Origin: Minisyncoccota bacterium
GTDB taxonomy: Bacteria; Patescibacteriota; Minisyncoccia; JAHIHE01; JAGLIN01
Assembly: GCA_041661265.1 (NCBI GenBank)
Contig: JBAZUT010000008.1
Coordinates: 1,134 to 65,133 of the forward strand
Direction of reading: 5' to 3'
Length of the DNA stretch: 64,000 nt
Below the pieces are notes generated by a model, which saw only the letters and a list, made by a program, of their open reading frames with translations, searched no databases and was not told the origin of the DNA. How positions within the stretch are numbered: position 1 is the first letter of the stretch; each line of letters starts with the position of its first letter. Made by a program: the position numbers and the translations under genes. Positions 1 through 64,000 of this stretch are shown here, in pieces.

Positions 1-270
1 TTCTATCCTGCGCCGGAAGTCGATTCCGCGATAATCAGGATCAAAAATATCAGAAAAGATAAGGGCGATGAATATTACAGGAAGATGTTCAGGATGATAA
101 AGATCGGATTTTCTTCAAAAAGAAAGAAGCTATCGAGCAATCTTTCCGGCGGACTCCATCTTGAAAAGAGCGAAGTCGAAAAGAAACTCTCGGCTATCGG
201 CATTGGTCCGAATGCCCGCGCGCAGGAACTTTCGCTTCAGGACTGGGAAAGAGTTATGGAAATGTTTTGA
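1..270 (+). CDS. rsmA: 16S rRNA dimethyltransferase RsmA/KsgA, C-terminal fragment (5' end lies before the window)
   Basis: Frame 1 is open from nt 1: FYPAPEVDSAIIRIKNIRKDKG...FRMIKIGFSSKRKKLSSNL...ARAQELSLQDWERVMEMF. This resembles the KsgA C-terminal helical domain. Confidence 0.55.
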   Translation, partial: FYPAPEVDSAIIRIKNIRKDKGDEYYRKMFRMIKIGFSSKRKKLSSNLSGGLHLEKSEVEKKLSAIGIGPNARAQELSLQDWERVMEMF

Positions 271-605
271 CGGCAACTCAATATTCCCCTCTTGAGAGGG
301 GTTAGGGGTGTGTCTTTTCTATCGGTTGTTCTATTGCCAAACGGCCCGTGTCGGCTGTTTTTCTATTTGCGTCCTGGTGTATTGTGAGGAACTCAGTAGA
401 GTGACGTGGCAATCCCGTTTTCAATCAACAGTTTTTGTATTGTTTTGTATCCCTAAGAAACATAATTTCAGTTAGATTATAGCGACAAACATCGTTCATA
501 ACGACAAGTCGCAACTTGTCGTTACGGGAAAAATACACAGAAACTGTGCAAATCTTGATGGAATCGATTCTGTTCCAGGTCTAATCTTTTCGTTTCCGAA
601 AGTGC

Positions 606-634
606 TTGACAAAAGCATTTTTTCAGTTTATAAT
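606..634 (+). promoter_or_regulatory. Sigma-70 consensus promoter TTGACA-N17-TATAAT upstream of the SPFH gene
   Basis: Read directly: ttgaca aaagcattttttcagtt tataat, about 210 nt upstream of the start at 853. Confidence 0.45.
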
Positions 635-852
635 ACTTTGTTCGGATAATGGAAGAATAGTACCAAAACAGGTATTTCAGCCATCATTCCGAAGAAATGA
701 ATGCATAAGACATGGTTTTTTTCATGTCATGCAAAAAAAGAATGGTCATTGAAAACTTAATAATGAAGGTGAAATGATGAAGATAGCGGATAATAGTTTG
801 AAAAAACACGCGGAATCGATTATGAACAGAAAAAACACTAGAGGTGATTGAT

Positions 853-2310
853 ATGGCATTACCAGAGGAAAACCCGGGGCGTATAGCGCTTTCATCGGGA
901 AAAATAAATGAAGATACTGAAGAAAAAAAGGTTAGTGACAGAGAAGAAGCGAAGCTGCGATGGTATGAATATCTGGTTATATATGTTGTGGAAGTATTTC
1001 TTTGTCTTACGATTGGCGCGGGAATCGCACTCATAACCATATATGGCATATTCAGCGGAATGAACAGCCAGAATATCGGGCTAGGAATAATTCTTCTTCT
1101 TCCATTCGCTTATGCGATATATATGAAAATGATCATAGTTATGGTTCCGGAAAAAAAGAGATATTTGCTTCTTGCTTTTAAGAGGTACTACAAGTCTCTT
1201 GGTCCGGGCCTGCATTTGATCGTTCCATATATTATGGAAGTCGGACGGGAACTGACGCTTGCCGCCACAAAAATGTTTGATATCTATATGAAAACAGATT
1301 CAGCTCGGTTGGAGTTCAAGGGCGGAACTATAGGTGTGAACATCAAGTTGATATGCAGAGCATATGATTCCTATGAATTGGGTTTCGGAATATATATCAC
1401 CGATGAAGAAATAGCCGCAATTGAAAAGACAGAAAGGGATATGGGATTTGACAAGCTTCCCGAGAACTGGATGTATTTTGCGGCGATAAAGGCTGAAGCT
1501 GCTATTCGAGGCGTATGCGGCAGATATACGATCGACGAAGCCATAGAAGCAAGGTCGGTTGGGAAACAAGAAGTCGGTGAATTCAGAGCAGGGATCATTT
1601 CCAAGGCATTAGATGAATGCAATAAAAGCGTTGAGAAATATGGCATAATCTTTGAGCAGGTCGCTTTTTCTTCAATTGAACTGCCCAAGAAACTTGAAGA
1701 AGCACGAAACAAGATCCAGATAGCAGTTGAGACCAAGAAAGAAAAAGATAAATTGCTCGAAGTGGCAATAGTTGATGCAAAAATAGGCGAGCAAGAAGGC
1801 TTAAAAACAAGGAACAGGCTGGATGCTATTGCGTCTGACGAGGAAATCAAGGAAGAATATACGGACCATGCGGATGGCAACAAGAAAAAGTCAAGAGTTG
1901 TCGGGAAAAAGTCTTCCGGCTTGTCACGCGCGGATGTCATGAAATGGGAGGCATCAATGGAAGTGGCAAAATCGGTTGACAATATTTCGGTTTTGTCCGG
2001 CGGGAAAGATGAATCTATTCCGCTTGAGATCGCGGCCAGAATGGGAGCGGCTTTCAGAACCGGATCGGATTCCGCTGCAAGAAAAGAAAAGCAGAAGCCT
2101 GAGAAAAAAGAGAAGAAGGAAGAGGGATCTGAGGAGGAAGGCGAGGATAGCGAACAAGAAAAAGAAGAAACCGATACGAAAGCGGTTGAAAAAAAGGAGA
2201 ATAAAGAAAAAAATAAGAGAAATGGGTATAAGAAAAAGAATAAAGCCAAGAAGGAAGAGGAAGTTTCCGAAACCGATAAAAACGTGATTGAGACGGAGAA
2301 AAAACAATAG
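853..2310 (+). CDS. SPFH/band-7 (stomatin/prohibitin-like) membrane protein with a long Lys/Glu-rich C-terminal tail
   Basis: N-terminal TM helices, then an SPFH-like core (LHLIVPYIMEVGRELTLAATKMFDIYMKTDSARLEF...). The tail is KEKQKPEKKEKKEEGSEEEGE... ORF 844..2310 starts at GTG; the ATG at 853 has a GAGGTGA RBS 5 nt upstream. Confidence 0.55.
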   Translation: MALPEENPGRIALSSGKINEDTEEKKVSDREEAKLRWYEYLVIYVVEVFLCLTIGAGIALITIYGIFSGMNSQNIGLGIILLLPFAYAIYMKMIIVMVPEKKRYLLLAFKRYYKSLGPGLHLIVPYIMEVGRELTLAATKMFDIYMKTDSARLEFKGGTIGVNIKLICRAYDSYELGFGIYITDEEIAAIEKTERDMGFDKLPENWMYFAAIKAEAAIRGVCGRYTIDEAIEARSVGKQEVGEFRAGIISKALDECNKSVEKYGIIFEQVAFSSIELPKKLEEARNKIQIAVETKKEKDKLLEVAIVDAKIGEQEGLKTRNRLDAIASDEEIKEEYTDHADGNKKKSRVVGKKSSGLSRADVMKWEASMEVAKSVDNISVLSGGKDESIPLEIAARMGAAFRTGSDSAARKEKQKPEKKEKKEEGSEEEGEDSEQEKEETDTKAVEKKENKEKNKRNGYKKKNKAKKEEEVSETDKNVIETEKKQ

Positions 2311-2348
2311 AAAAGGATCTTTGATACAAAAGATCAGGAGGTGATGGA

Positions 2349-3122
2349 ATGTCAGACAATGATCCGGAAAGGTCAAAAAAAGCCAAAAAAATGGTTCTCT
2401 TCTACCTTTTGTTCGCGGTGCTGGTCTATCTTCTTGGAATAGTTAATGCAATTGTACTGATGGCTATTCTGGTGATCGGCCCGAAGATTGTCCGATACAT
2501 AAACGCAAAAAGAGGAACACCCGCGGGTGAAGGGATAGCGGCTAAGCTGAATTTTGGCAAGATCTTCAAAACTTTGTTATTTGTTGCACTTGTTGCCGTG
2601 ATCCTGTATTTTCTCATTTCATATCTTATGAGTATGGATACGTCGGAAAATAAAGGTCCATTGAATAGCGTGATCTATGTTGAAAGCCAGGAAGGCGCTG
2701 GAATAGTGAATAACAACGGCACCTATGGGATCCAGCTTGCAACCGGAGGCGCGACAACCGGAACGACTTTCATCATCAGAACAAAGGAAACTGTGACAGG
2801 CTGGCCTGCATTCGGGGCCGATGTATATTCTCCAAAAGGAGGTTCGACGTTGAAGGTGTCATATATTGATGCGGACAATTTGAAGAATAGCATTCGTTTT
2901 CAAGAGGTTTCAATTCCGGCCAACTATAGCTTCGGGTATTCGAATAAATACAAGCTAAGCGATTATCGCGGTTGGATCAAGAACGGGACGAGTGAGGAAG
3001 TCGTGAGCAAGGGAAATCTTCCTCGCAAAGATCCGATAAGGCATGACATAGAGCTTGAGGTATATGTGGCTCCAAACAGCTACGTTGAACTCAGCAATAT
3101 GATTTTGCGCAGAAACTGGTAG
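2349..3122 (+). CDS. Hypothetical membrane protein (two N-terminal TM helices, Gly/Thr-rich extracytoplasmic domain)
   Basis: ORF with hydrophobic segments FYLLFAVLVYLLGIVNAIVLMAILVIG and LLFVALVAVILYFLISYL. No recognisable motif. Confidence 0.4.
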   Translation: MSDNDPERSKKAKKMVLFYLLFAVLVYLLGIVNAIVLMAILVIGPKIVRYINAKRGTPAGEGIAAKLNFGKIFKTLLFVALVAVILYFLISYLMSMDTSENKGPLNSVIYVESQEGAGIVNNNGTYGIQLATGGATTGTTFIIRTKETVTGWPAFGADVYSPKGGSTLKVSYIDADNLKNSIRFQEVSIPANYSFGYSNKYKLSDYRGWIKNGTSEEVVSKGNLPRKDPIRHDIELEVYVAPNSYVELSNMILRRNW

Positions 3123-3148
3123 GAATAACAATTCCTACTTTTTTTATT
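3121..3148 (+). terminator. Rho-independent terminator (AGGAAT-aaca-ATTCCT plus T-run)
   Basis: Hairpin overlapping the stop codon of 2349..3122, followed by ACTTTTTTTATT. Confidence 0.45.
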
Positions 3149-3787
3149 GGGGAAAAAAGCCTTGGTATCAGCCGGTGTGTGCGCCTGCCTGCTCGCCTCG
3201 CTGTCAGCATCCGGCGAAGCGGGCCGGAGGGTAGCCGTTATGGTTCGACCTGCCTTCGCCAATACTTCGACAAGGCAAGCAGGTTCACCATGACAAATAC
3301 TCACAGCGCTAATTAGTTTCCGTTGAAATAGCGGTAATTTCAGGTGTCTTTGCGAGGCTCATCAGAGCCGTGGCAATCCCTATTCTATGCAAATTATGCT
3401 TTATTATAAGAGTTTTATCGGCTTAGTTTTGGGATTGCTTCGTTGTTGTTACTCCTCGCAATGACGAAATTTATGGCTATTTCATCAGGAATTAATTAGG
3501 TTACTTCGGTACTATGCGAGAGCTTCGTCTTGTCTTTAATGACAAATTTAAACCTTGAAATTAAAGCCGGAATTTGTCCAATCTATCATAAATAACCGAG
3601 AAGCAGTTCTGACGGATCAGTGTGGACTATTCAGCATATAAGCCTGTTTCTTTCTTTTTGATTTTGTGTTATAATGAAGCCAGTTACGATGCGAGCGCGA
3701 AGGTGCGAAATTTTTTGAAGTGGAAGTTTTCAAAGACAAAAATAAAACCGTAATGTTCATTTCCGACCTAATTTATTTTATAATACT

Positions 3788-6100
3788 ATGAACATAAATT
3801 TAAAAGAAAAAATAAAAAATATGATGCATTCTTTCAACTTTGGAAAAATCAAAGAAAGCGAAGTAACCGGAAAAAAGGGAAAGCATATTTCAGTTTTGAA
3901 GATGCTTTTTGTTTTTGTGTCCATGCTGGCCTTGCCTGTTCATATGGCAAATGCGGTATGGTACAAACCATGGACATGGACACTGAGGGGCGTTGGAGAA
4001 GAAATACTGGAGGCAATTTTATTCGGTTTTAACTTGATCGTCTATAATCTCGGCAACTTTGCCCTGAATATAGCCGGACAGCTGGTCCATTTTGGAGCGT
4101 GGCTCGTCGATCTCATGATGGACCAGGGAATATACAAGGCGGTTTTGGTTGATTCCACAGCCATCAAGATCGGATGGGAAACTATCAGGGATTTTTGCAA
4201 CATGTTTTTCATTTTTTTCCTGCTCATCGTAGCATTCGCAACAGTACTTCGGATCAGCGAATATAGCGCGAAAGTCATACTTCCGAAGTTTCTGATCGCG
4301 ATCTTTATGATCAATTTCAGCATGGAGATCACGAAGCTCGTGATCGATTTCGGACAGGTTTTTATGTATGAGATCAGGGGCTGGATGGGTGATTTTTCCG
4401 GAACGACGGGAGGAGGAAGCAGCCTCACTTCGATCGTGGATTATTTCAATGAATATTTCAATGCAAGTGCAACGAACATTACGGCAGATTCGGCCATAGC
4501 TATTCTTTTTGCGGCCGCCTATTCTTTCATGCTCGGATTCACCTATATCATGATGGCGGGATTCCTTCTTATCCGACTGCTGATGTTCGCTGTTCTGATG
4601 ATCCTCTCTCCTTTTGCCTTTTTCGCGAATATTTTTCCGGGGACAAGGCACTATTCCAGCGATTGGTGGAGATCCATAATGAAATATTCTCTTTTCGGTC
4701 CGATATTCATTTTCTTCGTTTTCATATCCGCGACCATGGCCTTTGAACTTACAAACAATTACAATCCTGCGGCAGTCGTTCCTGCCGGATATGCGCAGAT
4801 CGAAGCCGTGAAAGGACTCATCCCGAAGCTTATTCCGAATGTTATCGCGCTGATGATGCTTTGGATGGCAATTCCGATCACTCAGAAACTGGGAATTGCC
4901 GGTTCGAGCAGACTGATCGGCGGAACGCTCGGTCTTGGCACTGTGGCCATGGCAAGCTATGGCGCGACGAAGCTTGCAGGAGGATGGGGAAAGAAAGCGG
5001 TTGAAGCACCGGCGAGCAGGTTACATGCTTACGGTATGGGCCAGAACGGAAGATACAAAGCAGCGGTGGATAAATTAAGCGGCGGATTGAAAAAACTGCC
5101 CCTTGGCACAGGAAGAATATTCATTCAATACGAAGCTGACAAGGCCGTACAGAAAAAGGAAGATGTTGCAAAGCATCAGAAGATCATGGAAAATCTTTCC
5201 GACAAAGATAAGAAATCATATGTCGATAGCTTCTCGATCGATCGAAAAGCAAAAGCAGATGCTCAGCAGGCTATGTTTAATTTGCTTGCAAAGGATTCCG
5301 GCAAGGGTTTGACGGATGCAAGATTGCAGAAGATGGGTTATGAGAAAGAAGTGAACGGACAGCAGGTGTTTGATAAGAAGAAATTTGAAAGCGATTATAA
5401 TCGGGCAAAGGCTTATGGACATGACACGGGCACTTTGGAGACCTACAGGCCTGATATGTTGACGAAAGATGATGACATAAGGGAAAAAGTCAAAAAAGTT
5501 GTCCAGGATGGAAACTATAAGAACATAAAGAGCGATGCTCTCGCAAATGAGACCGTTGCTAAGGAATTGGAAGGATTGATTGGCAAGAAAAAATATGATG
5601 AATTTATAAACAACAAGTCACAAGAAGAAAAATCAAGCCTTTCAAAGCATAAAGAGAAAAAATTAGCAGTGGAATATGCAACGCTATCTCCTGCTGATTT
5701 ACAAAAAAAACAGGTTGAGATTGCAAGCCTTGCAAGTCCAGATGATAAAGTGGAAGCCATGAAACAGATGACGGGAGTTGTAAATGGTCAAATTCAATAT
5801 GCGCCAAACATCAACAACAGGCCGGTTGTTAATTTGGACGTTGTAAATGAAGTCATGGATAGCATGTCCAAGGATCAATTCCTTGATTTGAATAAAGATT
5901 TCTTTGAGGAATATGGGCACATGGTTTCAGATGCTAATATTGACCATATTGCCAAATTTGGCGATACGGAACAGCTTAAATCAATGAAAGAAGCGATTGT
6001 AAGGGCACAAGCAGGAACTAATAATTTTTATCGCGGAAATCAGCTGGTGGATGCTCAAAAATTAACAGATAGACTGAATAAAATAAATAGTAAAATATAA
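3788..6100 (+). CDS. VirB6/TrbL-like type IV secretion polytopic membrane protein with a long charged C-terminal extension
   Basis: About 8 predicted TM helices in residues 30-400, then a ~370-aa K/D/E-rich hydrophilic tail. Sits in an operon with PrgI-like and VirB4 genes. An extended -10 (tgttataat) lies at ~3674-3682. Confidence 0.45.
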   Translation: MNINLKEKIKNMMHSFNFGKIKESEVTGKKGKHISVLKMLFVFVSMLALPVHMANAVWYKPWTWTLRGVGEEILEAILFGFNLIVYNLGNFALNIAGQLVHFGAWLVDLMMDQGIYKAVLVDSTAIKIGWETIRDFCNMFFIFFLLIVAFATVLRISEYSAKVILPKFLIAIFMINFSMEITKLVIDFGQVFMYEIRGWMGDFSGTTGGGSSLTSIVDYFNEYFNASATNITADSAIAILFAAAYSFMLGFTYIMMAGFLLIRLLMFAVLMILSPFAFFANIFPGTRHYSSDWWRSIMKYSLFGPIFIFFVFISATMAFELTNNYNPAAVVPAGYAQIEAVKGLIPKLIPNVIALMMLWMAIPITQKLGIAGSSRLIGGTLGLGTVAMASYGATKLAGGWGKKAVEAPASRLHAYGMGQNGRYKAAVDKLSGGLKKLPLGTGRIFIQYEADKAVQKKEDVAKHQKIMENLSDKDKKSYVDSFSIDRKAKADAQQAMFNLLAKDSGKGLTDARLQKMGYEKEVNGQQVFDKKKFESDYNRAKAYGHDTGTLETYRPDMLTKDDDIREKVKKVVQDGNYKNIKSDALANETVAKELEGLIGKKKYDEFINNKSQEEKSSLSKHKEKKLAVEYATLSPADLQKKQVEIASLASPDDKVEAMKQMTGVVNGQIQYAPNINNRPVVNLDVVNEVMDSMSKDQFLDLNKDFFEEYGHMVSDANIDHIAKFGDTEQLKSMKEAIVRAQAGTNNFYRGNQLVDAQKLTDRLNKINSKI

Positions 6101-6882
6101 TGAAAAAAGAAATTAAAGATAAAATCAAAAACACCCTTCCGGCTTTCGTGTTGGATAGTCTTTATAGTGATTATAGTTCTGAGGCTATCGAAAAAATAAT
6201 TGATGACTATATCCAGAATGAAGAAACAATGGATAATTTGAAAGATATAATCGGTCTTATAGTTTTGAAAGAAATAAGAATAGAAGAAGTTTTTGATTTC
6301 ATAAAAAAACTTGGGATTGATGATAAAAAGGCGAAAGACGTCACATTGATCGTTCTTTGCGAGATATTATTCCCGATGAAAGATTTTTTCCCTGGCATTG
6401 AAGATGTGATCGTCAAACTTGGCGGGGAGATCCCCAAAACGAATCCGATTAGCATTGATCAGCAGATGCTCAAAAGAGAGAAGGAAATGGAAGAAATGGA
6501 AGAGGCTGAAGAAAGAGAGCAAGAAGAAGCGGAAAAAGACATGATGGTGAGTCTTCCGATAGCTGAACTTGTAAAAGAATATCCTCAGGTTCAATCCCAG
6601 CGGATCGGATCGCAGGAGTCGATCATCGTTCAGGGAAGCGATGTGCCTATGAAACCGGAAATAAAATACTGGATGAAAGATTATATGGAAAAGGCGGGAT
6701 ATCGCATGCACTCGAATCTTGATCGGGTCAGTTATGTCTATCACGACAAGAACACAAAGAATATGAATGAGGAAGAAAGAAGGCAATTGGGTTTGGTTTT
6801 GAAATCCTTTGATGAAGAAATACCCCTCCCCTATTCCACCAAGCATGTCAAGATCGACTTTTCGAAAATTGCTGAAGAGTAA
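6100..6882 (+). CDS. Hypothetical cytoplasmic acidic protein, translationally coupled to the VirB6-like gene (taATGa overlap)
   Basis: ORF without TM segments. Contains an E-rich stretch REKEMEEMEEAEEREQEEAEKD. Confidence 0.4.
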   Translation: MKKEIKDKIKNTLPAFVLDSLYSDYSSEAIEKIIDDYIQNEETMDNLKDIIGLIVLKEIRIEEVFDFIKKLGIDDKKAKDVTLIVLCEILFPMKDFFPGIEDVIVKLGGEIPKTNPISIDQQMLKREKEMEEMEEAEEREQEEAEKDMMVSLPIAELVKEYPQVQSQRIGSQESIIVQGSDVPMKPEIKYWMKDYMEKAGYRMHSNLDRVSYVYHDKNTKNMNEEERRQLGLVLKSFDEEIPLPYSTKHVKIDFSKIAEE

Positions 6883-6958
6883 AATATATTTATAAGATAC
6901 AAGGACACAAGATACAATAACCAGACAATAATCAACAACCAAATTTCAATAATCAATT

Positions 6959-7324
6959 ATGCACGATTTTGATTTAGAAAGAAGAACAACTGAATTCGCG
7001 AAAAGAGTAGTTCGTTTATGCAGATCATTACCGAAAGATTCAATTAACAATAGATTAAGCGGACAGGTTGTCGGTTCGGCTGGTTCCGTCGGCGCAAATT
7101 ATCGTGAAGCAAATGATGCTTTGGGGAAAAAGGACTTTATTCTCAGGCTTAAAATAGCCAGAAAAGAAGCAAAGGAAACGATGCATTGGCTGGAACTGGT
7201 TGAAGAAGCGAATCCTGAGCTGAAACCAAGAATGGCAGAATTAAAACAAGAAGCAACTGAATTGAAGAATATTCTATCAGCAATAATCGGCAAAACGGTA
7301 AAAAATAACAATCCTGTTCGATAA
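6959..7324 (+). CDS. Four-helix-bundle protein (23S rRNA intervening-sequence protein / DGR Avd-like family)
   Basis: Family motif GSAGSVGANYREA. Flanked by short inverted repeats (6890-6935 vs 7340-7375). Confidence 0.6.
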   Translation: MHDFDLERRTTEFAKRVVRLCRSLPKDSINNRLSGQVVGSAGSVGANYREANDALGKKDFILRLKIARKEAKETMHWLELVEEANPELKPRMAELKQEATELKNILSAIIGKTVKNNNPVR

Positions 7325-7430
7325 TTGATCATTGAGATTTGTTTGTATCCTTGTAGCTTGGTTATTGTATCTTTACTTTTGAAGACATAAGCAATGAATT
7401 TAACGATATAACAATTTAACAATAGAATTT

Positions 7431-7883
7431 ATGCAGTACGGCGTACCGCAATTTATCGACGTTGAAGACAAGATAGTAGGTCCTTTTACCGGCAAACAAA
7501 CTCTGTATATGATGATCGGAGGAGGATTTTTGATCCTGATCTTCTCGTTCTTCACTCTGGGATTTTTTCTCGTCGCCGTTGTCATCATTCTTCCGCTTAC
7601 GCTGGTTTTCGCTTTCTATAAGCCGAAAGGCATCACCGTTGCCCAATATCTCTCGAATTTCATGAAGTTTTTCTCATCGAATCGTCTTTATGTCTGGAGG
7701 AGGGAGAATGAAGGAAGCTTTTTCAAAACAGTACAGAAGAAGAAAAAGGCTACCGTGGAAGTCGAGGCTAAGACTGTCACAAGAAGCAAGATCCGCGAAC
7801 TTGCCTGGGTTCTCGACACCAGCACTGCGGTGAGCGTTCCCTATGAGGCAAAAGAGAGGCCGGACGAAGCGGTGAGAAGATGA
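7431..7883 (+). CDS. PrgI family (VirB3-like) type IV secretion protein
   Basis: MQYGVPQFIDVEDKIVGPFTGKQTLYMM followed by two TM helices. This is the characteristic PrgI N-terminus and topology. Confidence 0.55.
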   Translation: MQYGVPQFIDVEDKIVGPFTGKQTLYMMIGGGFLILIFSFFTLGFFLVAVVIILPLTLVFAFYKPKGITVAQYLSNFMKFFSSNRLYVWRRENEGSFFKTVQKKKKATVEVEAKTVTRSKIRELAWVLDTSTAVSVPYEAKERPDEAVRR

Positions 7884-7892
7884 TTTTTGGCA

Positions 7893-8344
7893 ACTGAAAA
7901 ATGAAAAGCTAAAAATGAAAAACGACAGAGAAAAATTTAAAAATGAATTTAAGGCGCGAATCTACAACTTCATATTGAATCTGATAAAATTTATCGACCA
8001 CTTACCTTCCGACAGAGCTACGGATATAATCGCCAAACAGCTCCTCAGAAGCGGCACAAGCATCGGCGCAAACTATATCGAAGCGCAAGCGGCAAGCTCA
8101 AAGAAGGACTTTACTAACTTTTTCCACTATTCCTTAAAATCGGCCAATGAAAGCAAGTTCTGGATCGCGATCTTAAGAGATAGCAAAAAGGCTGGAAAAG
8201 AAGAGGCTGAAGCTTTATTGAAAGAGCTTATAGAAATTTCAAACATACTGGGCTCAAGCATTATCACGCTGAAGAACAAAAGATAGTCCATCTTATATAT
8301 AATATTTTTTCGTTTTTCATTTTAAATTTTAAATTTGAAATATG
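7893..8344. repeat. Direct repeat copy 1 (~450 bp) carrying a four-helix-bundle gene, bounded by 17-bp terminal inverted repeats TAAAAATGAAAAACGA
   Basis: Near-identical to 9019..9480. TIRs at 7909-7925 and 8310-8326. The copy ends in the ATG (atgtcaa) of the downstream gene. Confidence 0.8.
7915..8286 (+). CDS. Four-helix-bundle protein (23S rRNA IVS protein / Avd-like family), copy A
   Basis: LLRSGTSIGANYIEAQAASSKKDF...SKFWIAILRD. 99% identical to 9047..9418. Confidence 0.7.
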   Translation: MKNDREKFKNEFKARIYNFILNLIKFIDHLPSDRATDIIAKQLLRSGTSIGANYIEAQAASSKKDFTNFFHYSLKSANESKFWIAILRDSKKAGKEEAEALLKELIEISNILGSSIITLKNKR

Positions 8345-9016
8345 TCAACTCCTGAAAAAAAACCGGTTAAGGGTCTCAGCACCCAAAGATATCTTGAAAT
8401 AGCCGAGATAAAGGATAGCGTTGTCGTGATGAAAAACGGAAACTTGAGGGCTGTTCTCATGGTGTCCTCGATAAATTTCGCCTTGAAATCCATCGATGAG
8501 CAGGATGCGATCATCTATCATTTCCAAAGTTTTCTGAATTCTTTGGATTTTTCCATCCAGATCCTCATCAACTCAAGGAAGCTCAATATTGAGAATTATC
8601 TGGACGTTCTGAGAGAAACGGAGAAAAGGCAGACGAATGAGCTCCTGCGAATGCAGACCGCAAGCTATATCGAATACATCCAGGGGCTGGTCAAAATGGC
8701 GAACATTGTCAGCAAGACTTTTTATATCGTTGTTCCCTTCTCCGCCGCTGAAACGAAAGAAGGCGGGCTTTCAAAACTGAAAGCGTCTTCAACCGCGACA
8801 CAGATCATTTCCAGCAGGGAAGTTTTTGAAAAATATAGAGATCAGCTTTTTCAGAGGGTCGATCATATAATCGAGAATCTGAGCGGAACTGGGCTTCGAA
8901 TGACAATGCTTAACACGCAGGAACTTATTGAATTGTATTATAATCTCTATAACCCCGATCTCGCGGACAAGAAAGGGCTGGCCGACATCGAAGAACTTGA
9001 CCTTGCGGTGGAGTAA
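8342..9016 (+). CDS. VirB4 N-terminal-domain-like protein (CagE/TrbE/VirB4 N-domain-like), encoded separately from the ATPase
   Basis: Segment EIKDSVVVMKNGNLRAVLMVSSINFALKSIDEQDAIIYHFQSFLNSL resembles VirB4/TrbE N-domains. No Walker motifs. Assignment is tentative. Confidence 0.35.
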   Translation: MSTPEKKPVKGLSTQRYLEIAEIKDSVVVMKNGNLRAVLMVSSINFALKSIDEQDAIIYHFQSFLNSLDFSIQILINSRKLNIENYLDVLRETEKRQTNELLRMQTASYIEYIQGLVKMANIVSKTFYIVVPFSAAETKEGGLSKLKASSTATQIISSREVFEKYRDQLFQRVDHIIENLSGTGLRMTMLNTQELIELYYNLYNPDLADKKGLADIEELDLAVE

Positions 9017-9018
9017 AC

Positions 9019-9480
9019 TTACGTATTGAAAAATGAAAAGCTAAAAATGAAAAACGACAGAGAAAAATTTAAAAATGAATTTAAGGCGCGAATCTACAAC
9101 TTCATATTGAATCTGATAAAATTCATAGATAACCTGCCCTCCGACAGAGCTACGGATATAATCGCCAAACAGCTCCTCAGAAGCGGCACAAGCATCGGCG
9201 CAAACTATATCGAAGCACAAGCGGCAAGCTCAAAGAAGGACTTTACTAACTTTTTCCACTATTCCTTAAAATCGGCCAATGAAAGCAAGTTCTGGATCGC
9301 GATCTTAAGAGATAGCAAAAAGGCTGGAAAAGAAGAGGCTGAAGCTTTATTGAAAGAGCTTATAGAAATTTCAAACATACTGGGCTCAAGCATTATCACG
9401 CTGAAGAACAAAAGATAGTCCATCTTATATATAATATTTTTTCGTTTTTCATTTTAAATTTTAAATTTGAAATATGTCAA
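9019..9480. repeat. Direct repeat copy 2 (~450 bp) carrying a four-helix-bundle gene, TIR-bounded
   Basis: Near-identical to 7893..8344. TIRs at 9041-9057 and 9442-9458. Confidence 0.8.
9047..9418 (+). CDS. Four-helix-bundle protein (23S rRNA IVS protein / Avd-like family), copy B
   Basis: ORF 9026 uses a TTG start; the ATG at 9047 gives the same 123-aa protein as copy A (one H to N difference). Confidence 0.7.
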   Translation: MKNDREKFKNEFKARIYNFILNLIKFIDNLPSDRATDIIAKQLLRSGTSIGANYIEAQAASSKKDFTNFFHYSLKSANESKFWIAILRDSKKAGKEEAEALLKELIEISNILGSSIITLKNKR

Positions 9481-11333
9481 TTTTCAGCAGTTTGCTGCCA
9501 TCCGGAAATAAGGCAAAAGAAAATAATTCCGCTTCGCCGAAGAAAGGAACCGCAACAGGCGAATCGAGCGCTGTGATCGCTTCGGAGAGGATATACAAGC
9601 AGGGACTTACGACCGTAAAGGACATCATCGCTCCCGCCGCTTTCAGGATCGAAGCGGATTATGTGATGATAAACCGGAAAATGGCGGCGACGTTCTTCGT
9701 TTATGCCTATCCGAGATATTTGCAGACGAATTGGTTCTCCCCGATCGTCAATCTTGACGCGACATTCGACATTGCGATGTTCATCCATCCGCAGAGCAGC
9801 GCGGAGATATTGAGGCATCTTCTCAAGGTTGTAACGCAGATCCAGTCGCAGATCTCCATGAACGAGGAAAGAGGAATGGTCAGGGATCCGATCCTCGAGA
9901 CCGCATATCAGGACGTTGAGAATCTCCGAGATGACCTCCAGCAGGGTATCGAGCATTTTTTCCAGTTCGGGCTCTATATGACAATCTATGGCGATACGAA
10001 AGACGAACTGATGAAGGTTGAGACGCAGATAGAGGCGATCCTTGAGGCAAAGCTCATCTATGTGAAGCCGGCGATAATGCAAATGGAGGAGGCTTTCAAT
10101 TCGACGCTTCCGCTGGCGAGCGACAAGCTCATGATCGTGAACAATATGAACACTTCTCCCCTTTCCACGACTTTCCCGTTCGTTTCGAGCGATCTCACTT
10201 CGAATCAGGGCATTCTCTATGGGATAAACAGGCACAACAACAGTCTGGTGCTTTTTGACAGGTTTTCGATGGAAAATGCGAACATGGTCATTTTCGCAAA
10301 GTCCGGCGCAGGAAAAAGCTATACGGTCAAATTGGAAATACTGCGAAGTTTGATGGTTGAAACGGATGTCATTGTCATAGACCCTGAAGATGAATATAAG
10401 CATCTTTGCGAGACCGTCGGCGGCACTTTCATGAGGATCTCTCTTTCGGCGAAGCATCACATTAATCCTTTTGATCTTCCGACTGCGCTTGAGGATGAAG
10501 CTCCCGCGGACGTGCTTCGTACGGCGATCGCCAATGTCTCCGGACTTCTCAAGGTTATGCTCGGAAAGCTTTCCGCAGAGGAAGACTCGATCTTGGACAA
10601 GGCCATTGCGGAAACCTATGCCATAAAAGACATCACTCCGGAAGCGGAATTCGCGAAGCTTGAACCTCCGACAATGACAGATCTGCAGATGGTGCTTGAG
10701 AATATGAGCGGCGCAGAAAGCCTCTCGACCAGGATCAAGAAATACACTGAAGGAACTTTTGCAGGATTTTTGAACCACAGGACGAATGTCAGCGTGGACA
10801 AAGGCCTCGTCGTTTTCAACATCAGGGACATGGAAGAAGAGCTCCGTCCGGTCGCCATGTATCTCATTCTGCACTATATCTGGACGCTGATCAGGTCCGA
10901 AAGGAAAAGAAGGATGCTTGTGGTCGATGAGGCGTGGTGGATGATGCAGCACGAAGACGCGGCCTCATTTCTCTTTTCGATCGCAAAACGATGCAGGAAA
11001 TATTTCTTGGGCCTCACGACGATCACCCAGGACGTCACCGACTTCATGGGTTCGAGATATGGAAAGCCGATCGTCACCAATTCCTCGATCCAGCTTCTCC
11101 TGAAGCAGTCCCCTGCCGCCATCAAGGTCATCGTGGACACATTCTATCTTACGGATGAGGAGAAGTTCTTGCTATTGGAAAGCAATGTCGGAGAAGGGAT
11201 ATTCTTTGCAGGGGCAAAGCGCGCCGCGATCAAAGTGGTCGCTTCATATTCCGAGGATCAGATCATAACTTCCGATCCCGCCCAGCTCCTTGAGATCGAA
11301 AAGGCAAAGAAAGAACTGGAAGATGTGGCGTAA
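9474..11333 (+). CDS. virB4: VirB4/TraE/PrgJ-type type IV secretion ATPase
   Basis: Gram-positive-type N-terminus KDIIAPAAFRIEADYV...YPRYLQTNWFSPIVNLD. Walker A is FAKSGAGKSY, Walker B is MLVVDEAWWMM. Confidence 0.85.
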   Translation: MSIFSSLLPSGNKAKENNSASPKKGTATGESSAVIASERIYKQGLTTVKDIIAPAAFRIEADYVMINRKMAATFFVYAYPRYLQTNWFSPIVNLDATFDIAMFIHPQSSAEILRHLLKVVTQIQSQISMNEERGMVRDPILETAYQDVENLRDDLQQGIEHFFQFGLYMTIYGDTKDELMKVETQIEAILEAKLIYVKPAIMQMEEAFNSTLPLASDKLMIVNNMNTSPLSTTFPFVSSDLTSNQGILYGINRHNNSLVLFDRFSMENANMVIFAKSGAGKSYTVKLEILRSLMVETDVIVIDPEDEYKHLCETVGGTFMRISLSAKHHINPFDLPTALEDEAPADVLRTAIANVSGLLKVMLGKLSAEEDSILDKAIAETYAIKDITPEAEFAKLEPPTMTDLQMVLENMSGAESLSTRIKKYTEGTFAGFLNHRTNVSVDKGLVVFNIRDMEEELRPVAMYLILHYIWTLIRSERKRRMLVVDEAWWMMQHEDAASFLFSIAKRCRKYFLGLTTITQDVTDFMGSRYGKPIVTNSSIQLLLKQSPAAIKVIVDTFYLTDEEKFLLLESNVGEGIFFAGAKRAAIKVVASYSEDQIITSDPAQLLEIEKAKKELEDVA

Positions 11334-11396
11334 AAAAACTCAAAAGTAAAAACTCAAAAGTTAAAATTGCAATTGAAAATTAAAAAGTGATAATTT

Positions 11397-11437
11397 GTTG
11401 TCATCCTGATCCGCCGATTGGCGGAGAAGGATCCCGT
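11397..11437 (+). repeat. Box A repeat (gttgtcatcctgaTCCGCCgattGGCGGAgaaggatcccgt), upstream flank of a GIY-YIG mini-element
   Basis: Identical copy at 13184-13224. Contains a perfect 6-bp stem hairpin. Confidence 0.7.
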
Positions 11438-11503
11438 CAATTATTTCGTATCGCTATAAATTTCACAATTCATTGTTAATATAGGATTTCAAGATGATAC
11501 AAT

Positions 11504-11782
11504 ATGAATAGATATTTTGTATATATAGCTTCAAACAGCAGAAATACAGTTCTATATACCGGTATCACAAATGACATAAATCGAAGAATGTTTCAGCACA
11601 AAAACAAGCTGGTAAAAGGTTTCACAGAAAAATATAATGTTGACAAGTTAGTATATTGCGAAGAGTTTAATTCGCCAGGAGAAGCAATCTCCGCCGAAAA
11701 GAAAATTAAAGGATGGACAAGAAAGAAAAAGATAGATTTGATCAAAAGCATTAATCCCGAATTCGCAGACTTGTTGATATAA
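11504..11782 (+). CDS. GIY-YIG nuclease family protein (small UPF0213/YhbQ-like)
   Basis: YFVYIASNSRNTVLYTGITNDINRRMFQHKN...EEFNSPGEAISAEKKIKGWTRKKK is a canonical GIY...YTG motif. Confidence 0.8.
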   Translation: MNRYFVYIASNSRNTVLYTGITNDINRRMFQHKNKLVKGFTEKYNVDKLVYCEEFNSPGEAISAEKKIKGWTRKKKIDLIKSINPEFADLLI

Positions 11783-11784
11783 AA

Positions 11785-11825
11785 CCGGGATTCTTCACTC
11801 CGCTCCGCTGCATTCAGAATGACAT
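11785..11825 (+). repeat. Box B repeat (ccgggattcttcac.ccgctccgct.cattcagaatgacat), downstream flank of a GIY-YIG mini-element
   Basis: Copies at 13724-13764 (direct) and 13259-13303 (inverted). Confidence 0.7.
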
Positions 11826-12059
11826 CATTATTTAAGCAAAAATCAGACTTCTAGACTTGATTGAGACTTGAGAATTGGTAATTGAAAATTAATAAAATAT
11901 AAAGTCTAAAATCTCGAAATTCGAATTATGGATAAGACAAGAAAATAACTCAATATATTTTCGTCTTCCATCAGATCATCAAGGTTCATTGATGATTCGA
12001 TGAAAGCCGGCAATTGCAGCTAAGCTCTGTTTTGGGAGTAATATTATTATCTATAAAAA

Positions 12060-13031
12060 ATGGAAAGTGGAAGAATAAAAAGTGGTGTATCCAGAATTGC
12101 CAAAAATGAAAGTGCTAATCGAGTAGCGAATGCAACTCCTTTTGTTGGTGGAGCTAAAAGAATGGCAGAGAGTGCAGCGGGAAAAACATTGGCCGGAGAG
12201 AAATTATCAGGCAGGGATAGGTGGAAACATGGCGCTGGAGGAGCAGCTGATCTGGCTTTGGATTTTACCGGAATTGGAGAGGTTGAGAAAGGCGCAAAAA
12301 TGGCATATATTGGAAAAAAGATAGCAAGCGGTCTGGAAGAAAATACAAAAAAGGAAGCCACAAGAGAAATTAAAGACCAAGTCATTAAAAGAGGCATTGC
12401 GGCTGATAATTATCGTATCAAAAGCCAAGCCGGCAGAAATGAGGAAGCGCAAAGGATAAAAAGCGAAGCTCAAAGAGAAGCCGAGAGGCATATGAATCAT
12501 GAATTCCAAAAATCGGCAAGAATGAGCGGAGTGAAAGGGAGAGTGGCGTCAAAAATCGCCAGCCGGGGCGTATCGGAAGCAGCCTATCAAATTGCCTCCA
12601 GGTTGAGCGAAAAGGCGAAACAAGGGGGGCATTGGGCGGTGATCGTTTTTATTGTAACTTTACTGATAGCTATAATAGTTGACGCGTTAGATATTGTAGG
12701 CACTCTTCTTATTGAAACGATCCTAGGCTGGCTTATTATTTTTCTGATTAACACACTTCTTTCATTGATCATAAATATTTTTTGGATGTTGCTTGCAGGT
12801 GGCGGACATAGCAAGTTTTTTTGGAAGATTCTTGTCAGGTATATCATATTTGGATTGATACTTGATTCCATCCCAATTATAGAATTATTTCCATTTACGG
12901 TTTTTATGGTATGCTGGAACTGGTATGATTATAGCAAAGAAAGAAGTGAAGCGAAGCAAGAATTGAAAAGATTTTCAAAAGTTTATGCAAAAACGGGAGA
13001 AATAAAAGGACAATCCATGAAATATGCTTAG
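12060..13031 (+). CDS. Hypothetical membrane protein (charged N-terminal half, 4 TM helices in C-terminal half) bracketed by the two GIY-YIG elements
   Basis: ORF with GHWAVIVFIVTLLIAIIVDALDIVGTLLIETILGWLIIFLINTLLSLIINIFWMLLAGG. No recognisable family. Confidence 0.4.
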   Translation: MESGRIKSGVSRIAKNESANRVANATPFVGGAKRMAESAAGKTLAGEKLSGRDRWKHGAGGAADLALDFTGIGEVEKGAKMAYIGKKIASGLEENTKKEATREIKDQVIKRGIAADNYRIKSQAGRNEEAQRIKSEAQREAERHMNHEFQKSARMSGVKGRVASKIASRGVSEAAYQIASRLSEKAKQGGHWAVIVFIVTLLIAIIVDALDIVGTLLIETILGWLIIFLINTLLSLIINIFWMLLAGGGHSKFFWKILVRYIIFGLILDSIPIIELFPFTVFMVCWNWYDYSKERSEAKQELKRFSKVYAKTGEIKGQSMKYA

Positions 13032-13183
13032 AGAATATCGCAAAAAGATCCTGATATTATTTTTTGATAATACCTAGTCAATGTTGACTAAAGAGCAGGG
13101 CAGAAGGAAGCGGATGAGTTAAAATTTCCAATTTTGAATTGAGCTAAGCATCGTACTTAACTTCAAGACTCAAATTAATAACC

Positions 13184-13379
13184 GTTGTCATCCTGATCCG
13201 CCGATTGGCGGAGAAGGATCCCGTATTTAAATATGGATATCACGTTCAAAAAAAATGGACTCATTGTCATTCTGAACAGAGCGGAGCGAAGTGAAGAATC
13301 CCAGTAGAAAAAAATAGCGCCTTATGTAACGGGACTCTTCGACCCGCTTCGCCGAAGGTTGACAGCGAGGCGAGCGGGC
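13184..13379. repeat. Composite repeat block: box A (13184-13224), inverted box B (13259-13303), inverted box C (13341-13379)
   Basis: All three dispersed-repeat families co-occur here, upstream of the second GIY-YIG gene. Confidence 0.65.
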
Positions 13380-13442
13380 TCAGAGTGACAAGTATTGCAT
13401 AGAAGGGATATTTGCTTTTACAATACCTCAAGACAATATAGT

Positions 13443-13721
13443 ATGAATAAATACTATGTTTATATAGCTTCGAACAGCAGAAATACAGTTTTATATACCG
13501 GCATTACACATAACATAAATCGAAGAATGTTCGAACATAAAAACAAATTAGTTAAAGGTTTTACAGAAAAATATAATGTTGATAAATTAGTGTATTGTGA
13601 AGAATTTAATTCTCCGGGAGAAGCAATTGCCGCCGAAAAGAAAATTAAAGGATGGACAAGAAAGAAAAAGATAGATTTGATCGAAGGGATTAATCCCGAA
13701 TTTGCAGACTTGTTGATATAA
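13443..13721 (+). CDS. GIY-YIG nuclease family protein, second copy (~92% aa identity to 11504..11782)
   Basis: MNKYYVYIASNSRNTVLYTGITHNINRRMFEHKN... ORF 13395 has an upstream extension; the likely start is the ATG at 13443. Confidence 0.8.
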   Translation: MNKYYVYIASNSRNTVLYTGITHNINRRMFEHKNKLVKGFTEKYNVDKLVYCEEFNSPGEAIAAEKKIKGWTRKKKIDLIEGINPEFADLLI

Positions 13722-13852
13722 AACCGGGATTCTTCATTTCGCTTTGCTTCATTCAGAATGACATTATTGTTTAAGCAAATGAAAATTAGGGTTTCATTCA
13801 AAATCCAAAATTGGAAATTAAAAATTAACTTATAATATTAACATCTAAAACT

Positions 13853-14851
13853 ATGTTTATCAGAAAACGCACCTTGCTCCTGCTTCTCCTTGTTGCATCT
13901 GCCACATTTGCTTACCCTGCTTTTGCCCAATATACCCCAATGGTCAGGATTCCCGGGCTCACCGCCGCGGGAAGCATAAATCTTTCAATGTATCTGGTGG
14001 GATTATATAATTTTATGGTCAGTATTGTGGGAATAGTTGCTGTCATGATGATGATCGTGGGAGGCATGAGATATATAACTGCTGCGGGAAGTTCAACGGC
14101 GATTAGCGATGCAAAAGATATTATCTCAAATGCCGTAGCCGGTCTCGTTATTGCCATTTTTGCCTGGATCATTGTTGCCGCAATAAATCCCGACGTCTTG
14201 TTCATAAAGAAACCCGGATCGGGATTCAAAAATGCTTCATATTTATCTTGTACGAAGCAATATACGGCCGCGATATGCAAGTGCAATGATGACGTGGGTT
14301 TGGGAGTTTTTGCATCTCCGACCGCCTGCAATGATGCATGCAAAGCCGGAAATCATTGCGGCGGTTTGGTGAATAGTTGTATCAGGGATGGAGTGAATGA
14401 AACGACCAGTCCGAAATTTAATACAGCTCCGAATAACGGAAAATGTTTATGTGCTAATGGAGTGGATGTTGTGCCTATACCGCCAGCTACATGTCAAGCG
14501 ACTTGCGCTATAGCAAATTGTATAAAGGCTGATGCAAGAATTGGAAATACAGGAATTACAGGTTTTGTCTCAGGAGTGGTAGATCAAAAAAGGACAACTA
14601 TATACATAAAAAATCCTTGCACGGATTCTTTGGCATTTGATGCTTACAAAACATTTGCTGTAAATCCCTATACGTGCAGTTGGGATTTTGAAAGCGACGG
14701 CACACCTGACAATCCCTCGTGTTTTACAGGATTTTGTCCGGTAAGTGGCGTCTTTATCGCTGGAACTTATACAGCAACGCTTACAGTGACTGACTCTGTT
14801 ACTGGAGCAAGTTCTGCGGACACTGTTATTTATGAAGCAATATATCCATAA
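13853..14851 (+). CDS. VirB2/TrbC-like pilin core with a ~210-aa Cys-rich C-terminal extension (PKD-like tail)
   Basis: Signal peptide, then a pilin-like core (INLSMYLVGLYNFMVSIVGIVAVMMMIVGGMRYITAAGSS...AGLVIAIFAWIIVAAI). Downstream are at least 14 Cys residues and a TGFCPVSGVFIAGTYTATLTVTDSVTG segment. Confidence 0.5.
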   Translation: MFIRKRTLLLLLLVASATFAYPAFAQYTPMVRIPGLTAAGSINLSMYLVGLYNFMVSIVGIVAVMMMIVGGMRYITAAGSSTAISDAKDIISNAVAGLVIAIFAWIIVAAINPDVLFIKKPGSGFKNASYLSCTKQYTAAICKCNDDVGLGVFASPTACNDACKAGNHCGGLVNSCIRDGVNETTSPKFNTAPNNGKCLCANGVDVVPIPPATCQATCAIANCIKADARIGNTGITGFVSGVVDQKRTTIYIKNPCTDSLAFDAYKTFAVNPYTCSWDFESDGTPDNPSCFTGFCPVSGVFIAGTYTATLTVTDSVTGASSADTVIYEAIYP

Positions 14852-14985
14852 GAATGGGCTTAACGACGAATTCTTGTGGCTATGGCGTAAAGGATTTGCT
14901 GATTATGATTCTGGCAGTGCGCGAAATATAATTTTAGCACCACATATTTACTAATAACCCTATCTTCACAAAAAAAATTGGGAAT

Positions 14986-15501
14986 TTATTCCCAATTTAT
15001 TATTACGTGGTCGAATTTCAGCTCATTGCCGTCAGTGTTGTCAGTTTTTTCGTAGATTGCTACGATAGACGTTGTTTCGCCGGATGCGAATGCATATTCA
15101 ACTGGAGAGAACCCAGTTGTCTTTGTTGGGTTCTGGATATCATCCTTTGACTCAACTCCGTCAAAATTCCATCCAAGGAATTTGTATCCTGCAATGTCTG
15201 TTGCCGATACTTTGACAAGAGGCCTGCGATGTGCATCTATTGATACGGTCTTATCTTTCGTATCGATACCGTTTATAAATGCTTTTATTGCGTCCAAGCT
15301 GTTCAGGTCCTGTTTCTCATACGAGAAACCGACAAATGCGCCTTCGGCTGCTGTTTTGCTGTTTAATACAGTGGGCATGGATGTGGGATTTGTAAACGTC
15401 CCCAGCGCCGTTAGTACGGCCGCTGCTATGAGCGCTACGGCCACGGTGCCAATCATCCATGTCGGAATCACTATTCCTCTCTTACGTATTGTTTCGTTCA
15501 T
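14986..15501 (-). CDS. Hypothetical signal-anchored secreted protein
   Basis: N-terminal TM helix VIPTWMIGTVAVALIAAAVLTAL. RBS AAGGAGCGTGAAAAAAAATG resembles those of the neighbouring lipoprotein genes. Confidence 0.4.
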   Translation of the reverse strand: MNETIRKRGIVIPTWMIGTVAVALIAAAVLTALGTFTNPTSMPTVLNSKTAAEGAFVGFSYEKQDLNSLDAIKAFINGIDTKDKTVSIDAHRRPLVKVSATDIAGYKFLGWNFDGVESKDDIQNPTKTTGFSPVEYAFASGETTSIVAIYEKTDNTDGNELKFDHVIINWE

Positions 15502-15771
15502 TTTTTTTCACGCTCCTTGTGTTTTCTTTCTTTATCACCTCCTGTTTCCAGCAAGGTTTTTTAGCGGGTATGTAACAGTCTAAAGTCCTTAAAGTCTAAA
15601 GTTTCTAAAGCAAAGCTTTCGGCTTTATGGATATTTTGACTTTCGACTATTTTTATACCCTTCAAAAAACCATGCTGGATTTACTTGTTGTCGGATTTGT
15701 TCTGTGAACTGTAAATGAGCTAACTGGATATAATAGCATAAATATGACATTTGTCAATCCCCTTTATCCAC

Positions 15772-15890
15772 AGCGCAAGAGGTCTGCACCTCGTCTATGA
15801 GGTCAGTCCTCTGAAGCGCCCAGCATCGGATCTTTTTGATCCTTTGCAATCGGAGGACCGATTTCCTGCTTGGAGGTGCGGATTGCTTTG
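15772..15890. repeat. Degenerate copy of the ~270-nt structured dispersed repeat (compensatory stem changes versus the full copies)
   Basis: GAGGTCTGCACCTC here vs CAAGGTCTGCACCTTG, and GAGGTCAGTCCTC vs CAAGATCAGATCCTTG. Both stems are preserved. Confidence 0.5.
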
Positions 15891-16059
15891 TAATATTCCC
15901 AGATCGCACTTCTTTTGTATATAAAATTGTTAACGAACGACATTTTTCAGCAAAAGCTGAAACTCTCTTCTCTACCATCAAAATAGCAAGAAATCCACGT
16001 TGAGTCAATTTTTGCAGAGTTCGTATTGTGGACTTCCTGTGGAGAAGATGGGGAATAAA

Positions 16060-16095
16060 GATAAAAAAAGAGTATATGTTATACTCTTCAATTGC
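16060..16095 (-). terminator. Rho-independent terminator (GAAGAGTATA-aca-TATACTCTT plus T7) downstream of 16100..16594
   Basis: Read on the minus strand. Confidence 0.45.
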
Positions 16096-16099
16096 AATG

Positions 16100-16594
16100 C
16101 TATTTATATATCGTTGTTGAACTAAAAACAAATTCTGCCCTGTTTCCCGCGCTATCGATCGCACTTATTTTTGATATGCAGGATTCCCCGTTTGAAACCT
16201 TTTTGCAAACTTCATAAAGCGGATCTGTTTTTATCATCGTAAAGAGGGCCCAATCACCGTTTTTGAAAGGTGTTTCCGTCACTCCATCTCCATTATTGTC
16301 GTACAGATAAGTTGCAGGCGGATTTGGCACGATAGAGTCACTGAAGTCCAAGACGAAGGATTTATCTTCTTCCAGAACGATAGCATTTCCGAAATAATCT
16401 CTAGTCGCTAAGGTTCTCGGATTGCTCGTATTTATATTTACCTCTCCTATTTTTGGCTGGATGACAAATGTTTTAGCCGTCATGTCGGATGTTTTATTTG
16501 CCTCTTCTGCCGGGATGGCGCTTGATGCGTATCCTGAAAATGATGCAAATATAGCAATTAGAACTGCCATAATTACAATTGCTTTAAATCTCAT
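16100..16594 (-). CDS. Hypothetical secreted protein (signal peptide)
   Basis: MRFKAIVIMAVLIAIFASFSGYASSA. Shares a conserved promoter/leader (TTGACA-N17-TATGCT ... aaaaaggacgtgaaagaATG) with the lipoprotein paralogs. Confidence 0.45.
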   Translation of the reverse strand: MRFKAIVIMAVLIAIFASFSGYASSAIPAEEANKTSDMTAKTFVIQPKIGEVNINTSNPRTLATRDYFGNAIVLEEDKSFVLDFSDSIVPNPPATYLYDNNGDGVTETPFKNGDWALFTMIKTDPLYEVCKKVSNGESCISKISAIDSAGNRAEFVFSSTTIYK

Positions 16595-16758
16595 TCTTTC
16601 ACGTCCTTTTTGTTTTATATTTTAAGGATTGATTATTCTTTCCTTAATGTCATCAGCATAAATTGTTTTTCTAAATTTGTCAAAGGTTGATGATACGGGA
16701 TTTGTTAATAATGTTTAAAAATGTCCTAAAGTTAAAAAAATAGGGATTTATTATCCCT

Positions 16759-17397
16759 TTATTGATAGAACCTTATATTGATATTTACTCTATAGAGTTC
16801 ATCATTAGCGCTTTTGTCTGCCATCCAGACGGTGGATTTTCTCTGTGGGCCCTTCACTCCTTCTACAGAACCGCCTCTATTCCATTTGCCGCCATTTCCA
16901 GACTCAACTGTGAGTTTGACCACACCTTGCAGATCACGGAGATATGAATTAACTGTCAGTATCTTATTGTCTCCGGAAATTTCCGCTTTGAAATTATCCA
17001 GGACTAGATTGTCATCAACTGCAATTGCGATGTTTTGCAGTTTATTTTTTGGGACAGTAAAATAAACCTCCACTACACCATTGCTTCTGAAACTGGCATA
17101 TTTTTGAACATACGCTACATTATTTTCGTAGCTTCTATTGTTGTATGCACCGACCAGGGGCTCTTTTACGGGGAGGCCTTTGACAGTAATTCCGTTGAGA
17201 GTATTTCCTTCAATTTTTTTCGAATCATCTAAACTGTTGGAATCTGTGATTCCAGTATTTTCGGAAATTGGCTGTTTGATGGCCGTTTCTGCTACTTTCG
17301 GCGCTATTGTCTCCGGACCTTTGTCCGACACGCATCCCGAGATCAACAAAGCTCCCGCAAGCAGAAATACTGCCAATATTTTCAATTTTATTCTCAT
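16759..17397 (-). CDS. Lipoprotein, paralog 1 (variable surface lipoprotein)
   Basis: MRIKLKILAVFLLAGALLISGC has a lipobox. ORF 16759..17442 starts at an upstream TTG/ATG; the likely start is at 17397. Confidence 0.5.
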   Translation of the reverse strand: MRIKLKILAVFLLAGALLISGCVSDKGPETIAPKVAETAIKQPISENTGITDSNSLDDSKKIEGNTLNGITVKGLPVKEPLVGAYNNRSYENNVAYVQKYASFRSNGVVEVYFTVPKNKLQNIAIAVDDNLVLDNFKAEISGDNKILTVNSYLRDLQGVVKLTVESGNGGKWNRGGSVEGVKGPQRKSTVWMADKSANDELYRVNINIRFYQ

Positions 17398-17523
17398 TCT
17401 TTCACGTCCTTTTTGTTTTGTTTTCCATATTTCAAGGATCAATTTGTCTTATCCTCAATGCCACCAGCATAAAGTTTTTTTTGAGATTTGTCAAGAATTG
17501 AGGCATCTATTGTCCCATTACTA

Positions 17524-17797
17524 AAAAGTCCCCTCTCGAGAGGGGCAGGGGTGTGTGAGTTGGGAAGCGCGGCTAGGTCGCTTTGAGTTAATTTGATAAA
17601 CAAAAAAACACAAATCTCTCTGAGGTTCAAGGTCTGCACCTTGTCCACAAGGTCAGATCCTTGAAGAACCGGCGAAGACATCGAACAACTTCATTTATTA
17701 TCGGAGGATCCGACTTCTTTGAGGGGGTGCGGACCTCTTTTGTTCTCGGACTTCCCTGTTCCTTCCACACAAGAGGAAGAGGCCAGGTGGATTTGGA
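17524..17797. repeat. Structured dispersed repeat, copy 1 (~270 nt; begins with the perfect palindrome CCCCTCTCGAGAGGGG)
   Basis: Near-identical core to 20218-20490 and 21054-21262. Confidence 0.75.
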
Positions 17798-17818
17798 ATC
17801 AGGGCCCTCGGATCTCGA

Positions 17819-18661
17819 TCAGACCAGATATTTTTTCATTATTTCTTTGTAATTTTTGCAGAAATCAGTCACGAAAGATTGGTCGGGAAAGAAATTCTGA
17901 AGATCATATGCGAGCTTTCTTTCATCGACCTCCTTTTCGATTTTGTTTTTCAGGACTTGTTTCAGTTCATTCTCGTCTTTGATGGAGAAAGCCTTTTCAA
18001 GGACAGCAAAGTCAGGACTGATGCCTTTGCTGAGATACCAGAATAGGTCATAGAAGTCGCGTCCCTTTATGTCGATAACATTGTTTTTTCCCTTGAACCA
18101 TTTTCGTCCCAGTATCGCCATGATCTTTCCGGTCATCAGAAATTTTAGGGTGTAATTTTTGGCAAGAAAATTGAAGCCGAATGAAGAGACTGGGGAAAGC
18201 TCGGTTTCAAATACTTCGAATTGGCTGATCTCCGGCTCGATTTTGACATAGAGAAAATCGCTTTTTTCTCCATAAATAAGACCAAGATCTTTCAGGATCG
18301 GGAATTTGAGATAGAGCCTGTTTTTTCCCTGGACCCGGAAGGAAGGAACTATAAGGAAATTGTTTTCAAAATATGCAGAAAGTGCCGTGCCCATTTTTTC
18401 CAGATCCAATGTCCGGAAATCAGATTCTTCGAGGTCAAAGTCCAGGTCTTCGGAAAGTCGCGACAAGCCATAGCAAATGCGAAGGCACGATCCGCCGGTG
18501 AAGATGAAGTTTTTATATTCTTTGCTGTTATATATATAGCTCAGAACTGGAAATTGCAGGACCTCTTTAAGGAAGTTTGCGATCACAAAATCAGGAAGCC
18601 CGGCTCTCTTTTTCTCCTGCACCAGGGTTTTCATGGTCTCTTTAAGCATAATATTGTTCAT
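17819..18661 (-). CDS. abiEii: AbiEii/AbiGii family nucleotidyltransferase toxin (type IV toxin-antitoxin / abortive infection)
   Basis: FIFTGGSCLRICYGLSRLSEDLDFDL matches the DUF1814 GGtaL...R.SeDlDf motif. Confidence 0.7.
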   Translation of the reverse strand: MNNIMLKETMKTLVQEKKRAGLPDFVIANFLKEVLQFPVLSYIYNSKEYKNFIFTGGSCLRICYGLSRLSEDLDFDLEESDFRTLDLEKMGTALSAYFENNFLIVPSFRVQGKNRLYLKFPILKDLGLIYGEKSDFLYVKIEPEISQFEVFETELSPVSSFGFNFLAKNYTLKFLMTGKIMAILGRKWFKGKNNVIDIKGRDFYDLFWYLSKGISPDFAVLEKAFSIKDENELKQVLKNKIEKEVDERKLAYDLQNFFPDQSFVTDFCKNYKEIMKKYLV

Positions 18662-19280
18662 TAATGAGTTTAAATAGTGTATTCATGCGTTTGTTGTTGC
18701 ATATTTTTATGTATTCTTCCATTTTTTTGATGTCGGAAGCGGAAATATTTTCCCAGTTGAGGCGCAGATCTTCCAGCGCTTCTCGGTTTATTTCACGCTT
18801 GCTCAAAAAGCGAAGATAGAGAAAATCAAACAGAGCTTTTGCTTTTTCGGCTTCAAGAACGGGCGCGCCTTGAAAATATTTGACGGAATATCCGCAAAAA
18901 AGCTTCGGGCTTATTGAGTAATAGCGGAAGCTTCCGAGCTTGTTCACAATTTCCCTTCCTGTTTTTACGGTCATTGAAGTCAGGGCGTTGGCCGGTTCGC
19001 TCAGGATCTGATATTTGGAAAGCGTATATTCCATTGAGAGATAGGATGGCATCACCATTTGATTGGCGATGTATTCGAGATAGGAGTTCTTGTCTCCTTC
19101 CATGCGGAATCGGTCGCTTAGCACGTATAGGCCGTTTTTCAGGCCAATGAGTTTCCCGTTTTTAAGCCAATATTTGATGTTGGCATTCAGCGATTCAGGG
19201 TCGCTTTCAAGCGATCGAAGCGTATTTTTGCTGAAAACAAGGAACTTTTGGCTTATTTTCTCAAAATCATTATAGTTCAT
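18642..19280 (-). CDS. abiEi: Putative AbiEi-like antitoxin / transcriptional regulator
   Basis: Lies immediately upstream of and overlaps the AbiEii gene by 20 nt. Size is about 210 aa. Assigned mainly by operon context. Confidence 0.45.
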   Translation of the reverse strand: MNYNDFEKISQKFLVFSKNTLRSLESDPESLNANIKYWLKNGKLIGLKNGLYVLSDRFRMEGDKNSYLEYIANQMVMPSYLSMEYTLSKYQILSEPANALTSMTVKTGREIVNKLGSFRYYSISPKLFCGYSVKYFQGAPVLEAEKAKALFDFLYLRFLSKREINREALEDLRLNWENISASDIKKMEEYIKICNNKRMNTLFKLINEQYYA

Positions 19281-19442
19281 TATATATGTTTATGATATAG
19301 TATAATAATTATACCAAAACGTGAACGAATGTCAAGAGCTTGGAATTCTGTTAAGTTGAAATTTTGGTGAGTGCACTCACCTAATTCTTGCGAAGTGGCT
19401 GGAGTCGTAAAGATTAAAACTGTCATAAAAAAGAGACGGCAT

Positions 19443-20012
19443 TTAAGTCGTCTTTATTAGTTTTTCCGGATGTCTTGCAGTTGGATTTGGTTGAGCGGGC
19501 GGAGCATTAACTTTTGTAATTTCAACGCTCCATTCCCATTCTTTTATGGCATCGATCCCTGGGCAATTCCCTCCGCCTGCTTCTGTTATACATTTTTCCA
19601 TCATAACTGTTTTAGAACTCTTTTTGTTTCTTAGTTTAAACTGATATTCCAGATAGAACCTGGCATTATCTGGTTTCAACTCAGAAACAACAGTAATAGC
19701 TTTGCCAGCGTATACTTTGATTTTAAGATCTCCGAGATCTAATGTTTGTGGTTGCGTCGAGTCTTCAAAGAAATCATACCAGTTATCTGACTTAAAAACT
19801 TCTATTTTTGATTGCGCATCGCTGTTCTTTGGCGTTTCAGTAACTCCCGGACCGACGTTTCCGGAGTTGCCCGAACTTCCCGAACTGCCAGGACTTGCCT
19901 CACTAATTGCTACTTCTGTTACTTTTGGCGATATTGTTCCCGGGTCTTTATCCGACACGCATCCCGAGATCAACAAAGCTCCCGCAAGCAGAAATATTGC
20001 CAATATTTTCAT
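19443..20012 (-). CDS. Lipoprotein, paralog 2 (Gly/Ser-rich linker, divergent mature domain)
   Basis: MKILAIFLLAGALLISGC has a lipobox. Same upstream leader as 16759 paralog. Contains a GSSGSSGNSGN linker. Confidence 0.5.
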   Translation of the reverse strand: MKILAIFLLAGALLISGCVSDKDPGTISPKVTEVAISEASPGSSGSSGNSGNVGPGVTETPKNSDAQSKIEVFKSDNWYDFFEDSTQPQTLDLGDLKIKVYAGKAITVVSELKPDNARFYLEYQFKLRNKKSSKTVMMEKCITEAGGGNCPGIDAIKEWEWSVEITKVNAPPAQPNPTARHPEKLIKTT

Positions 20013-20217
20013 TCTTATTTTCACTTTTTCACATCCTTTTTGTTTTGTTTTCCATATTTTAAGGATCAATTTGTCTTATCCTCAATGCGAACATCATAAA
20101 GTGTTTTCTGGGTTTTGCAAACACTATCGGCTGGAAAGTGGAGGGTAGAATGTGGAAAGTGGCAAATTGTTGAAGAATCTTTTGATATTGCTCCATGACC
20201 ATATTGTTCTATTATTA

Positions 20218-20490
20218 ATAATCCCCTCTTGAGAGGGGCAGGGGTGTGTGAGTTGGGAAGCGCGGCTAGGTCGCTTTGAGTTAATTTGATAAACAAAAGA
20301 ACGCAAATCTCTCTCAGGTTCAAGGTCTGCACCTTGTCCACAAGATCAGATCCTTGAAGAACCGGCGAAGACATCGAACAACTTCATTAATTATCGGAGG
20401 ATCCGACCTCCTGCTGGAGGTGCGGACCTCCTTCGTCCCCGGATCTCCCCGCTCTTTCTGCACAAGATGAGGAGACCTGGTGGATTTGAG
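20218..20490. repeat. Structured dispersed repeat, copy 2
   Basis: Sequence identity to copy 1 and copy 3. Confidence 0.75.
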
Positions 20491-20513
20491 AATAAACTGT
20501 ATTGCAATAACTT

Positions 20514-20984
20514 TTGAGTTGTATTAGAATGAAGATAATAAATGAAATATTCTTACTTTCAAAACAGGCCATGAATATCGATGAAAACAAATTAAAAGAA
20601 ATACTAAAGGAGCAAAGTGATGATTTCAAGCGGCATGTGAGCGTGATTTCGGAAGATTTTCATTCGAGCGTGAAGCTGATCTCTGAACAATATAGTTCAA
20701 TCAAAGAAACGCTGGATCGTCATACTGAGATACTAGATTCTCACTCCGAAACACTTGAATCGCATGGTAGAATACTTGAATCGCATACCAAAACACTCGA
20801 ATCTCACACAAGAACTCTTGATTTTCACACTGAGATGATAGGCTCACTGAAGGAAGATGTGGAAATCATCAAAACTGATGTGGAGTTTGTGAAAAACTCT
20901 CTCAAGAAAAAGGTTGATGCTGAAGAGTTTTCGGTTTTGGAAAGAAGAGTCGCTGCACTGGAGTCAAAGGTCAGGGCGAGATAG
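20514..20984 (+). CDS. Coiled-coil protein with tandem heptad repeats (TEILDSH/SETLESH/GRILESH/TKTLESH/TRTLDFH)
   Basis: ORF with degenerate 7-aa repeats. The likely true start is at 20571 (MNIDENK). Confidence 0.4.
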   Translation: MSCIRMKIINEIFLLSKQAMNIDENKLKEILKEQSDDFKRHVSVISEDFHSSVKLISEQYSSIKETLDRHTEILDSHSETLESHGRILESHTKTLESHTRTLDFHTEMIGSLKEDVEIIKTDVEFVKNSLKKKVDAEEFSVLERRVAALESKVRAR

Positions 20985-21053
20985 AGTTTATCGTTTTAGA
21001 AATATGCCACACTTCCGGTTGAGGGGTGGTTTTTTGTTTTGTTGTGACATCTC

Positions 21054-21262
21054 ATCCCTCCTTTATGAAAAGGAGGGTTAGGGTGGATTTGAATTAATCC
21101 GGTAAGCAAAAGAACGCAAATCTCTCTCAGGTTCAAGGTCTGCACCTTGTCCACAAGATCAGATCCTTGAAGAACCGGCGAAGACATCGAACAACTTCAT
21201 TAATTATCGGAGGATCCGATCTCCTGCTGGAGGTGCGGACCTCCTTCGTCCTCGGACCCCTC
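21054..21262. repeat. Structured dispersed repeat, copy 3 (alternative head hairpin CCCTCCTTT-atgaaa-AGGAGGG)
   Basis: Core identical to copies 1 and 2. The head hairpin differs in sequence but keeps its structure. Confidence 0.7.
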
Positions 21263-21380
21263 CATCCACTTTGTCCAAGACAGACAGACTATGTGGGCTT
21301 GGATCGATCTGAAGATAAGGGAAATTGACACTCGTTTTTTGTGGAGTATAATAGAAATATAATTTGAATAGGTTATTGCA

Positions 21381-21626
21381 ATGCTTTCGGACAAAGATGT
21401 TCAAAAACTGGTAAAAGTTTTCGCGACTCGCGATGAGGTGATTTCAAAGAGCGAATTGGGTGAATTAAAACGCGATTTCGGCAATCTTCAATTGTCTATT
21501 GACTCTTATGCCAAGAGGGCTGATGCTTATTTTCAGGAAATGGCGATGTTTTCACATAAGATCGATCGTCAGGAAAGATGGATCCAGGAAATTGCGAAAA
21601 AAATCGGAATGAAATTAGATTATTGA
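21381..21626 (+). CDS. Small hypothetical coiled-coil protein downstream of repeat copy 3
   Basis: 81-aa ORF, no recognisable motif. Confidence 0.3.
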   Translation: MLSDKDVQKLVKVFATRDEVISKSELGELKRDFGNLQLSIDSYAKRADAYFQEMAMFSHKIDRQERWIQEIAKKIGMKLDY

Positions 21627-21726
21627 TCAAAAAATATTTTTTGATTTTACTTCCTACTTCCTTTTTATAAGTGAAGTTTTTTCATTTTGACCGGGAATAT
21701 CGCACGAAATAAAAAAAGAAACAAGT

Positions 21727-22029
21727 TTATTGTTTCTTGTAAGCTCTTTCTATTTCGCTTTCCCTTATCAATTGAAATCCCAGATTCATGAGCCTGGTTC
21801 CGACCGAGAGCATCAAAATGCCATAAACGAGCAAGCCGTTCAGGTTGAGCAGTTCGGGAGGGATTTGCATTCCTTGGGCGACCTGGGCGCCATTTTTAAA
21901 CAGTGGCGCGAGGTTTTGCTTCCCGCTATACACGTCATTTACGTATAATCCCATCATTATCACGATCACAAGACCTATGCCGATGAATGTCCATCCGGTT
22001 TTTTTCTTCAGGGAAACTGTGTTAACCAT
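21727..22029 (-). CDS. Small hypothetical membrane protein (2 TM)
   Basis: GWTFIGIGLVIVIMMGLYV and LLVYGILMLSVG. Confidence 0.3.
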   Translation of the reverse strand: MVNTVSLKKKTGWTFIGIGLVIVIMMGLYVNDVYSGKQNLAPLFKNGAQVAQGMQIPPELLNLNGLLVYGILMLSVGTRLMNLGFQLIRESEIERAYKKQ

Positions 22030-22319
22030 TTCTATACCTCCGATCTGAAAATCCTGAATAAAGAATAGTATATTATGGGATAAAAGTAAATGAGCCGGGA
22101 TATTGACAAAAACTATATTATATGCTATGCTTTTATGTTTGCTGTGCTAATTAAACAGCAAATATTCAGGTTCGTTGAAAAATAATCTTTCGGTTAAAAT
22201 AGCGCTAAATGGTTTTTGGCGTTGTTTCAACCGAAGGATTCACAAGAATTCCATCGGTCCGATAGTATACGAACAAGAATAAAAGTAATGAATAGTTAAG
22301 GAGAAAAAGAAGAAAACAG

Positions 22320-22943
22320 GTGATTAACATGGTAGATGCAAAAACAATAGGTATCGGAGCGGTAATAGTGCTGGTTATACTGGCATTCAGCGGATGGAGC
22401 ATGTATATCGGACTGAACAATGCAAGACTCGACGCGGACAAGGCAAGAAGTGATGTCGCTGTCAAAATGAAAGACAGGCATGATGTCATACCTGCATTTA
22501 TAAATGCTGCCGAAGCCAGTTTCAAGGCTCAGGATAAGATTCTTACAAACTATGCGAAGAACAGAGAAGGTTTGGATCGGGCAGAGAAACTATATAACGA
22601 AGCTCGTAACAATTCAGATGATCCTGACGCGCCTGTAAAGATGGCTGAGGCTATCAGAGAGGCACAGAATAGTTTTGAAGGCATAATCATAAATGCCCGC
22701 CAGGAATCGGTACCTGATGTAGATATTGAGGCGCTTATTCGGCTACAGAATGAAATTTCTGTGAGGCAGAATGTGATCTCGGGTTTCTGGCTCGACTACA
22801 ATGCGGTTGTAAACGAATATAACAAAAAGGTTACAAACCCGCCTTCATCGATCGTGGCATCTTTCTTTGGCTTCAAGACAAGAAAGACATTTGAAGCCAC
22901 TGCCGAAGAAGAGGCAATGCCAGACACAAAGATAAACGTTTAA
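22320..22943 (+). CDS. lemA: LemA family protein
   Basis: N-terminal TM helix, then YIGLNNARLDADKARSDVAVKMKDRHDVIPAFINAAE, a LemA-like pattern. Confidence 0.65.
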   Translation: MINMVDAKTIGIGAVIVLVILAFSGWSMYIGLNNARLDADKARSDVAVKMKDRHDVIPAFINAAEASFKAQDKILTNYAKNREGLDRAEKLYNEARNNSDDPDAPVKMAEAIREAQNSFEGIIINARQESVPDVDIEALIRLQNEISVRQNVISGFWLDYNAVVNEYNKKVTNPPSSIVASFFGFKTRKTFEATAEEEAMPDTKINV

Positions 22944-22987
22944 TCGGATTGGAGAACCCAATCCCTTTATTTTAAAGAGGTGAAGTT

Positions 22988-23839
22988 ATGAATTTTGACA
23001 GAGATTACGGAAATGAAAGAAAGGGAAAACCTTCGAAAATAGTGATTTCGGCTATAATAGCAATGATCTTGGTCGGGCTGTATTTATTAGTGCCTGCGAC
23101 AAGCAAAGCAATATATGCACCCCCCAGAGAGAACATCACAGTCGTAACCAATCTGCCATATCCTCCTTTTGAGGACTTGGCAGGCGGTGAATTCACCGGT
23201 TTGGATATCGATATTGCATATAAATTCGGGGACAAATACAACACAAGAGTGATTGTGACGGACGTTCCTGAATTTGATGACATATTCCTGGCATTGAAAG
23301 ACGGAAAGGCGGATATGGCTATTTCGGCCATTACGATCAGTTCCGGCAATTCCAGCAGAAGCAATTTATCCGATTTTTCAATTGGATATTACAATGCTTC
23401 ACAGGCAGTGCTAGCTATGGAAAATGGAAAGTTCAAGATCGCAAACGAATTATTCGCGGGCGATTTCAAGGGCATGAGGGTGGGATATCAGGGATCCACC
23501 ACAAATGAAGGCTGGGCAGCGGCAAATCTGTTCGGAAAAGTAGATCTTGCCGGCAATGTATCCTTCGGCGATGTCGACAGCGGATTACAGATATTGAGAT
23601 CCGGCGATATTGACGGGATCATTTTGGATGAACCGGCCGCACGCGCTCTTGAAAAGAAAAATCCCGGAATGGTGGTTGCTGGAGTTATCAACAACACTCA
23701 AGAGGAATATGGGATAGCCGTGAAGAAAGGCGATCCGAAAAAACTGCTCCCGAAGATCAACGAGCTCATCAAAGAGCTGAAAGGGAACGGGGAGTATGAG
23801 AAATTGATCAAGAAGCACTTCGGAGGCGGTCAGAAATGA
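22988..23839 (+). CDS. ABC transporter substrate-binding protein, family 3 (polar amino-acid type)
   Basis: Signal anchor, then DIDIAYKFGDKYNTRVIVTDVPEFDDIFLALKDGKADMAISAITIS...ILDEPAA. Confidence 0.65.
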   Translation: MNFDRDYGNERKGKPSKIVISAIIAMILVGLYLLVPATSKAIYAPPRENITVVTNLPYPPFEDLAGGEFTGLDIDIAYKFGDKYNTRVIVTDVPEFDDIFLALKDGKADMAISAITISSGNSSRSNLSDFSIGYYNASQAVLAMENGKFKIANELFAGDFKGMRVGYQGSTTNEGWAAANLFGKVDLAGNVSFGDVDSGLQILRSGDIDGIILDEPAARALEKKNPGMVVAGVINNTQEEYGIAVKKGDPKKLLPKINELIKELKGNGEYEKLIKKHFGGGQK

Positions 23840-24867
23840 AAACGATAACCGCATATCTGATGCTGTTCCTTGTCGTTTCTTTGTCGATTCCTATGGTGTT
23901 GGCACAAGAAAATACGGTCCCGAGGGGAAAGTATATATACGATGAAAGAGGAACCTTGAGCATTCAAGATACTCTCTTTCTGAGTTCTTCCTTATGGAAG
24001 CTGGATGCGAAAACGGGATATCAAACCGTGTATGTGTTTCCAAAGGACAATCTTACCGAAAGGGAAATGGCGAAGTGGTTCAATGATCACGGAGTGGGAA
24101 ATGCCAAAACCGAAACCGGTTTAGCTTTCTTCATATTTCCGGACAATTCCGTTTTCGGAATGATCGGAAGAAAACATGATCGGATCGGAACACCATATCT
24201 GTCGTATTTTTCGGCAAGATCTCTTGCTGGCATAGAGAATGACAGAACAAGGGCTCTGAACAATCTGACGTTTGATCTGAAGAAAGAATTGGGAGTTTCA
24301 GCGACATACGAGAGAGCATATAATACCGGAAAGGCGGTGGCGGATAACTTTCACATAATCATGGGCTGGGCATTTATGATCTCTTTGTTTGTGTTGCTAT
24401 ACAAACAGAAAGATGGCTACCAGTCGAGTGATCTTGTTTTGCCAGCGATCATTTTGGTCCTCACACTTTTCGCGGTGGGCATAATGTCGCTTGGCTCAAA
24501 TGACAGTTTGCCGTCATACACAAAAGAATTCGGCATAACAACTTCCACGAAGCTGAAAGACCACGAATATACAGAACGTCATTGCAGCGGATCTGGTGAT
24601 GACGAGATTTGCTGGTGGGACCGTCATACGGAATACTTCAATTATGTGACCATAACATCATATGATTTTAAGGTCTATAATTACCGGTTCTACAGCAAAG
24701 ACAATAAATGGGCATGGGAACGGAAGGAAGGAGAACTACTTGGATTGGATGTGTACATTCAAGGAAATTCAGTCTCATCGGTAGAATTACCGGTCAGAGA
24801 TAATTCGGGCGGTCGCACGGAGTATATGGGAACCTGGATTAAGACGACGAACGTAACAAAAAAATAA
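23836..24867 (+). CDS. TPM-domain (YgcG/TLP18.3-like) membrane protein
   Basis: Signal peptide, then YIYDERGTLSIQDTLFLSSSLWKLDAKTGYQTVYVF...GMIGRKHDRIG and a later TM helix. Confidence 0.45.
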   Translation: MKTITAYLMLFLVVSLSIPMVLAQENTVPRGKYIYDERGTLSIQDTLFLSSSLWKLDAKTGYQTVYVFPKDNLTEREMAKWFNDHGVGNAKTETGLAFFIFPDNSVFGMIGRKHDRIGTPYLSYFSARSLAGIENDRTRALNNLTFDLKKELGVSATYERAYNTGKAVADNFHIIMGWAFMISLFVLLYKQKDGYQSSDLVLPAIILVLTLFAVGIMSLGSNDSLPSYTKEFGITTSTKLKDHEYTERHCSGSGDDEICWWDRHTEYFNYVTITSYDFKVYNYRFYSKDNKWAWERKEGELLGLDVYIQGNSVSSVELPVRDNSGGRTEYMGTWIKTTNVTKK

Positions 24868-24986
24868 AGGCAGTGAACGCACTGTCCTTTTTTTATGGAT
24901 AAAAAGTCCCCTCTCGAGAGGGGCAGGGGTGTGTGGGTTGGGAAGCGAGGCCAGACCTTGGAAATAACGGAAAATCATTGGCAGAG

Positions 24987-25073
24987 CGGAGAGGGTGGGA
25001 TTTGAACCCACGGTCCCGATGAAGAGACGCTGGTTTTCGAAACCAGTACGTTAAACCGCTCTGTCACCTCTCC
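24987..25073 (-). tRNA. tRNA-Ser (anticodon CGA), class II with long variable arm, no encoded CCA
   Basis: Hand-folded: acceptor stem GGAGAGG/CCTCTCC, anticodon stem-loop CTGGT-TTCGAAA-ACCAG, T-arm GTGGG-TTCAAAT-CCCAC. Confidence 0.75.
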
Positions 25074-25176
25074 GCTCTGTCAATGATTGTTGAGAATTTT
25101 ATATAAACAAGCAACTAGGTTTGCAGATTACCATATTGGAGGATTTTCCGCCTTCGGCGGACCAGTCGCAGGCCGG

Positions 25177-25266
25177 CGAAACCAGTACGTTAAACCCTGT
25201 CTTCCGGCCCGCTTCGCCGAAGGCTGACAGCGAGGCGAGCATGCAGGCGCTCTGTCACCTCTCCGG
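25177..25266 (-). pseudogene. Disrupted duplicate of the tRNA-Ser 5' half with a ~50-nt box C repeat inserted in the D-loop region
   Basis: GGAGAGGTGACAGAGC [insert] GGTTTAACGTACTGGTTTCG, then divergence. A box-A-like hairpin TCCGCCGAAGGCGGA lies adjacent at 25141-25172. Confidence 0.55.
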
Positions 25267-25595
25267 AATTGGGATGTAGAAAGTCGAAAGTGGCAGGTAG
25301 AAAGAACAATATCAAACTACTTACTACTAATCCACTTTATCACATAATGAAAAAAAGAAAAGAGTATTTACTCTTTATCTTATCGGTGAAAGCCTTTCTC
25401 TGAATACTTTTAAATTGTGGATAAAAGTATCATATATTCTTTTTAGGCGGGGCCTTTTGTCCCCGGCTTTCGCGGATCTTATCAAAATATCATTTATTTC
25501 GAATTCTTTTTCCGCTGGCATTCTATCATCCTCTTTCTGAGCTCTAGTCTATAGGGAAAAATGAACTAAGTCAATAATGTGGTGGCAAAAAAAAC

Positions 25596-25632
25596 GCCCC
25601 ATGGCGAGCCAGGCGTTTCTGTCATATGTCGG
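25596..25632 (-). terminator. Rho-independent terminator (AAACGCC...GGCGTTT plus T8) downstream of the 805-aa protein gene
   Basis: Read on the minus strand. Confidence 0.45.
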
Positions 25633-25753
25633 ACTATTTTGAAGCCAGTTTATAGGCGATTGCCATAATGATCGCCCCAAGGAGCAATATCGAGGAAATT
25701 ATGGGAAGTATCTTGTATTTACTCATATGGGGTAATGTAAGTTATGGTGTTGG

Positions 25754-28171
25754 TCATTGAACAGACGTTAGGATGTCTATAAATTTGAATGTATCGTCTT
25801 TTGTCGTTGCGATAACGAGAATGTTTTTGTGGATGAAATAGTCTATTGCAGAGTCCTTGTCCGGGAGGGAAACATATCTTATGCTGATATTCTTATAGCT
25901 TCCGGCCTGGAAATAGCTGTTTTGTATATCAGAGGTTCTGTCCGAGATGAACAGCGGATTCAATCCGTCTTTCATCTTTATCCTGTCTTTTTCCCAACTG
26001 TTCATTGTGGTTTGCATGGATTCCGGAGATTTCAATCTGATCGCTATTGCGAATCTCATTGTCAGCTTGGATGTTTTGGAAATTATTAAGCTATAGTCGT
26101 TTTCAGTCGCGCCCATGAAGTTCTGGGGCAAGGCTGGTACATTGAAACCGATCCCCCCAAGAGCGTTTTTCAGGTCGACGATATCCCCCTTATCATTTTT
26201 AATAATAAGCCTGAATAATTTTAAGTTCGGATCCGATGCGAATTTCTTGCCGGCCTCATCCCTGAGGGCAGTGGGGTTTTTCAGTTTCTCTGCGGTTATT
26301 TCAAGAGAATCCTTTATCTGGGAAAGTTCTTTGAGTTCGTTCCCTGTGATCACAGGCACTATAATATCGGGCGGTTTGACCTCGATCTTTGAAAGATAGC
26401 CATAGAGGGCCGCTCCTCCGATCACAATGACCAGAACGGCAAGGATCAGGATATTTCTCAGGAATGGAGAGGACCTGATGTGATATTTGCTCATTATCCT
26501 TTCTCTTAACCTCTTCTTCTCTTCCTTCTCGGAAATGACAATATTCTTCGCGACCGCTACCCTGCTTTCAAGGTCCTTAAGGTTTGCGTCCAGGTGGCGC
26601 TCTTCTATGTGTTTTCTGATCGAGCTGTAGTGTTCTTGTTTTCCGAAAACCAGCCTGCTTGTCGGAGAAACATACTGGGAGTCCAGATAGTTCCTGCGAG
26701 CTTTTGTAAGCTCATCTTCTTTTTTCAAGTCCGATTTCGAGCTGCTTTTTATGACTCCTGAGGTATTTTCAAATTCATTTATTTTTTCCGGTTTAATGAT
26801 GGATGACTGTTTTTCCTGAGGGAGATTCGAGAATTTTTCCTCTACGCTTTCTATTTTTGCGGCGGAAAGAGTTTTATCCTCGGAGATCTTTTTGAAATAA
26901 TCTTTGGCATCCGTTTTTTTTGCCGGGGTTGCCGCCGAGGTATTCTTTTCTTCAGTTTTCCGGTTTTCGGCAGGGACCTGCATGGCCTCCTTGTCGTTTT
27001 TGGCTGTTTGAACGGGCGCGGTTTCTGTCACGGGCTTGGCTTGCGAGATCTCTTTTTCCAAGCCGAACAAGCGTTCTCTTATTTTCTTCATTATGGGTTT
27101 TTCTTCTCCCGACCCCGTATTTTTTATAGGAACGGTTTTCTGTTCCGGAGAAGTTACCAGTGTTTCTTTGATCCCGAGAGACTTTAGAGAAGGTTTTTCG
27201 GCGGGTTTGATGAGCTTGTCCAGGTATGTTGTTGCGGCCGGTGCTGCTGTTTTTTTGGCTTGCATACTCGGGACAGCGGACGTCCTGGCGGGCGCTTGGG
27301 GTATCGCTTTCACTTCGGAATCGGTTATGACAGTGTCAGATCTTTTGTTCCTTGACATTTTTTCGAGAAGCTCTTTCAATTCATTCTCTTTTTTCGTAAT
27401 ACTTTCCAAAACTTCCTTTGTCTCTGTGATTTTTTCTTCCAAGGCGCGGCCATTTGCCTGCGGTGCGGGCTGTTCGGCTGGAATGGCCTTTTCCATAATG
27501 TTTTTTGCGCTTATCATCTTTTCCGGCGCGGTTTCCGGCTTTTTTTCTTCAGATGCCGGCGTTGGTCTTGAAACCGGCTTTATCAGTGTATTCAAGTCGG
27601 GTTTTTCAAACGGTGTTTTATCTGCAATCGGAGTTTTCAAAGGCTCTATGATCTTTTCCGGCTCCTGTTTGGGTATTACGGAAGGTTTCACGGCAGGCAG
27701 CGCTATCTTGGCGGCAATTGCCGGTTCTTTTTGCGGTTCTGTATCCGGCACTATCTCTTTTTCTTTGTCCTCAGACGCTGTCAGCGGTTTTTCGCGTTCG
27801 CCCTCTCTTTTCGATATCCTGTCGATAAGAGCTTTGAGCTCGGTTGCTTCTGAGGTTGAGGTTTTTATATCTGGAATGTATGATGGTGCAGCTGTTTTTT
27901 GGCTTGAGGGTGGAACAACTCCTGATTTGTTCTTTGAAAGCCTGTCAACGATATTGCGGAGTTCCTTGGTTTTCAGGTCATGGCCTTCGGAATCGTTTTT
28001 TGGCAATGGAAAACCGGCACTCGGTTTTTGGCCGGGCAGCACGCTCGAAGTTCCGGATGAAAGCGTTGCAGACTTCTGCTGCTTTTCGGGAATTTTCATG
28101 GATTGGGACACCTTGTTCTCTATTTCGAGAAGGTCGTCTTTCATTGTTTTTATTTTTGTACCGTTCGACAT
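25754..28171 (-). CDS. Large single-pass membrane protein: ~570-aa low-complexity K/E/P/S/T-rich N-terminal region, one TM helix, ~230-aa C-terminal extracytoplasmic domain
   Basis: ORF with TM helix ILILAVLVIVIGGAALYGYL. No recognisable catalytic motif. Confidence 0.45.
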   Translation of the reverse strand: MSNGTKIKTMKDDLLEIENKVSQSMKIPEKQQKSATLSSGTSSVLPGQKPSAGFPLPKNDSEGHDLKTKELRNIVDRLSKNKSGVVPPSSQKTAAPSYIPDIKTSTSEATELKALIDRISKREGEREKPLTASEDKEKEIVPDTEPQKEPAIAAKIALPAVKPSVIPKQEPEKIIEPLKTPIADKTPFEKPDLNTLIKPVSRPTPASEEKKPETAPEKMISAKNIMEKAIPAEQPAPQANGRALEEKITETKEVLESITKKENELKELLEKMSRNKRSDTVITDSEVKAIPQAPARTSAVPSMQAKKTAAPAATTYLDKLIKPAEKPSLKSLGIKETLVTSPEQKTVPIKNTGSGEEKPIMKKIRERLFGLEKEISQAKPVTETAPVQTAKNDKEAMQVPAENRKTEEKNTSAATPAKKTDAKDYFKKISEDKTLSAAKIESVEEKFSNLPQEKQSSIIKPEKINEFENTSGVIKSSSKSDLKKEDELTKARRNYLDSQYVSPTSRLVFGKQEHYSSIRKHIEERHLDANLKDLESRVAVAKNIVISEKEEKKRLRERIMSKYHIRSSPFLRNILILAVLVIVIGGAALYGYLSKIEVKPPDIIVPVITGNELKELSQIKDSLEITAEKLKNPTALRDEAGKKFASDPNLKLFRLIIKNDKGDIVDLKNALGGIGFNVPALPQNFMGATENDYSLIISKTSKLTMRFAIAIRLKSPESMQTTMNSWEKDRIKMKDGLNPLFISDRTSDIQNSYFQAGSYKNISIRYVSLPDKDSAIDYFIHKNILVIATTKDDTFKFIDILTSVQ

Positions 28172-28266
28172 GTATGTTTATTTTATCTCATCGATCAACT
28201 CATAAAACATGCGATAGTATGATCTACCGAATTCGCATGCTATATGACAGCAATCTTATAAATAAG

Positions 28267-30348
28267 CTATATGCCTTTGTGTGTAAGGTTTATCCTGCCC
28301 TGAGAATCGATCTCTTTCACTTTGACCGCAATGACATCGCCAATCTTTACGACATCTTCAACCCTGTTCACTCTGGTCGGGGCAAGTTCGGAAATATGCA
28401 CGAGGCCTTCTTGGCCGGGGAGTATCTCAACGAAAGCTCCGAAGTTCATTATTCTGGTGACCTTTCCCTGGAAAAGTTCTCCGGGAGCGACTTCGCGCAC
28501 TATATTTTTGATCCAGGCGGCGGCTTTTATTGCAGCTTCGGCATTTTTTGAGGTTATCATAACGAGTCCGTCATCTTCAATATCGATGGTCACTCCGGTG
28601 TCGGCAATTATTTCGTTTATAACTTTTCCGCCAGGCCCGATGACATCGCGGATCTTGTCAGTGTTGATCCTGAAGGAGGTTATTCTGGGAGCATAAACAG
28701 AGAGGTCTTTTCTGGATTCCGGTATGGCCTTTTTCATTATCTCCATTATCTTGAGCCTTGCGTCTTTAGCTTTTGCAAGGGTTTTTTCGATTATTTCAAC
28801 GGTTATTCCTTCGATCTTTACATCAAGTTGGATGGCGGTCACTCCATTTTCTGTTCCCGCTATCTTGAAATCCATGTCTCCATGATGATCTTCCGGTCCC
28901 TGAATATCGGTTAGTATGGTATAATCTTTTTCATCTTTCATGATGAGCCCCATGGCAATTCCGGCGGCGGCTCTTGGGATCGGTACGCCGGCATCCATGA
29001 GCGCGAGAGAGCTTCCGCAAACGCTTGCCATCGAGCTTGATCCGTTCGATGAAAGGGTTTCAGAAACGAGCCTGATCGTATATGGGAAACTTTCCTTGTC
29101 CGGTATCAGGGGTTCGATAGCTTTTTCAGCCAATGCTCCGTGTCCGATCTCGCGGCGTCCGGGTCCTCGCATCGGAGCGACTTCTCCCACTGAGAATGCC
29201 GGGAAAGAATAGTGATGCATGAATCTTTTTGTCCCTTCTTCTTCCATGCCGTCGAGGGTCTGTTCGTCTCCCGGAGCTCCGAGAGTGGCGATTGTGAGGG
29301 CCTGCGTCGCTCCCCTGTTGAAAAGTCCCGTTCCGTGAGTCCTTGGAAGTATTCCGACACTTGCGCTGATCGGCCTCAGTTCGTCCATTTTTCTTCCGTC
29401 AGGCCTCTTCTTTTCATCGAGTACATATTTCCGAAGCAGAGAGTCCATTTCTTCTTCAACAATGAGATCCGCTATTTTCATGATGTCTTCGCCGAATTTT
29501 TCTACGGCAAAAGTCTTAAGCTCTTCGTTAAGTTTCGTCTTGATCTCGGCTTGCTTGTCCTTATCTTTCTCGGTCATCAGCGCGTTGAGCTTTCCATGGA
29601 GGAATTTCTTGATCTCGTCTTCCGTTTTCTCATCGGCCTGAAGAACCTTGACCGCCTTTTTCTTTTTGCCTATTTTTGAAATTATTTCATTTTGAAAATC
29701 GATCACGTCCTTAATCGTGTCTTCGATGGCTTTCACCGCTTCGACGATATCGGATTCCGGAACTTCTTTTCCTTCCGCTTCGATCATATTCACCCTGCCG
29801 ATCTTTCCGGTCACTATTATGTTGTACTGGCTTTTCTTGCGCTGTTCGTAGCTGGGATTTATGACGATCTTTTCGTCAACCTTTGCTGCTCGAACCGCTC
29901 CGACCGGTCCGTCCCACGGTATGTCGGAAATTGCCAGAGCCGCAGAAGCTCCGATCACCGCCAAATAATCCGGATCGGTCTCCTGGTCGACAGAAAGAAC
30001 TGTGAGAACGACTTGGATGTCGTTCCTGGTTCTTCCATTGAAAAGCGGTCTGATGGTTCTGTCCACAATACGTCCGGAAAGTATCGCTTCGTCGGATGGG
30101 CGCCCTTCTCTTTTGATGAATCTGCTTCCTTTTATCTTTCCCGCAGCGTACAGTCTTTCTTCATAGTCGCACATGAGGGGGAAATAATTCATCCCCTCTC
30201 GGACGTGTCCGCTCATTGTCGCCGTTGCCAGGATTACAGTGTCGCCATACTGGATGGTTACCGATCCATTGGCTTGTCCGGCCAGCTTGCCGGCTTCGAT
30301 CGTCATAGTTCGTCCCGCGATCTCCCTTTTAAATGTCTTGATGTCCAT
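28267..30348 (-). CDS. pnp: Polyribonucleotide nucleotidyltransferase (PNPase)
   Basis: Two RNase PH domains plus KH and S1. C-terminal S1 segment is GELFQGKVTRIMNFGAFVEILPGQEGLVHISELA. Confidence 0.95.
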   Translation of the reverse strand: MDIKTFKREIAGRTMTIEAGKLAGQANGSVTIQYGDTVILATATMSGHVREGMNYFPLMCDYEERLYAAGKIKGSRFIKREGRPSDEAILSGRIVDRTIRPLFNGRTRNDIQVVLTVLSVDQETDPDYLAVIGASAALAISDIPWDGPVGAVRAAKVDEKIVINPSYEQRKKSQYNIIVTGKIGRVNMIEAEGKEVPESDIVEAVKAIEDTIKDVIDFQNEIISKIGKKKKAVKVLQADEKTEDEIKKFLHGKLNALMTEKDKDKQAEIKTKLNEELKTFAVEKFGEDIMKIADLIVEEEMDSLLRKYVLDEKKRPDGRKMDELRPISASVGILPRTHGTGLFNRGATQALTIATLGAPGDEQTLDGMEEEGTKRFMHHYSFPAFSVGEVAPMRGPGRREIGHGALAEKAIEPLIPDKESFPYTIRLVSETLSSNGSSSMASVCGSSLALMDAGVPIPRAAAGIAMGLIMKDEKDYTILTDIQGPEDHHGDMDFKIAGTENGVTAIQLDVKIEGITVEIIEKTLAKAKDARLKIMEIMKKAIPESRKDLSVYAPRITSFRINTDKIRDVIGPGGKVINEIIADTGVTIDIEDDGLVMITSKNAEAAIKAAAWIKNIVREVAPGELFQGKVTRIMNFGAFVEILPGQEGLVHISELAPTRVNRVEDVVKIGDVIAVKVKEIDSQGRINLTHKGI

Positions 30349-30745
30349 TTTTTTGTTCCCTTATGCCGCTTTGTTTTGCAAACTCTAGACTAATATCGTT
30401 TGTGCGATATTCCTCTAACTGTTTGCAAACCAGCGCGACTGATTAGTTGTTAATTGCTTTTTATGAAAAGTTATAAAAAGTTCAAAAGACGTTTATGCTC
30501 CGCTATTTTTGTCTTTAACTTCATATTCGACATTTTCAACGAATTTATCGTCTTGTTTCTTCTTCTTCATCGCATTTGCGATGATGTCGTATAAATATGA
30601 AACCAAAGCCAAAAAAGCAGCCTTTTTCAGCACTTTCATTTTTTCGGATGCTTTTGCTTTTAATTTTGAAAACATAAGACTTGAATTGTTATGTTGCTCT
30701 ATCATTGTATCGTCCCATTGTTTCTGGCAATACAACAATACGTGA

Positions 30746-31285
30746 TTACTTTATCAAAAATCTTCTTTTATCTTTGCTCAGGTCGATGAAATCGTCAGCA
30801 ACATTGATGAGCTTGCTGGAAGAGCTTTCCGAAAAAGCTATGATCTCAACGCGGCAGCCTTTGTTGACTTTGAGGTACTCAACCAATGGCTCATAGTCCC
30901 CGTCTCCGGAGACAATTACAACCACATCGAGCTTGTCTGCGAGTTTGATCGTGTCAACCGCAAGTCCGACATCCCAGTCGGCTTTTTTCGCCCCGCCGGC
31001 GAAGATCTGCAAGTCTTTCTCTTTTATTTCAAAACCGAGCTTTCCCATCGCCTCAAAAAATGTTTTTTCTTCCCCGGTTTCAGTTCTTATTACGTAGGTT
31101 ATGGCTCTTATCAGGTTTCTTCCCGCAACCGCCACCTGAAGCACTTCTTTGAAATTAACTCTCGCTTTATACAGATTCTTCGAGCTGTGATACATATTTT
31201 GAGCATCGACAAAAACACCGACCCTCTGATCTTTATGCTTTATGGTCGTATATTTTGAGAATTCCTCGCTAAGCTTTTTCTTCAT
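30746..31285 (-). CDS. NYN domain (LabA-like/PIN-like) protein
   Basis: VGVFVDAQN...DVGLAVD...VVIVSGDGDY are conserved acidic NYN motifs. Confidence 0.7.
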   Translation of the reverse strand: MKKKLSEEFSKYTTIKHKDQRVGVFVDAQNMYHSSKNLYKARVNFKEVLQVAVAGRNLIRAITYVIRTETGEEKTFFEAMGKLGFEIKEKDLQIFAGGAKKADWDVGLAVDTIKLADKLDVVVIVSGDGDYEPLVEYLKVNKGCRVEIIAFSESSSSKLINVADDFIDLSKDKRRFLIK

Positions 31286-31574
31286 CAGCGCTTTCGTTAG
31301 TTTGCTTAACTTCCTTCAGTTTCAGGGCTTTTGTCAGTTTCGCATATCTCGCCTCATCATTATTCTTGATGTCCTTGAGCAGTTTTTTTCTTTTCGAGAC
31401 CATTTGCAAAAGACCTCTTCTCGAATGATTATCTTTCTTGTTCTTTTTTAGGTGGTCCGTAAGCTCCTTGATCCTCTCCGTCAGGACGGCAACTTGGATA
31501 TCCGATGATCCGGTATCGCTTTTATGAATCGCAAACTTGGTGATTATTTTCTTTTTCTTCTCTTTTTTGATCAT
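31269..31574 (-). CDS. rpsO: 30S ribosomal protein S15
   Basis: TGSSDIQVAVLTERIKELTDHLKKNKKDNHSRRGLLQMVSKRKKLL. Confidence 0.85.
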   Translation of the reverse strand: MIKKEKKKKIITKFAIHKSDTGSSDIQVAVLTERIKELTDHLKKNKKDNHSRRGLLQMVSKRKKLLKDIKNNDEARYAKLTKALKLKEVKQTNESADEEKA

Positions 31575-31924
31575 TTTATAATCTGATTATTAATTAAACT
31601 CTAACTTGATTTATTCCATGCTCGTACAGCGGAATGGATGCGACAAGTCCTCGGGCCATTCTTTGTGTTTCAGCCGTATCAAACAAGACGGCACAAACAA
31701 TAAATAGACTCATGTCTTGCAATTAAAGTATAACATATTTTTTGAAGTTAGACAAATCCCGGAGTATGTCGTAAAATGTGACTAGAAATATGTTATTTAC
31801 CGCCATCTTAACAAAAATCAAACCAAAGCTATTGCTTTAGCCGCTTGATGCTATTTATGGATTCTTACTGATCGGCGTTGTTCCCGATCTTGCAGTGGCT
31901 TAATATTAATAATAAAATGCAAAA

Positions 31925-32860
31925 ATGTCAATAGATATCATAAGAAAGCTGAAAACCGAATTTCTTGAATATCTGGAAATTGAAAAGAACAGATCTCAGC
32001 TCACCATCAGGAACTATGATCACTATCTTGAGTATTTCTTGGATTGGGCCGAAGTGAAGCGCGCGGAGGAAATAAATGCTGATCTGGTGAGAAAATTCAG
32101 GCTTTTTTTGAATCGCAGGAAGGAAAATAACCAGAAGGAGCTGAAAAAGGTGACGCAGGATTATTATATAATAGCCATCAGAGGCTTTTTGAACTATCTT
32201 GCAAAGCGCGACATTAAGACGCTTCCGAGCGAAAAGATCGAACTTGGAAAAACACAAGACAGGGAGGTTGAGTTCCTTGAGCCTTTGGAGGTCGAGAAGC
32301 TTCTTTCCGTTGTTGCTGGCGAGGATCTTTCGAGTGCGCGGGACCGGGCCATACTGTCGCTTCTTTTCTCAACCGGGCTTCGAGTTTCCGAGCTTACTGG
32401 GCTGAATCGGGACAGTATGAATTTCGAAAGCGGAGAGTTTCCGGTCAGGGGAAAAGGCGGGAAGATCAGGCTGGTTTTCATCTCAGATAGCGCAAAAAAA
32501 ATAATCCGAGATTACCTGGAAAAGAGAAAGGACGTCGAGCCCGCTCTTTTTGTGAGGATCAGGGATAGAAAGTCCAAGGAGAAGGATAACGAAGCAAAAG
32601 GCGCGGGTTTGAGACTGACCCCGAGAAGCGTGCAGAGGATCGTCAGGAAATATGCCATAAGGGCGGGAATAGTGAAGAAAGTGACTCCGCATACTCTGAG
32701 GCACAGCTTTGCAACGGATCTTCTTTTCAACGGCGCGGATATCCGGAGCGTGCAGACCATGCTCGGACATTCAAGCATAACGACGACCCAGATATATACG
32801 CATATAACGAACAAGCAACTCAAGGATGTGTATAGAAAATATCACTCCAAAGGCGGATGA
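31925..32860 (+). CDS. xerC: Site-specific tyrosine recombinase, XerC/XerD family
   Basis: C-terminal catalytic region HTLRHSFATDLLFNGADIRSVQTMLGHSSITTTQIYTHI, of R...HxxR...Y type. Confidence 0.85.
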   Translation: MSIDIIRKLKTEFLEYLEIEKNRSQLTIRNYDHYLEYFLDWAEVKRAEEINADLVRKFRLFLNRRKENNQKELKKVTQDYYIIAIRGFLNYLAKRDIKTLPSEKIELGKTQDREVEFLEPLEVEKLLSVVAGEDLSSARDRAILSLLFSTGLRVSELTGLNRDSMNFESGEFPVRGKGGKIRLVFISDSAKKIIRDYLEKRKDVEPALFVRIRDRKSKEKDNEAKGAGLRLTPRSVQRIVRKYAIRAGIVKKVTPHTLRHSFATDLLFNGADIRSVQTMLGHSSITTTQIYTHITNKQLKDVYRKYHSKGG

Positions 32861-33041
32861 GCAGATCAGTCCAAAAGACTTGATTATTAACGAAAACTGG
32901 TGTATTGTTTTAAGGTGATAGAAATTTAAAATTTAAAAATAAAAGTGAAAAATGACAGTTTAAAATGTAAAAATATCAACATTTTTATTTTTTTTGCATT
33001 GTCATTTTGATCTTTGAATTTTGATCTTTGAATTTTCATAT

Positions 33042-33124
33042 GCAGGCGTGGCGGAATTGGCATACGCGCATGGCTTAGGACCATGTTCTTCGGAGTGTGG
33101 GTTCGACTCCCACCGCCTGCACCA
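33042..33124 (+). tRNA. tRNA-Leu (anticodon TAG), class II, CCA encoded
   Basis: Hand-folded: acceptor stem GCAGGCG/CGCCTGC, anticodon stem-loop CATGG-CTTAGGA-CCATG, T-arm GTGGG-TTCGACT-CCCAC, then ACCA. Confidence 0.85.
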
Positions 33125-33162
33125 ATCGTGAAGCATGAAACATAAAACATAAGGCATGGAGC

Positions 33163-34572
33163 ATGAAACAGGAGGCCTGGGGCCAAACAGAATCTCAGTT
33201 ACGTTTTAGCGAAGTCTCCAAGCATAAAATATACTCGTACAACATGAATTTACCCAATTATAAAAAATGCGAGGAATTTGCCGGCGTATTATTTATCATA
33301 TTTTCGGGATTGGTCATAACGGCGCTCTATAAGATCAGCAACTATATGACCTTTCCGAATCTTGATGAGCTTTTGTGGCAGACAAGATCAAGAGTATTTT
33401 GGGATAAGATCACAACATTCGATTTTTCGGGGCTCATACAATCGGCACAACCGGGGATAATGGTATATTGGTTCACGGGGTTCATGATGAAATTCGTAGA
33501 TTTCGATTTTTCATACATGAATTATCTTGTTGAAAAGGAGGAGGCTGCCGGCGGTAACTTCAATGACGTAATGAACACCAACGATCAAGCTGTATATGCA
33601 ATATATGAAAGAGTGAGCTTTCTCTTCAACTTTCCGCTGATCATGCTGATGGTTGTTTTTTTTATCCTTTTTTATTATCTTATAAGAAAAATCGGATTTA
33701 ACCGGGTCATCGCTTCTTTCTCATTGTTTTTTCTTGTTTCGAACATTTTCTTTATCTATTGGACGACTCCCAGCGACAAGATGCTGAATATTTTTATGAC
33801 TCTCAGCACGCTGACCTTTCTTGTCTATATGAGAAACAGGGCATCGAAAAAATATCTGGTTTATTCCGCAATATTCGGTTCCTGGGCGGTGCTTTCCAAG
33901 ATATCGGCGCTGTTCATTATTCCGTTCTTTTTTATGGTTTACGCGTATTATCTTTGTCCGATCGATAGAAAAAAGATCATTATTGTCTTTAAAGATGCGG
34001 CAGTCTGGGCAATTGTCTTTTGTCTGGTATCGATAATTTTTCTTCCGACAATAGTAACAAATCCTGTCGAGATCTATAATCTTATTTTTACAACCAGCGG
34101 GAATGTCTATGAAACGACCTATGGGGCCAAAAGTTTTGTATTCAAGCTGCCGGATTATCTCGGGCCGATGTTTATGATCCTCGGAAGCAGCATGTCTCCC
34201 GGCATAATCATATATCTGGTCGTTTTTGCATATCTTGCGTCGAAAAAAAAATACAGGAGCTTGTTCGATTATGGTCCCAGAAAGGAAGTTAATATTATCG
34301 GAGCATATATTATCCTTTTCATGATCGAGGTGGCGGTGCTTAGTATAAATCATGATATACGATTCATGTCCCCCGCTTTTGTCATGCTTAATATTATAGC
34401 GGGCGTGGCTTTTTATAACGTGATGGAGATCATCAGGAAAAAGCTGAATTTCGGCCTGATATATTATTATCAAATGGCAATGATCGTCATTATTCTGTCA
34501 CAGATCCTGACCATATTTTCAACCGGACTTATGATGCAAGAATTCATAAAAAAAATATTCAATAGGTCGTAA
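33163..34572 (+). CDS. GT-C fold membrane glycosyltransferase (PMT/ArnT-like; DE motif in first extracytoplasmic loop), paralog 1
   Basis: Polytopic protein with NLDELLWQTRSR...QPGIMVYWF. Paralogous to 34616..35938. True start may be downstream at MNLPNYKK. Confidence 0.5.
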   Translation: MKQEAWGQTESQLRFSEVSKHKIYSYNMNLPNYKKCEEFAGVLFIIFSGLVITALYKISNYMTFPNLDELLWQTRSRVFWDKITTFDFSGLIQSAQPGIMVYWFTGFMMKFVDFDFSYMNYLVEKEEAAGGNFNDVMNTNDQAVYAIYERVSFLFNFPLIMLMVVFFILFYYLIRKIGFNRVIASFSLFFLVSNIFFIYWTTPSDKMLNIFMTLSTLTFLVYMRNRASKKYLVYSAIFGSWAVLSKISALFIIPFFFMVYAYYLCPIDRKKIIIVFKDAAVWAIVFCLVSIIFLPTIVTNPVEIYNLIFTTSGNVYETTYGAKSFVFKLPDYLGPMFMILGSSMSPGIIIYLVVFAYLASKKKYRSLFDYGPRKEVNIIGAYIILFMIEVAVLSINHDIRFMSPAFVMLNIIAGVAFYNVMEIIRKKLNFGLIYYYQMAMIVIILSQILTIFSTGLMMQEFIKKIFNRS

Positions 34573-34615
34573 GGTCTGCGGACAATCATTGTTGGGACAC
34601 ATAAACTGATCTTAT

Positions 34616-35938
34616 ATGGCAAAATTATTTTCAAAAATAAACAAAGATGCCGCATGCCTTTTTTTTGTGGCGGCTGCGGGTTTTTTCTTTATGCTTTTTT
34701 TTAAAGAGAAACATTCCATCAGTTTTATGAACCTTGATGAATTCTTGTGGATGTACAGGTCCAGGTTTTTCATTGACAGGATCATGGGTCTGGATTTCGG
34801 TAATCTGATACAGTCTTCGCAGCCCGGGATAATGGTTATGTGGTTTGCCGGTCCATTTATGAAACTCATTGACTTTGATTTTACGAAGATCCAGCTGCTG
34901 ATCCAAAACCTGAACGAGGCCGGAGGATATAATGTCATCAATGATACCGGCAGGAACTATTATGTAGGATATGAATTTATAAGCTTCATGTTCAATATTC
35001 CGGTGATCCTTCTGATGCTGGTATTTTTTCCGGCGTCATATTCGCTTATGCGGAGGCTCGGGATCGGAAGAAGGGCGATATTTCTGTCGCTTCTCCTTAT
35101 TGCCACGACGCCCTATTATGTTTTTTTTACGACGCCCACCGATAAGCTTGTCGGAATATTTTCAACCTTAAGCATTCTTTCGTTTCTGGTGTTCCTTGCA
35201 AAAAAAGGCGGCAAAGGGTTCATCTATCTTTCCGGTTTTGTCGGTTCCTGGGCGGCGCTTACGAAGATGTCGGCTTTATTCCTTATTCCGTTCTTTCTGT
35301 TCGCGCTGCTGGTTTATGTGTTCAAGAAAAGCGATCTTGCGGACTTGAAAGTGTTTCAAAAAAAGGCGGGAGTTTGCGCGAAAGTTTTCTCGGGATGGCT
35401 TTTGGCGTTCATCGTCACGAGTATAATATTTCTTCCGACGATTATCACAGATCCGAGGCAGGTTGCCGGATTATTCATTAGGGAAAGTGATTCAAGATAC
35501 TTGATCCAGAATGCCGAGGCGCAAGATCCGGGAAGCCTTTCCCTGTTCGATTCGGTGAGGAACTATCTTGAGGACCCATTCCTCCCCTCTTTCAATTTTT
35601 TCGTTATCATGGCTTTTCTTGCGTTCCTATTCTTGATTATTCGGAGGATTGAGTATAAAATAAATGTACGAAAAGAGATCTTGCTGTTGTATATTTTTGT
35701 ATTCTCATTTCTGATCTTTTCGGCGACGTTCAGCAGAACATACTCTTTCAGATACATAATGCCGGCCCTGGTTGTTTTTCAGATAATTTCGGGATGGGCG
35801 GTTTATGAGTTTTTCGAGATATTCAGGCGAAAGAACAGTGTTTATTCCAGAAATGAGATCTTTGCCTGGGCGGTTGTTGTCATTCTCATTTCACAGGCGC
35901 TTCTTATCCACTATTCTGAAATTGCGCCGATAGAATGA
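34616..35938 (+). CDS. GT-C fold membrane glycosyltransferase, paralog 2
   Basis: NLDEFLWMYRSR...QPGIMVMWF. Polytopic. Confidence 0.5.
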   Translation: MAKLFSKINKDAACLFFVAAAGFFFMLFFKEKHSISFMNLDEFLWMYRSRFFIDRIMGLDFGNLIQSSQPGIMVMWFAGPFMKLIDFDFTKIQLLIQNLNEAGGYNVINDTGRNYYVGYEFISFMFNIPVILLMLVFFPASYSLMRRLGIGRRAIFLSLLLIATTPYYVFFTTPTDKLVGIFSTLSILSFLVFLAKKGGKGFIYLSGFVGSWAALTKMSALFLIPFFLFALLVYVFKKSDLADLKVFQKKAGVCAKVFSGWLLAFIVTSIIFLPTIITDPRQVAGLFIRESDSRYLIQNAEAQDPGSLSLFDSVRNYLEDPFLPSFNFFVIMAFLAFLFLIIRRIEYKINVRKEILLLYIFVFSFLIFSATFSRTYSFRYIMPALVVFQIISGWAVYEFFEIFRRKNSVYSRNEIFAWAVVVILISQALLIHYSEIAPIE

Positions 35939-35981
35939 TTTATTTTAGCAGATATACAAACCGGATAAATTAAGCAAACAT

Positions 35982-37280
35982 ATGAGAATTTCTATCTTTG
36001 GAACAGGTTATGTCGGATTGGTCACGGGTGCATGCCTGGCAGAGCTCGGGAACGATGTTGTCTGTTATGATATAAACGAAAAAAAGATCGGATTGCTGAA
36101 AAGCGGCAAGATCCCCATTCATGAACCGGAGCTCGAAAGTCTTGTAGCGAGAAATATCGGCGAAGGAAGGCTAAGCTTTACGCTGGATCCGAAGGAAGCC
36201 GTACGGAAAAGAGGAGCTATTTTCATCGCGGTCGGAACTCCCCAGAAAAAAAATGGAGGAGCGGATCTTTCTTATGTGGAGAATGCGGCGAGAACTATCG
36301 GCAAGAATCTTTCCGGATATGCCGTTATAGTCACGAAGAGCACTGTTCCTGTCGGCACGGGCCAAGGGATCAGAAAATTTATCAGAGAGCATTATGAAGA
36401 GGATTTTGACATTGTGTCCAATCCGGAATTTTTGAGGCAAGGAAGTGCGGTTTTCGATTTCATGAATCCGGAAAGGATCATTGTCGGAGCGAGTTCTGAC
36501 AGGTCCCAGAAAATAATAAACAGCCTCTATGATTCCTTTACATGCCCCATTTTGAACACGAATCTTGAAACTGCGGAAATGATAAAATATGCGAGTAATG
36601 CATTCCTTGCCACGAAGATATCGTTTGTGAATGAGATAGCAAATATCTGTGAAAGGGTCGGAGCGGACATCGAGGATGTTTCATATGCCATGGGTCTGGA
36701 TTCCCGGATCGGAAATAAATTCCTGAAGGCCGGGATCGGATATGGAGGAAGCTGTTTTCCAAAAGACGTGAAGGCCCTGCATAATATGGCCATGACGAAT
36801 AACTATGATTTCAAGCTTTTGAAATCCGTGATAAAGGTGAATAACGATCAGCGTCTTTTTGTTATGAGAAAAACGGAAAAACTTCTTGGAGATCTGGAAG
36901 GAAGAAGGATCTGTATCTGGGGGCTCACTTTCAAGCCGGATACCGATGATATCAGAGAATCGGCCGGAGTGGATCTTGTAAGGCTTTTTCATAAAAAGAA
37001 GACGATAATAAATGTATATGATCCAAAGGCCGACTATGACGTTGTGAGGGAAGTTTTGGGCGGAAAGATAAATATCGCATTCCATCGGGATAAATATGAA
37101 GCGGCAAGAGGATGCCATGCCCTTATCATCACAACGGAATGGGAGGAGTTCAAGTCTGCCGATCTCGAAAGAATTTCAGGATTGCTTTTTGAAGCGAATA
37201 TAATCGACGGGAGGAATATTTTCAAGGTTGATGACATGAAAAAAAGAGGATTTAATTATATTAGCGTAGGAAGATCGTGA
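35982..37280 (+). CDS. ugd: UDP-glucose 6-dehydrogenase
   Basis: MRISIFGTGYVGLVTGACLA Rossmann fold, and catalytic GGSCFPKDVKAL. Confidence 0.9.
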   Translation: MRISIFGTGYVGLVTGACLAELGNDVVCYDINEKKIGLLKSGKIPIHEPELESLVARNIGEGRLSFTLDPKEAVRKRGAIFIAVGTPQKKNGGADLSYVENAARTIGKNLSGYAVIVTKSTVPVGTGQGIRKFIREHYEEDFDIVSNPEFLRQGSAVFDFMNPERIIVGASSDRSQKIINSLYDSFTCPILNTNLETAEMIKYASNAFLATKISFVNEIANICERVGADIEDVSYAMGLDSRIGNKFLKAGIGYGGSCFPKDVKALHNMAMTNNYDFKLLKSVIKVNNDQRLFVMRKTEKLLGDLEGRRICIWGLTFKPDTDDIRESAGVDLVRLFHKKKTIINVYDPKADYDVVREVLGGKINIAFHRDKYEAARGCHALIITTEWEEFKSADLERISGLLFEANIIDGRNIFKVDDMKKRGFNYISVGRS

Positions 37281-38011
37281 AAAAAGAGAATTATGACCAA
37301 ATGAACAGATTCGAGCATCAATACTGGTGGCATGTCGGAAGAAGATTTATTTTTACAAGGCTGATAAGAAGATATGCAGCTTGTTTTAAAAATGATCTGT
37401 CGATCGTTGATGTCGGATGCGGAACGGGCGGAAATTTCGAGTTTCTGGAGAATTTCGGCCGCGTCCTTGGCGCCGACAACTCGACGTTTGCCGTTGAATA
37501 TTGCCGAAAAAAGGGCAAAACGGTCAAGCTTGTCAGTAAAGACGTGCTTCCGTTTCCGGACGGATCATGCGATCTCGTAACCGTTTTTGACGTCTTGGAG
37601 CATATCGAAAATGACGGAAGAATGATCGAGGAGTGCCGGCGCATACTCAAAAAGGGCGGAAAGATCGTGGCCGCCGTCCCCGCATATATGTCCATATGGT
37701 CCAGCCATGATGAGATCCTCGGGCATCGCCGAAGGTATTCAAAAAAGGAACTGTTAGGCAAGGTTGAGGAAAGGGGTTTCAGGACAATAAAAATAACACA
37801 CTGCATAACCTTTATGTTTCCGATCATTTTTGTTTTCAGGCTGATCAGCAAGAAATTTTCCAAGAGTAGTCGGACCAATAGCGCATATTTTATGCTTCCC
37901 GGCATTATCAACAGTTTGCTTGCTGCAATATTACGCGTTGAGTCCTGTCTTATTGATAAGATAGAAATGCCATTTGGCTGTTCGGTAGTTATCGTTGCTG
38001 AAAAGATCTGA
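37277..38011 (+). CDS. Class I SAM-dependent methyltransferase
   Basis: VDVGCGTGGN motif I; DLVTVFDVLEHI. Confidence 0.7.
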   Translation: MKKENYDQMNRFEHQYWWHVGRRFIFTRLIRRYAACFKNDLSIVDVGCGTGGNFEFLENFGRVLGADNSTFAVEYCRKKGKTVKLVSKDVLPFPDGSCDLVTVFDVLEHIENDGRMIEECRRILKKGGKIVAAVPAYMSIWSSHDEILGHRRRYSKKELLGKVEERGFRTIKITHCITFMFPIIFVFRLISKKFSKSSRTNSAYFMLPGIINSLLAAILRVESCLIDKIEMPFGCSVVIVAEKI

Positions 38012-38084
38012 TCTGTCAAAATAAGATAAAAGGATTCTGTGGTCGCGTCCGGCGTTGTGTTTCTCATAATTTCTTTTTCGTTTT

Positions 38085-39782
38085 ATGATGAATTATACCA
38101 AGGAACGGAAAGCAAGGGCATTGCTGGTCTCGATATTATTTGTCGCGATCTTCGCAAGATTTTTGTTCCTTTATGCCAGAGATGTTCCTGTTATTGCGGA
38201 TGCAGTCCTCTATGCCCAGTCCGGGAAAAACTTTATAGAGACCGGGCGGTATGCAACTTCAGGAGGCGATCTGGTGGATATTGTTTTTCCTCCCGGCTAT
38301 CCGATCGCCGTAGGATTAGCCGATCATTTTTTCAATAATCCCCTCTTTTCCCTCAGATTCGTATCTTTTGTCTTCGGGTCTTTGCTTGTGCATCTGTTCT
38401 ATCTTACCGGAAGGGAAATGAGCGGCGAGAAGGCCGGACTGTTCGCATCTTTTTTTGCCGCTACGAACTCCACTTTGATATTGTTTTCTCAGGAAGTTTA
38501 TTCCGAGTCCATGTTTTTTTTCTTCACTCTGCTTTCTTTTTATCTGTTTCTCAGGCTAAGTAAGGAACCCAAGAACAAAAATGCGGTTTTTTTCGGCTTC
38601 TCCATAGGCATGTCCTATCTTATCCGTCCAGAGGGACTGCTTTTAATGGTCCTGCCCTTTATTTTCTTATTGCGGATAATAAAGAAGTTTCAGTATGAAA
38701 TTTTATTACGCTTTCTTTTGGTCTTATTTGTCACATTTTTCGTGATGTTTCCGTATGTCTATTTTCTTTCGCAAAAGACCGGAAAGCCTGCCATTACCGC
38801 CAAAATGAGCACGAATCTGGCTGCCGGAATAAATTTCGACGGTGCGGATATGTCCCGTTTGAGCAGAGATCATTTTTTGCGGTATGAGGAAAATGAGGCG
38901 AATTATAATGAACAGACGAATGAATTGGATTATCCAAAAGAAGAGTTCAAAAATACCAGCATTCTGACCGTTCTTTTGGATAATAATTTCTCCGGAAGAT
39001 ATATTGCCGGATTCAGATCAGAGGCATATGCCTTGTCAGCCGATCATTGGGCGGGCATTCTCTTGCTGCCGATATTATTGGCTATCATTTATGCGGTCAG
39101 GGATCAGAAAAACAGAAAAAACATCCTTGTGCTTTCCATCCTGTCGGCCGAACTGCTCATAATGTTTCCGATATTCCACATTGAAAGCAGGTATCTCGCG
39201 CAGGTGCTGATATTTCTGATCCTGTTTGCTTCTTTGGGGTATGCCGGATATAAAGGTCCCGGAACCGAGTTGTTGCCAAGGAAATTCACCGTTTTCATAA
39301 AAAATTTGGTGATAGTCCTGATATCGTCAAGTTTTATATTATTTTTATATCTATCGTTCGTTACCAATGAGTTCGGGGGTTTCTGCAATTATGCTTTTTG
39401 CATCAATACCAATGTCCGTGACAGGTCATTTCCTCCCACTGAAAACAGCCTGGCATATGAATATAAAATTGCGGGAGAATATATTAAAAATAATTCAGAT
39501 AGCGGCGAGGGCGGCGGTCTTATCATGTCCAGACGGCCCGTCGAAGTTTCTTTTTACGCGGGTATGGACAGTTTGGGAATAACATTTCCCGATACCAGTG
39601 CGGAAAATGTGATAAAATTCGCTAAAGCCAACAATGTTAAATATATCATAGTGGACAAAAGATATCTTGGCGTAAGGAAAAACTATAAAGATTTGGCCAG
39701 TCTGCAAGATTTTTCGAACGACGTTTATCTTGTTTTTGAAGACAGCTCGGTATCTGACATTAAATTGTTCCAAGTCAAGTGA
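38085..39782 (+). CDS. ArnT/PMT-like (GT39/GT83-type) GT-C glycosyltransferase, paralog A
   Basis: PPGYPIAVGLADHFFNNPLFSLRFVSFVFGSLLVHLFYLTGREMSGEKAGLFASFFAATNS. Polytopic with a C-terminal soluble domain. Confidence 0.6.
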   Translation: MMNYTKERKARALLVSILFVAIFARFLFLYARDVPVIADAVLYAQSGKNFIETGRYATSGGDLVDIVFPPGYPIAVGLADHFFNNPLFSLRFVSFVFGSLLVHLFYLTGREMSGEKAGLFASFFAATNSTLILFSQEVYSESMFFFFTLLSFYLFLRLSKEPKNKNAVFFGFSIGMSYLIRPEGLLLMVLPFIFLLRIIKKFQYEILLRFLLVLFVTFFVMFPYVYFLSQKTGKPAITAKMSTNLAAGINFDGADMSRLSRDHFLRYEENEANYNEQTNELDYPKEEFKNTSILTVLLDNNFSGRYIAGFRSEAYALSADHWAGILLLPILLAIIYAVRDQKNRKNILVLSILSAELLIMFPIFHIESRYLAQVLIFLILFASLGYAGYKGPGTELLPRKFTVFIKNLVIVLISSSFILFLYLSFVTNEFGGFCNYAFCINTNVRDRSFPPTENSLAYEYKIAGEYIKNNSDSGEGGGLIMSRRPVEVSFYAGMDSLGITFPDTSAENVIKFAKANNVKYIIVDKRYLGVRKNYKDLASLQDFSNDVYLVFEDSSVSDIKLFQVK

Positions 39783-39797
39783 CGCAGGGCCTGCGTT

Positions 39798-41504
39798 GTG
39801 CTTGTGAGCTCGTTATCCGGGATGTTTTGTTTATTTAAGATCCGACAGATGCTGAAAAATATCAATAAAATCTGCAGAGGGAGCATTCCAGTGCTCCTGA
39901 TCCTGGCAATAGCTCTTTTTGCGAGGCTGGTTTTGTTCTTTCATGACGTAACCATAGATAATGACGGGATCGCATATGGACTTGCCGGAAAGAATCTGGT
40001 CGAAAGCGGAAAATATGAAGTTTACGGCGATCCATTGCTGATATATCCTCCCGTGTATCCCATAGCCATAGGGATAGTCGATCATTTTTCCGGTAACCTG
40101 CTTTTTTCCGGAAGGTTTGTTTCGCTGCTATTCGGGATGCTGCTGGTCTATGCATTTTATGCGTTTGGCAAGAAGCTTTATGGAAAGGAGGCGGGACTCT
40201 TTGCGTCTTTTTTCGCTGCAACGAATTATTCGCTGGTCGCATATTCGTCAGTGACCAGATCGGAAATGATATATTTATTCATCCTGGCACTTATTTTGTA
40301 TGTATATATTCTGCTGATCGAAAAATGCGAAGATGCCAAGGCGGCAGTTCTGGGATCGTTGATGGCAGCATTATATCTTACGAGGCCGGAAGGACTACTG
40401 ATGTGGATCTTGCCGATATTATTGTTTTATAAGCTTCTGAAAAAGACAAATATCTATGCGGCCCTGCGTTCTCTGGCTATTATTTTCTTATCGTTTATGA
40501 TAATTTCCGCCCCTTATATTTATTTTTTATATGAAAATACGGGAAGGGTGGAATTGACCGAGAAGACGAATTCCAATGTAATCCCGGCAGTGATCTTCGG
40601 AGGCAGTGCGATCGAGGATTTGAGCGGAGAGAAATGGCTGAAATATGAAAAAAGCAGAGATTATTATGACGAAGATACTAATACGATCATCGATTATAAG
40701 GAGTATTCCAATGGCGATGCGGTAAGTTATGTTTTAAAAAAACCGGACATTATTTTGAATAATTATGTACGGGGTATAAAGTCGGAAATCTCAATTTTAT
40801 TCATTGAACACGGGATCAGTCTCATACTCTTGCCGCTGCTGTTGTCTTTTTTGTTTCTGTTTAAAAAAACCAAGGAGAGGGAGAGTGTTGCTGTGTTGTT
40901 GTTAGTCGCAATCCTGTATCTGATGATAATACCGGTCTTCCATATTGAAAGCAGGTATATGCTGCAGGTACTTGTTTTTTTGATACTTATTTCTTCGCTG
41001 GGATATTCTTTCCGCACTGAGCGCGGAATTAAGGTCCTGGGTATAGAATTCAATGGCGGGGATTTTTTCCGTATTTTCAGAACGATAACATTGTTTCTTG
41101 TCATGATCCAATTTGCGTTTTCAATTGTTAATATTTATAAACAAGATGACGGCAAATTCTATCCATGGGAGTATAGGCTGGCCGGAGAATTCATTGGAAA
41201 ATATGATACTAAGGAAAACGGAGTTTTGATAATGTCCAGAAATAGTTACATAATCTCATACTATGCAAATGCCGGAAATAGCGGCATCAGAATGCCTTAT
41301 GCCGATGTCCCAAGTATCATCAGGTTTGCCAGGGAAAACAAAGCAAATTACATTGTAATTGATGAAAGGTTCCTTTCGGTGAGAGAGAATTACGACGAAC
41401 TTTGGAAATTAGATCGATTTTCAAATGATGCCGAACTTATTTTTGAAGACAGTTCCGTAATGCCGATCCGAATATTCAGATTTCGCGATGCAAATGAAAA
41501 TTAA
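39798..41504 (+). CDS. ArnT/PMT-like GT-C glycosyltransferase, paralog B (first ~400 nt identical to paralog C)
   Basis: Same family as paralog A. Likely start is the ATG at 39849 (MLKNINK). Confidence 0.6.
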   Translation: MLVSSLSGMFCLFKIRQMLKNINKICRGSIPVLLILAIALFARLVLFFHDVTIDNDGIAYGLAGKNLVESGKYEVYGDPLLIYPPVYPIAIGIVDHFSGNLLFSGRFVSLLFGMLLVYAFYAFGKKLYGKEAGLFASFFAATNYSLVAYSSVTRSEMIYLFILALILYVYILLIEKCEDAKAAVLGSLMAALYLTRPEGLLMWILPILLFYKLLKKTNIYAALRSLAIIFLSFMIISAPYIYFLYENTGRVELTEKTNSNVIPAVIFGGSAIEDLSGEKWLKYEKSRDYYDEDTNTIIDYKEYSNGDAVSYVLKKPDIILNNYVRGIKSEISILFIEHGISLILLPLLLSFLFLFKKTKERESVAVLLLVAILYLMIIPVFHIESRYMLQVLVFLILISSLGYSFRTERGIKVLGIEFNGGDFFRIFRTITLFLVMIQFAFSIVNIYKQDDGKFYPWEYRLAGEFIGKYDTKENGVLIMSRNSYIISYYANAGNSGIRMPYADVPSIIRFARENKANYIVIDERFLSVRENYDELWKLDRFSNDAELIFEDSSVMPIRIFRFRDANEN

Positions 41505-41566
41505 TTGTGATCGGAAGCGCTGCTTTTTGGGTAAATAACGATCCTTAATATATTTTTGTCCGACAG

Positions 41567-43210
41567 ATGCTGAAAAATATCAATAAAATCTGCAGAGGGA
41601 GCATTCCAGTGCTCCTGATCCTGGCAATAGCTCTTTTTGCGAGGCTGGTTTTGTTCTTTCATGACGTAACCATAGATAATGACGGGATCGCATATGGACT
41701 TGCCGGAAAGAATCTGGTCGAAAGCGGAAAATATGAAGTTTACGGCGATCCATTGCTGATATATCCTCCCGTGTATCCCATAGCCATAGGGATAGTCGAT
41801 CATTTTTCCGGTAACCTGCTTTTTTCCGGAAGGTTTGTTTCGCTGCTATTCGGGATGCTGCTGGTCTATGCATTTTATGCGTTTGGCAAGAAGCTTTATG
41901 GAAAGGAGGCGGGACTCTTTGCGTCTTTTTTCGCTGCAACGAATTATTCGCTGATTATATATTCTCAAGAAACACAGGCCGAGTCCATGTATTTGTTCTT
42001 TATACTGCTGACTTTCTACTTCTATCTGAAAATCACTGAGAAATACAAAAATAATTTTGCAATAGCCATGGGGTCGTCGACGGCTATTGCCTATCTGATC
42101 AGGCCGGAAGCGTTGCTTTTTTTAATTTTATCTTTGGTGTTTTTTATACAAAGAATGAGAGGCTTTGAACCCAAGAAAGCCGTTCTCGGATTTTTCCTTA
42201 TGCTCTTTTCTTTTCTTGCGGTTTCAACTCCCTATATTTATTTTCTTTATAAATATACCGGGAAAATATCCCTGACTGAAAAAGCAAGTTCAAATATTAT
42301 TCACGGAGTGATTTTCGATGGCATAGACAAGGAAAGATTGGGCGACGAAGAAGCTCGTTATTATGAAAGAAGCATAGCCTATTATGACGAAAGCACGAAT
42401 ATGATAAAGGATCCGTCGGAATTCAGAGAAATAAGCCTCGATAAGTCAATCTTGAATGATTCTGATAAGTTTATTCTTAAATATATAAGAAGTGTCAAAT
42501 CAGAGATCATGGTTTTGCTGGCTGATCATAGCGTAAATCTGATTCTGCTTCCTCTTCTTGTTACGTATATATATTTTATCAGGTCAAAAAAGGACAAAAA
42601 CAACATCGGAGTCATGTCCCTGATTTCCTTTTTATATTTTCTTATTTTGCCCTTTTTTCACATAGAGAGCAGATATTTGCTTCAAGTGCTGGTGTTTCTG
42701 ATCCTTCTTTCCTCTTTCGGATATGCCATGCGGAAAGACTTCAAGCTAAGTATATTGAGGCTGGAGCTGCCCAGTAAAATATTTTTTAGCTATATGAGGA
42801 TAATGATCCTATTCCTGGTTTCCCTGCAATTTGTTTTCTCTATTGTCTTGTTTTCCCTTTTTTCCAGAACCGAAGACTATCCATGGGAGTATAAGCTGGC
42901 CGGAGAATTTATAAAAAATGATCATCTGCAGGAGAAAGATGTTGTAATAATGTCAAGAAACAGGAGCATCGTTTCATATTATGCCAATACTGAGCATGGG
43001 GGGGTCAATATTCCATATACAGATGCTCTTAATGTCATTAAATTTGCCAAAGCAAACAAAGTAAATTATATTGTAATTGACAAAAGATTTTTGCAAATAA
43101 GAGAGAATTATGACGAACTGGCCGATCTCGACAGATATGCCGTAGGTATTAAATTGGTTTACGAAGATGATTCCGTTTATCCGGTGAGGGTTTTCAAGCT
43201 TTCTTATTAA
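41567..43210 (+). CDS. ArnT/PMT-like GT-C glycosyltransferase, paralog C
   Basis: N-terminal 133 aa identical to paralog B, remainder about 50% identical. Confidence 0.6.
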   Translation: MLKNINKICRGSIPVLLILAIALFARLVLFFHDVTIDNDGIAYGLAGKNLVESGKYEVYGDPLLIYPPVYPIAIGIVDHFSGNLLFSGRFVSLLFGMLLVYAFYAFGKKLYGKEAGLFASFFAATNYSLIIYSQETQAESMYLFFILLTFYFYLKITEKYKNNFAIAMGSSTAIAYLIRPEALLFLILSLVFFIQRMRGFEPKKAVLGFFLMLFSFLAVSTPYIYFLYKYTGKISLTEKASSNIIHGVIFDGIDKERLGDEEARYYERSIAYYDESTNMIKDPSEFREISLDKSILNDSDKFILKYIRSVKSEIMVLLADHSVNLILLPLLVTYIYFIRSKKDKNNIGVMSLISFLYFLILPFFHIESRYLLQVLVFLILLSSFGYAMRKDFKLSILRLELPSKIFFSYMRIMILFLVSLQFVFSIVLFSLFSRTEDYPWEYKLAGEFIKNDHLQEKDVVIMSRNRSIVSYYANTEHGGVNIPYTDALNVIKFAKANKVNYIVIDKRFLQIRENYDELADLDRYAVGIKLVYEDDSVYPVRVFKLSY

Positions 43211-43228
43211 GTGGTATAAATTAAAATA

Positions 43229-44179
43229 ATGAACGATATTGAGAAGGAAATATCCATAGTGATTCCCGCATATAATGAAGAGGAAAACATACCCTGTTTG
43301 ATCGGAGAAATATCACGTGTCATGAAGAGAATCACGAATAATTACGAAGTCATAGTGGTTGATGATGGGAGTTCGGACAGGACAACCGATGCCATCGAGA
43401 AACTGTTCAGGGGGGATCCCGAGCATGTCTCGGGAATACAATTCAGGTCCAATTTCGGCAAAGCTGAGGCCTTGAAAGCGGGATTTACCGCGGCACGGGG
43501 AGAAATAATAATTACGATGGATGCGGACCTTCAGGATGATCCGGCGGAAATACCGAATTTTATCGCGAAGATCAAAGGGGGTTATGATCTTGTTTCGGGA
43601 TGGAAGCAGAACAGAAAGGACACGTTTATAAAGAACAACAGTTCAAAATTTTTCAATTACATCACTTCTAAGTTCTCGAGGGTGAAGTTGCATGACTTCA
43701 ACTGCGGCTTTAAGGCATACAGAAAAGAAGTGGCCAAGGGGTTGGACCTTTATGGCCAGATGCATAGATATATTCCGGTCATGGCCAGGAATCAGGGTTA
43801 TGTCATCGGAGAGATCCCGGTTCATCACAGAAAGAGAAAATTCGGAAGATCGAAATATGGTCCGATCAGATTCATAAACGGCTACCTGGACCTTCTGACG
43901 GTTATGATGCTCACGAAATATTTCAAAAGGCCGGCACATTTCTTTGGCGGAATAGGATCTCTGGCTCTTGCAGCCGGAATTGCAATAGGTTTGTATATCA
44001 CCTATCTAAGGCTTGCCTATGGGAGCATACAATCGAGGCTTCCCCTTTTTATCGCGGGAATTCTGCTTATTATGGTAGGTTTTCAGTTCATTTCGCTCGG
44101 ATTGATCGGTGAAATGTTCGTGAAAAATTATGGAAGAGAGGATGATTCCTCCAAGATAAAAAAAATTATTAAAAAATGA
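43229..44179 (+). CDS. GT2 polyprenyl-phosphate glycosyltransferase (ArnC/DPM1-like) with C-terminal TM helices
   Basis: ISIVIPAYNEEENI...VVDDGSSDRT...DADLQDDP. Has a C-terminal membrane anchor. Confidence 0.8.
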   Translation: MNDIEKEISIVIPAYNEEENIPCLIGEISRVMKRITNNYEVIVVDDGSSDRTTDAIEKLFRGDPEHVSGIQFRSNFGKAEALKAGFTAARGEIIITMDADLQDDPAEIPNFIAKIKGGYDLVSGWKQNRKDTFIKNNSSKFFNYITSKFSRVKLHDFNCGFKAYRKEVAKGLDLYGQMHRYIPVMARNQGYVIGEIPVHHRKRKFGRSKYGPIRFINGYLDLLTVMMLTKYFKRPAHFFGGIGSLALAAGIAIGLYITYLRLAYGSIQSRLPLFIAGILLIMVGFQFISLGLIGEMFVKNYGREDDSSKIKKIIKK

Positions 44180-45318
44180 CAATGGAAGTTTGTTTTTTCG
44201 GGACATATGAAAAAGATTATCCCATGAACAGGGTTATCATAAAAGGCTTGAAGAAAAATGGCATTGCCGTGAAGGAATGCCATGTTTCTTTATGGGAGAA
44301 GCATAGAGATAAACATGGAAAATTCCTGACTATTGCATCGCTTGCAAGGTTTGCGATAGATATGCTTTTGGCCTATTTTAAGCTCGGAGCGAGATACTTT
44401 TCGACACACAGAAACTCGGATGCCGTTATTGTCGGATATATCGGCCAATTAGACATTATTTTTCTCAGATTTCTGACAATTTTCACCCGGAAAAAACCGA
44501 AAATAATATTCGTACCGCTTGTTTCGCTTTATGATACGGCGATCGTGGACAGGAATCTCTCGAAAGAAAAAGGATTTTTTGCCAAAGTCCTGTTTTTTAT
44601 CGACAAGCTGTCTTTCAGATCGGCGGACGTGATGATTATGGATACCGATGAGCATGTGAAATACATTTCTAGTCTTTTCAGTCTGGATGAAAATAAGCTG
44701 AAAAGAGTGTGGGTCGGAGCGGACGAGGATGTTTTTTATCCGATAGACGCGAAGGTCAATTCGGATAAATTCACAGCGCTGTTCTTTGGAAAATATATTC
44801 CGCTTCATGGGATTGAATATATCATAAAAGCGGCCAAGATGCTGGAAAATGACGGCGTGCGGATAAGAATGGTTGGAAACGGCCAATTATATGAAAAAAT
44901 GCTTGATTTAAGCAAAAAGTTGGGCGTAGTAAACGTTGATTTTGTCAAATGGATAGAGTATAATGAGTTATTGAATGAGATTGCGAAAGCGGACGTCGTT
45001 TTAGGTGTCTTCGGAGGTTCCAAAAAGGCTTCCAGGGTTATTCCGAACAAGGTTTTTCAGGCAATTGCATGCAGGAAGGCGGTAATTACGGGTGAGACGC
45101 CAGCTATAAGGGAGTTTTTTAAGGATAGGGAGGACATATTATTTTGTTTGAATAAAGATCCCAGATCGTTGGCGGAAAGCATATTGCTTCTTAGAAATAG
45201 CCCGGAATTGAAAAAAACTATCGAAGAGAATGCTTATTTGCTTTTTAAGGCAAATGCCGATTTGGAAAAAATAGGAATAGGTGTAAAAGAGACAATAATG
45301 TCCGTTTTGAATAAATAA
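44176..45318 (+). CDS. Glycosyltransferase, GT1/GT4-like
   Basis: The C-terminal half shows a GT-B nucleotide-sugar-binding pattern. Divergent. Confidence 0.5.
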   Translation: MTMEVCFFGTYEKDYPMNRVIIKGLKKNGIAVKECHVSLWEKHRDKHGKFLTIASLARFAIDMLLAYFKLGARYFSTHRNSDAVIVGYIGQLDIIFLRFLTIFTRKKPKIIFVPLVSLYDTAIVDRNLSKEKGFFAKVLFFIDKLSFRSADVMIMDTDEHVKYISSLFSLDENKLKRVWVGADEDVFYPIDAKVNSDKFTALFFGKYIPLHGIEYIIKAAKMLENDGVRIRMVGNGQLYEKMLDLSKKLGVVNVDFVKWIEYNELLNEIAKADVVLGVFGGSKKASRVIPNKVFQAIACRKAVITGETPAIREFFKDREDILFCLNKDPRSLAESILLLRNSPELKKTIEENAYLLFKANADLEKIGIGVKETIMSVLNK

Positions 45319-45333
45319 TATTTTTTCAACAGA

Positions 45334-46449
45334 ATGAAGATAGGAATTAATGTTGATAAACTTTCAAGGACGAATAAACGGGGCGTAAGCGTTTATATTT
45401 ATCAGATCTTGAAGGAATTGTCCGAGATTGATAATAAGAATGATTATATTTTATACTCAAGGCGTGATATCGGCGATAAGCCTTTTTTGAGCAATCCGAG
45501 ATTTTCATTAAGCCTGGTAAAATCAAATTTCGGCCTTCTTTATTGGACTTATTTTAAACTTCCAAAACAGGCTATTGAAGATAAGGTAGATATTTTTTTT
45601 TCACCTGCGCAAAACTATCCGTTTATTTTCATGAAACCGTATGGAATAAAGACCGTAACCAGCGTTCTTGATATTGCCTTCAGGATCTTTCCGAAGCACT
45701 TCAGGGCCGGGGATAAGATTGGTTTGGATATAAATACAAAAATTGCGGTCCGACGATCCGATAAGATAATTGCAATTTCGGAATCGACGAAAAGGGATAT
45801 TATCAAATATTACAAAACGGATGATGGAAAAATAGATGTAGTATATCTTGCGAGCAGAATGGGCGAGAAATGCCCGAAGTTGTGCGAAATTGATGTTCAT
45901 AATGCACTTAACATCAAAAAGTCTTACATCCTTTTTGTGGGAGCGATACAACCCAGGAAAAACATAATAAAACTCGTTGATGCTTTTGAAATCTGCAAGG
46001 ATAGAAATAGCGATATCGGCCTTGTCATTTGCGGAGAGAGAGGGTGGTTGTACCAGGAAATATTGGCGAGAATAAGCCGAAGCAGATATTCCAAAGACAT
46101 ATTTGTAACAGGCGGAGTAAGCGAGAAGGAGCTAAAAAGTATTTATTGCAAGGCATTAATGTTCGCACTCCCCTCTCTTTACGAAGGATTCGGAATTCCG
46201 GTTTTGGAGGCTATGAGTCTTGGGGTTCCGGTTATCGTACCCAATAACTCTTCTTTTCCCGAGCTCGTCGGTGATGCAGGGCTTTATGTGGACGAATATA
46301 ATGCGGAAGATATTGCAGACAAGATCAGCATGATAATGAGTGATCCCGGTCTCGGAACAGAATTAGCCAAAAAAGGAAAACTGAAAGCGAGAGAATTCAG
46401 CTGGAAAATAACCGCAAAAAAACATTTGGAGATATTTGAAAGTATTTAA
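45334..46449 (+). CDS. Glycosyltransferase family 4
   Basis: LFVGAIQPRKN...YEGFGIPVLEAMSLGVPVIV, with the E-X7-E motif region. Confidence 0.75.
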   Translation: MKIGINVDKLSRTNKRGVSVYIYQILKELSEIDNKNDYILYSRRDIGDKPFLSNPRFSLSLVKSNFGLLYWTYFKLPKQAIEDKVDIFFSPAQNYPFIFMKPYGIKTVTSVLDIAFRIFPKHFRAGDKIGLDINTKIAVRRSDKIIAISESTKRDIIKYYKTDDGKIDVVYLASRMGEKCPKLCEIDVHNALNIKKSYILFVGAIQPRKNIIKLVDAFEICKDRNSDIGLVICGERGWLYQEILARISRSRYSKDIFVTGGVSEKELKSIYCKALMFALPSLYEGFGIPVLEAMSLGVPVIVPNNSSFPELVGDAGLYVDEYNAEDIADKISMIMSDPGLGTELAKKGKLKAREFSWKITAKKHLEIFESI

Positions 46450-46481
46450 CGGCAGTTGTTAATAAGTAAAGATCCAAAACC

Positions 46482-47525
46482 ATGAATAAGCCGAAAATAG
46501 CGGTCGTTATCATAAATTGGAATGGTATTGTCCTATTGGAAGAATGTTTATGTTCGGTTGAGAACCAGATCTATGGCAATAGCAAGATAATATTTGTCGA
46601 CAATGGATCTTCGGATGGATCAGCGGGATTTGTGAGGGGAAGATTTCCAAAGGTGGATATTATTCAGTTAGACAAGAATACCGGTTTTGCAAAGGCGAAT
46701 AATGTCGGTATCCATAGGGCCCTTGAGGACAAAGAAGTGGAGTATGTGGCATTGTTAAATAACGATGCCGTTGCGGAAAAGTCCTGGTTGGGCAAAATGC
46801 TGGAAGTCGCTGAACAAAATGATAGAATAGGTTCAGTTGCTCCCAAAATACTCAAATATTACCATAAAAATGAATTTGACTGTTTTGGCATAAAAATACG
46901 CATTATTGGAAGCGGTATGAATAACCTGTTGAATATGAAGGATGATGGAAGCTATGATAGGTCATATGAGGTATTCGGGACAAGCGGCTGTTCTTGCTTA
47001 TATAAAAGGAAGATGCTTGAAGATATCGTGATCGAAGATGAGTATTTTGATAATGATTTTTTTGCCTATTGTGAAGACATAGATCTGGATTGGAGGATGA
47101 GGCTTAGGGGATGGAAAAGCTTCACGGCTCCCGGATCGGTCGTGTTTCATAAGGGCTCGGCGACGTGCCAAACTTATTCCTATTTCAAGGCATTTCATTC
47201 GCATCGAAATCGTTTGTTCGTGATGTTGAAAAACTATCCCCTATTCTTTTTGGCGAGAGGGATGGCTGTATTTATATTCAGTTATCTGCATTATTTTAAA
47301 AGCATATTCAGAAACAAGGGTTATTCCGCCAGAACGAAGGAAAAAATAGGATATTTAAATACGGCAAAGTTCATAATCTTGGGATGGTCCAGCTATTTCT
47401 CACATTTCTTTAAGATGTTAAAGAAGAGGAGAATAATACAGAAGATGAGGATAGCGAGTGATCGGGATGTGTCGGAATGGTTTACATTGCTTGGTGAGGC
47501 CGATAATGTATCGGAGGCTGAATAA
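46482..47525 (+). CDS. Glycosyltransferase family 2
   Basis: IAVVIINWNG...FVDNGSSDGS...LLNNDAV. Confidence 0.75.
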   Translation: MNKPKIAVVIINWNGIVLLEECLCSVENQIYGNSKIIFVDNGSSDGSAGFVRGRFPKVDIIQLDKNTGFAKANNVGIHRALEDKEVEYVALLNNDAVAEKSWLGKMLEVAEQNDRIGSVAPKILKYYHKNEFDCFGIKIRIIGSGMNNLLNMKDDGSYDRSYEVFGTSGCSCLYKRKMLEDIVIEDEYFDNDFFAYCEDIDLDWRMRLRGWKSFTAPGSVVFHKGSATCQTYSYFKAFHSHRNRLFVMLKNYPLFFLARGMAVFIFSYLHYFKSIFRNKGYSARTKEKIGYLNTAKFIILGWSSYFSHFFKMLKKRRIIQKMRIASDRDVSEWFTLLGEADNVSEAE

Positions 47526-48579
47526 GCCTGCGACAGAATGGCAATGGGATGATCTTCGGCATAATATGGATTTTATTATAAGCAAATATATAACACAAAT
47601 GCTCAATAATCTTATCAATAAATATGATGCCGTGTTGCTGTGCAACGCAGTAAGGGAGGGAAAATTAGGGAGAGTTTTATCCAAATTGACAGGCAGCAAG
47701 CAGACAAAGATAGCCGATTCCTGGAGGCATATAAAGAAACCGCCTACTAATTGGTATGACATACCGGCGGTGAATGAGCATTGGAATCTTCTGATCTCCG
47801 GAAGAGCAGATATTGATTATAATGAATATATCTCGCGAAAGTATTTTTCGGACCGTAAAGACATGAAAGCGTTATCTCTTGGTTGCGGAACCGGACATAG
47901 AGAGCTAAGGTGGGCAGGGTTGGGTAATTTTGAAAAGATAGATGCATACGATCTCTCAATAAATAGGATAGAATATGCGAAAAAAAAAGCCGAGGAGGCG
48001 GGATACGAAAATATTATTAATTATCAGGTCGGAGATATCTATGGACTGGAAAAATTAGATAATCAGTACGATGTCATCTTGATGGAACAGTCATTACATC
48101 ACTTTTCTCCGCTAAGAAATATATTGCTTAAAATGGATAATTTTCTCAAGCCACACGGATTTGCTGTCATCAATGAATTTGTTGGTCCGACGAGATTTCA
48201 ATGGACAGATAGGCAGCTGGATATAATAAATGGTTTACTGTCGGTTCTGCCCGTCAAATACAAGAAAAAACTAAGTGGTGGCATAAAGAATAGGGTTTAC
48301 AGGCCGAGCAAGTTAAATTTGATCTTAAGTGATCCGTCAGAGGCTGTTGAATCATCGAATATAATTCCTTTGTTGAAAGATGTTTTTAACGTCATGGAGA
48401 TTAAAGAATATGGCGGGACTATCCTGATGATGCTACTTAGTGAAATCGGCCATAATTTTCTGTCGGGTGACAAGGAAACAAGGGATTTATTGGATCTCTG
48501 CTTCAATGTTGAAGATGTTTTAATCAAACACAAGGAGATTCAAAGTGATTTTGTCGTTGCTGTGTGCAGAAAAGAATGA
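47458..48579 (+). CDS. Class I SAM-dependent methyltransferase
   Basis: LSLGCGTGHRE motif I. Its 5' end overlaps the preceding GT2 gene, so the true start may be downstream. Confidence 0.6.
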   Translation: MIGMCRNGLHCLVRPIMYRRLNKPATEWQWDDLRHNMDFIISKYITQMLNNLINKYDAVLLCNAVREGKLGRVLSKLTGSKQTKIADSWRHIKKPPTNWYDIPAVNEHWNLLISGRADIDYNEYISRKYFSDRKDMKALSLGCGTGHRELRWAGLGNFEKIDAYDLSINRIEYAKKKAEEAGYENIINYQVGDIYGLEKLDNQYDVILMEQSLHHFSPLRNILLKMDNFLKPHGFAVINEFVGPTRFQWTDRQLDIINGLLSVLPVKYKKKLSGGIKNRVYRPSKLNLILSDPSEAVESSNIIPLLKDVFNVMEIKEYGGTILMMLLSEIGHNFLSGDKETRDLLDLCFNVEDVLIKHKEIQSDFVVAVCRKE

Positions 48580-48896
48580 CTATTTCGGGATAATATAAGC
48601 GGGAAGGTTTCCGGGAGGAGGTTTGGTTTATTGTATGGAAAAACAGGATTATTGCTTAGTTCTGACGAATCAGATAGTATGCTGCCAATATGATGTCGAT
48701 TTGATAACTATATTCCGTTGTTTCGGTCTATGAGGACTCGCAGGTTAACCGCAAGGATGGCCTGAATTTTTTACATTAGGTATTGTATTTGACAATAGAT
48801 GTTGTATTATCTTTATGCTATAATGGAATATGTGGATTTGGGTAAACTGAATAGTCAAGGGATTTGAGCGATAAAATGCTATAATAGTAAGATATA

Positions 48897-49823
48897 ATGA
48901 TACACGAAAACAGAATTACGGTAAGTGTAATAATACCTACATATAACAGGGCTAGTTTGCTGAAAAGATCGATCGATAGCGTTCTAAGCCAGACATTCGG
49001 AGATTTTGAAGTGATCATTGTTGATGATGGATCTACGGACGATACGGAAGAGGTGGTGTGCGGGGTCAGGGATCCGAGGATTAAATATATAAAGTATAAT
49101 GAAAATAGGGGTGCTACGGCTGCCAGAAATGTCGGGATTAGGGCAGCCAGAGGTGAATTTATTGCTTTTCAGGACAGTGATGACGAGTGGCTCCCTGAAA
49201 AGTTGGAAAAACAAATGAATGTCTTCAAAAAAGCCGCTCGGGATGTGGGCGTGGTTTATGTAGGTTTCTGGAAGTTAAAAAATGGCAGAAAAATATACAT
49301 TCCGGCTAAGGCCGTAAAGAAGAGACAAGGCGCCATATACGAAGAGCTGATCAAAAGAAACTTCGTTTCGACTCAGACGATCCTGGTGAGAAGCGAATGT
49401 TTCGCAAAAACCGGGTTGTTTGATGAAAAATTGTCCAGGCTTCAGGACTGGGACATTGTACTAAGGCTTTCAAGGTATTATAAGTTTTGTTTTATCGAAG
49501 AACCTTTAGTGTTGCAACACTATACTCCCGGAAGCATATCGGACAATTCCGGTGCGCTTATGGAGTCAATTGAACTGATAATAGATAAAAATAGGGAATA
49601 TTTATATAAACACAAAAAAATACTGTCGAGGCATTATTTCCGGATGGGTAGTGAATTGTGTTCGGATGGAAGGATCAAGGATGGAAGGAGCTATCTTATC
49701 AAGTCGATCAGGCATAACATTTTAAATATTCCAGCACTGTTATTTTTCACATTGTCCGGGGCAGGATTCGGTAAAAACAATTTCAAAAGACTGGATGAAT
49801 TGATAACGTATTTGACGAATTAA
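48897..49823 (+). CDS. Glycosyltransferase family 2
   Basis: VSVIIPTYNRASLL...IIVDDGSTDDT...FQDSDDEW. Confidence 0.8.
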   Translation: MIHENRITVSVIIPTYNRASLLKRSIDSVLSQTFGDFEVIIVDDGSTDDTEEVVCGVRDPRIKYIKYNENRGATAARNVGIRAARGEFIAFQDSDDEWLPEKLEKQMNVFKKAARDVGVVYVGFWKLKNGRKIYIPAKAVKKRQGAIYEELIKRNFVSTQTILVRSECFAKTGLFDEKLSRLQDWDIVLRLSRYYKFCFIEEPLVLQHYTPGSISDNSGALMESIELIIDKNREYLYKHKKILSRHYFRMGSELCSDGRIKDGRSYLIKSIRHNILNIPALLFFTLSGAGFGKNNFKRLDELITYLTN

Positions 49824-49919
49824 GCTTAGTTTGATGAGAGTTTTACTGAATATCTAAAAATGCCGTTGGAAATATATATAGTCAGCCGAAAGGTTTAGAC
49901 TGGACCGGTCATCAGCAGG

Positions 49920-51110
49920 TTGGAAGAAGTAAGTATTCCGGTAATTAGTATTATATTTGTAAATATGAGAAAAAACTTCTTGGTATTTGGAAATCCGATA
50001 ATTGAGGAGGGGGAAATAAGCGAAGTAGTTGATTCCCTCAGGGCCGGCTGGCCTGGTACTGGACCGAAAGTGAAGAAGTTCGAAGATATGTTCAAAGACT
50101 ACAAAGGAAGAAAATTCGCACTGGCTCTAAATTCCTGCACGGCATCTCTGCATTTATCTCTTTTGGCCATCGGAATACGTTCCGGAGACGAGGTAATTGT
50201 TCCTGCCATGACATTTACGGCAACGGCCAGCACTGTAATTCATGCGGGCGGGAAGCCGGTTTTTGCAGATTGCGAGAAGGATACGATGAATATCGATCCT
50301 TTGGACATAGAAAAAAAAATAACTGCAAGAACGAAAGCGATAGTTCCTGTTCATTTTGCCGGGCGTGCATGTAATATGGACGCTATAATGGATATTGCAC
50401 AGCGTCATGGGTTGAAAGTGATAGAAGATTGCGCACATGCGATCGAAACCGAATATAAAGGCCGAAAAGCCGGAACTTTCGGGGATTTGGGATGTTTCAG
50501 CTTCTATGTGACCAAGAATATAATTACCGGTGAAGGGGGGATGGCGATCACTGATAACGAAGAATATGGGGATAAGATAAAAATGCTCGGACTTCATGGA
50601 ATGAGCAAGGATGCATGGAAGAGATTCGGCAGTTCCGGATATAAGCACTATGAAGTATTGTATCCGGGGTATAAATATAATATGATGGATATTCAGGCAG
50701 CACTGGGGATCCATCAATTGCCCAGGGTGGATAGATATTGGCTCCGTCGCCAAGAGATTTGGAATCAGTACAATGAGGCACTTAAAGATCTGCCCGTTTT
50801 CATCCCTGCTCCCATTGAAGAAAATACAAGGCATGCATATCATCTATATACATTGCTGATAGATATTGATAAGATCAAAATCAGCAGAGATGAATTATTA
50901 GACAAAATGACAGCAAGGAACATCGGCGTAGGGGTTCATTATATTGCCTTGCACCTGCATCCGTATTATAAGGAAGAGTTCGGATATGAAAAGGGAGATT
51001 TTCCAAATGCAGAATGGATCTCTGAAAGAACGGTTTCATTGCCGTTATCTGCGAAGCTGACGGATAAAGATGTGAAGGATGTAATCGAGGCAGTTAGAGA
51101 TATTTTGTAA
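49920..51110 (+). CDS. DegT/DnrJ/EryC1/StrS (ArnB/VioA-like) sugar aminotransferase
   Basis: The PLP-lysine region is FSFYVTKNIITGEGG. Likely start is at 49965 (MRKNFLVFG). Confidence 0.85.
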   Translation: MEEVSIPVISIIFVNMRKNFLVFGNPIIEEGEISEVVDSLRAGWPGTGPKVKKFEDMFKDYKGRKFALALNSCTASLHLSLLAIGIRSGDEVIVPAMTFTATASTVIHAGGKPVFADCEKDTMNIDPLDIEKKITARTKAIVPVHFAGRACNMDAIMDIAQRHGLKVIEDCAHAIETEYKGRKAGTFGDLGCFSFYVTKNIITGEGGMAITDNEEYGDKIKMLGLHGMSKDAWKRFGSSGYKHYEVLYPGYKYNMMDIQAALGIHQLPRVDRYWLRRQEIWNQYNEALKDLPVFIPAPIEENTRHAYHLYTLLIDIDKIKISRDELLDKMTARNIGVGVHYIALHLHPYYKEEFGYEKGDFPNAEWISERTVSLPLSAKLTDKDVKDVIEAVRDIL

Positions 51111-51116
51111 CAAAAT

Positions 51117-51908
51117 ATGAATAAAATAAAGAAATTTTGGGATAATAGGGTTGACAAGTATGGGCACACCGGCTGGAGCGATAGCTCTATCTATGCATAC
51201 GATCAACAGGCTCGTCTTATGGCTGTCGAAAAGATATTACAGCTTATGGCGCTAAACGGATCAATTGCTTTGGACTTTGGAACTGGTGTGGGAGATTTTG
51301 CTGATCTGTTGTCAAGATATTTCAACAAAGTAGTTGCTTTTGATGTTTCCGAAAGTGTAATTGTCAAAGCGAAGAAAAGATACGGCAGAGTTAAGAATAT
51401 TCAATTTTTTTCCGGCGGTTCCATTGAGAATGTGCCAGTGTCAAACAAGGCGTTGGATCTTGTTTTATCCGTAACGGTGCTTGATCATATTATCGATGAT
51501 TCCGAGCTGGCAAGAACAATAAAGCATTTCCAGGGTATATTAAAAGACAACGGCACTCTTATTATATTCGAATATGCGCTGGACCATAAGAAGCAGAAGA
51601 CGCAATATCAAAGATTTATGGAACTGGAAGAATGGCGCTCGATGTTTTTGGAAAGTGGATTCAGCTTAAATAAATATTATAACTTTTATCATCCGATAGA
51701 GCATCCCTGTGACAGTTATCTGTCCTATAGAAACAGCTTTTTGGTAAAAGCACTGAACATGTTCTCGAAATATACCGCTTCTCATTTGGCAAGCGGATAT
51801 CTAAATGAATTAGCGCGTAGATACTTGAAAGGAAAGCGAGACTTTTTGATAGAGGATAATAAAGAGAGTTCTCCGATTAAAATAATGATATTTAAAAGAA
51901 ATTGCTGA
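51117..51908 (+). CDS. Class I SAM-dependent methyltransferase
   Basis: ALDFGTGVGDFADLL motif I. Confidence 0.6.
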   Translation: MNKIKKFWDNRVDKYGHTGWSDSSIYAYDQQARLMAVEKILQLMALNGSIALDFGTGVGDFADLLSRYFNKVVAFDVSESVIVKAKKRYGRVKNIQFFSGGSIENVPVSNKALDLVLSVTVLDHIIDDSELARTIKHFQGILKDNGTLIIFEYALDHKKQKTQYQRFMELEEWRSMFLESGFSLNKYYNFYHPIEHPCDSYLSYRNSFLVKALNMFSKYTASHLASGYLNELARRYLKGKRDFLIEDNKESSPIKIMIFKRNC

Positions 51909-52020
51909 TTTTTACCGCGCAGTGTAAATTTCGGGGGTTTGCCCGGGGCAGTTAATTTGAATTCCGATGATGCATTCATAATGAGCGGCAAAGTGATTAC
52001 TAACTTGATAAATTGTTTAT

Positions 52021-52674
52021 ATGATAGGAGATAATGTGCCAGAAAAAGATTATTTCATTAAATGGTATGGAGGAAGGAATTGGGATCGATATCGCGATCT
52101 GGTGGCAGGATGCATAAAATATGGCGCTCCCGGGAAGTGGCTTGATGTAGGGTGCGGCACAGGTTATTTTGTCGAATGTGCCGGAAAATTTGGGATCGAT
52201 TGTGTCGGGATAGATGGATCGGCCGATGCTGTAAATATTGCTAAAGCGCGGTGTTCCAGTCTGGACATCAGACAGCATTTTTTGGAAAACAAATTACCTT
52301 TCGAAGATGATTCTATGTCGACTATAATGTGTAATCAAGTAATAGAACATCTTTCGCTCGAAGCTGCAGATCATATGCTTTCGGAATGTCATAGAATTCT
52401 GAAGCCTCATGGGGTGATATTTATCAATTCTCCCTGTAAATATAATACAAGAGAAAGATATTCTGATGAAACTCATATAAATCTGTACACTCCCGGTTCG
52501 CTGAAGATGAAGCTTGAAAAAGCGGGTTTTAGGACAGTCGCATCGCTCAATAGTCCCATGAAGATTCTTGGTACAAACAGAATATCAAAAAATATAATTT
52601 ATCTGTTATTTAAACTGTTTCCGATCGATCACTTGTCGGCTTCGGCAAATTGTATCGCTGTTAAAGATAAGTGA
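52021..52674 (+). CDS. Class I SAM-dependent methyltransferase
   Basis: WLDVGCGTGYF motif I; ILKPHGVIFI. Confidence 0.7.
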   Translation: MIGDNVPEKDYFIKWYGGRNWDRYRDLVAGCIKYGAPGKWLDVGCGTGYFVECAGKFGIDCVGIDGSADAVNIAKARCSSLDIRQHFLENKLPFEDDSMSTIMCNQVIEHLSLEAADHMLSECHRILKPHGVIFINSPCKYNTRERYSDETHINLYTPGSLKMKLEKAGFRTVASLNSPMKILGTNRISKNIIYLLFKLFPIDHLSASANCIAVKDK

Positions 52675-53051
52675 GGACATCAGATGGGGCTGGTTGGTGT
52701 GCGGCCGGCAGGCAAGAAGCGTTATTGTTTACTGTGTCTTTCGCGCAATTAATGGATCTTCTCGTTTACAAAACATTTGTTCCCGGTTTAGAAGGTGCCA
52801 TATCGAAATATTCAATTGGCAAGTTTTCAGATATCGGGTGCGGCGATAAACTGCATGAAAGCATCGTTATATCCTGTGTCGATGAATATCGGCTTTTATC
52901 ACAAAGATATGTTTCGCAACAAGTCAAAAATTGATTTGATTGGGGATGACTATTCTTTTCCTGCAGATGATAGTTGTTTCGATACTATTCTTTGTACTGC
53001 ATAGACCATTCAGAAAGCTTTACGCGGTTGGTATTAATTAGTTGAGAATAT

Positions 53052-54518
53052 ATGAATCTAGAAAAAAGGACCATTAGGGGTCTTGGTTGGTCCGGCATTT
53101 CACTGTTTATCCGTTTGTTGTTTAATTTTGTCATAACGGCGATCCTGGCCAGAGTGCTGGTGCCGGGAGATTTTGGAATGTTTGCGATGGTTGTTTCTTT
53201 CACAAATTTCTTTGCAATCTTTTATGACCTTGGATTAACTGCAGCGTTAGTACAATATAAAGAACCCATGGAAGAGCATTTTTCCTCAGTGTTCTGGTTA
53301 AATATTTTGGCCGGTTTTATTTTAATGCTGGTGGTAATGTTGTTGGCCTCGACAATTGCCGGTTTCTATGGGGAGAGCAGGGTCATATCCGTTGTTCTGG
53401 TGTTGGCCTCGATATTCTTCATCTCTTCTTTTGGCATGGTTCAATCCGCCATATTCACAAGGCAGCTTGATTTCAAGTCTCTGGCCATAATTGAAATACT
53501 GGCAGTTTTTATTTCCGGTGTAATCGCCATAGCATTAGCTTTTTATGGGTTTGGGGTTTGGAGCCTTGTCTGGCAGCAAGTCATTCTTAGTTTCATTGCA
53601 ACGGTCTTTCTTTGGGTGTTTTCAAAATGGAGGCCTAAACTATTGTTCGAATGGCAGCGGATAAAGGAGTTGTTAGGTTTCGGTCTAAACCTCACCGGTT
53701 TCAGTTTGCTGAATTATTTTAACCGTAATTTTGATAATATTTTTATTGGAAAAACATTAGGACCCGTATCATTGGGATTCTATAATTTGTCTTATAGGCT
53801 GATGCTTTTTCCCTTAAATAACATCTCCCAGGTTATTGGCAGGGTCATGTTCCCCAGTCTTGCATTGATCCAGGGCAATAAAGATAAAATCAGTCTTATG
53901 TATATTAAGGCGACTCGACATATTGCCGCAATAACGTTCCCTTTGATGACGGGCCTTTTTTTGGTGGCGCCTCAGTTTATAAGGATAGTTTTCGGAGATA
54001 AGTGGGAAAGATCTGTTTTGATTCTTCAAATTCTTGCCTTTATCGGATTGATACAGTCAATTGGAACAACTGTGGGGTGGATCTATCAATCACAAGGAAG
54101 GATGGATATTATGTTTCGCTGGGGAAGATATGCTTCGATCATAATCGTAGCTTCTTTTATTGTGGGGGCGCAGTGGGATATAGAGGGAGTGGCTGCTGCC
54201 TATGCAATAGTTTCATTATCTCTGGCACTTCCTAATTTTATTATTCCTTTTAGGTTAATAGATCTAAAATTGTCTTATTTTATCAAGCAATTCAGATCGA
54301 TTTTTCTTTCAGCGATGGGAATGGGATTAATGGTAATATTTTCGAATGTTATAATGATAAAGTTGTCAGTAGAAAATGATATGATCATTTTTCTTACAGA
54401 AGTATTTATTGGCGCTATAAGTTATGCTATCTTCATGTCGATATTTGATAAGCCTTTGTGCAGAGACAGTATTATTTTAATCAGGCAATTGTTATATTTT
54501 ACAGATGCCGGAAAGTAA
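53052..54518 (+). CDS. wzx: Wzx-like polysaccharide/oligosaccharide flippase (MOP superfamily)
   Basis: About 12-14 TM helices; N-terminal RGLGWSGISLFIRLLFNFVITAILARVL. Confidence 0.7.
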   Translation: MNLEKRTIRGLGWSGISLFIRLLFNFVITAILARVLVPGDFGMFAMVVSFTNFFAIFYDLGLTAALVQYKEPMEEHFSSVFWLNILAGFILMLVVMLLASTIAGFYGESRVISVVLVLASIFFISSFGMVQSAIFTRQLDFKSLAIIEILAVFISGVIAIALAFYGFGVWSLVWQQVILSFIATVFLWVFSKWRPKLLFEWQRIKELLGFGLNLTGFSLLNYFNRNFDNIFIGKTLGPVSLGFYNLSYRLMLFPLNNISQVIGRVMFPSLALIQGNKDKISLMYIKATRHIAAITFPLMTGLFLVAPQFIRIVFGDKWERSVLILQILAFIGLIQSIGTTVGWIYQSQGRMDIMFRWGRYASIIIVASFIVGAQWDIEGVAAAYAIVSLSLALPNFIIPFRLIDLKLSYFIKQFRSIFLSAMGMGLMVIFSNVIMIKLSVENDMIIFLTEVFIGAISYAIFMSIFDKPLCRDSIILIRQLLYFTDAGK

Positions 54519-54530
54519 ATCTTAAAAATT

Positions 54531-55724
54531 ATGAAAGTAGTTATTCACTACAAGAACGGTTCTTATCTTGGTATTACTGAAAATTGGATATATAGCCAGA
54601 CAAAGAACCTGAAAAGATATAGGCCAATCGTTTACGCATTATGTTCGGAGAATCTGAATGTCTATCCGACCGAATGCATAAGATCATTTGGGCCTTGCAG
54701 AAAAGGATCTTCAGAGCGCAGAACGCCCCTGATGTTTCTTAACAGAATATTCAATAAAATATTTAGTTTTTATCCGATGTTCTGCTACTATTTAAGAAAA
54801 GATAAGCCCGATCTGATACATGCCCATTTCGGTCCTTCCGGGTATAGTTTTTTAAAACTAAAGGATTATTATCATGTGCCCATGATAACGACTTTTTATG
54901 GCTATGACCTTAGCATGCTCCCCCTGGAGCAGCCCAAGTGGAGAAAGAGATATAAAAAATTATTCGCAGAAGGAGAAAGATTTCTTGTTGAAGGAAGCCA
55001 TATGAGGAATTGTTTGGTGAAGTTGGGCTGTCCCGAAGAAAAAATACGCATCTTCCATCTTGGCGTGGATCTCAAAAAAATTAAATTTGTTGCGAGAGAC
55101 AAATACGCAGAAAACGGGGATATCAAAATTCTTATAGCTGCCAGTTTCAGAGAAAAAAAGGGCATACCTTTCGCAATTGAGGCGGTGGGGAGGGTGGCTA
55201 GGAAGCGGTCCGGGTTAACACTTACTATAATCGGAGATTCGAATGGAAACGACGAGGGAGAGAGGGAAAAGAAGAAGATCATTGAATTGATAGAAAAGTA
55301 TGACCTAAAGAGCAAAGTCAGGATGCTGGGCTATCAGCCGCATGATATTTTTGTGAAGGAGCTTTATGAAAATCATATTTTTATACATCCAAGCGTTCAT
55401 GCTTCTAATGGTGACACCGAAGGAGGATCTCCCGTGTCCATAATAGAAGCTTCTGCTTCCGGGATTCCAATTTTGTCGACTTTTCATTGTGATATACCGG
55501 AAGTAGTCATTGATAATAAGAGCGGTTTTTTGGTTCCGGAAAGAAATGTCGAGGCTTTGGAGGAAAGGTTGGAATTCATGTTGACTAATTGTGATTTATG
55601 GAAGAAAATGGGTTTATGTGGAAGACGGCGTATTGAGGACGAATATGATATGATAAAACAAGCCATAAAATTGGAGGACATATATGACGAATGTGTTAGT
55701 ATGAGATCAAGTTTAAAACAATAA
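54531..55724 (+). CDS. Glycosyltransferase family 4
   Basis: GGSPVSIIEASASGIPILST...FLVPE. Confidence 0.7.
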   Translation: MKVVIHYKNGSYLGITENWIYSQTKNLKRYRPIVYALCSENLNVYPTECIRSFGPCRKGSSERRTPLMFLNRIFNKIFSFYPMFCYYLRKDKPDLIHAHFGPSGYSFLKLKDYYHVPMITTFYGYDLSMLPLEQPKWRKRYKKLFAEGERFLVEGSHMRNCLVKLGCPEEKIRIFHLGVDLKKIKFVARDKYAENGDIKILIAASFREKKGIPFAIEAVGRVARKRSGLTLTIIGDSNGNDEGEREKKKIIELIEKYDLKSKVRMLGYQPHDIFVKELYENHIFIHPSVHASNGDTEGGSPVSIIEASASGIPILSTFHCDIPEVVIDNKSGFLVPERNVEALEERLEFMLTNCDLWKKMGLCGRRRIEDEYDMIKQAIKLEDIYDECVSMRSSLKQ

Positions 55725-55795
55725 TGCAGTTTTAGGGATAATACCGGAATTGACAGTCAAGGAAATTGCGCAAGGCTATGTGAAAATGATTTAAA

Positions 55796-56848
55796 ATGAG
55801 AATACCGGCGAATTTTATCAATATAAGAAGCATCATGACTAAAATACTTATAACTGGCGGAGCGGGATTTATTGCAAGCAATTTCATTCGTTATATTTTG
55901 GAAAAATATGACGATTATTCTGTTATAAACATAGACAAGTTAACTTATGCAGGAAATCTGTATAATCTGAGAGATGTTGAAAGAGATCCTCGCTATAAGT
56001 TCATAAGGGGAAATATCTGCAATAAAAAAGCGATAGAAGGGATTTTTAAGAGAGAAATGCCGGAACTTGTTGTTAACTTCGCTGCTGCGACTAATGTCGA
56101 CCAATCGATCATTGAACCTGAAGTGTTCACGGAAACGAATGTTTTAGGCGTTCATATTTTACTTGAAGCGGCGAGAAAATTCGGCATAAAGAAATTTTTA
56201 CAAATATCTACCGATGAGGTCTATGGCAGTGCAGACGAACATAAATTCAAAGAAACCGATAACATATCTCCAAATAATCCATACTCATCATCCAAGGCCG
56301 GAGCCGATCTGTTGGCGAGGTCTTATTATAATACCTTTGGATTGCCGGTGGTTGTTACGCGTTCATCCAATAATTTCGGATCATTTCAGTTTCCGGAGAA
56401 ACTAATTCCTTTTTTTATTACAAATCTTCTGGAAAATAAAAAAGTTACATTATACGGAGATGGTTCCAATATACGCGATTGGATCTATGTTTTAGACAAT
56501 TGTATCGGAATAGACATTGTTTTGCACAAAGGAAATGTCGGGGAAGCTTATAATATAGGGGGCGGGAATGAAAAGAGCAATCTGGAGGTTACAAAACTTA
56601 TTTTGCAGGAAACCGGAAAAGACGAATCTTTTATAGAATATGTCAAAGACAGGCCGGGACATGATTTTCGTTACGCCTTGGATACTACAAAGACAAGAAA
56701 ATTAGGATGGGAGCCGAAACATGATTTTGAGGAGGCAATAATTCAAACTGTTAGTTGGTATAGAAATAATGGATCTTGGTGGAAACGGATAAAATCCAAA
56801 AAGCAGTTTAAGAACTATAAGAAACAGCTCAAGGGAATATTGAAATAA
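55796..56848 (+). CDS. rfbB: dTDP-glucose 4,6-dehydratase
   Basis: ILITGGAGFIASNF, ISTDEVYGS and YSSSKAGADLL (the YxxxK motif). Likely start is at 55835 (MTKIL). Confidence 0.85.
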   Translation: MRIPANFINIRSIMTKILITGGAGFIASNFIRYILEKYDDYSVINIDKLTYAGNLYNLRDVERDPRYKFIRGNICNKKAIEGIFKREMPELVVNFAAATNVDQSIIEPEVFTETNVLGVHILLEAARKFGIKKFLQISTDEVYGSADEHKFKETDNISPNNPYSSSKAGADLLARSYYNTFGLPVVVTRSSNNFGSFQFPEKLIPFFITNLLENKKVTLYGDGSNIRDWIYVLDNCIGIDIVLHKGNVGEAYNIGGGNEKSNLEVTKLILQETGKDESFIEYVKDRPGHDFRYALDTTKTRKLGWEPKHDFEEAIIQTVSWYRNNGSWWKRIKSKKQFKNYKKQLKGILK

Positions 56849-56885
56849 GCCACAAGAAAGGCTAAACAAACTAATATAAAAGTTC

Positions 56886-57614
56886 ATGAACGTCAGTAAT
56901 GTTTGTGGTCTTATTAAAAACGAGATTCTCAGTGTCTGGTATCGAGGCGCTAACTATGAGTGTCCGTTCTGCAATAAAAAATGCCGTAAATTTTCAGTTG
57001 CCGGAATAGACAAAAGAGCGAATGCGAAATGTCCACTTTGCCAATCGTTGGAGAGGCACAGATTCCTGTGGTTATATTTGAGAAACAAAACGCCTTTTTT
57101 TGAAGAAAGGATAAAAGTGCTCGATGTAGCGCCAACTCCCTTTTTTCAGAAGATGTGCAAAAAACTTCCCAATATGGAATATGTCAGTGCGGATATATCC
57201 TCTCCGATTGCAATGGTAAAAATGGATATAACCGATATCAAATTACCTGACGAGCAATTCGATTGTATTATTTGCTATCATGTCCTGGAGCACATCACTG
57301 AAGACAGCAAGGCCATTGGCGAACTGTTCAGAATTTTGAAACGTGGAGGGTGGGCAATTATACAATCGCCGATTGATCCAAATAGAGAAAAAACATTCGA
57401 AGATCATGCGATAACTGGCTTCAACGATAGGATAAAAAATTTCGGACAGGGAGATCATGTCCGAATCTACGGGTTGGATTATATAAAGAGATTAGAAGAA
57501 GCCGGATTTATCGTAAGGATCGATGATTATTATTGTGAACTACCATCTGACATTTCACAAAAATACGGTCTGCTAAAAGATGAAAAGATATATTTTTGCA
57601 TGAAGAAAAGATAG
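56886..57614 (+). CDS. SAM-dependent methyltransferase with N-terminal Cys4 zinc-ribbon
   Basis: CPFCNKKC...CPLCQS, then a methyltransferase core (FDCIICYHVLEHI). Confidence 0.55.
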   Translation: MNVSNVCGLIKNEILSVWYRGANYECPFCNKKCRKFSVAGIDKRANAKCPLCQSLERHRFLWLYLRNKTPFFEERIKVLDVAPTPFFQKMCKKLPNMEYVSADISSPIAMVKMDITDIKLPDEQFDCIICYHVLEHITEDSKAIGELFRILKRGGWAIIQSPIDPNREKTFEDHAITGFNDRIKNFGQGDHVRIYGLDYIKRLEEAGFIVRIDDYYCELPSDISQKYGLLKDEKIYFCMKKR

Positions 57615-57645
57615 CTCTCGGCAATTAAACATTTAAGCAATAAAT

Positions 57646-58371
57646 ATGAAAGGGATAATCTTGGCCGGAGGAAATGGCACTAGGCTTTTGCCTTGTACCA
57701 TGGTGATCAATAAACATCTCTTGCCTGTCTATGATAAACCGATGATCTATTACCCATTGCGGACTTTGGCTTATGCCGGAATAAAAGAAGTTTTAATAGT
57801 CATAGGAGGTAATAATCCGGGTGATTTCGTAAAACTTCTGAAGAATGGCAAAAGTTTCGGCTTAAAGGGAATCAATTATGAGTATCAGGAGGGGTCTGGC
57901 GGAATTGCCCAGGCGCTTAGCTTGGCAGAAGATTTTGCGAATAAAGAAAAGATCGCTGTACTGCTCGGAGACAATATCATTGAGGATAATATAAAAAAAA
58001 GTGTTGAAGATTTTAAAACTCAAAAAAAAGGCGCTAAGTTGTTTTTAAAAGAGGTGTCTGATCCTGAGAGATTCGGCGTTGCGGAGATAAAAGGAAATAA
58101 AATTATTGCGATTGAAGAGAAACCCAAAAAGCCTAAGACCAAATTAGCCGTTACCGGATTATACATGTACGATAGCCATGTTTTTGATGTCATAAGGACT
58201 TTGAAGCCTTCTGATCGCGGAGAACTGGAAATTACCGATGTCAACAACTATTATATTAAAAACAGTAATGTGACTTTTGAGATATTGAGTGGATATTGGG
58301 GTGATGTCGGGAAATTCGATTCGTTGCATGAAGCGGCGGATTATGTCAAAAGCAAGCACTTTAGATATTAG
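57646..58371 (+). CDS. rfbA: Glucose-1-phosphate thymidylyltransferase-like sugar nucleotidyltransferase (short RmlA-type)
   Basis: MKGIILAGGNGTRLLP...LGDNI. Confidence 0.75.
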   Translation: MKGIILAGGNGTRLLPCTMVINKHLLPVYDKPMIYYPLRTLAYAGIKEVLIVIGGNNPGDFVKLLKNGKSFGLKGINYEYQEGSGGIAQALSLAEDFANKEKIAVLLGDNIIEDNIKKSVEDFKTQKKGAKLFLKEVSDPERFGVAEIKGNKIIAIEEKPKKPKTKLAVTGLYMYDSHVFDVIRTLKPSDRGELEITDVNNYYIKNSNVTFEILSGYWGDVGKFDSLHEAADYVKSKHFRY

Positions 58372-58442
58372 ATCACAGTCCTTGTATAAAGATCATTGTT
58401 TTTTTCGGATGGTATTGTCAGATCGAATGAAGTTAACTGTCC

Positions 58443-58475
58443 AAAAAAAGAAAGGCCGTCGCCTTTCTTTTTAAA
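58443..58475. terminator. Bidirectional rho-independent terminator (GAAAGGC-cgtc-GCCTTTC flanked by A-run and T-run)
   Basis: Lies between the convergent genes 57646..58371 (+) and 58498..58878 (-). Confidence 0.6.
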
Positions 58476-58497
58476 ATTGATATCTTTTGCAATGTTT

Positions 58498-58878
58498 TTA
58501 GGAAACGCCCTTTGTCAGGACAACAGTAGAAACGACGATGACCATAGCATATGCGAGACCGCAGATGACCATGCCGATAACTCCGTAGGAGATAGTTTTC
58601 TTTGCAGTAGCAACTGAATCTTCATTTCCAGCAGCGGTTAGATATTGAAAACCGCCCATAATGATGACCAATGTAGCGATCATAGCGATGAAACCGAGAA
58701 TGAAGTTGGTAACATTCATAATCGATTGTATGATGTCGGTCTGTACGTTCTTTGGTGATCTTTTGGTTCCCCAAGTAGGGATAGTAGTAGCGAAAGCGAC
58801 TCCTGTCGTATATGCCAATGCGTATGCGATCGATAGAGAAGCAAATACGCTTTTTACCGTTTTTGTCATTTTGTTCAC
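58498..58878 (-). CDS. VirB2/TrbC-like pilin, paralog 1
   Basis: Signal peptide, then MNVTNFILGFIAMIATLVIIMGGFQYLTAAGNED...GVIGMVICGLAYAMVIVV. Confidence 0.6.
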   Translation of the reverse strand: MNKMTKTVKSVFASLSIAYALAYTTGVAFATTIPTWGTKRSPKNVQTDIIQSIMNVTNFILGFIAMIATLVIIMGGFQYLTAAGNEDSVATAKKTISYGVIGMVICGLAYAMVIVVSTVVLTKGVS

Positions 58879-58918
58879 CTCCTTTCAAATATAATAAAAA
58901 TAATTTCTGTAATAATTT

Positions 58919-59293
58919 TTATGTTGGCTTTAATACGGTTTCAACCAGTACGACTACGATAGCGTAGGCGAGGCCGCAGATTATAAGTCCCAGAAGTCCG
59001 TTTTTGATGGTCTTTTTTCCGGTTTCGGCTTGTGATTCGTCTCCGGCAGAGGTTAGATACAAGATACCGCCCCAGATTATGGCAAGCACTGCGATCGAAC
59101 CGACAAATCCCAGGATCCAGTTCGTCATGTTCAGTATCGCTTTGTCAAAACTTGTCGGAACGCTGTTCGGCTTCGAAGGCGCTGACCACTTGCTCGCTGC
59201 GCTCGCGACTTCTGTCGCGAATAACATTATATTAACAAAAAAGAATGAAAAAATGTGCTTTAAATTCATTCTTTTGCAGTGATTTTCGGTCAT
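58919..59293 (-). CDS. VirB2/TrbC-like pilin, paralog 2
   Basis: LNMTNWILGFVGSIAVLAIIWGGILYLTSAGDE. Confidence 0.6.
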   Translation of the reverse strand: MTENHCKRMNLKHIFSFFFVNIMLFATEVASAASKWSAPSKPNSVPTSFDKAILNMTNWILGFVGSIAVLAIIWGGILYLTSAGDESQAETGKKTIKNGLLGLIICGLAYAIVVVLVETVLKPT

Positions 59294-59325
59294 TTTTTTA
59301 TTTTATTTTTTAAAATATTTGAGAA

Positions 59326-59658
59326 CTATTTCAGTATCGTATTTACGAAGACTACGACCAATGCATAGGATATGCCCGAGATCACAAGTCCCATCAAAGC
59401 ATACTTGATCACTTTTTTGGCTTCGCTTGCAGTGTTCTGATCTCCCAGGGAATATGTGTATTTTATTCCGCCCCAGATAATCGCGAGCACTGCCATGGAA
59501 GCGACAAATCCCAGGATCCAGTTCGTCATATTCAGTACGGCTCTGTCAAAGTTACTAGGAAGGCCAAAATCATTTACGGGAAGGGCCCATTGCGCAGAGG
59601 CGATTTGGATCGGTGCAAGACAGACAGCTATATATAAAACAGGTTTTAATAAATTCAT
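59326..59658 (-). CDS. VirB2/TrbC-like pilin, paralog 3
   Basis: LNMTNWILGFVASMAVLAIIWGGIKYTYSLGDQ. Confidence 0.6.
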   Translation of the reverse strand: MNLLKPVLYIAVCLAPIQIASAQWALPVNDFGLPSNFDRAVLNMTNWILGFVASMAVLAIIWGGIKYTYSLGDQNTASEAKKVIKYALMGLVISGISYALVVVFVNTILK

Positions 59659-59716
59659 GAGTTCTATTGCTTATCTTGTGTTAATTATTGCACAATAAGT
59701 CTTGAAGGTCAAATGG

Positions 59717-60112
59717 CTATGTAAGTATGGTGCTGACTACAACGATCAGGGCATAGGATATGCCTACAACTACAAGTCCCATGAGGGAATATTGGACTAT
59801 TTTTTTGCCCGTTTGAGCTTGTTCCTGGTTTCCTGTGGACATAATATAATATAAACCTCCAATAATGATCATTATAACACAAATCGCCGTTGCAAAACCC
59901 AGGATCCATCCTGTCAGGTCGTGCAGGGCTGCAGTGAAGGCTTTTGATGGAATTCCCGCTCCGCAATCCGCCTTACAATTGAAGATGTCTTCGCCTGCTT
60001 TCCAGTCGCACGTGCCGTCGGGGCAAGCGGCAGCGATCACCCTATTGGCAGAGAATGGCAGAAATGTAAAAAACAAAACTAACAATAATTGTGCGAAAAA
60101 ACGCTTTTTCAT
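59717..60112 (-). CDS. VirB2/TrbC-like pilin, paralog 4, with a Cys-rich insert (CPDGTCDWKAGEDIFNCKADC)
   Basis: LHDLTGWILGFATAICVIMIIIGGLYYIMSTGNQE. Confidence 0.6.
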   Translation of the reverse strand: MKKRFFAQLLLVLFFTFLPFSANRVIAAACPDGTCDWKAGEDIFNCKADCGAGIPSKAFTAALHDLTGWILGFATAICVIMIIIGGLYYIMSTGNQEQAQTGKKIVQYSLMGLVVVGISYALIVVVSTILT

Positions 60113-60127
60113 TCGTTTTGAATATTT

Positions 60128-60556
60128 TTATTTATGAGCGCGATAGTTTTCAATTGCCTTATGGAGCGCCGTTGCGGCGAGGTTTGAACAATGCATTTTG
60201 ACCGGAGGAAGCCCCTCGAGGCTGTCCGCTACATTCTTGTTGGAAATTTTTAATGCCTCGTCCAGCGTTTTTCCTTTGGCAAGGTCCGTTACCATCGATG
60301 AGGTGGCGATCGCAGCTGCGCAGCCCAGGGTTTCGAATTTAATATCCTCTATCGAATCATTTCTTTTGTCTACTTTTATATAAATTTTCATCAGATCTCC
60401 GCAGACCGGATTGCCTGCTTCGCCTATTGCGTCCGCTATTTCGATTTTACCATAATTGTGCGGCTTTGTAAAATGCTCTATGACCTTTTTTGAATACATA
60501 TATGTAAATTTATAGTCTCGCGGTGCTTGATTAATGCTCTTATTGTATAATATCAT
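60128..60556 (-). CDS. iscU: Fe-S cluster assembly scaffold protein, IscU/NifU-like
   Basis: Three conserved Cys: NPVCGD, LGCAAAIAT, MHCSNLA. Likely start is at the internal MYSKKVIEHF. Confidence 0.8.
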   Translation of the reverse strand: MILYNKSINQAPRDYKFTYMYSKKVIEHFTKPHNYGKIEIADAIGEAGNPVCGDLMKIYIKVDKRNDSIEDIKFETLGCAAAIATSSMVTDLAKGKTLDEALKISNKNVADSLEGLPPVKMHCSNLAATALHKAIENYRAHK

Positions 60557-60917
60557 AGATTTGTGTCAAACGGGACTTTTGCGGGATGTTGAGGCGAAAC
60601 GCAAAAATGCGGTAAAGCTTCGAATTTGAATGTGTTTCTCCTACATTGCTCAGCCTACGTCCGGCTTTCCGTTCGTCGTAAAAATTTGACATTTATCCAA
60701 TGTTTGCTATTATTATATTACAGGAGATGATCATTGTGAAATCAAATAAAATAATTCCAGGCGAGGAAGAAAAGAAATTCATGGGAGAGCCTCTCCCAAT
60801 AAGATTTATGAACAGAATGTTCAATTTCTTCGGTTCTCTGGGACCGCCAAATAATGGTAAGGGCAGTTTTATGTAACTTCCCTTTTATTTTATCAAGATC
60901 GCGCGTTGCGCGTTTTT

Positions 60918-63269
60918 TTATTCATTGTCAAAATTTCGTGTAAAAACAGTTCCAAATATTTTGTCCGATGCAAGGTCTGTGCTGGCCTTCATTTCATTCA
61001 CAGCCGCAATTTGCATATTATTGGAAGTCCATGCGATCTTCCAGTTTATGGGAATTGTGATCAATGAATTGAATTTGCTTCCCCTGCTTCCCAATTGTTT
61101 CTGGACCAAAATGCTATATTTTTCGGCAGGTTTCGTGTAGTCGTCGAAATTTATCTTATATGGAAGCTTGTACTTGTATGTAACTTCAACTTTTTCTTTG
61201 GGGCTGACAAAGACCCAGTTTCCGAATACGGTCTTTCCCGATTCTTCGAATATCTGCGTTTTGGAATCAACGTCGATCCTAATGGTCTTTTCTATTTTTT
61301 CAACATCCTCATCGGTCTTGAATCCGCTGTAGTCCATCGGAGGGGCATATTCTTCAATGGTATGGCCTTTTGCTTCAAGGAGCGTGCTTCCGAGCGGAAC
61401 ATACACTCTCATATAATCCGCGTTTACGCGATTATACCAGTCATAGTCGCTGTCTCCTCCATTGTGGATCCTGGTTATTTTTACGGTATCAATGATCGAA
61501 CCATCGGCCATTATTTCGGTCCGGAGATCTATTGTTTCGTCGACGACAGCATCCGTTTTAAATCCGTTAATGTTACTGTTCACGACGCTGAGATAGTCCC
61601 CGCTTGAGTTCTGGATCTGTCCTCCCCATCCTCGTTTCAGGATCATGTTCTCTATTTCAGCCTCTCTGTGAAAAAGGACGATATGTTTTTCTTTCAGGCT
61701 TTTTTCGAATGCCTCGAATGTTCTCAGGTATTTTGATATTTTTTCTTGGGTTGAAAGATTCTCGGTATCCAGAAGTTTTTCTATGATCCTCGGAGCAAGA
61801 TCAGCCAAGAACTTTTTGGGATTGTTCTCTTTCTTGTCATACAGTTCCTCGACTTGAAGCTGGGTCATCCTTAAAAAATTATCCTTGTCTACGATCGTAT
61901 TGTATTCGGGCATTGCGATCGGTCCGGTGATCCCTAAAATATTTTCTATCACATTCGGAGTGATGGCTATGACGCCGTCAACCGTCGGTCCGCCTGTTTT
62001 CTCATAGAATGAGGCAACCTTTTTCGCGCTGAGCGGAAAATCCGCAAACCAGTTCGCATCGTGCATGCTCCAGGCGGCGCTGATCTTCTGGATCGGCATC
62101 GGAGGAACTATCTTTTCTTTGAGCTGGCCATCCGGATTGAATATTCCATCCACGAAGAAGTTCTCCAATTTGCCGTTTTCGATGTCGGCGATGGCATAGC
62201 TTCCGATAAAACCTCCGCCTGCCCTGATCTCGGTATTGTTCTCAAATATGAAAAGATATTTTTGCAGGCGGTTTTCGCTGCCCAGCATTTTGAGCAGTAT
62301 CGGAATGTCCTGGTCCAGATTTTTCATGTTATTTGCGACATAAGGAACCTTGTCTTTCAGTGTGGCCAGTTTTTCGCGATAATCTTCCGGAACGAAAGCA
62401 TCATCGATATTCTGCATGTTGTCACTTGCAGTTTCCAGGTGTGTTGAAATTTTCCTGATGTGTCCCTGAAGAGGATATATCTGGTCGATGGAGAAATTGT
62501 TCTTGTCCAGAAAGGAAATATCTTCGAAAAGGCCGGCAGCTTCTTTTCCGGCAAGGGAGACATTTTCTCCCGCTGATGCGATGTTCTTTGCTGTGGAAAG
62601 AGGCGTGTTGATGGGGAGGCTGTTCAGGATTCCGGAGATCCCCATTCCGAGGTCATCGATAGTGTTTTTGGTATTTGAAAAATAGAGATTTGCATTGGAA
62701 AGATTATTTTGAGTATTTACCAGATCGGAATTCGAGATGGAAATGCCGGCATCTTTCAGGTATCCCAACGCCTTTGTTCCTTCGGCGAGAACCTGATCTT
62801 TTCTCTCCAGCTCTTTTTCGAGGGAAGCCAGGCCAAAGACCATGGATGTTACGACCAAGGCGGATGACAAGAAGAAAACGAAATTCTTCGCAAAAGAGAA
62901 TGACGGGCGGGACAGCAGCAGCTTTTTTTCAGGCCTATCCGCCGCACTCGACTCCTTCATCTCGTTGCGGGTGTTTTTTGTCTCGATCTTTTTTTGGGCG
63001 GATCCTTTTTCCGGCCTGATGTCTTGTGGGCCATCGTTCTTGAAAGCGGCCTGTTCTACCCAATCCTTTCTTTTTTGGAAGACACGTTCCGTGCCGATCT
63101 TCGCGCTTTCCGTCCTGATTATTCCGGAAACGGACTTTTTGTTATTTTTTGTCGGAGCATCGGCGTTCTTTCTGGAAACAGAAAAATTGCGGAGATCAAC
63201 TACGCCTTTTGTCCTCAAGTCCCCCCTCTGATAGAGAAGGTTGGATTTTCTAACGGGAATGATGTCCAC
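60918..63269 (-). CDS. DUF4012-like large membrane-anchored extracytoplasmic protein
   Basis: N-terminal TM helix FFLSSALVVTSMVFGLASL. Central RAGGGFIGSYAIADIENGKL resembles the DUF4012 signature. Confidence 0.55.
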   Translation of the reverse strand: MDIIPVRKSNLLYQRGDLRTKGVVDLRNFSVSRKNADAPTKNNKKSVSGIIRTESAKIGTERVFQKRKDWVEQAAFKNDGPQDIRPEKGSAQKKIETKNTRNEMKESSAADRPEKKLLLSRPSFSFAKNFVFFLSSALVVTSMVFGLASLEKELERKDQVLAEGTKALGYLKDAGISISNSDLVNTQNNLSNANLYFSNTKNTIDDLGMGISGILNSLPINTPLSTAKNIASAGENVSLAGKEAAGLFEDISFLDKNNFSIDQIYPLQGHIRKISTHLETASDNMQNIDDAFVPEDYREKLATLKDKVPYVANNMKNLDQDIPILLKMLGSENRLQKYLFIFENNTEIRAGGGFIGSYAIADIENGKLENFFVDGIFNPDGQLKEKIVPPMPIQKISAAWSMHDANWFADFPLSAKKVASFYEKTGGPTVDGVIAITPNVIENILGITGPIAMPEYNTIVDKDNFLRMTQLQVEELYDKKENNPKKFLADLAPRIIEKLLDTENLSTQEKISKYLRTFEAFEKSLKEKHIVLFHREAEIENMILKRGWGGQIQNSSGDYLSVVNSNINGFKTDAVVDETIDLRTEIMADGSIIDTVKITRIHNGGDSDYDWYNRVNADYMRVYVPLGSTLLEAKGHTIEEYAPPMDYSGFKTDEDVEKIEKTIRIDVDSKTQIFEESGKTVFGNWVFVSPKEKVEVTYKYKLPYKINFDDYTKPAEKYSILVQKQLGSRGSKFNSLITIPINWKIAWTSNNMQIAAVNEMKASTDLASDKIFGTVFTRNFDNE

Positions 63270-63424
63270 AATAGAAAAATCAAAATTTAAAAATCAAAAT
63301 GCAAAATGAATGTGTTTTAAAAAATTTATAATTTTTAAAACTCCTAAATTTTGATCTTTGATTTTTGCACTTTGAATTATATCGGGATTTATTGAGTAAA
63401 GTATTATCTGTCGACAAAATGTTT

Positions 63425-64000
63425 TTACTTCAGCATCCTTTCGTATATTTTCAATGTTTCTCTTCCCATTTTTTCCCAGCTGTATTTTTTTACCTGCTCG
63501 AAACCTTTTTGTATGAGTTCATTATACAACTTTTTGTCCGTCAGAACCAGCCTCATTTTTTCCGCCATCTCCCTGTGGTTGTTCGGATCGAAATAGATCG
63601 CGGCGTCCCCAAGGATCTCTGGGAGGCTGGTTCTGTTTGACGAGATCACGGGCGTTCCCGAGGCGAATGACTCAAGGCCTATGAGGCCGAATCCTTCATA
63701 GAAAGAAGGTATAACAAATAAGCTCGCGGCATTGTAGAAGGCGGGAAGCTCTTCCTGGGCGATAAAGCCGATCCGCCTTATATCTTTTTCAAGGCCTAGT
63801 TTTTGCCAAGTTTTCCTGACTTCCGGATAATATGGATCTTCATTTCCGCCGAGAACCAGATCGAAATCCATTTTGTATTCTTTTTTCAGGACACCGAAAG
63901 CTTCTATGAGGCCTACGAGGTTCTTGTGATTCCTCCACACGCCCGTGTAAAAAATGAAAGGTTTATGAAGCGCGTATTTGCTTTTCAGCGCACTTATTTT
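63425..64000 (-). CDS. Glycosyltransferase family 4, C-terminal part (gene continues past the window end)
   Basis: YEGFGLIGLESFASGTPVISSN...EILGDAAIYFDP. The reading frame is open to nt 64000. Confidence 0.6.
   Translation of the reverse strand, partial: KISALKSKYALHKPFIFYTGVWRNHKNLVGLIEAFGVLKKEYKMDFDLVLGGNEDPYYPEVRKTWQKLGLEKDIRRIGFIAQEELPAFYNAASLFVIPSFYEGFGLIGLESFASGTPVISSNRTSLPEILGDAAIYFDPNNHREMAEKMRLVLTDKKLYNELIQKGFEQVKKYSWEKMGRETLKIYERMLK

Follow-up and report, generated by a model that had tools for sequence, protein, structure and literature searches.

Inverted-repeat cassettes carrying four-helix-bundle or GIY-YIG genes in the spacers of a Patescibacteria type IV secretion operon

In a type IV secretion system (T4SS) operon of an ultra-small, Paceibacteria-like Patescibacterium, genes for small four-helix-bundle (4HB) proteins alternate with those for the secretion components, which raises the question of whether they encode parts of the apparatus or merely occupy the gaps between its genes. 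We analysed the operon within a 64,000-nt stretch of DNA (hereafter, the window).

The T4SS gene cluster

The features of the cluster, with their coordinates in the window, are as follows:

3788-6100, + strand: VirB6-like polytopic membrane protein, 770 aa, host T4SS gene
6100-6882, + strand: acidic 260-aa protein, conserved host cluster gene in the close clade
6894-7375, + strand: cassette 1, arms 6894-6960 and 7321-7375 around the 4HB1 ORF
6959-7324, + strand: 4HB1 ORF (PF05635, TIGR02436)
7431-7883, + strand: PrgI/VirB3-like protein, host T4SS gene (PF12666)
7895-8341, + strand: cassette 2, arms 7899-7942 and 8293-8336 around the 4HB2 ORF
7915-8286, + strand: 4HB2 ORF (PF05635, TIGR02436)
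8342-9016, + strand: TrsD-like protein, 224 aa, resembling the VirB4 N-terminal domain, host T4SS gene
9027-9473, + strand: cassette 3, arms 9031-9074 and 9425-9468 around the 4HB3 ORF
9047-9418 (alternative start 9026), + strand: 4HB3 ORF (PF05635)
9474-11333, + strand: VirB4 ATPase, 619 aa, complete, host T4SS gene
11397-11824, + strand: GIY-YIG cassette 1, repeat elements 11397-11437 and 11784-11824 (D6, I2)
11504-11782, + strand: GIY-YIG ORF 1 (PF01541)
12060-13031, + strand: 323-aa membrane protein, host cluster gene, weak pre-toxin TG match
13265-13763, + strand: GIY-YIG cassette 2, arms 13265-13305 and 13723-13763
13443-13721, + strand: GIY-YIG ORF 2
13853-14851, + strand: VirB2-type T4SS pilin domain protein, 332 aa, host T4SS gene (PF18895)

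The order VirB6-like, acidic, 4HB, PrgI, 4HB, 224 aa, 4HB and VirB4, laid out in an earlier reading of the DNA without database searches (the sequence-only reading), was confirmed on the + strand. Its assignment of the three small ORFs to the four-helix-bundle family was upheld, since 4HB1, 4HB2 and 4HB3 all passed the PF05635 cut-off of 33.8 bits (64.7, 69.7 and 70.0 bits, respectively). TIGR02436 scores, which cover the first two of these ORFs, were 84.4 and 86.7 bits (cut-off 24), and the closest solved structure to 4HB2 was PDB 2RLD (E 1.8e-17), deposited with five chains. Among the secretion genes, the identities proposed for PrgI and VirB4 were recovered by profile searches (PF12666, 39.2 bits against a cut-off of 27; P-loop_TraG, 93 bits, together with AAA_10 and DUF87), whereas the other two yielded sub-threshold matches: the VirB6-like protein to TrbL/VirB6 PF04610 (E 8e-4, 19.6 bits; cut-off 25.9), and the 224-aa protein to two NCBIfam models, TrsD/TraD (E 6.6e-8) and VirB4_plasma, the latter in its N-terminal part (E 1e-11). 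A 90% identical homologue of the 224-aa protein in the related locus L081 carries a precomputed match to PF26593 (TraC-like), and TrsD is a component of the Patescibacteria T4SS (PMC12102498).

In 80 related loci of sufficient length the order PrgI-TrsD-VirB4 is universal, with PrgI directly 5′ of TrsD-VirB4 in every one. TrsD homologues (42-78% identical) lie immediately 5′ of VirB4, whose own homologues (~611 aa, 57-94% identical) occur across Patescibacteria, and VirB6-like homologues with 23-48% identity are found at the same place as in the window. The acidic protein had no match in Pfam or NCBIfam scans; of the 14 closest loci (L001-L014), 11 have a homologue, 47-57% identical, in the VirB6-PrgI interval. 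Beyond position 11333 the cluster extends to 14851 with a GIY-YIG gene, the 323-aa membrane protein gene, a second GIY-YIG gene and the gene for the VirB2-type pilin (PF18895 T4SS_pilin, 34.2 bits; cut-off 26.6). The membrane protein matches PF14449 below the cut-off (E 8e-4); in L004, L005, L010 and L014 a homologue 28-35% identical follows VirB4 and precedes the pilin gene. Many related loci have a pilin homologue 3′ of VirB4. The scanned window ORFs, those of at least 150 aa, included no relaxase, coupling protein or reverse transcriptase; the absence of a relaxase and of VirD4 had been noted in the sequence-only reading, whose suggestion of a non-conjugative system of the host-interaction type fits the published Patescibacteria T4SS (PMC12102498). 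The cluster is this chromosomal, relaxase-less system.

Cassettes, copies and closing helices

Each cassette, ~450-480 bp in size, consists of a single ORF enclosed by a 35-60-nt inverted repeat that overlaps the start and stop codons. Inverted repeats surrounded every cassette examined, whether 4HB1-type, 4HB2-type, GxxExxY or GIY-YIG, and the arm sequences are unrelated between these subfamilies. The arms of cassette 1 are complementary over 26 nt (88%), 15 nt (100%) and 17 nt (88%), and the region 6885-7385 is predicted to fold as RNA with a ~60-nt closing stem (z = -3.25; 0 of 100 shuffles as stable). Those of cassette 2 contain a 14-nt perfect core, AAAATGAAAAACGA / TCGTTTTTCATTTT, spanning the start codon; its closing stem appears in both the MFE and centroid folds, and its overall stability equals that of its shuffles (z = 0.05). 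In GIY-YIG cassette 2 the arms are 41 nt long, 83% complementary and end in TGTCATTCTGA...TCAGAATGACA. The ORF of GIY-YIG cassette 1 scored 65.6 bits against PF01541, and the GIY-YIG proteins (~92 aa) comprise the catalytic domain alone, with no recognisable DNA-binding module. The inverted repeats, the near-identity of copies 2 and 3 and the two downstream GIY-YIG cassettes are points absent from the sequence-only reading.

Cassettes 2 and 3 are one ~450-bp unit, 97-100% identical in DNA. Of the 8 nt that differ between their ORFs, 7 are synonymous, and 7 fall close together, at positions equivalent to 7992-8007. Cassette 3 is a recent copy of cassette 2; one cassette copied itself into the adjacent spacer. 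The start of 4HB3 is most likely the ATG at 9047, the counterpart of 7915, rather than the TTG at 9026. An independent metagenome contig (L100) encodes a 100%-identical TrsD with a 4HB gene directly after it, which makes mis-assembly of the third copy unlikely. Local copying recurs in L082, where two cassette copies 95% identical lie 3.9 kb apart.

The closing helix of the 4HB2 type is kept, with compensatory changes, in 46 cassettes. Along its 35 bp, 90.1% of cells were paired, against 87.0% in shuffles (0/500), in counts made on the same alignment to which the helix was fitted; column composition by itself yields the 87%, because the helix is A-U rich. When the partner strand was slid, 39-68% of cells paired. 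Cells changed on both sides numbered 59, against 33.9 in shuffles (0/500), as at pairs 43/485 (AU 19, CG 18), 50/478 (AU 13, CG 13, GU 9) and 55/473 (UA 21, CG 11, UG 5). RNAalifold predicted no consensus structure from the full alignment. The 4HB ORFs themselves are under purifying selection (pN 0.25 versus pS 0.83 in the 4HB2 subfamily). We know of no nuclease or recombinase activity of 4HB proteins.

Turnover and distribution of the cassettes

Spacers in the related PrgI-TrsD-VirB4 loci mostly measure 1-20 bp. In about one quarter of the loci they are enlarged to 300-640 bp and contain a 4HB gene, a GxxExxY (PD-(D/E)XK) gene or ORF-less remnants; 4HB genes are missing from ~85% of the homologous operons, close relatives included. 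In the nearest relative, L081 (VirB4 94% and TrsD 90% identical), the PrgI|TrsD site holds a 4HB merely 22% identical to that of the window, the TrsD|VirB4 site is a plain 132-bp spacer lacking a third 4HB, and no GIY-YIG gene was called in the spacer between VirB4 and the next gene. In the more distant L172 (VirB4 55% identical), TrsD|VirB4 is occupied by a 4HB2-type gene with 62% identity, and the same spacer in L007 and L009 contains ORF-less elements with the termini of GIY-YIG cassette 2. This comparison shows the cassettes to be sporadic, lineage-specific insertions that turn over rapidly at fixed spacers. They colonised the gaps of the T4SS operon recently. The sequence-only reading had raised lineage-specific insertion of the 4HB genes, and routine interleaving in relatives was not seen.

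The 64-kb window contains three 4HB and two GIY-YIG genes, every one of them inside the T4SS cluster, where cassettes occupy 5 of 6 junctions, compared with 0 of ~40 other co-directional junctions, a concentration far above that expected by chance. Fisher's test gave p = 8e-7 for 5/5 versus 0/40, the automatic gene call having lost one junction; calculated by hand for 5/6 versus 0/40, the value is about 4e-6. In other Patescibacteria the same cassettes are found in the FtsW/YceG gap, around dprA, between pilin genes, before the L10 leader and between tRNA-Gly and tRNA-Thr. Homologues of the 4HB genes, 60-85% identical, are located in unrelated operons; 6 of 80 cassettes are at T4SS genes, still an enrichment, and no 4HB2-subfamily cassette inside an rRNA gene was found in 20 loci checked.

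The cassettes lie on the strand of the host genes and fill the spacer almost exactly. Neighbours of 4HB cassettes share their strand in 86 of 92 upstream and 74 of 81 downstream cases, against a baseline of 72% for adjacent genes. The 4HB ATG most often lies 20-29 nt past the upstream stop codon, and the next start codon most often 49-65 nt past the 4HB stop; these modal values are approximate because genes in metagenome loci were called mechanically. The distances match the lengths of the two arms.

Explanations and known systems

We think it probable that the 4HB genes are selfish cassettes resembling the intervening sequences (IVS) of rRNA, presumably co-transcribed with the T4SS operon, in which case their products are not T4SS subunits. 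Five of the six cluster junctions would have been colonised by such cassettes, three with 4HB (PF05635) and two with GIY-YIG genes. In the transcript the arms would pair, looping out the cassette, hiding the 4HB start codon and bringing the upstream stop and downstream start back within ~15-20 nt of each other, which would preserve coupled expression of the T4SS genes. By analogy with rRNA IVS, RNase III probably cleaves this helix. Recombination or gene conversion may carry cassettes into neighbouring spacers or homologous ones, which nuclease-type cassettes (GIY-YIG, PD-(D/E)XK) would reach by homing-like cleavage; the 4HB protein may, like Avd, bind the helix or nucleic acid.

It is conceivable, though unlikely, that the repeats are instead terminal inverted repeats of MITE-like DNA elements whose ORFs are passengers, mobilised by a transposase or recombinase encoded elsewhere. 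The hairpin is equally stable in sense and antisense (-22.34 and -22.37 kcal/mol), so the repeat could act in DNA instead of RNA. One protein recognising both ends would also give concerted arm changes, and ORF-less elements with the same TGTCATTCTGA termini, as well as a build common to three unrelated ORF families, would fit. However, there is no visible target-site duplication, the window yielded no transposase, and the third copy replaced the entire 132-bp spacer rather than inserting within it. Arms that differ wholly between subfamilies, the left one reaching ~27 nt into the ORF, also speak against such elements, as do the strict co-orientation and flush stop/start fit, atypical of cut-and-paste elements, and the excess of G.U over A.C pairs on the sense strand (~109 to 24 in a hand tally, with two columns giving most). 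We regard as rather improbable a domesticated role in which the helices are RNA-processing or stability sites setting T4SS protein ratios and the 4HB proteins are RNA-binding regulators. Purifying selection, helix conservation and enrichment at T4SS genes would suit it, as would the high expression of the T4SS locus and its position near the replication origin in the phylum (PMC12102498), but most relatives have the same operon cassette-free with short spacers, occupants of one spacer swap between unrelated families and between highly divergent alleles, and the same cassettes also occur in unrelated operons and between tRNA genes.

The new T4SS architecture suggested by the sequence-only reading was not borne out, and interleaving of this kind is not confined to the T4SS. 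That 4HB proteins are accessory subunits or chaperones of a T4SS variant would account for their same-strand alternation with T4SS genes and their recurrence at T4SS spacers of several genomes, yet we judge it very improbable: most homologous operons lack them, GxxExxY nuclease-family genes or ORF-less remnants take the same spacers elsewhere, close homologues reside in unrelated operons, and published Patescibacteria T4SS surveys do not list 4HB among the components (PMC12102498). The earlier link to diversity-generating retroelements (DGRs) fared no better, and it is scarcely credible that the genes are Avd accessory genes of a DGR or remnants of them. In favour stand the homology of PF05635 to Avd (PMC10053308) and a precomputed bAvd (PF22296) match of the L081 4HB, but the scanned ORFs include no reverse transcriptase and the window no template/variable repeat pair; for the window proteins PF05635 alone was reported at E <= 0.01, with neither a bAvd nor a PHROG match, and each of the three copies has its own inverted-repeat cassette.

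The probable selfish, IVS-like cassettes can be set beside four known systems. With DGR Avd they share a homologous four-helix-bundle fold family (PMC10053308) and differ from it in the missing retroelement parts and in matching PF05635 but not the bAvd model. The host operon resembles the chromosomal, MPF-FATA-related Patescibacteria T4SS in its gene set (VirB4, TrsD, PrgI/VirB3, VirB6 and VirB2-like pilins), in lacking a relaxase and in adjoining ksgA (PMC12102498). The small interleaved genes set it apart, being unmentioned in that study, in whose text-format supplementary files no PF05635 or GIY-YIG entry was found.

Phage seg/mob genes have, to our knowledge, no bounding inverted repeats. 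Like these free-standing homing endonuclease genes of T4-like phages, the cassettes are small selfish genes lodged among conserved genes that run in one direction; close relatives differ in whether they have them, one junction can have varying occupants, and GIY-YIG is among the families involved (PMC2988022). Unlike them, the 4HB protein lacks a nuclease domain, the GIY-YIG proteins here are short and without a recognisable DNA-binding module, and the host is a cellular chromosome.

RNase III cleaves the Coxiella IVS, which is 428 nt long and has a 28-bp terminal-repeat stem and a PF05635-type ORF (PMC4990558); rRNA insertions in CPR encode 23S_rRNA_IVP and GIY-YIG proteins (PMC11270868). Unlike 23S rRNA IVS, the present cassettes stand between protein-coding genes (elsewhere tRNA genes) rather than in an rRNA helix, RNase III excision is proposed for them by analogy, and GIY-YIG or GxxExxY genes take the place of the 4HB ORF in other cassettes of this build. 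Purifying selection acts on the 4HB ORFs; the Coxiella protein, by contrast, is reported to be probably not made in vivo. The cassettes nevertheless share with the IVS of Coxiella burnetii, Leptospira and CPR rRNA a unit of ~430-480 nt (PMC4990558, PMC11270868), terminal inverted repeats forming a long closing stem around one ~120-aa PF05635 ORF, a sporadic and apparently horizontal spread and, presumably, transcription within the host transcript.

Composition of the secretion cluster

ORF mapping and HMM scans confirmed the gene order that had been read from the sequence alone, in which genes of a type IV secretion system (T4SS) run on the + strand from a VirB6-like gene to VirB4 with four-helix-bundle (4HB) ORFs among them. 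The cluster extends beyond position 11333, to a pilin gene ending at 14851, and comprises the following genes:

3788-6100, +, VirB6-like gene (TrbL match of 19.6 bits, under the 25.9 cut-off)
6100-6882, +, acidic 260-aa ORF (no family match)
6959-7324, +, 4HB1 (PF05635 64.7 bits, cut-off 33.8; TIGR02436 84.4 bits, cut-off 24)
7431-7883, +, PrgI/VirB3 (PF12666 39.2 bits)
7915-8286, +, 4HB2 (PF05635 69.7 bits, cut-off 33.8; TIGR02436 86.7 bits, cut-off 24)
8342-9016, +, 224-aa protein (sub-threshold matches to the VirB4 N-terminal region and to TrsD/TraD)
9047-9418, +, 4HB3 (PF05635 70.0 bits, cut-off 33.8)
9474-11333, +, VirB4 (P-loop_TraG 93 bits)
11504-11782, first GIY-YIG gene (PF01541 65.6 bits)
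12060-13031, 323-aa membrane protein
13443-13721, second GIY-YIG gene
13853-14851, VirB2-type pilin protein (PF18895 34.2 bits, cut-off 26.6)

The three small ORFs do belong to the PF05635/TIGR02436 family, as had been proposed: all three were scanned with PF05635 and exceeded its cut-off, as did both ORFs scanned with TIGR02436 (4HB1 and 4HB2). The closest solved structure is PDB 2RLD (E 1.8e-17), which was deposited with five chains. The reported absence of a relaxase and of VirD4 also held, since Pfam scans of putative genes of at least 150 aa detected no relaxase or coupling-protein domain in the window; two large ORFs (25754-28171 and 23836-24867) were without any Pfam match. The gene set (VirB4, TrsD, PrgI/VirB3, a putative VirB6 and VirB2-like pilins), with TrsD and PrgI/VirB3 directly upstream of the VirB4 ATPase as in Patescibacteria MPF-FATA-like T4SS, matches the published chromosomal Patescibacteria T4SS, thought to be repurposed away from conjugation (PMC12102498). 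Both the secretion system and the 4HB family are already known. A ksgA-like gene adjoins the cluster.

We also considered that the 224-aa and 619-aa ORFs might be halves of a VirB4 gene interrupted by 4HB3. Homologues of the 619-aa protein, ~611 aa long and 57-94% identical, are found throughout Patescibacteria, and VirB4 is therefore complete rather than split; in all relatives, the 224-aa protein is encoded by a conserved gene of its own, TrsD.

Several further features were observed elsewhere in the window. A non-coding repeat family of ~270 nt (17250-17795, 19877-20488, 21030-21301 and 24900-24954; 69-95% identical, common motif TAAAAAGTCCCCTCTCGAGAGGGGCAGGGGTGTGTGAGTTGGGAAGCGCGGCTAG) has one copy abutting tRNA-Ser (24986-25073) and flanks an AbiEii toxin (PF08843; PADLOC AbiEii E 5e-35) and AbiEi antitoxin (E 1e-42) pair on the minus strand (17819-19280). 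For three tandem PMT_2/Glyco_transf_22 membrane glycosyltransferase paralogues (38085-43210), recent gene conversion is suggested by 300 nt of 100% identity (39841-40140 and 41559-41858). At 58950-59807 lie three tandem diverged repeats of ~400 nt (62-83% identical), and a XerC/D-type tyrosine recombinase gene (31925-32860; Phage_integrase 145 bits) adjoins tRNA-Leu(tag) (33042-33124).

Sporadic occupancy and local copying of the cassettes

Within the 64-kb window, 4HB genes (three) and GIY-YIG genes (two) are confined to the T4SS cluster, where they fill 5 of 6 junctions; of the ~40 remaining co-directional junctions, none is occupied. In the form run, the Fisher test compared 5/5 with 0/40 junctions (p = 8e-7); worked by hand for 5/6 vs 0/40, the enrichment gives p ~4e-6. 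For comparison with relatives, 80 genome loci with VirB4 were recovered, and the order PrgI-TrsD-VirB4 was constant in those long enough to show it. Most of their spacers measure 1-20 bp, or the genes overlap; about one locus in four, chiefly in the clade nearest the window, has a spacer enlarged to 300-640 bp. This synteny comparison supports the suggestion that the 4HB genes are lineage-specific insertions. The enlarged spacers hold a PF05635/TIGR02436 gene, a GxxExxY gene (TIGR04256, PD-(D/E)XK-type) or ORF-less remnants, and all of the 4HB and GxxExxY genes lie on the operon strand.

The nearest relative (locus L081) is 94% identical to the window in VirB4 and 90% in TrsD. It has a plain 132-bp spacer between TrsD and VirB4, the site of 4HB3 in the window, and gene calling gave no GIY-YIG gene downstream of VirB4; its PrgI-TrsD spacer carries a 4HB gene just 22% identical to 4HB2. 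In a more distant locus (L172), VirB4 is only 55% identical, yet a 4HB2-type gene (62% identical) is found between TrsD and VirB4. These two comparisons indicate that occupancy is sporadic, with alleles swapped at fixed spacers, and that the history of the cassettes, meaning the ORFs with their bounding inverted repeats, departs from that of their hosts. Like free-standing homing endonuclease genes, the cassettes are sporadically present between conserved genes, and one junction can have different occupants.

One cassette has been copied recently within the window. Segments 7895-8341 and 9027-9473 are 97-100% identical DNA; the copied segment starts 10-12 nt past the upstream stop codon and reaches as far as the next gene's start codon. 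The third cassette took over the entire ancestral spacer, and no target-site duplication was visible at it. Between the 4HB2 and 4HB3 ORFs there are 8 nucleotide differences (7 synonymous), of which 7 (6 synonymous) fall within 16 nt (7992-8007 vs 9124-9139), a cluster suggestive of a short patch converted from a third copy at another place in the genome. An independent contig (L100) has the same TrsD-to-4HB junction. In another locus (L082), neighbouring spacers carry two cassette copies that share 95% identity and lie 3.9 kb from each other. A recent tandem duplication of the 4HB gene together with a VirB4 N-domain was rejected: tblastn with the 224-aa protein returned no second match in the window, while the two cassettes themselves are 97-100% identical.

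Inverted repeats and a predicted closing helix

All cassettes examined have an imperfect inverted repeat at their ends, overlapping the start and stop codons of the ORF. The arms of the window 4HB cassettes are as follows:

6894-6960 / 7321-7375, cassette 1
7899-7942 / 8293-8336, cassette 2 (44 nt, perfect 14-nt core over the start codon)
9031-9074 / 9425-9468, cassette 3 (44 nt, perfect 14-nt core over the start codon)

The 4HB cassettes of seven related loci (L001, L004, L028, L037, L050, L060 and L081) are likewise repeat-bounded, with arm sequences mutually unrelated, and all GxxExxY cassettes are bounded by inverted repeats. In three of the latter (L020 8235-8290, L028 8750-8800 and L060 2873-2925) translation of the left arm lengthens the ORF at its N-terminus (for example ...ANIRMHTNYTN...), so that coding sequence is constrained, or created, by the repeat. 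The second GIY-YIG cassette of the window has the termini TGTCATTCTGA...TCAGAATGACA, and ORF-less elements in two related loci end identically. These inverted-repeat elements (L007 9591-9858 and L009 9605-9854), with termini TGTCATT...AATGACA as in the window GIY-YIG cassettes, occupy an enlarged TrsD-VirB4 spacer; they resemble cassettes that have decayed or are non-autonomous.

Members of the 4HB2 subfamily (123 aa, 60-85% identity) occur widely across the phylum. Column complementarity in an alignment of 46 4HB2-type cassettes was used to draw a 35-bp closing helix by hand.

Closing-helix statistics in the alignment of 46 cassettes. The helix was fitted and counted on the same alignment, and its A-U richness gives high pairing from composition alone. 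In each of the first three rows, 0/500 shuffles reach the observed value; pair numbers are alignment columns.
Helix cells paired: observed 90.1%, shuffled 87.0%
Helix cells changed on both sides: observed 59, shuffled 33.9
Covariation score: observed 0.116, shuffled 0.074
Compensatory pair 43/485: AU 19, CG 18
Compensatory pair 50/478: AU 13, CG 13, GU 9
Compensatory pair 55/473: UA 21, CG 11, UG 5

These values indicate that the predicted helix is conserved with compensatory changes across the 46 cassettes; pair 55/473 joins the third position of an Asn codon to the 3′ arm. Sliding the 3′ partner by 1-3 columns lowered pairing to 39-68% of cells, a control biased by the fitting. RNAalifold returned an empty consensus structure for the same alignment. 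Folds of whole cassettes as RNA include the closing stem, with z = -3.25 for cassette 1 and z = 0.05 for cassette 2, in which the stem is present in both the MFE and centroid structures. Arm hairpins are equally stable in sense and antisense, and the repeat may thus act at either the RNA or the DNA level; a tally of pair types on the sense strand gave a G.U to A.C ratio of ~109 : 24, an excess driven by two columns.

Genomic settings and relation to intervening sequences

Close homologues of 4HB2 were located in the FtsW-YceG gap, to either side of dprA, between pilin genes and before an L10 leader. Two different metagenome contigs (L115 2882-3481 and L137 2900-3497) each place a 4HB2-type cassette precisely between tRNA-Gly(ccc) and tRNA-Thr(cgt), with all three on the same strand; in a further locus (L124 3001-3575) one lies directly upstream of the L10 leader (Rfam RF00557, 48.2 bits), and thus inside a ribosomal-protein operon. 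An Rfam search of 20 loci of this subfamily identified only an L10 leader and no rRNA. Cassettes are co-oriented with the upstream neighbour in 86 of 92 cases and with the downstream neighbour in 74 of 81, against a baseline of 72% for adjacent genes. The distance from the upstream stop codon to the 4HB ATG clusters at 20-29 nt and that from the 4HB stop to the next start at 49-65 nt; both equal the arm lengths, placing the helix base flush between the neighbours' stop and start codons. Among metagenome cassettes, 6 of 80 adjoin T4SS genes, a share estimated to be several-fold above expectation if a cluster of 7-9 genes and a genome of ~700-1000 genes (estimated size) are assumed. The cassettes are insertions that turn over, co-oriented with and flush between host genes, and one was copied locally.

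Synonymous sites are saturated in the 4HB2 subfamily (pS 0.83) while pN is 0.25, which shows that selection maintains the ORF. Nuclease domains are absent from the 4HB cassettes; the GIY-YIG cassettes have one (PF01541), and the GxxExxY cassettes of relatives match TIGR04256. A role for 4HB as Avd, the accessory protein of a diversity-generating retroelement (DGR), was rejected: no reverse-transcriptase domain was detected among the scanned window ORFs of at least 150 aa, and the window has no direct repeats suitable as a template/variable pair. Links to defence systems and to phage were likewise discarded, with no PADLOC match for the 4HB or GIY-YIG proteins and no PHROG match for the window 4HB proteins.

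The interleaving, which the sequence-only reading set apart from known T4SS architectures, is not a T4SS architecture but most likely the colonisation of operon spacers by cassettes resembling the intervening sequences (IVSs) of rRNA genes. The cassettes probably have no room for a promoter or terminator of their own and would be transcribed with the operon. If the arms pair, this would loop out the cassette, conceal the 4HB start codon and return the neighbours' stop and start codons to ~15-20 nt apart, like the ancestral 1-20-nt spacers, and coupled expression of the T4SS genes may therefore survive. By analogy with rRNA IVSs, RNase III could plausibly act on the long A-U helix. The cassettes probably spread when recombination or gene conversion carries them into homologous or neighbouring spacers; in the case of the GIY-YIG and GxxExxY cassettes, this may be aided by predicted nuclease cleavage, as for the free-standing homing endonuclease genes that T4-like phages carry (PMC2988022).

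We consider it possible, although not probable, that all of these form a single Patescibacteria class of "operon-spacer cassettes": a short ORF (4HB, GIY-YIG or PD-(D/E)XK) within a closing helix, residing in spacers of well-transcribed conserved operons (rRNA, tRNA, ribosomal-protein and T4SS), looped or cut out of the RNA so that host genes stay expressed, and spreading by homing-like gene conversion. T4SS components are reported to be essential for epibiotic growth. In annotating reduced Patescibacteria genomes, small genes among these components should not be taken as parts of the machine, and enlarged spacers in core operons are likely cassette footprints. We found no earlier description of such cassettes outside rRNA genes in a literature search that covered few subscription journals.

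How IVSs move and what their four-helix-bundle proteins do are questions standing since the 1990s, and the same module is now found in protein-coding operons, where a recent within-genome copy, an allele swap at the same spacer between sister genomes and a helix covarying in 46 cassettes make them testable. If the operon-spacer reading is true, rRNA IVSs would be merely the best-known habitat of a far broader type of mobile element. The cassettes, at ~450-480 bp and with a terminal-repeat stem around a PF05635 ORF, share the build of the Coxiella 23S rRNA IVS (428 nt, with a 28-bp stem, and cut by RNase III; PMC4990558), and the rRNA insertions of CPR bacteria are reported to encode 23S_rRNA_IVP and GIY-YIG proteins (PMC11270868), the same two families as the window cassettes. 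The window contains no rRNA gene, Rfam finding only two tRNAs. Whereas rRNA IVSs lie within a 16S or 23S rRNA gene and replace a helix loop, the window cassettes lie between protein-coding genes; like rRNA IVSs, they have complementary termini that can pair into a long stem closing the element.

Follow-up and report, generated by a model that had tools for sequence, protein, structure and literature searches.

Copies of an IVS-type four-helix-bundle cassette in neighbouring spacers of a Patescibacteria T4SS operon

Two neighbouring spacers in a T4SS operon of a Patescibacteria genome are occupied by nearly identical units, A and B, which are probably copies of an IVS-type selfish cassette of about 445 bp that resides in short spacers of co-transcribed Patescibacteria genes. 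The architecture of the cassette is that of the rRNA IVS, with a PF05635 open reading frame (ORF) held between complementary arms, here placed in an mRNA operon; this likeness to rRNA IVS elements had been recognised in the original prediction for this locus and is borne out. One copy has recently been duplicated from one T4SS-operon spacer into the neighbouring one, 1.1 kb away. Both lie in a 64,000-nucleotide stretch of DNA (the window), in which the cassettes, hairpins and T4SS genes described here are all on the forward strand.

Alignment and blastn identify positions 7895-8348 and 9027-9480 of the window as direct repeats of 454 bp, identical at 446 of the 454 positions. The predicted pair of repeats is therefore real, but with its eight mismatches it is 98.2% rather than ~99% identical, and its coordinates were off by 2-8 nt. 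Cassette A (7895-8348) occupies the prgI-trsD spacer and contains the four-helix-bundle (4HB) gene A (7915-8286, 123 aa, PF05635/TIGR02436), while its right arm constitutes the 55-nt leader of trsD (8287-8341). Cassette B (9027-9480) occupies the trsD-virB4 spacer and contains 4HB gene B (9047-9418, 123 aa), its right arm being the virB4 leader (9419-9473). Seven of the eight mismatches are clustered in a 16-bp patch (7992-8007), where six leave the protein unchanged and one replaces H by N; over the full gene, B differs from A by this H to N change and seven synonymous changes. The identity stops directly after ATGTCAA, the first 7 nt of both orf224 (trsD, from 8342) and orf619 (virB4, from 9474), confirming that both repeat units run into the downstream ATG as had been predicted. 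At the family level the boundaries of cassette A are at approximately 7893-8336. The left arm, matched by nhmmer at 7893-7940 (E 4e-8), overlaps the first 8 codons of 4HB gene A, and the final 12 nt (GAAATATGTCAA) lie outside the conserved right arm and contain the native trsD start. The A-type cassette is found in the prgI-trsD spacer only in this 83.6-kb metagenome-assembled contig, the two-copy state (A and B) is known from a single assembly, and related short contigs often end at these repeats, all of which could point to the second copy being an assembly artefact. This is nevertheless very improbable, as the copies differ at eight positions and the flanks of each are unique on either side, assemblers collapse repeats and do not invent them, and paired spacer elements are present in independent assemblies (L003/L004/L005, L171 and L154).

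Both proteins belong to the PF05635/TIGR02436 four-helix-bundle (23S rRNA IVS protein) family, with scores above the curated cut-offs. PF05635 matches 4HB A with an E value of 2.8e-19 and 4HB B with 2e-19, the TIGR02436 matches have E values of about 1e-24 (1.2e-24 for A; 86.7 and 84.4 bits against a cut-off of 24), and PDB entry 2rld matches 4HB A (E 1.8e-17). A third, diverged 4HB cassette, C, which lies outside the region covered by the original prediction, occupies 6909-7373 between orf260 and prgI, upstream of prgI, and its 4HB gene C (6959-7324) encodes a PF05635 protein of 121 aa (E 1e-17). The Pfam scores of the three window 4HB proteins are 69.7, 70.2 and 64.7 bits against a cut-off of 33.8. 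PADLOC gave no match for the 4HB, GIY-YIG or PT-TG-like proteins.

A stem that encloses the ORF is evident in cassette C and in the A-type family, and is weak in the A and B copies (14 bp, z -1.07). In cassette C approximately 50 bp are paired (6909-6966 with 7316-7373), and the stem closes where the ORF begins and ends, at its ATG and TAA. Its folding energy is -44.8 kcal/mol (z -8.2; duplex -46.1 kcal/mol, z -8.1; other fold z -3.2), and the flanking duplexes of most other cassette types in the T4SS operon reach -41 to -48 kcal/mol with z scores of -6 to -8. The perfect complement in cassette A is 14 nt long (AAAATGAAAAACGA at 7912-7925 and TCGTTTTTCATTTT at 8310-8323; 15/16 with the outer base), and these A-type cores are set in from the ends of the repeat, by 17 nt on the left and 25 nt on the right. 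The inverted motif of 16-17 bp that had been placed at the cassette ends thus exists, but it is shorter and internal. The arms of A and B on their own fold with -14.9 kcal/mol (z -1.07), an energy equalled by 29 of 200 shuffled sequences, and the whole cassette has a z score of -0.10. The A/B stem is AU-rich and weak and taken alone is no better than chance, so the folding of the inverted repeats that had been proposed as a check recovers the 14-bp complement but not a stability beyond that of shuffled sequence. The inverted motif of A and B is accepted as real because of the family evidence, namely the conservation and covariation of the arms.

Cassettes A and B are members of a large Patescibacteria family, whose units measure ~445 bp and consist of a 4HB ORF set within imperfect inverted arms of about 45 nt, and close relatives of the 4HB protein are found in 80 metagenome loci. 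In a comparison of 65 related cassettes the majority-base fraction is 0.79 in the left and 0.72 in the right arm, compared to 0.31-0.41 in the flanks and 0.79, 0.90 and 0.55 at ORF codon positions 1, 2 and 3, respectively; across the family, third positions of the first 8 4HB codons are conserved at 0.84 versus 0.55 in the remaining ORF. Conservation in the arms exceeds that at synonymous sites, the limits of the cassette are sharp and mark it as a discrete unit, and purifying selection acts on the 4HB protein. The arms also show a 7-nt periodicity and are complementary, with 77.4% of cells paired compared to 43-58% in slid controls, in a pairing register that was imposed by eye with a 7-nt bulge and that biases the pair counts in its favour. 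Cells in which both partners have changed number 88 versus 62 in shuffles (0/500), and the arms hence co-vary.

Neighbouring genes are co-oriented with the cassette in 68 of 70 cases upstream and 64 of 67 downstream (~97% sense), the 4HB stop codon and the ATG of the next gene tend to be 51-67 nt apart, and the neighbours are unrelated housekeeping genes, among them grpE, gatB, secD|secF, GT2|GT1, pilB, pilC and ruvB. One cassette is placed between two tRNA genes. Rfam detects only tRNAs (two in the window) and no rRNA in the window or in 20 related loci. No terminator-like site is present inside the cassettes, and the best matches in a promoter scan are antisense and probably due to chance in AT-rich DNA.

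The family-wide conservation of ~45-nt imperfect arms is also what is seen in the terminal inverted repeats (TIRs) of TIR transposons and MITEs, and the cassette could accordingly be a DNA transposon-like unit whose arms are recognised by a recombinase acting in trans or by the 4HB protein, with MITE-like ORF-less hairpins and only incidental pairing in RNA. Both arms are conserved in sequence beyond their complementarity, RNAalifold predicted no consensus structure for 46 family arm pairs, and arm mismatches show no excess of G.U over A.C (105 vs 131, p 0.10), so that the complementarity could be a feature at the DNA level such as terminal inverted repeats. Arm-only copies that lack the ORF are found in many other loci and also in the window, where one A-type hairpin (32922-33035; nhmmer E 6e-5 and 8e-7; -28.3 kcal/mol, z -4.0) is positioned directly 5' of tRNA-Leu (33042-33124) and a second one is located at 63276-63378 (-22 kcal/mol, z -4.4). 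Cassettes can be nested (L010 spacer 1; L104, L110 and L160), and the duplication in the window is local. A DNA transposon is nonetheless rather unlikely, since no mobility enzyme (transposase or recombinase) is encoded in or beside the cassettes examined, no target-site duplication is visible in 80 loci, the strong sense orientation is unexpected for ordinary TIR transposons, and the homologous rRNA IVSs are known as elements that act at the RNA level (PMC4990558). A XerC/D-type integrase is encoded in the window at 31925-32860 and shows no linkage to the cassettes.

The distribution of the cassettes among relatives is sporadic, which is suggestive of horizontal transfer as in the case of rRNA IVSs. 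The equivalent spacers of relatives are either short or occupied by other 4HB types or hairpins; in L171, which shares 90% nucleotide identity in trsD and 92% in virB4, both spacers are without an A-type cassette. Two relatives carry a cassette of the same type in the B position, L006 with 88-89% and L007 with 85% nucleotide identity, at host gene identities of 83% and 76-78%, respectively. At third codon positions the 4HB ORF of L006 is 76.6% identical to that of the window and the flanking genes 60.9-65.2%, with corresponding values of 66.9% and 50.4% for L007. The B position is thus common to the window, L006 and L007, and the A position is seen only in this genome. The same cassette type can occur in spacer 1 of one genome and in spacer 2 of another, the two spacers hold different types in L007, L010 and L169, and decayed copies of the 4HB gene are found in L002 and L047. 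The leader of prgI in the window (7406-7430) is identical to the trsD leader of L006 (25/25). The similarity of the cassettes does not follow that of the host genes, and the cassettes are therefore mobile or are swapped between strains. No clean junction between filled and empty sites could be defined because close relatives differ across the whole spacer in every comparison, including that with L171 at 90-92% nucleotide identity.

The genes that surround the cassettes are those of a known system. The host is a tiny uncultured bacterium, and its cassettes lie between the genes of a secretion-system operon. The window encodes a prgI/virB3-like gene (7431-7883; PrgI, E 1e-9), trsD (orf224, 8342-9016), a free-standing homologue of the VirB4 N-terminal part, and virB4 (orf619, 9474-11333), the ATPase body, which matches P-loop_TraG (E 1.8e-26) and conju_CD1110 (E 1.3e-105; profile positions 177-730) and is colinear with residues 177-752 of CD1110-type VirB4. 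The order virB6-like, prgI, trsD, virB4, pilin matches that of the Patescibacteria T4SS, and both there and in the pGO1-type MPF-FATA systems with TrsD and TrsE a TrsD-like protein of ~220 aa, homologous to the VirB4 N-terminus, is encoded directly 5' of virB4 (PMC12102498). The locus is ordinary except for its spacer cassettes; 4HB genes are not mentioned in PMC12102498. The orf224 product has 6862 homologues of ~222-226 aa, all with a precomputed PF26593 TraC-like assignment, and matches the NCBIfam models VirB4_plasma (positions 105-233/894, E 1e-11), CD1110-type VirB4 (11-128/752) and TrsD NF041427 (E 6.6e-8, 32.6 bits, below the curated 200-bit cut-off), while a PDB sequence search with TrsD gave no match. 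The similarity to the VirB4 N-domain that had been anticipated for orf224 is thus found, and together with the fused 797-aa protein P0382, which is colinear with orf224 plus orf619 (39% identity to orf224, E 2e-50) and encoded in a prgI-virB4 context (GCA_964615945.1), it upholds the view that orf224 is the VirB4 N-terminal part made as a separate polypeptide.

The existence of this fused protein, and of a repeat whose identity extends through the ATG of both genes, could be taken to mean that orf224 and orf619 arose when insertion of the cassette split a single virB4, with the downstream half acquiring a new start codon from it. There is next to no chance of this. In the window and in 80 species-representative loci trsD is encoded beside virB4, after prgI/virB3, and it is a separate ORF in all 80 of the latter; TrsD has been reported from 2,221 Patescibacteria assemblies, and its pairing with VirB4 in this group is already published (PMC12102498). 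Two separate ORFs are also found in the close relatives L001, L168, L170 and L171, and in the 80 loci and these relatives together the spacers are mostly short and devoid of a cassette; cassette-free spacers between the two ORFs measure 132 nt in L001, 118 nt in L168, 129 nt in L171 and 26-27 nt in L012, L013 and L015. The search for an unsplit VirB4 that the original prediction had recommended consequently gave a double answer, as a fused protein does exist but relatives keep two ORFs without any cassette, and these cassette-free two-gene loci rule out the insertional split that it had considered. The further proposal that the cassette supplies the start codon of the downstream gene does not hold either. 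The trsD of L171, which lacks this cassette, starts with ATGTCAACTCCTG, virB4 starts with ATGTC[A/C]ATTTT in L171, L006 and L007, and the N-termini MSTPEKK... and MSI... and ATGTC[A/C]A starts likewise occur without a cassette, so that ATGTCAA is native microhomology. The two-gene arrangement of TrsD and VirB4 is ancient and has nothing to do with the cassettes.

It is also conceivable that the T4SS operon has domesticated the cassettes as regulatory modules, whose identical leaders, and perhaps processing sites, equalise the expression of trsD and virB4. In the window, L003, L021, L171 and L170, almost the same ~45-60 nt precede both start codons of a strain, and in 7 of 35 loci the similarity is above the 95th percentile of comparisons between loci, where 1.75 would be expected. 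However, loci of this kind are in the minority (3/35 lie above the 99th percentile), the spacers of most species are short and unrelated, the same cassette family occurs in unrelated operons, and both the decay of the 4HB genes in L002 and L047 and the differing cassette types in the two spacers of L007, L010 and L169 argue against it. Such a role is quite improbable, and an equalising effect of matched leaders on the translation of TrsD and VirB4 was rejected as only a minority of loci fit. A role of the cassette as supplier of a ribosome-binding site is likewise superfluous because a Shine-Dalgarno (SD) motif is present in only 9 of the 52 window genes.

The closest parallel is with the rRNA IVSs (S23p/PF05635) of Leptospira, Coxiella burnetii, Brucella and the 16S and 23S genes of CPR bacteria, in which a PF05635 ORF is located between complementary arms, excision is carried out by RNase III and the distribution is sporadic (PMC4990558); 23S_rRNA_IVP ORFs are present in CPR rRNA insertions (PMC11270868). 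Shared features include the size of ~430-450 nt, a homologous four-helix-bundle ORF enclosed by complementary flanks, the sense orientation in a highly transcribed unit and a sporadic strain distribution with some decayed ORFs. Unlike rRNA IVSs, the cassettes are not inserted in a 16S or 23S rRNA helix but are found in spacers of protein-coding or tRNA genes, their arms are conserved in sequence and 7-nt periodic, the left arm contains the start codon and first 8 codons, and several copies or types can occupy neighbouring spacers of one operon. The same protein superfamily includes the bAvd proteins of diversity-generating retroelements (PF05635/cd16375), which are nucleic-acid-binding pentameric four-helix bundles (PMC10053308), and PF22296 bAvd is flagged on the 4HB proteins of L001 and L169. 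In contrast to bAvd, however, the cassette gene stands on its own among housekeeping genes, its neighbours being prgI, trsD and virB4 in the window and housekeeping genes for 20 related cassettes. No reverse transcriptase or template/variable repeat pair is found beside any cassette examined, and none of ~35 window ORFs scanned encodes a reverse transcriptase. MITEs and REP/BIME elements resemble the cassettes as short, AT-rich inverted-repeat units with scattered ORF-less intergenic copies, nesting and strain-variable presence, but the full-length cassette encodes a 4HB protein and not a transposase or RAYT (REP-associated tyrosine transposase), is strongly sense-oriented and has no target-site duplication that could be found. 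Free-standing homing-endonuclease genes give rise to 'genes in pieces' in phages, such as split nrdA or DNA polymerase genes, and are comparable as small mobile ORFs between the halves of a protein that is single elsewhere; the cassette, in contrast, has no nuclease domain, and the split is older than the cassette and is also found where there is none.

Under the preferred reading as an IVS-type selfish cassette, the element would lack a promoter of its own and rely on read-through transcription of the operon. By analogy with the rRNA elements, the transcribed arms may form a duplex that RNase III cleaves. Such cleavage would yield distinct messages for prgI, trsD and virB4, and the downstream gene would keep the right arm as its leader, AU-rich and lacking an SD motif. 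Local transposition could account for the duplication, as could an ectopic gene conversion tract that terminated in the native microhomology ATGTCAA. A more far-reaching and rather unlikely proposal is that PF05635 cassettes form an unrecognised class of autonomous transcript-embedded mobile elements, in which the pentameric 4HB protein would bind the heptad-periodic arms as dsRNA or DNA hairpin and either drive copying of the cassette to other spacers or hairpin loops or control its excision from the RNA, without a canonical transposase, nuclease or reverse transcriptase, rRNA IVSs being the special case that was noticed first.

To our knowledge, the function of the IVS/S23p four-helix-bundle protein and the means by which IVSs spread have been open questions since the 1990s. 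Among open-access papers, where absence is no proof of novelty, no report of IVS-type cassettes in mRNA spacers or of 7-nt arm periodicity was found, and a search for 4HB/IVS cassettes outside rRNA led only to the literature on rRNA IVSs, DGR Avd and the CPR T4SS. Ordinary mRNA and tRNA operons of Patescibacteria commonly contain the ORF-in-hairpin unit, which turns over rapidly, and IVSs then have the appearance of selfish elements embedded in transcripts in general, not of a peculiarity of rRNA. For the T4SS itself nothing is changed, as TrsD plus VirB4 is the normal, published arrangement. For the annotation of CPR genomes, long 'intergenic' regions within conserved operons are often these cassettes, and their repeats break assemblies.

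Cassettes A and B (window 7895-8348 and 9027-9480) are members of a family of discrete, conserved and sense-oriented units which turn over horizontally and in which both the encoded 4HB protein and the inverted arms are under selection. The two copies, a 454-bp direct repeat, differ at eight positions (98.2% identity by alignment and blastn), and each carries a 123-aa ORF on the plus strand (7915-8286 in A, 9047-9418 in B) whose product is a clear member of PF05635/TIGR02436 ('four helix bundle protein', the 23S rRNA-IVS protein family) and matches PDB 2rld. Seven of the eight mismatches, six synonymous and one changing H to N, fall within a 16-bp patch (7992-8007 in A, 9124-9139 in B) which is a mosaic relative to the related loci L006 and L007, a pattern that suggests conversion of a short stretch from a third allele. 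The identity ends after ATGTCAA, the first seven nucleotides of both orf224 (trsD) and orf619 (virB4). It had been proposed that the cassette supplies this start codon; however, trsD and virB4 open with ATGTC[A/C]A... whether or not a cassette precedes them, so ATGTCAA is native microhomology and does not come from the element. The predicted inverted motif is present, with a perfect complement of 14 nt (7912-7925 with 8310-8323) rather than 16-17 bp, and the resulting stem is unremarkable by energy (arms-only -14.9 kcal/mol, z -1.07; whole-cassette fold z -0.10). The region's strongest sigma-70-like match (TTGACA-N18-TAAAAT, 11/12) is antisense (8348-8319 and 9480-9451, minus strand); it arises where the ATGTCAA start is read in reverse complement, is directed back into each cassette and may be a chance occurrence in AT-rich DNA.

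For the wider family, close 4HB relatives were aligned (A3) and 80 metagenome loci were retrieved. The longest neighbouring ORF is co-oriented with the cassette in 68 of 70 cases upstream and 64 of 67 downstream, with an upstream gap of typically 15-60 nt and a distance from stop codon to downstream ATG that clusters at 51-67 nt. The neighbours are unrelated housekeeping genes (grpE, ROK kinase, gatB, secD/secF, GT2/GT1, pilB, pilC, ruvB, PAPS reductase); one cassette lies between secD and secF (L140, 1193-3834), another between two co-oriented tRNA genes (L103, 2382-2980), and in L154 (1600-4002) three 4HB genes occupy consecutive spacers within 2.4 kb, much as in the window. The conserved left end runs from ...AATTGAAAATTAAAAAATCAAA into ATGGAAAATGACAATGTAAAATTT, and the right end consists of TTTTAACATTTTAAATTGTCATTTTGATTTTTGATATTTACATTTTAAATT directly after the stop codon, then 0-12 nt and the ATG of the next gene. 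The majority-base fraction reaches 0.79 for the 22-nt left flank and 0.72 for the right arm; among third codon positions it is 0.84 in the first eight codons but 0.55 over the remaining ORF, and sequence flanking the cassette has 0.31-0.41. The arms are thus selected at the nucleotide level, and the boundaries are sharp. Values of 0.79/0.90/0.55 at codon positions 1/2/3 of the ORF show purifying selection on the 4HB protein. The arms are ~77% complementary across 45-60 nt, and a register with a 7-nt bulge holding the start codon pairs 77.4% of cells versus 43-58% when slid. Arm changes are correlated, for example AAAATGACA/TGTCATTTT versus AAAACGACA/TGTCGTTTT, and double-change cells number 88, versus 62 in shuffles (0/500).

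The window cassettes share with rRNA IVSs the architecture of a PF05635 ORF between arms but, unlike these elements, which are defined by their location inside rRNA, they are not in rRNA. By analogy we infer that the cassette behaves like an rRNA IVS (PMC4990558), RNA steps included. Host-operon transcription would run on through it, as the cassettes contain no terminator-like site; the arms would pair in the transcript, RNase III would cut the paired arms so that neighbouring messages become separate, and the right arm would stay as the AU-rich leader of the downstream gene. Such a leader would be adequate here because a GGAG/GAGG/AGGA (SD) motif precedes only 9 of 52 long window ORFs, most leaders being AU-rich. 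That the arms act instead at the DNA level, as terminal inverted repeats, stays a serious rival, as the A/B stem is weak, RNAalifold yields no consensus fold for the family arms and G.U mismatches are not above A.C mismatches (105 vs 131). The open-access literature yielded no earlier account of IVS-type 4HB cassettes in the spacers of mRNA or tRNA operons, nor of their conserved arms or heptad periodicity; the cassettes mainly matter as a way into the long-unknown role of IVS proteins.

A diverged third cassette, C (6909-7373), lies between orf260 and prgI, outside the region of the original prediction, and carries a 121-aa PF05635 gene on the plus strand (6959-7324). Its stem of ~50 bp closes exactly at the ATG and TAA of the ORF (-44.8 kcal/mol, z -8.2). 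Two ORF-less hairpins with A-type arms, at 32922-33035 (z -4.0), ending 7 nt short of tRNA-Leu (33042), and at 63276-63378 (z -4.4), look like arm-only derivatives of the cassette, and among related loci hairpins with the left arm joined straight to the right follow several cassettes. A XerC/D-type integrase gene (31925-32860) is found beside the first hairpin and tRNA-Leu, and the A-type arm sequence has a weak match at 11338-11383. Arms of every cassette type examined consist of heptads in tandem (8-nt units in one type), such as AAAAATC, AGTATCT, CTTAATA, GTAAATC and CCAATAT, whatever the sequence family. The lag-7 base autocorrelation is 0.60-0.63 in A-type arms and 0.52-0.93 in other types, compared to 0.24 in the ORF body; periodic arms are located at window 7893-7940, 8287-8341 and 6909-6966 and at L010 5093-5130, L014 3763-3830, L169 1093-1210 and L168 990-1107. 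The start codon sits in an extra heptad of the A-type left arm. As solved 4HB relatives are pentameric toroids (PMC4990558), an obvious idea is that the heptads could be iterated binding sites for the 4HB protein.

Many species have a prgI-trsD spacer of 17-60 nt, and the trsD-virB4 spacer measures 26-42 nt in L012, L013, L015, L018, L020 and L030, which is an ancestral-looking state. The nearest host, L171 (trsD 90% nt, 99% aa; virB4 92% nt), is without an A-type cassette and has a different 4HB gene in the first spacer and 129 ORF-less nucleotides in the second; L001 and L168 (TrsD 90% and 92% aa) also combine a different 4HB type with an ORF-less second spacer (132 nt, and a 118-nt hairpin, respectively). 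In L006 and L007 (host genes 83% and 76-78% nt) the first spacer is not A-type and the second holds an A-type cassette, 88-89% identical to that of the window in L006 (trsD/virB4 83%) and 85% in L007 (trsD/virB4 76-78%). By these identities, the resemblance between cassettes does not track that between their hosts. Third-position identity to L006 is 76.6% for the 4HB ORF versus 60.9% for trsD and 65.2% for virB4, and to L007 66.9% versus 50.4% for trsD, so the cassette is younger than the divergence between its hosts. Since A and B are 98% identical and the position of B is common to L006 and L007, the simplest reading is that A arose recently by copying of B to a site 1.1 kb upstream, and local transposition or ectopic gene conversion could be the route. 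Similar spacer pairs within one strain also occur in L003, L021, L171 and L170; within-strain similarity exceeds the 95th percentile of between-locus scores in 7 of 35 loci and is not the rule. No transposase, nuclease or reverse transcriptase was found in or beside the cassettes examined, and no target duplication among the 80 loci.

Elsewhere, L010 and L169 hold one 4HB type in the first spacer and a different one in the second, L002 has a frameshifted 4HB gene in the first, and one cassette type occupies the first spacer in L002 and the second in L010, L022 and L085. Every 4HB gene found in the T4SS operon is on the operon strand. A GC-rich palindromic element without a 4HB gene (core ...TGTCATTGCGAGGA...GCAATGACA) resides in the same spacers of other strains: L003 has a ~310-nt copy in the first spacer (4691-5000) and a second, 95% identical, in the other (5673-5993), and further copies lie at L008 4673-4968, L010 3700-3900 and in spacer 2 of L017; the L010 copy sits nested within an A-type hairpin loop. 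The 25 nt directly 5' of prgI (window 7406-7430) are identical to those directly 5' of trsD in L006 (12-36), and variants of AACAATTTAACAATAGAATTT precede trsD in L008, L016, L020, L025 and L030, which indicates that leaders move between operon genes.

The host locus belongs to a Paceibacterota (Patescibacteria/CPR) metagenome-assembled contig, and its T4SS part has the usual, already published gene arrangement, in which a VirB6-like gene (3788-6100) and orf260 precede cassette C, followed on the plus strand by prgI/virB3 (7431-7883), trsD (8342-9016) and the VirB4-type ATPase gene orf619 (9474-11333), with a T4SS pilin gene farther along (13853-14851). The suggestion that orf224 is the N-terminal part of VirB4 as its own polypeptide is borne out by NCBIfam, which places it on positions 105-233/894 of VirB4_plasma (E 1e-11) and 11-128/752 of CD1110, both single-chain VirB4 models, and on TrsD/TraD, while orf619 covers CD1110 positions 177-730/752. 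The fused homologue P0382 (797 aa) is colinear with the pair, its residues 2-216 resembling orf224 (E 2e-50) and 226-791 orf619 (53% identity); its gene (L172 544-2937, GCA_964615945.1) directly follows prgI near dnaA, rnpA and yidC, and no other fused form occurs among the 150 best representatives. The 6862 orf224 homologues, flagged PF26593 'TraC-like', are nearly all free-standing and 221-226 aa long. A split of VirB4 by cassette insertion is contradicted by the 80 species-representative loci, all of which keep the prgI-trsD-virB4 order with trsD as its own ORF, also where the spacers hold no cassette. The TrsD gene mostly adjoins virB4, and S. epibionticum cannot do without it (PMC12102498). 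Judged from these comparisons, the two-polypeptide VirB4 is thus real, old and already known, and the cassettes are unrelated to it. A small GIY-YIG nuclease gene after virB4 (window 11504-11782, 92 aa; L168 3006-3338, 110 aa) is possibly another mobile passenger of the operon. Between it and the pilin gene, 12060-13031 encodes a 323-aa protein with a hydrophobic C-terminal half and a weak, below cut-off match to Pre-toxin TG (PT-TG, E 8e-4). The window further contains a minus-strand AbiEii toxin gene (17819-18661), overlapped by an upstream ORF (18642-19280), a PNPase gene (28267-30348) and a large glycosylation cluster at 34-58 kb.

Follow-up and report, generated by a model that had tools for sequence, protein, structure and literature searches.

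The window, the whole 64-kb stretch of DNA analysed here, is from an ultra-small bacterium (Patescibacteria/CPR) and contains two ssnA genes within a T4SS-like cluster. These occupy the two intergenic spacers flanking a membrane-protein (TM) gene, copy 1 between VirB4 and the TM gene and copy 2 between the TM gene and the pilin gene. They are diverged paralogues, 1.9 kb apart and in direct orientation. Six boxes of a hairpin repeat are associated with the genes, and a solo repeat 8 kb from the ssnA genes, within a different long intergenic region, brings the total to seven per 64-kb window (Table 1). Judged by sequence, the GIY-YIG genes and the boxes are members of the already described Ssn/SRM (NTS) system (Chenal et al., Nat Commun 2025, PMC11893778), a publication in which the Patescibacteria are unmentioned. 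SRM stands there for 'Ssn-related motif', a class that includes the Neisseria NTS, and the Ssn proteins, GIY-YIG nucleases of a single domain, bind NTS-like hairpins solely on ssDNA and cleave a few nucleotides 5' of them (PMC11893778).

Table 1. Features of the ssnA locus and the solo repeat, with positions in the window.
Feature	Position	Strand	Characteristics
Solo SRM (CGTCATTGCGAGGAG...CGAAGCAATCCCA)	3429-3469	-	CM R1 21.7 bits, E 0.01; outside training alignment
SRM box A1	11396-11438	+	100% repeat of A2; CM R1 34.6 bits, E 1.5e-5
ssnA copy 1	11504-11782	+	Predicted 92-aa single-domain GIY-YIG nuclease, Ssn family; Pfam PF01541 E 5e-18
SRM box B1	11784-11827	-	Begins 1 nt past ssnA-1 stop; CM R1 35.2 bits, E 1.1e-5
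Shared downstream flank	11828-11911	+	Matches 13767-13850 and L169 spacer
Enclosed membrane-protein (TM) gene	12060-13031	+	323 aa; resident in T4SS-like cluster
SRM box A2	13183-13225	+	Identical to A1; left end of composite unit
SRM box B'	13262-13305	+	Box-B-type motif in forward orientation; CM R1 37.2 bits, E 4e-6
SRM box C	13328-13393	-	CM R1 25.4 bits, E 0.0016; outside training alignment
ssnA copy 2	13443-13721	+	92 aa counted from the ATG homologous to the copy 1 start; Pfam GIY-YIG E 2e-17
SRM box B2	13723-13766	-	Begins 1 nt past ssnA-2 stop; CM R1 36.6 bits, E 5.4e-6; right end of composite unit

The two near-identical GIY-YIG ORFs of about 92 aa in the initial annotation are real ORFs that both match the Pfam family, with identity at 84 of 92 amino acids (91%) and 244 of 276 nucleotides. 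In a Pfam search PF01541 covers residues 4–77 of the 92 aa, with no second domain. Membership of the Ssn family has been defined by a BLASTP match to Neisseria SsnA with E<1e-10 and coverage of at least 75% (PMC11893778). The reference used here is the 94-aa N. gonorrhoeae orthologue (L163 1489-1773), standing in for N. meningitidis CAX49033.1. It has Y6, Y17 and E64 as published, with nine canonical NTS around the gene. Against this reference the window protein falls within the published limits, with 41% identity over 85 aa (76 bits, E 6e-25) in an alignment spanning residues 6–90, and at 92 aa it is within the size range of the Ssn (single-domain GIY-YIG, <150 aa). The residues mutated in PMC11893778 (Y6, Y17 and E64 of SsnA) have their counterparts in Y7, Y18 and E65, and these catalytic residues, like R28 and H32, are invariant in a 10-sequence alignment (A4). 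A search of NCBIfam returned no specific family for the window protein, but the Pfam match, the catalytic residues and the similarity to SsnA together settle its fold. The ssnA genes have a GC content of 30–33%, compared with 41% for the window. Close homologues cross phyla, with 78% identity in Elusimicrobia, 72% in Firestonebacteria and 66% in Nitrospinae; the characterised Neisseria enzyme shares just 41% identity with the window protein, and specificity varies among Ssn homologues (PMC11893778).

Boxes A and B were initially described as two motifs, one preceding and one following each ORF. Those positions stand, but the boxes are a single motif family in opposite orientations (TGTCAyyCTGA ... 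GAAGrrTCCCrGT), of which three further copies exist (B', C and the solo repeat). The family plan is TGTCA, a palindromic stem and then C. In box A1 this takes the form of TGTCA, the stem ATCCT, tandem GA/GA, an inner stem TCCGCC/GGCGGA and then C. Box A (GTTGTCATCCTGATCCGCCGATTGGCGGAGAAGGATCCCGT) is present in two copies at 100% identity (41/41), at 11397-11437 and 13184-13224, with zero expected in shuffles. The core of box B spans 11784-11824 behind copy 1 and 13723-13763 behind copy 2. Box B1 forms an inverted repeat with 13265-13305. In box C a 39-nt inner hairpin is enclosed by the outer stem ACTCT/AGAGT, and B' and C together are a gene-less inverted SRM pair. GTC ahead of the palindrome and C behind it are present in 7/7 SRMs of the window, the bases that are critical for cutting and binding in the published system (PMC11893778). 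Oriented repeats of this kind on both sides of the gene are the hallmark of an Ssn-type locus and are found here as six boxes (CM E 4e-6 to 0.0016). The nuclease genes are indeed bracketed by inverted repeats, as the initial annotation had it.

The outer stems of the SRMs differ by compensatory changes (ATCCT/AGGAT, ATTCT/AGAAT, ACTCT/AGAGT and ATTGC/GCAAT). Among 67 aligned SRMs the inner pairs covary (GC 45/AU 13/UA 5; CG 37/GC 11/UA 8), and pairing is 93.5% versus 18–48% with the partners slid; the detector imposed the outer stem and not the inner pairs, and the family-wide covariation support for the stems is to be read accordingly. As ssDNA, box A folds at -10.5 kcal/mol (z -3.8) and box C at -13 kcal/mol (z -1.9). 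Boxes B1, B' and B2 have the 5-bp outer stem only, with ssDNA folding energies no better than shuffles. An Rfam scan of the whole window found two tRNAs only, so the boxes correspond to no known RNA family, and a literature search for the repeat words gave chance matches only. Promoter-like hexamers directly ahead of each ATG were set aside, since transcription from them would begin inside the ORF.

The published degenerate SRM string, HGTCWYN(0-2)YYVSBRHN(0-5)WNVSBRGN(0-2)RNCYNB on both gene sides within 500 bp, matches 0/6 boxes and 0/86 ssnA-adjacent SRMs in related loci, while the gonococcal control yields nine NTS. The repeats are therefore a variant class, with the adjacent Ssn as their presumed cognate nucleases. 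The commonest repeat type in the related loci, GTCATyCTGAGCGAAGCGAAGrATC, is among those missed by this string, and the published tallies of SRM-bearing genomes are therefore probably underestimates. A loose detector (GTCA, 5-bp stem, C) had a whole-locus background of 247 versus 118–284 with permuted prefixes, which makes it usable only for positional comparison beside genes and not for density. Tabulation of the bases flanking the 'best hairpin' was too noisy, as this selects inner stems, and a k-mer orientation test was used instead. By this test the SRM(+)-ssnA-SRM(-) layout recurs in 80 related loci. GTCAT is present in 50/80 of the upstream 60-nt segments and its complement in 10/80; downstream, ATGAC is present in 36/79 segments and GTCAT in 12/79, with a k-mer background of about 0.05 per 60 nt.

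It is very probable, from the proteins and repeats together, that this locus holds two ssnA paralogues of the Ssn family among six cognate SRM hairpin repeats, beside a resident gene of the T4SS cluster. The likeness to the Neisseria system extends to the single-domain GIY-YIG protein of about 92–94 aa with its conserved Y/Y/E, to the oriented hairpin repeats flanking the gene with GTC(A/T) 5' of the palindrome and C 3' of it, and to the repeats that are also scattered in intergenic DNA. The differences are in the patescibacterial host, in the CTGA...GAAG core of the repeats (a 5-bp stem and tandem G.A), often with long inner hairpins, in the presence of two diverged paralogues, and in the reverse SRM that abuts the stop codon, the place of a forward NTS in the gonococcal locus. 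The window also has just seven SRMs in its 64 kb, versus hundreds per Neisseria genome.

The same evidence bears on two other identities for these proteins. Free-standing homing endonucleases such as the T4 Seg proteins and I-TevI would cut dsDNA at an empty allele and spread by break repair ('intronless homing'). They share with the window genes the GIY-YIG catalytic domain and a sporadic presence in intergenic sites between conserved genes, and the window protein has a weak match to the group I intron endonuclease model TIGR01453 (E 0.007, 16 bits versus a cut-off of 56). However, the homing enzymes have a C-terminal DNA-binding domain and cut dsDNA, whereas the 92-aa window proteins are the catalytic domain alone and, by sequence, of the ssDNA-specific Ssn clade. 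SsnA is far closer (76 bits) and has no dsDNA activity, its demonstrated activity being the cleavage of ssDNA beside a hairpin (PMC11893778), and there are also solo hairpin repeats far from any gene. Homing is therefore very unlikely, and the initial annotation overlooked the published Ssn/NTS system, with its known activity in ssDNA cutting beside a hairpin and not in dsDNA homing.

A housekeeping role as a structure-specific repair nuclease of the UPF0213/YhbQ type (Slx1-like), with the repeats being unrelated, would fit the similar size and fold class of these proteins and the fact that BH0048 and EF2693, both UPF0213 proteins, are the sole PDB sequence matches. The PDB entries of this group are 1zg2 and 1ywl. 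These matches score only 25 and 22 bits, compared with 76 bits for SsnA, and the motif is tied to the gene ends by position and orientation across 80 loci, while we know of no oriented hairpin repeats associated with UPF0213 proteins. This explanation is extremely unlikely.

Homologues of the TM gene lie between VirB4 and the pilin gene, without ssnA, in five related loci (L006, L007, L008, L012 and L016), and L003 has a 308-aa counterpart in the same position, also without ssnA. In L003 the VirB4-to-TM spacer is 60 nt, versus 726 nt in the window. The initial annotation had proposed a comparison of empty sites in relatives, and this gave 80 orthologous T4SS loci (at least 14% diverged in VirB4 protein) with ssnA in the VirB4-TM or TM-pilin spacers of none (0/80). 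By sequence and gene order the enclosed gene is a resident of the T4SS cluster, not cargo. If the nuclease units formed a composite transposon able to mobilise the gene between them, the bracketing of one gene by two similar units in direct orientation would be accounted for, and the initial annotation had raised this idea. However, relatives that lack ssnA have the homologues in this very position, the order of the three genes is ancestral, in L169 there is only the spacer unit, in the same place, and in strain-level contigs the whole bracketed segment is found in no other context. Such a transposon is extremely unlikely. The SRMs have no special tie to the T4SS either, since they show no enrichment in the T4SS spacers of relatives (9/41 matches in about 19% of the sequence).

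Between the two ssnA copies dN is 0.039 and dS 0.67 (dN/dS 0.06). At this dS the copies are old, and the duplication cannot be called recent, as it first was. The blastn match between them begins about 15 nt ahead of the ATG and continues for 129 nt after the stop, beyond box B. The right flanks of the window copies and L169 are 71% identical, and the shared flank reaches the upstream region of the downstream gene. Because homology continues past box B, the relation of copies 1 and 2 is one of segmental duplication, larger than the SRM-bounded unit, and the pair does not itself show SRM-bounded transposition; the clean mobile-element relation initially proposed for them is not supported. On the other side of the gene, box A and the ATG are separated by 66 nt in copy 1 and 218 nt in copy 2, the distance being larger in the latter because B' and C lie upstream of it. 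These spacers are unrelated, despite which box A is identical (41/41) between the copies and also in L167.

The composite unit of copy 2, [A-B'-C-ssnA-B], adjoins a tRNA-Val gene on other contigs (L167/L168/L084). Window positions 13187-13763 are 91% identical to L167 (495/543) with unrelated flanks, and homology stops at the outer SRM edges. On the left, homology with L167/L168 starts exactly at TTGTCATCC, and on the right, homology with L084/L167/L168 stops at ...AGAATGACA, so that between contexts it ends 1–3 nt outside GTCAT on both sides. A similar SRM-edge pattern is seen in L090/L092, L122 (two copies) and L101 (two copies), and on one side in L143/L147. The same bounded unit is thus present in different genomic contexts. 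No target-site duplication was seen at the compared unit edges. The sequence AATTGAAAATTAA, which flanks unit 1, was considered as a target duplication and rejected, with exact copies only at 11371 and 11880 and no enrichment at 2 mismatches. The relocated composite unit with its sharp SRM edges supports mobility of the unit, and by these comparisons SRM-bounded units can apparently relocate as blocks.

Other observations are of units that have stayed in place. L169 has an ssnA unit at the orthologous TM-to-pilin site, and several further ssnA units hold orthologous positions across 75–87% nucleotide divergence. Strain-level contigs (pilin and TM proteins) are all filled and consistent with the window, and they break off within the repeats. 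A search for empty sites with both flanks of every unit, across all loci, found filled orthologues only, and no relative was found in viral contigs. Such retention fits genes that are stable or domesticated no less than mobile ones. In a rival account without mobility, an ordinary small nuclease gene underwent an old local duplication, tandem or segmental, and the boxes are just conserved regulatory or terminator hairpins. This would fit the orthologous units, the one in L169 included, together with the dS of 0.67 and the homology of copies 1 and 2 beyond box B. Against this are the 80 orthologous loci without the genes, the 91%-identical composite unit beside tRNA-Val with its homology ending at the SRM edges, and the identity of box A between the copies and in L167 next to unrelated spacers. 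A terminator scan of 11300–13900 found none, the boxes have the orientation-specific unpaired GTC and C of the NTS, and the homologues extend to Elusimicrobia, Firestonebacteria and Nitrospinae. Duplication without mobility is therefore unlikely.

The initial annotation had held that two copies only, in an identical arrangement in relatives, would argue against a mobile element. This is not what is found, since related copies sit in other genomic contexts. Of the recently mobile element that it suggested, mobility is supported by those copies and by the spacers of the 80 orthologous loci without ssnA, while the recency and the clean relation of copies 1 and 2 are not. It is possible, although we regard it only as a tentative reading, that SRM-ssnA-SRM units are autonomous, IS-like, ssDNA-based mobile elements with a 92-aa GIY-YIG nuclease as their sole protein. 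On each strand, Ssn cleavage just 5' of the terminal SRM would set the element ends, and short SRMs and gene-less pairs would be non-autonomous derivatives. The sharp edges, the absence of target-site duplication, the identical box A despite a dS of 0.67, the AT-richness of the genes relative to the host and the cross-phylum homologues all fit an autonomous element. To our knowledge only hydrolytic cleavage has been described for GIY-YIG enzymes, with no strand-transfer chemistry. The NTS-ssnA-NTS layout was called IS-like, as a hypothesis, in PMC11893778, and the SRM-edge boundaries across contexts give sequence-level support to the idea of those authors that it is, or was, mobile.

A parallel is found in the REP/BIME sequences and their RAYT (TnpA-REP, an IS200/IS605-related Y1 protein). 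There too a nuclease gene lies between inverted copies of a hairpin recognised on ssDNA, as is presumed here, with a conserved short motif 5' of the hairpin, and there are gene-less inverted pairs, the B'/C pair of the window resembling a REPIN. Target-site duplication is likewise not seen. The folds are unrelated, however, with a GIY-YIG hydrolytic nuclease on one side and an HUH/Y1 transposase with a covalent intermediate on the other. RAYTs are usually single-copy, and the window has two ssnA.

The steps of cleavage established for the family in PMC11893778 would, we infer, also hold for the window proteins. Once the DNA is single-stranded, the SRM would fold to a hairpin, which Ssn would recognise by its stem sequence together with the C directly 3' of the palindrome. 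Cleavage would then be on the same strand, a few nucleotides 5' of the GTC preceding the palindrome, with dsDNA, RNA and the complementary strand left uncut. As each gene has a forward SRM ahead of it and a reverse one at its stop codon, the cut in either strand would fall just outside the unit, on that strand's 5' side, leaving the unit intact. In the history of the locus, the common ancestor with L169 may have acquired a unit [A - 66 nt - ssnA - B] in its TM-to-pilin spacer. Duplication of a block of some 510 nt, flanks included, into the VirB4-to-TM spacer may have followed, and the TM-to-pilin copy now has the composite form that is also found beside the tRNA-Val gene elsewhere.

With these loci the range of the Ssn/SRM system takes in Patescibacteria as well as other uncultured lineages. 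Any Ssn/SRM pair could offer a new specificity for ssDNA-cutting tools. For the annotation of this genome, the units account for two odd spacers of 0.7–0.8 kb in the conserved T4SS operon and for the repeated assembly breaks there.

In Neisseria meningitidis, the 94-aa protein SsnA, with GIY-YIG as its only domain (cd10448), binds the NTS hairpin repeat (CGTCATTCCCGCGMAVGCGGGAATCYRG) as ssDNA only and cuts a few nucleotides upstream; the three nucleotides 5' of the palindrome control cutting, a C 3' of it controls binding, and the reverse strand, dsDNA and RNA are not cut (Chenal et al. 2025, Nat Commun 16:2388, PMC11893778). Ssn-related hairpin motifs (SRM) lie near 71% of Ssn homologues, on both sides in 42%, and NTS-ssnA-NTS was likened by the authors to an IS and compared with REP/RAYT; there is no mention of Patescibacteria or paralogues (PMC11893778). 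The N. gonorrhoeae orthologue (94 aa; Y6, Y17 and E64, numbered as in PMC11893778) has nine canonical NTS around its gene. It was taken from NZ_CP119140.1 and NZ_CP119142.1 (L163) in PLSDB, records labelled as N. gonorrhoeae plasmids that are really 2.17-Mb chromosomes. The window protein matches this orthologue at 41% identity over residues 6-90 (76 bits, E 6e-25), the catalytic residues are invariant in a 10-sequence alignment (A4), and the top PDB sequence matches are UPF0213 proteins at 25 and 22 bits only. On these sequence grounds the two ORFs are classed as Ssn-family genes and their boxes as SRMs.

The published degenerate SRM string, which does detect the gonococcal NTS as a control, matched none of the window boxes and 0/86 gene-adjacent motifs of related loci. 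Judged by sequence, the window-type repeats (commonest form GTC-ATTCT-GA-GCGAAGC-GA-AGAAT-C) are a variant SRM class missed by the published search motif, retaining the functional hallmarks of the Neisseria NTS but with a different stem. The feature is best described as an Ssn/SRM system, of a known kind, with a repeat variant.

As the initial annotation had it, two GIY-YIG ORFs, each with box A before and box B after, are present within 11397-13764. The chance expectation for the box A pair is none, and box B starts 1 nt past the stop codon of both ssnA copies. Alignment after reverse-complementing box B places boxes A and B in a single family (TGTCA, 5-nt stem, GA, variable inner part, GA, complementary stem, TCCC), with compensatory outer-stem changes among the boxes (ATCCT/AGGAT, ATTCT/AGAAT and ACTCT/AGAGT). 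Folding as ssDNA is good for box A (-10.5 kcal/mol, z -3.8), moderate for box C (z -1.9); box B members keep the outer 5-bp stem alone and fold no better than shuffles. A covariance model (R1), built on 67 aligned motifs (alignment A5), gave seven matches across the 64 kb (E <= 0.01), six within 11396-13766 and one solo; box C and the solo copy were outside the training set. No Rfam family matched any box, and a terminator scan around the boxes gave zero terminator-like sites.

Coordinates in the window of the SRMs, the ssnA genes and the genes that surround them
Feature	Position	Strand	Description
224-aa protein	8342-9016		cluster gene
23S-rRNA-IVP-family gene (PF05635)	9026-9418		between 224-aa protein and VirB4
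VirB4/TraG-like ATPase	9474-11333		cluster gene, followed by ssnA copy 1
Box A1	11397-11437	+	41 nt; zero mismatches to A2
ssnA copy 1	11504-11782	+	92 aa; Pfam GIY-YIG E 5e-18, no other Pfam domain
Membrane protein	12060-13031		323 aa; between ssnA copies 1 and 2
Box A2	13184-13224	+	41 nt; zero mismatches to A1
Box B'	13262-13305	+	upstream of copy 2; same motif family
Box C	13328-13393	-	upstream of copy 2; same motif family
ssnA copy 2	13443-13721	+	92 aa; Pfam GIY-YIG E 2e-17, no other Pfam domain
T4SS pilin	13853-14851		after ssnA copy 2
Solo SRM	3429-3469	-	covariance-model match; absent from training set

At box A, A1, A2 and the related locus L167 agree in 41/41 positions, though the neighbouring spacers are unrelated, suggesting constraint, gene conversion or that the short motif spread separately and recently. 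The solo SRM lies in a 666-nt intergenic region (3122-3788) with degenerate SRM-like stretches at about 3176-3235, 3240-3295, 3342-3382 and 3505-3545, one of them similar to the box C inner hairpin. A tblastn search of this region found no ssnA remnant. The region may represent an SRM cluster that has decayed.

When metagenomes were scanned with copy 1, 80 further loci were obtained, with ~80 distinct genes. Their usual layout is (T)GTCATyCTGAG-loop-CGAAGrATCT, then 0-10 nt and the ATG, with the reverse-complement motif directly after the ssnA stop. A strict detector found the forward motif upstream in 70 of the ~80 genes and the reverse motif downstream in 51, in 26 of which it is <=6 nt from the stop. 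An assumption-free k-mer test (background ~0.05 per 60 nt) agrees, with GTCAT in 50/80 upstream 60-nt segments vs 10/80 for its complement, and ATGAC in 36/79 downstream segments vs 12/79 for GTCAT. In the 67-motif alignment, covariation is seen at the inner pairs, on which the motif detector placed no requirement (GC 45, AU 13, UA 5; CG 37, GC 11, UA 8), and these pair in 93.5% vs 18-48% with slid partners. For the outer stem, covariation is in part circular, as the detector demanded this stem.

A second small hairpin, of type CTCTCGCGAATGCGAGAG, directly follows many ssnA-adjacent SRMs (upstream of ssnA in L105, L129, L138, L140 and L161, downstream in L107 and L138) and is not present in the window; in some SRM variants it may form an additional part. 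Arrays that resemble BIME-like clustering lie beside ssnA in L109, with three full SRM copies in tandem (about 690-790), and in L108, with repeated half-motifs ending TCAGAATGACA (about 3870-4000 and 4285-4370).

Both ssnA genes are set in a Patescibacteria T4SS-like cluster. Across 80 VirB4 orthologue loci drawn from genome assemblies (57-86% protein identity), gene order is conserved as 224-aa protein, VirB4, (membrane protein), pilin, and the corresponding spacers hold a GIY-YIG gene in 0/80. In L003, among the two closest relatives (84% VirB4 identity), 60 nt separate VirB4 from a 308-aa membrane-protein gene, and there are no motif copies. The conserved order and this short spacer indicate that the enclosed gene is resident and the nuclease units are additions; its proposed mobilisation is not supported, as L003 keeps the membrane-protein gene without ssnA. 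SRMs are present in the corresponding T4SS spacers of L007, L009, L012, L013, L042 and L052. These spacers of relatives are not enriched in SRMs (9/41 matches in ~19% of the sequence), therefore no SRM-T4SS link is claimed.

The 23S-rRNA-IVP gene is a sporadic small operon gene without flanking SRMs, and metagenome contigs break inside it too. Among the 80 orthologous loci only L062 has an equivalent in that spacer, and in L003, L026, L039 and L052 such a gene is located further upstream. In the enclosed membrane protein, residues 17-84 give a sub-threshold match to Pre-toxin TG (PF14449; E 8e-4, 19.8 bits vs a cut-off of 23.5); after them come a region resembling a coiled coil and, at the C-terminus, transmembrane segments. 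The membrane-protein-to-pilin spacer of L003 contains an extra gene, a 118-aa repeat-rich coiled-coil ORF (12905-13261). This spacer seems to take insertions repeatedly.

The two copies are identical at 84/92 residues and 244/276 nt, with dN 0.039, dS 0.67 and dN/dS 0.06. From these values both are judged to be old and under purifying selection. The GC content of the ssnA genes is 30-33% vs 41% for the window, and relatives of the window protein in Elusimicrobia, Firestonebacteria and Nitrospinae have 66-78% identity. Low gene GC and near-identical proteins across phyla suggest horizontal spread of ssnA.

The whole composite unit (A-B'-C-ssnA-B, window 13187-13763) is found beside a tRNA-Val(GAC) gene in L167 and L168, and from box C onward in L084, where it is partial because the contig begins inside box C. 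These contigs are from the window's own metagenome and other metagenomes. The tRNA-Val-adjacent unit is 91% identical to that of the window (495/543), with homology limits at TTGTCATCC and AGAATGACA and unrelated flanks on both sides. The same edge pattern is seen in L090/L092, two copies in L122 and two in L101, and on one side in L143/L147, L088/L090 and L085/window. No target-site duplication was seen at the compared unit edges. Unit boundaries are 1-3 nt outside GTCAT, near the SsnA in vitro cut position, and these sharp edges support, non-decisively, relocation of SRM-bounded units as blocks. Counting against high mobility, the strain-level contigs of the window organism are all filled, all breaking inside repeats, no empty-site counterpart is present among the fetched loci, and several units are kept at orthologous sites across 75-87% nt divergence. 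The mobile-element interpretation of the initial annotation is retained only in part, for relocation of the units, the two copies themselves being old. Downstream of its tRNA-adjacent ssnA unit, at a distance of ~700 nt, L084 also has a solo box A (about 1040-1120; 38/39 identical to the window copy) with a B'-like motif after it, so box A exists in several copies in this population.

By analogy with the Ssn family, each forward SRM would direct a cut in ssDNA a few nucleotides on its 5' side. The + strand has A1, A2 and B' in forward orientation, the - strand B1, C and B2. Given this rule and these orientations, either strand would be cut just outside each SRM-ssnA-SRM unit, leaving the unit intact. 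In the host, the system could restrict incoming ssDNA, as it does in Neisseria, or propagate itself, or do both.

Homology between the copies begins 15 nt ahead of the ATG and continues for 129 nt beyond the stop, past box B and, in the case of copy 2, up to the pilin start codon. In the closer relative L169, a unit of A, 66 nt, ssnA and B occupies the orthologous membrane-protein-to-pilin spacer, with flanks 71-76% identical to those of copy 2 in alignment and 82-86% by blastn. This unit resembles copy 1 (84% identity, no gaps); its alignment to copy 2 has 80% identity and 152 gap columns. The simplest reading is that the ancestor shared by the window and L169 acquired a unit by insertion, that a ~510-nt segmental duplication then placed a copy in the VirB4-membrane-protein spacer, and that the original would have been remodelled to the composite form.

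Directly after the VirB4 stop, the 14-nt unit AAAAACTCAAAAGT is tandemly duplicated (11334-11361). A 30-nt AT-rich direct repeat (77% identity, exact AATTGAAAATTAA core) brackets unit 1 at 11364-11393 and 11873-11902, and a 1-mismatch copy follows unit 2 at 13809. The AT-rich repeats around unit 1 might represent a promoter-like motif or be left over from the segmental duplication.
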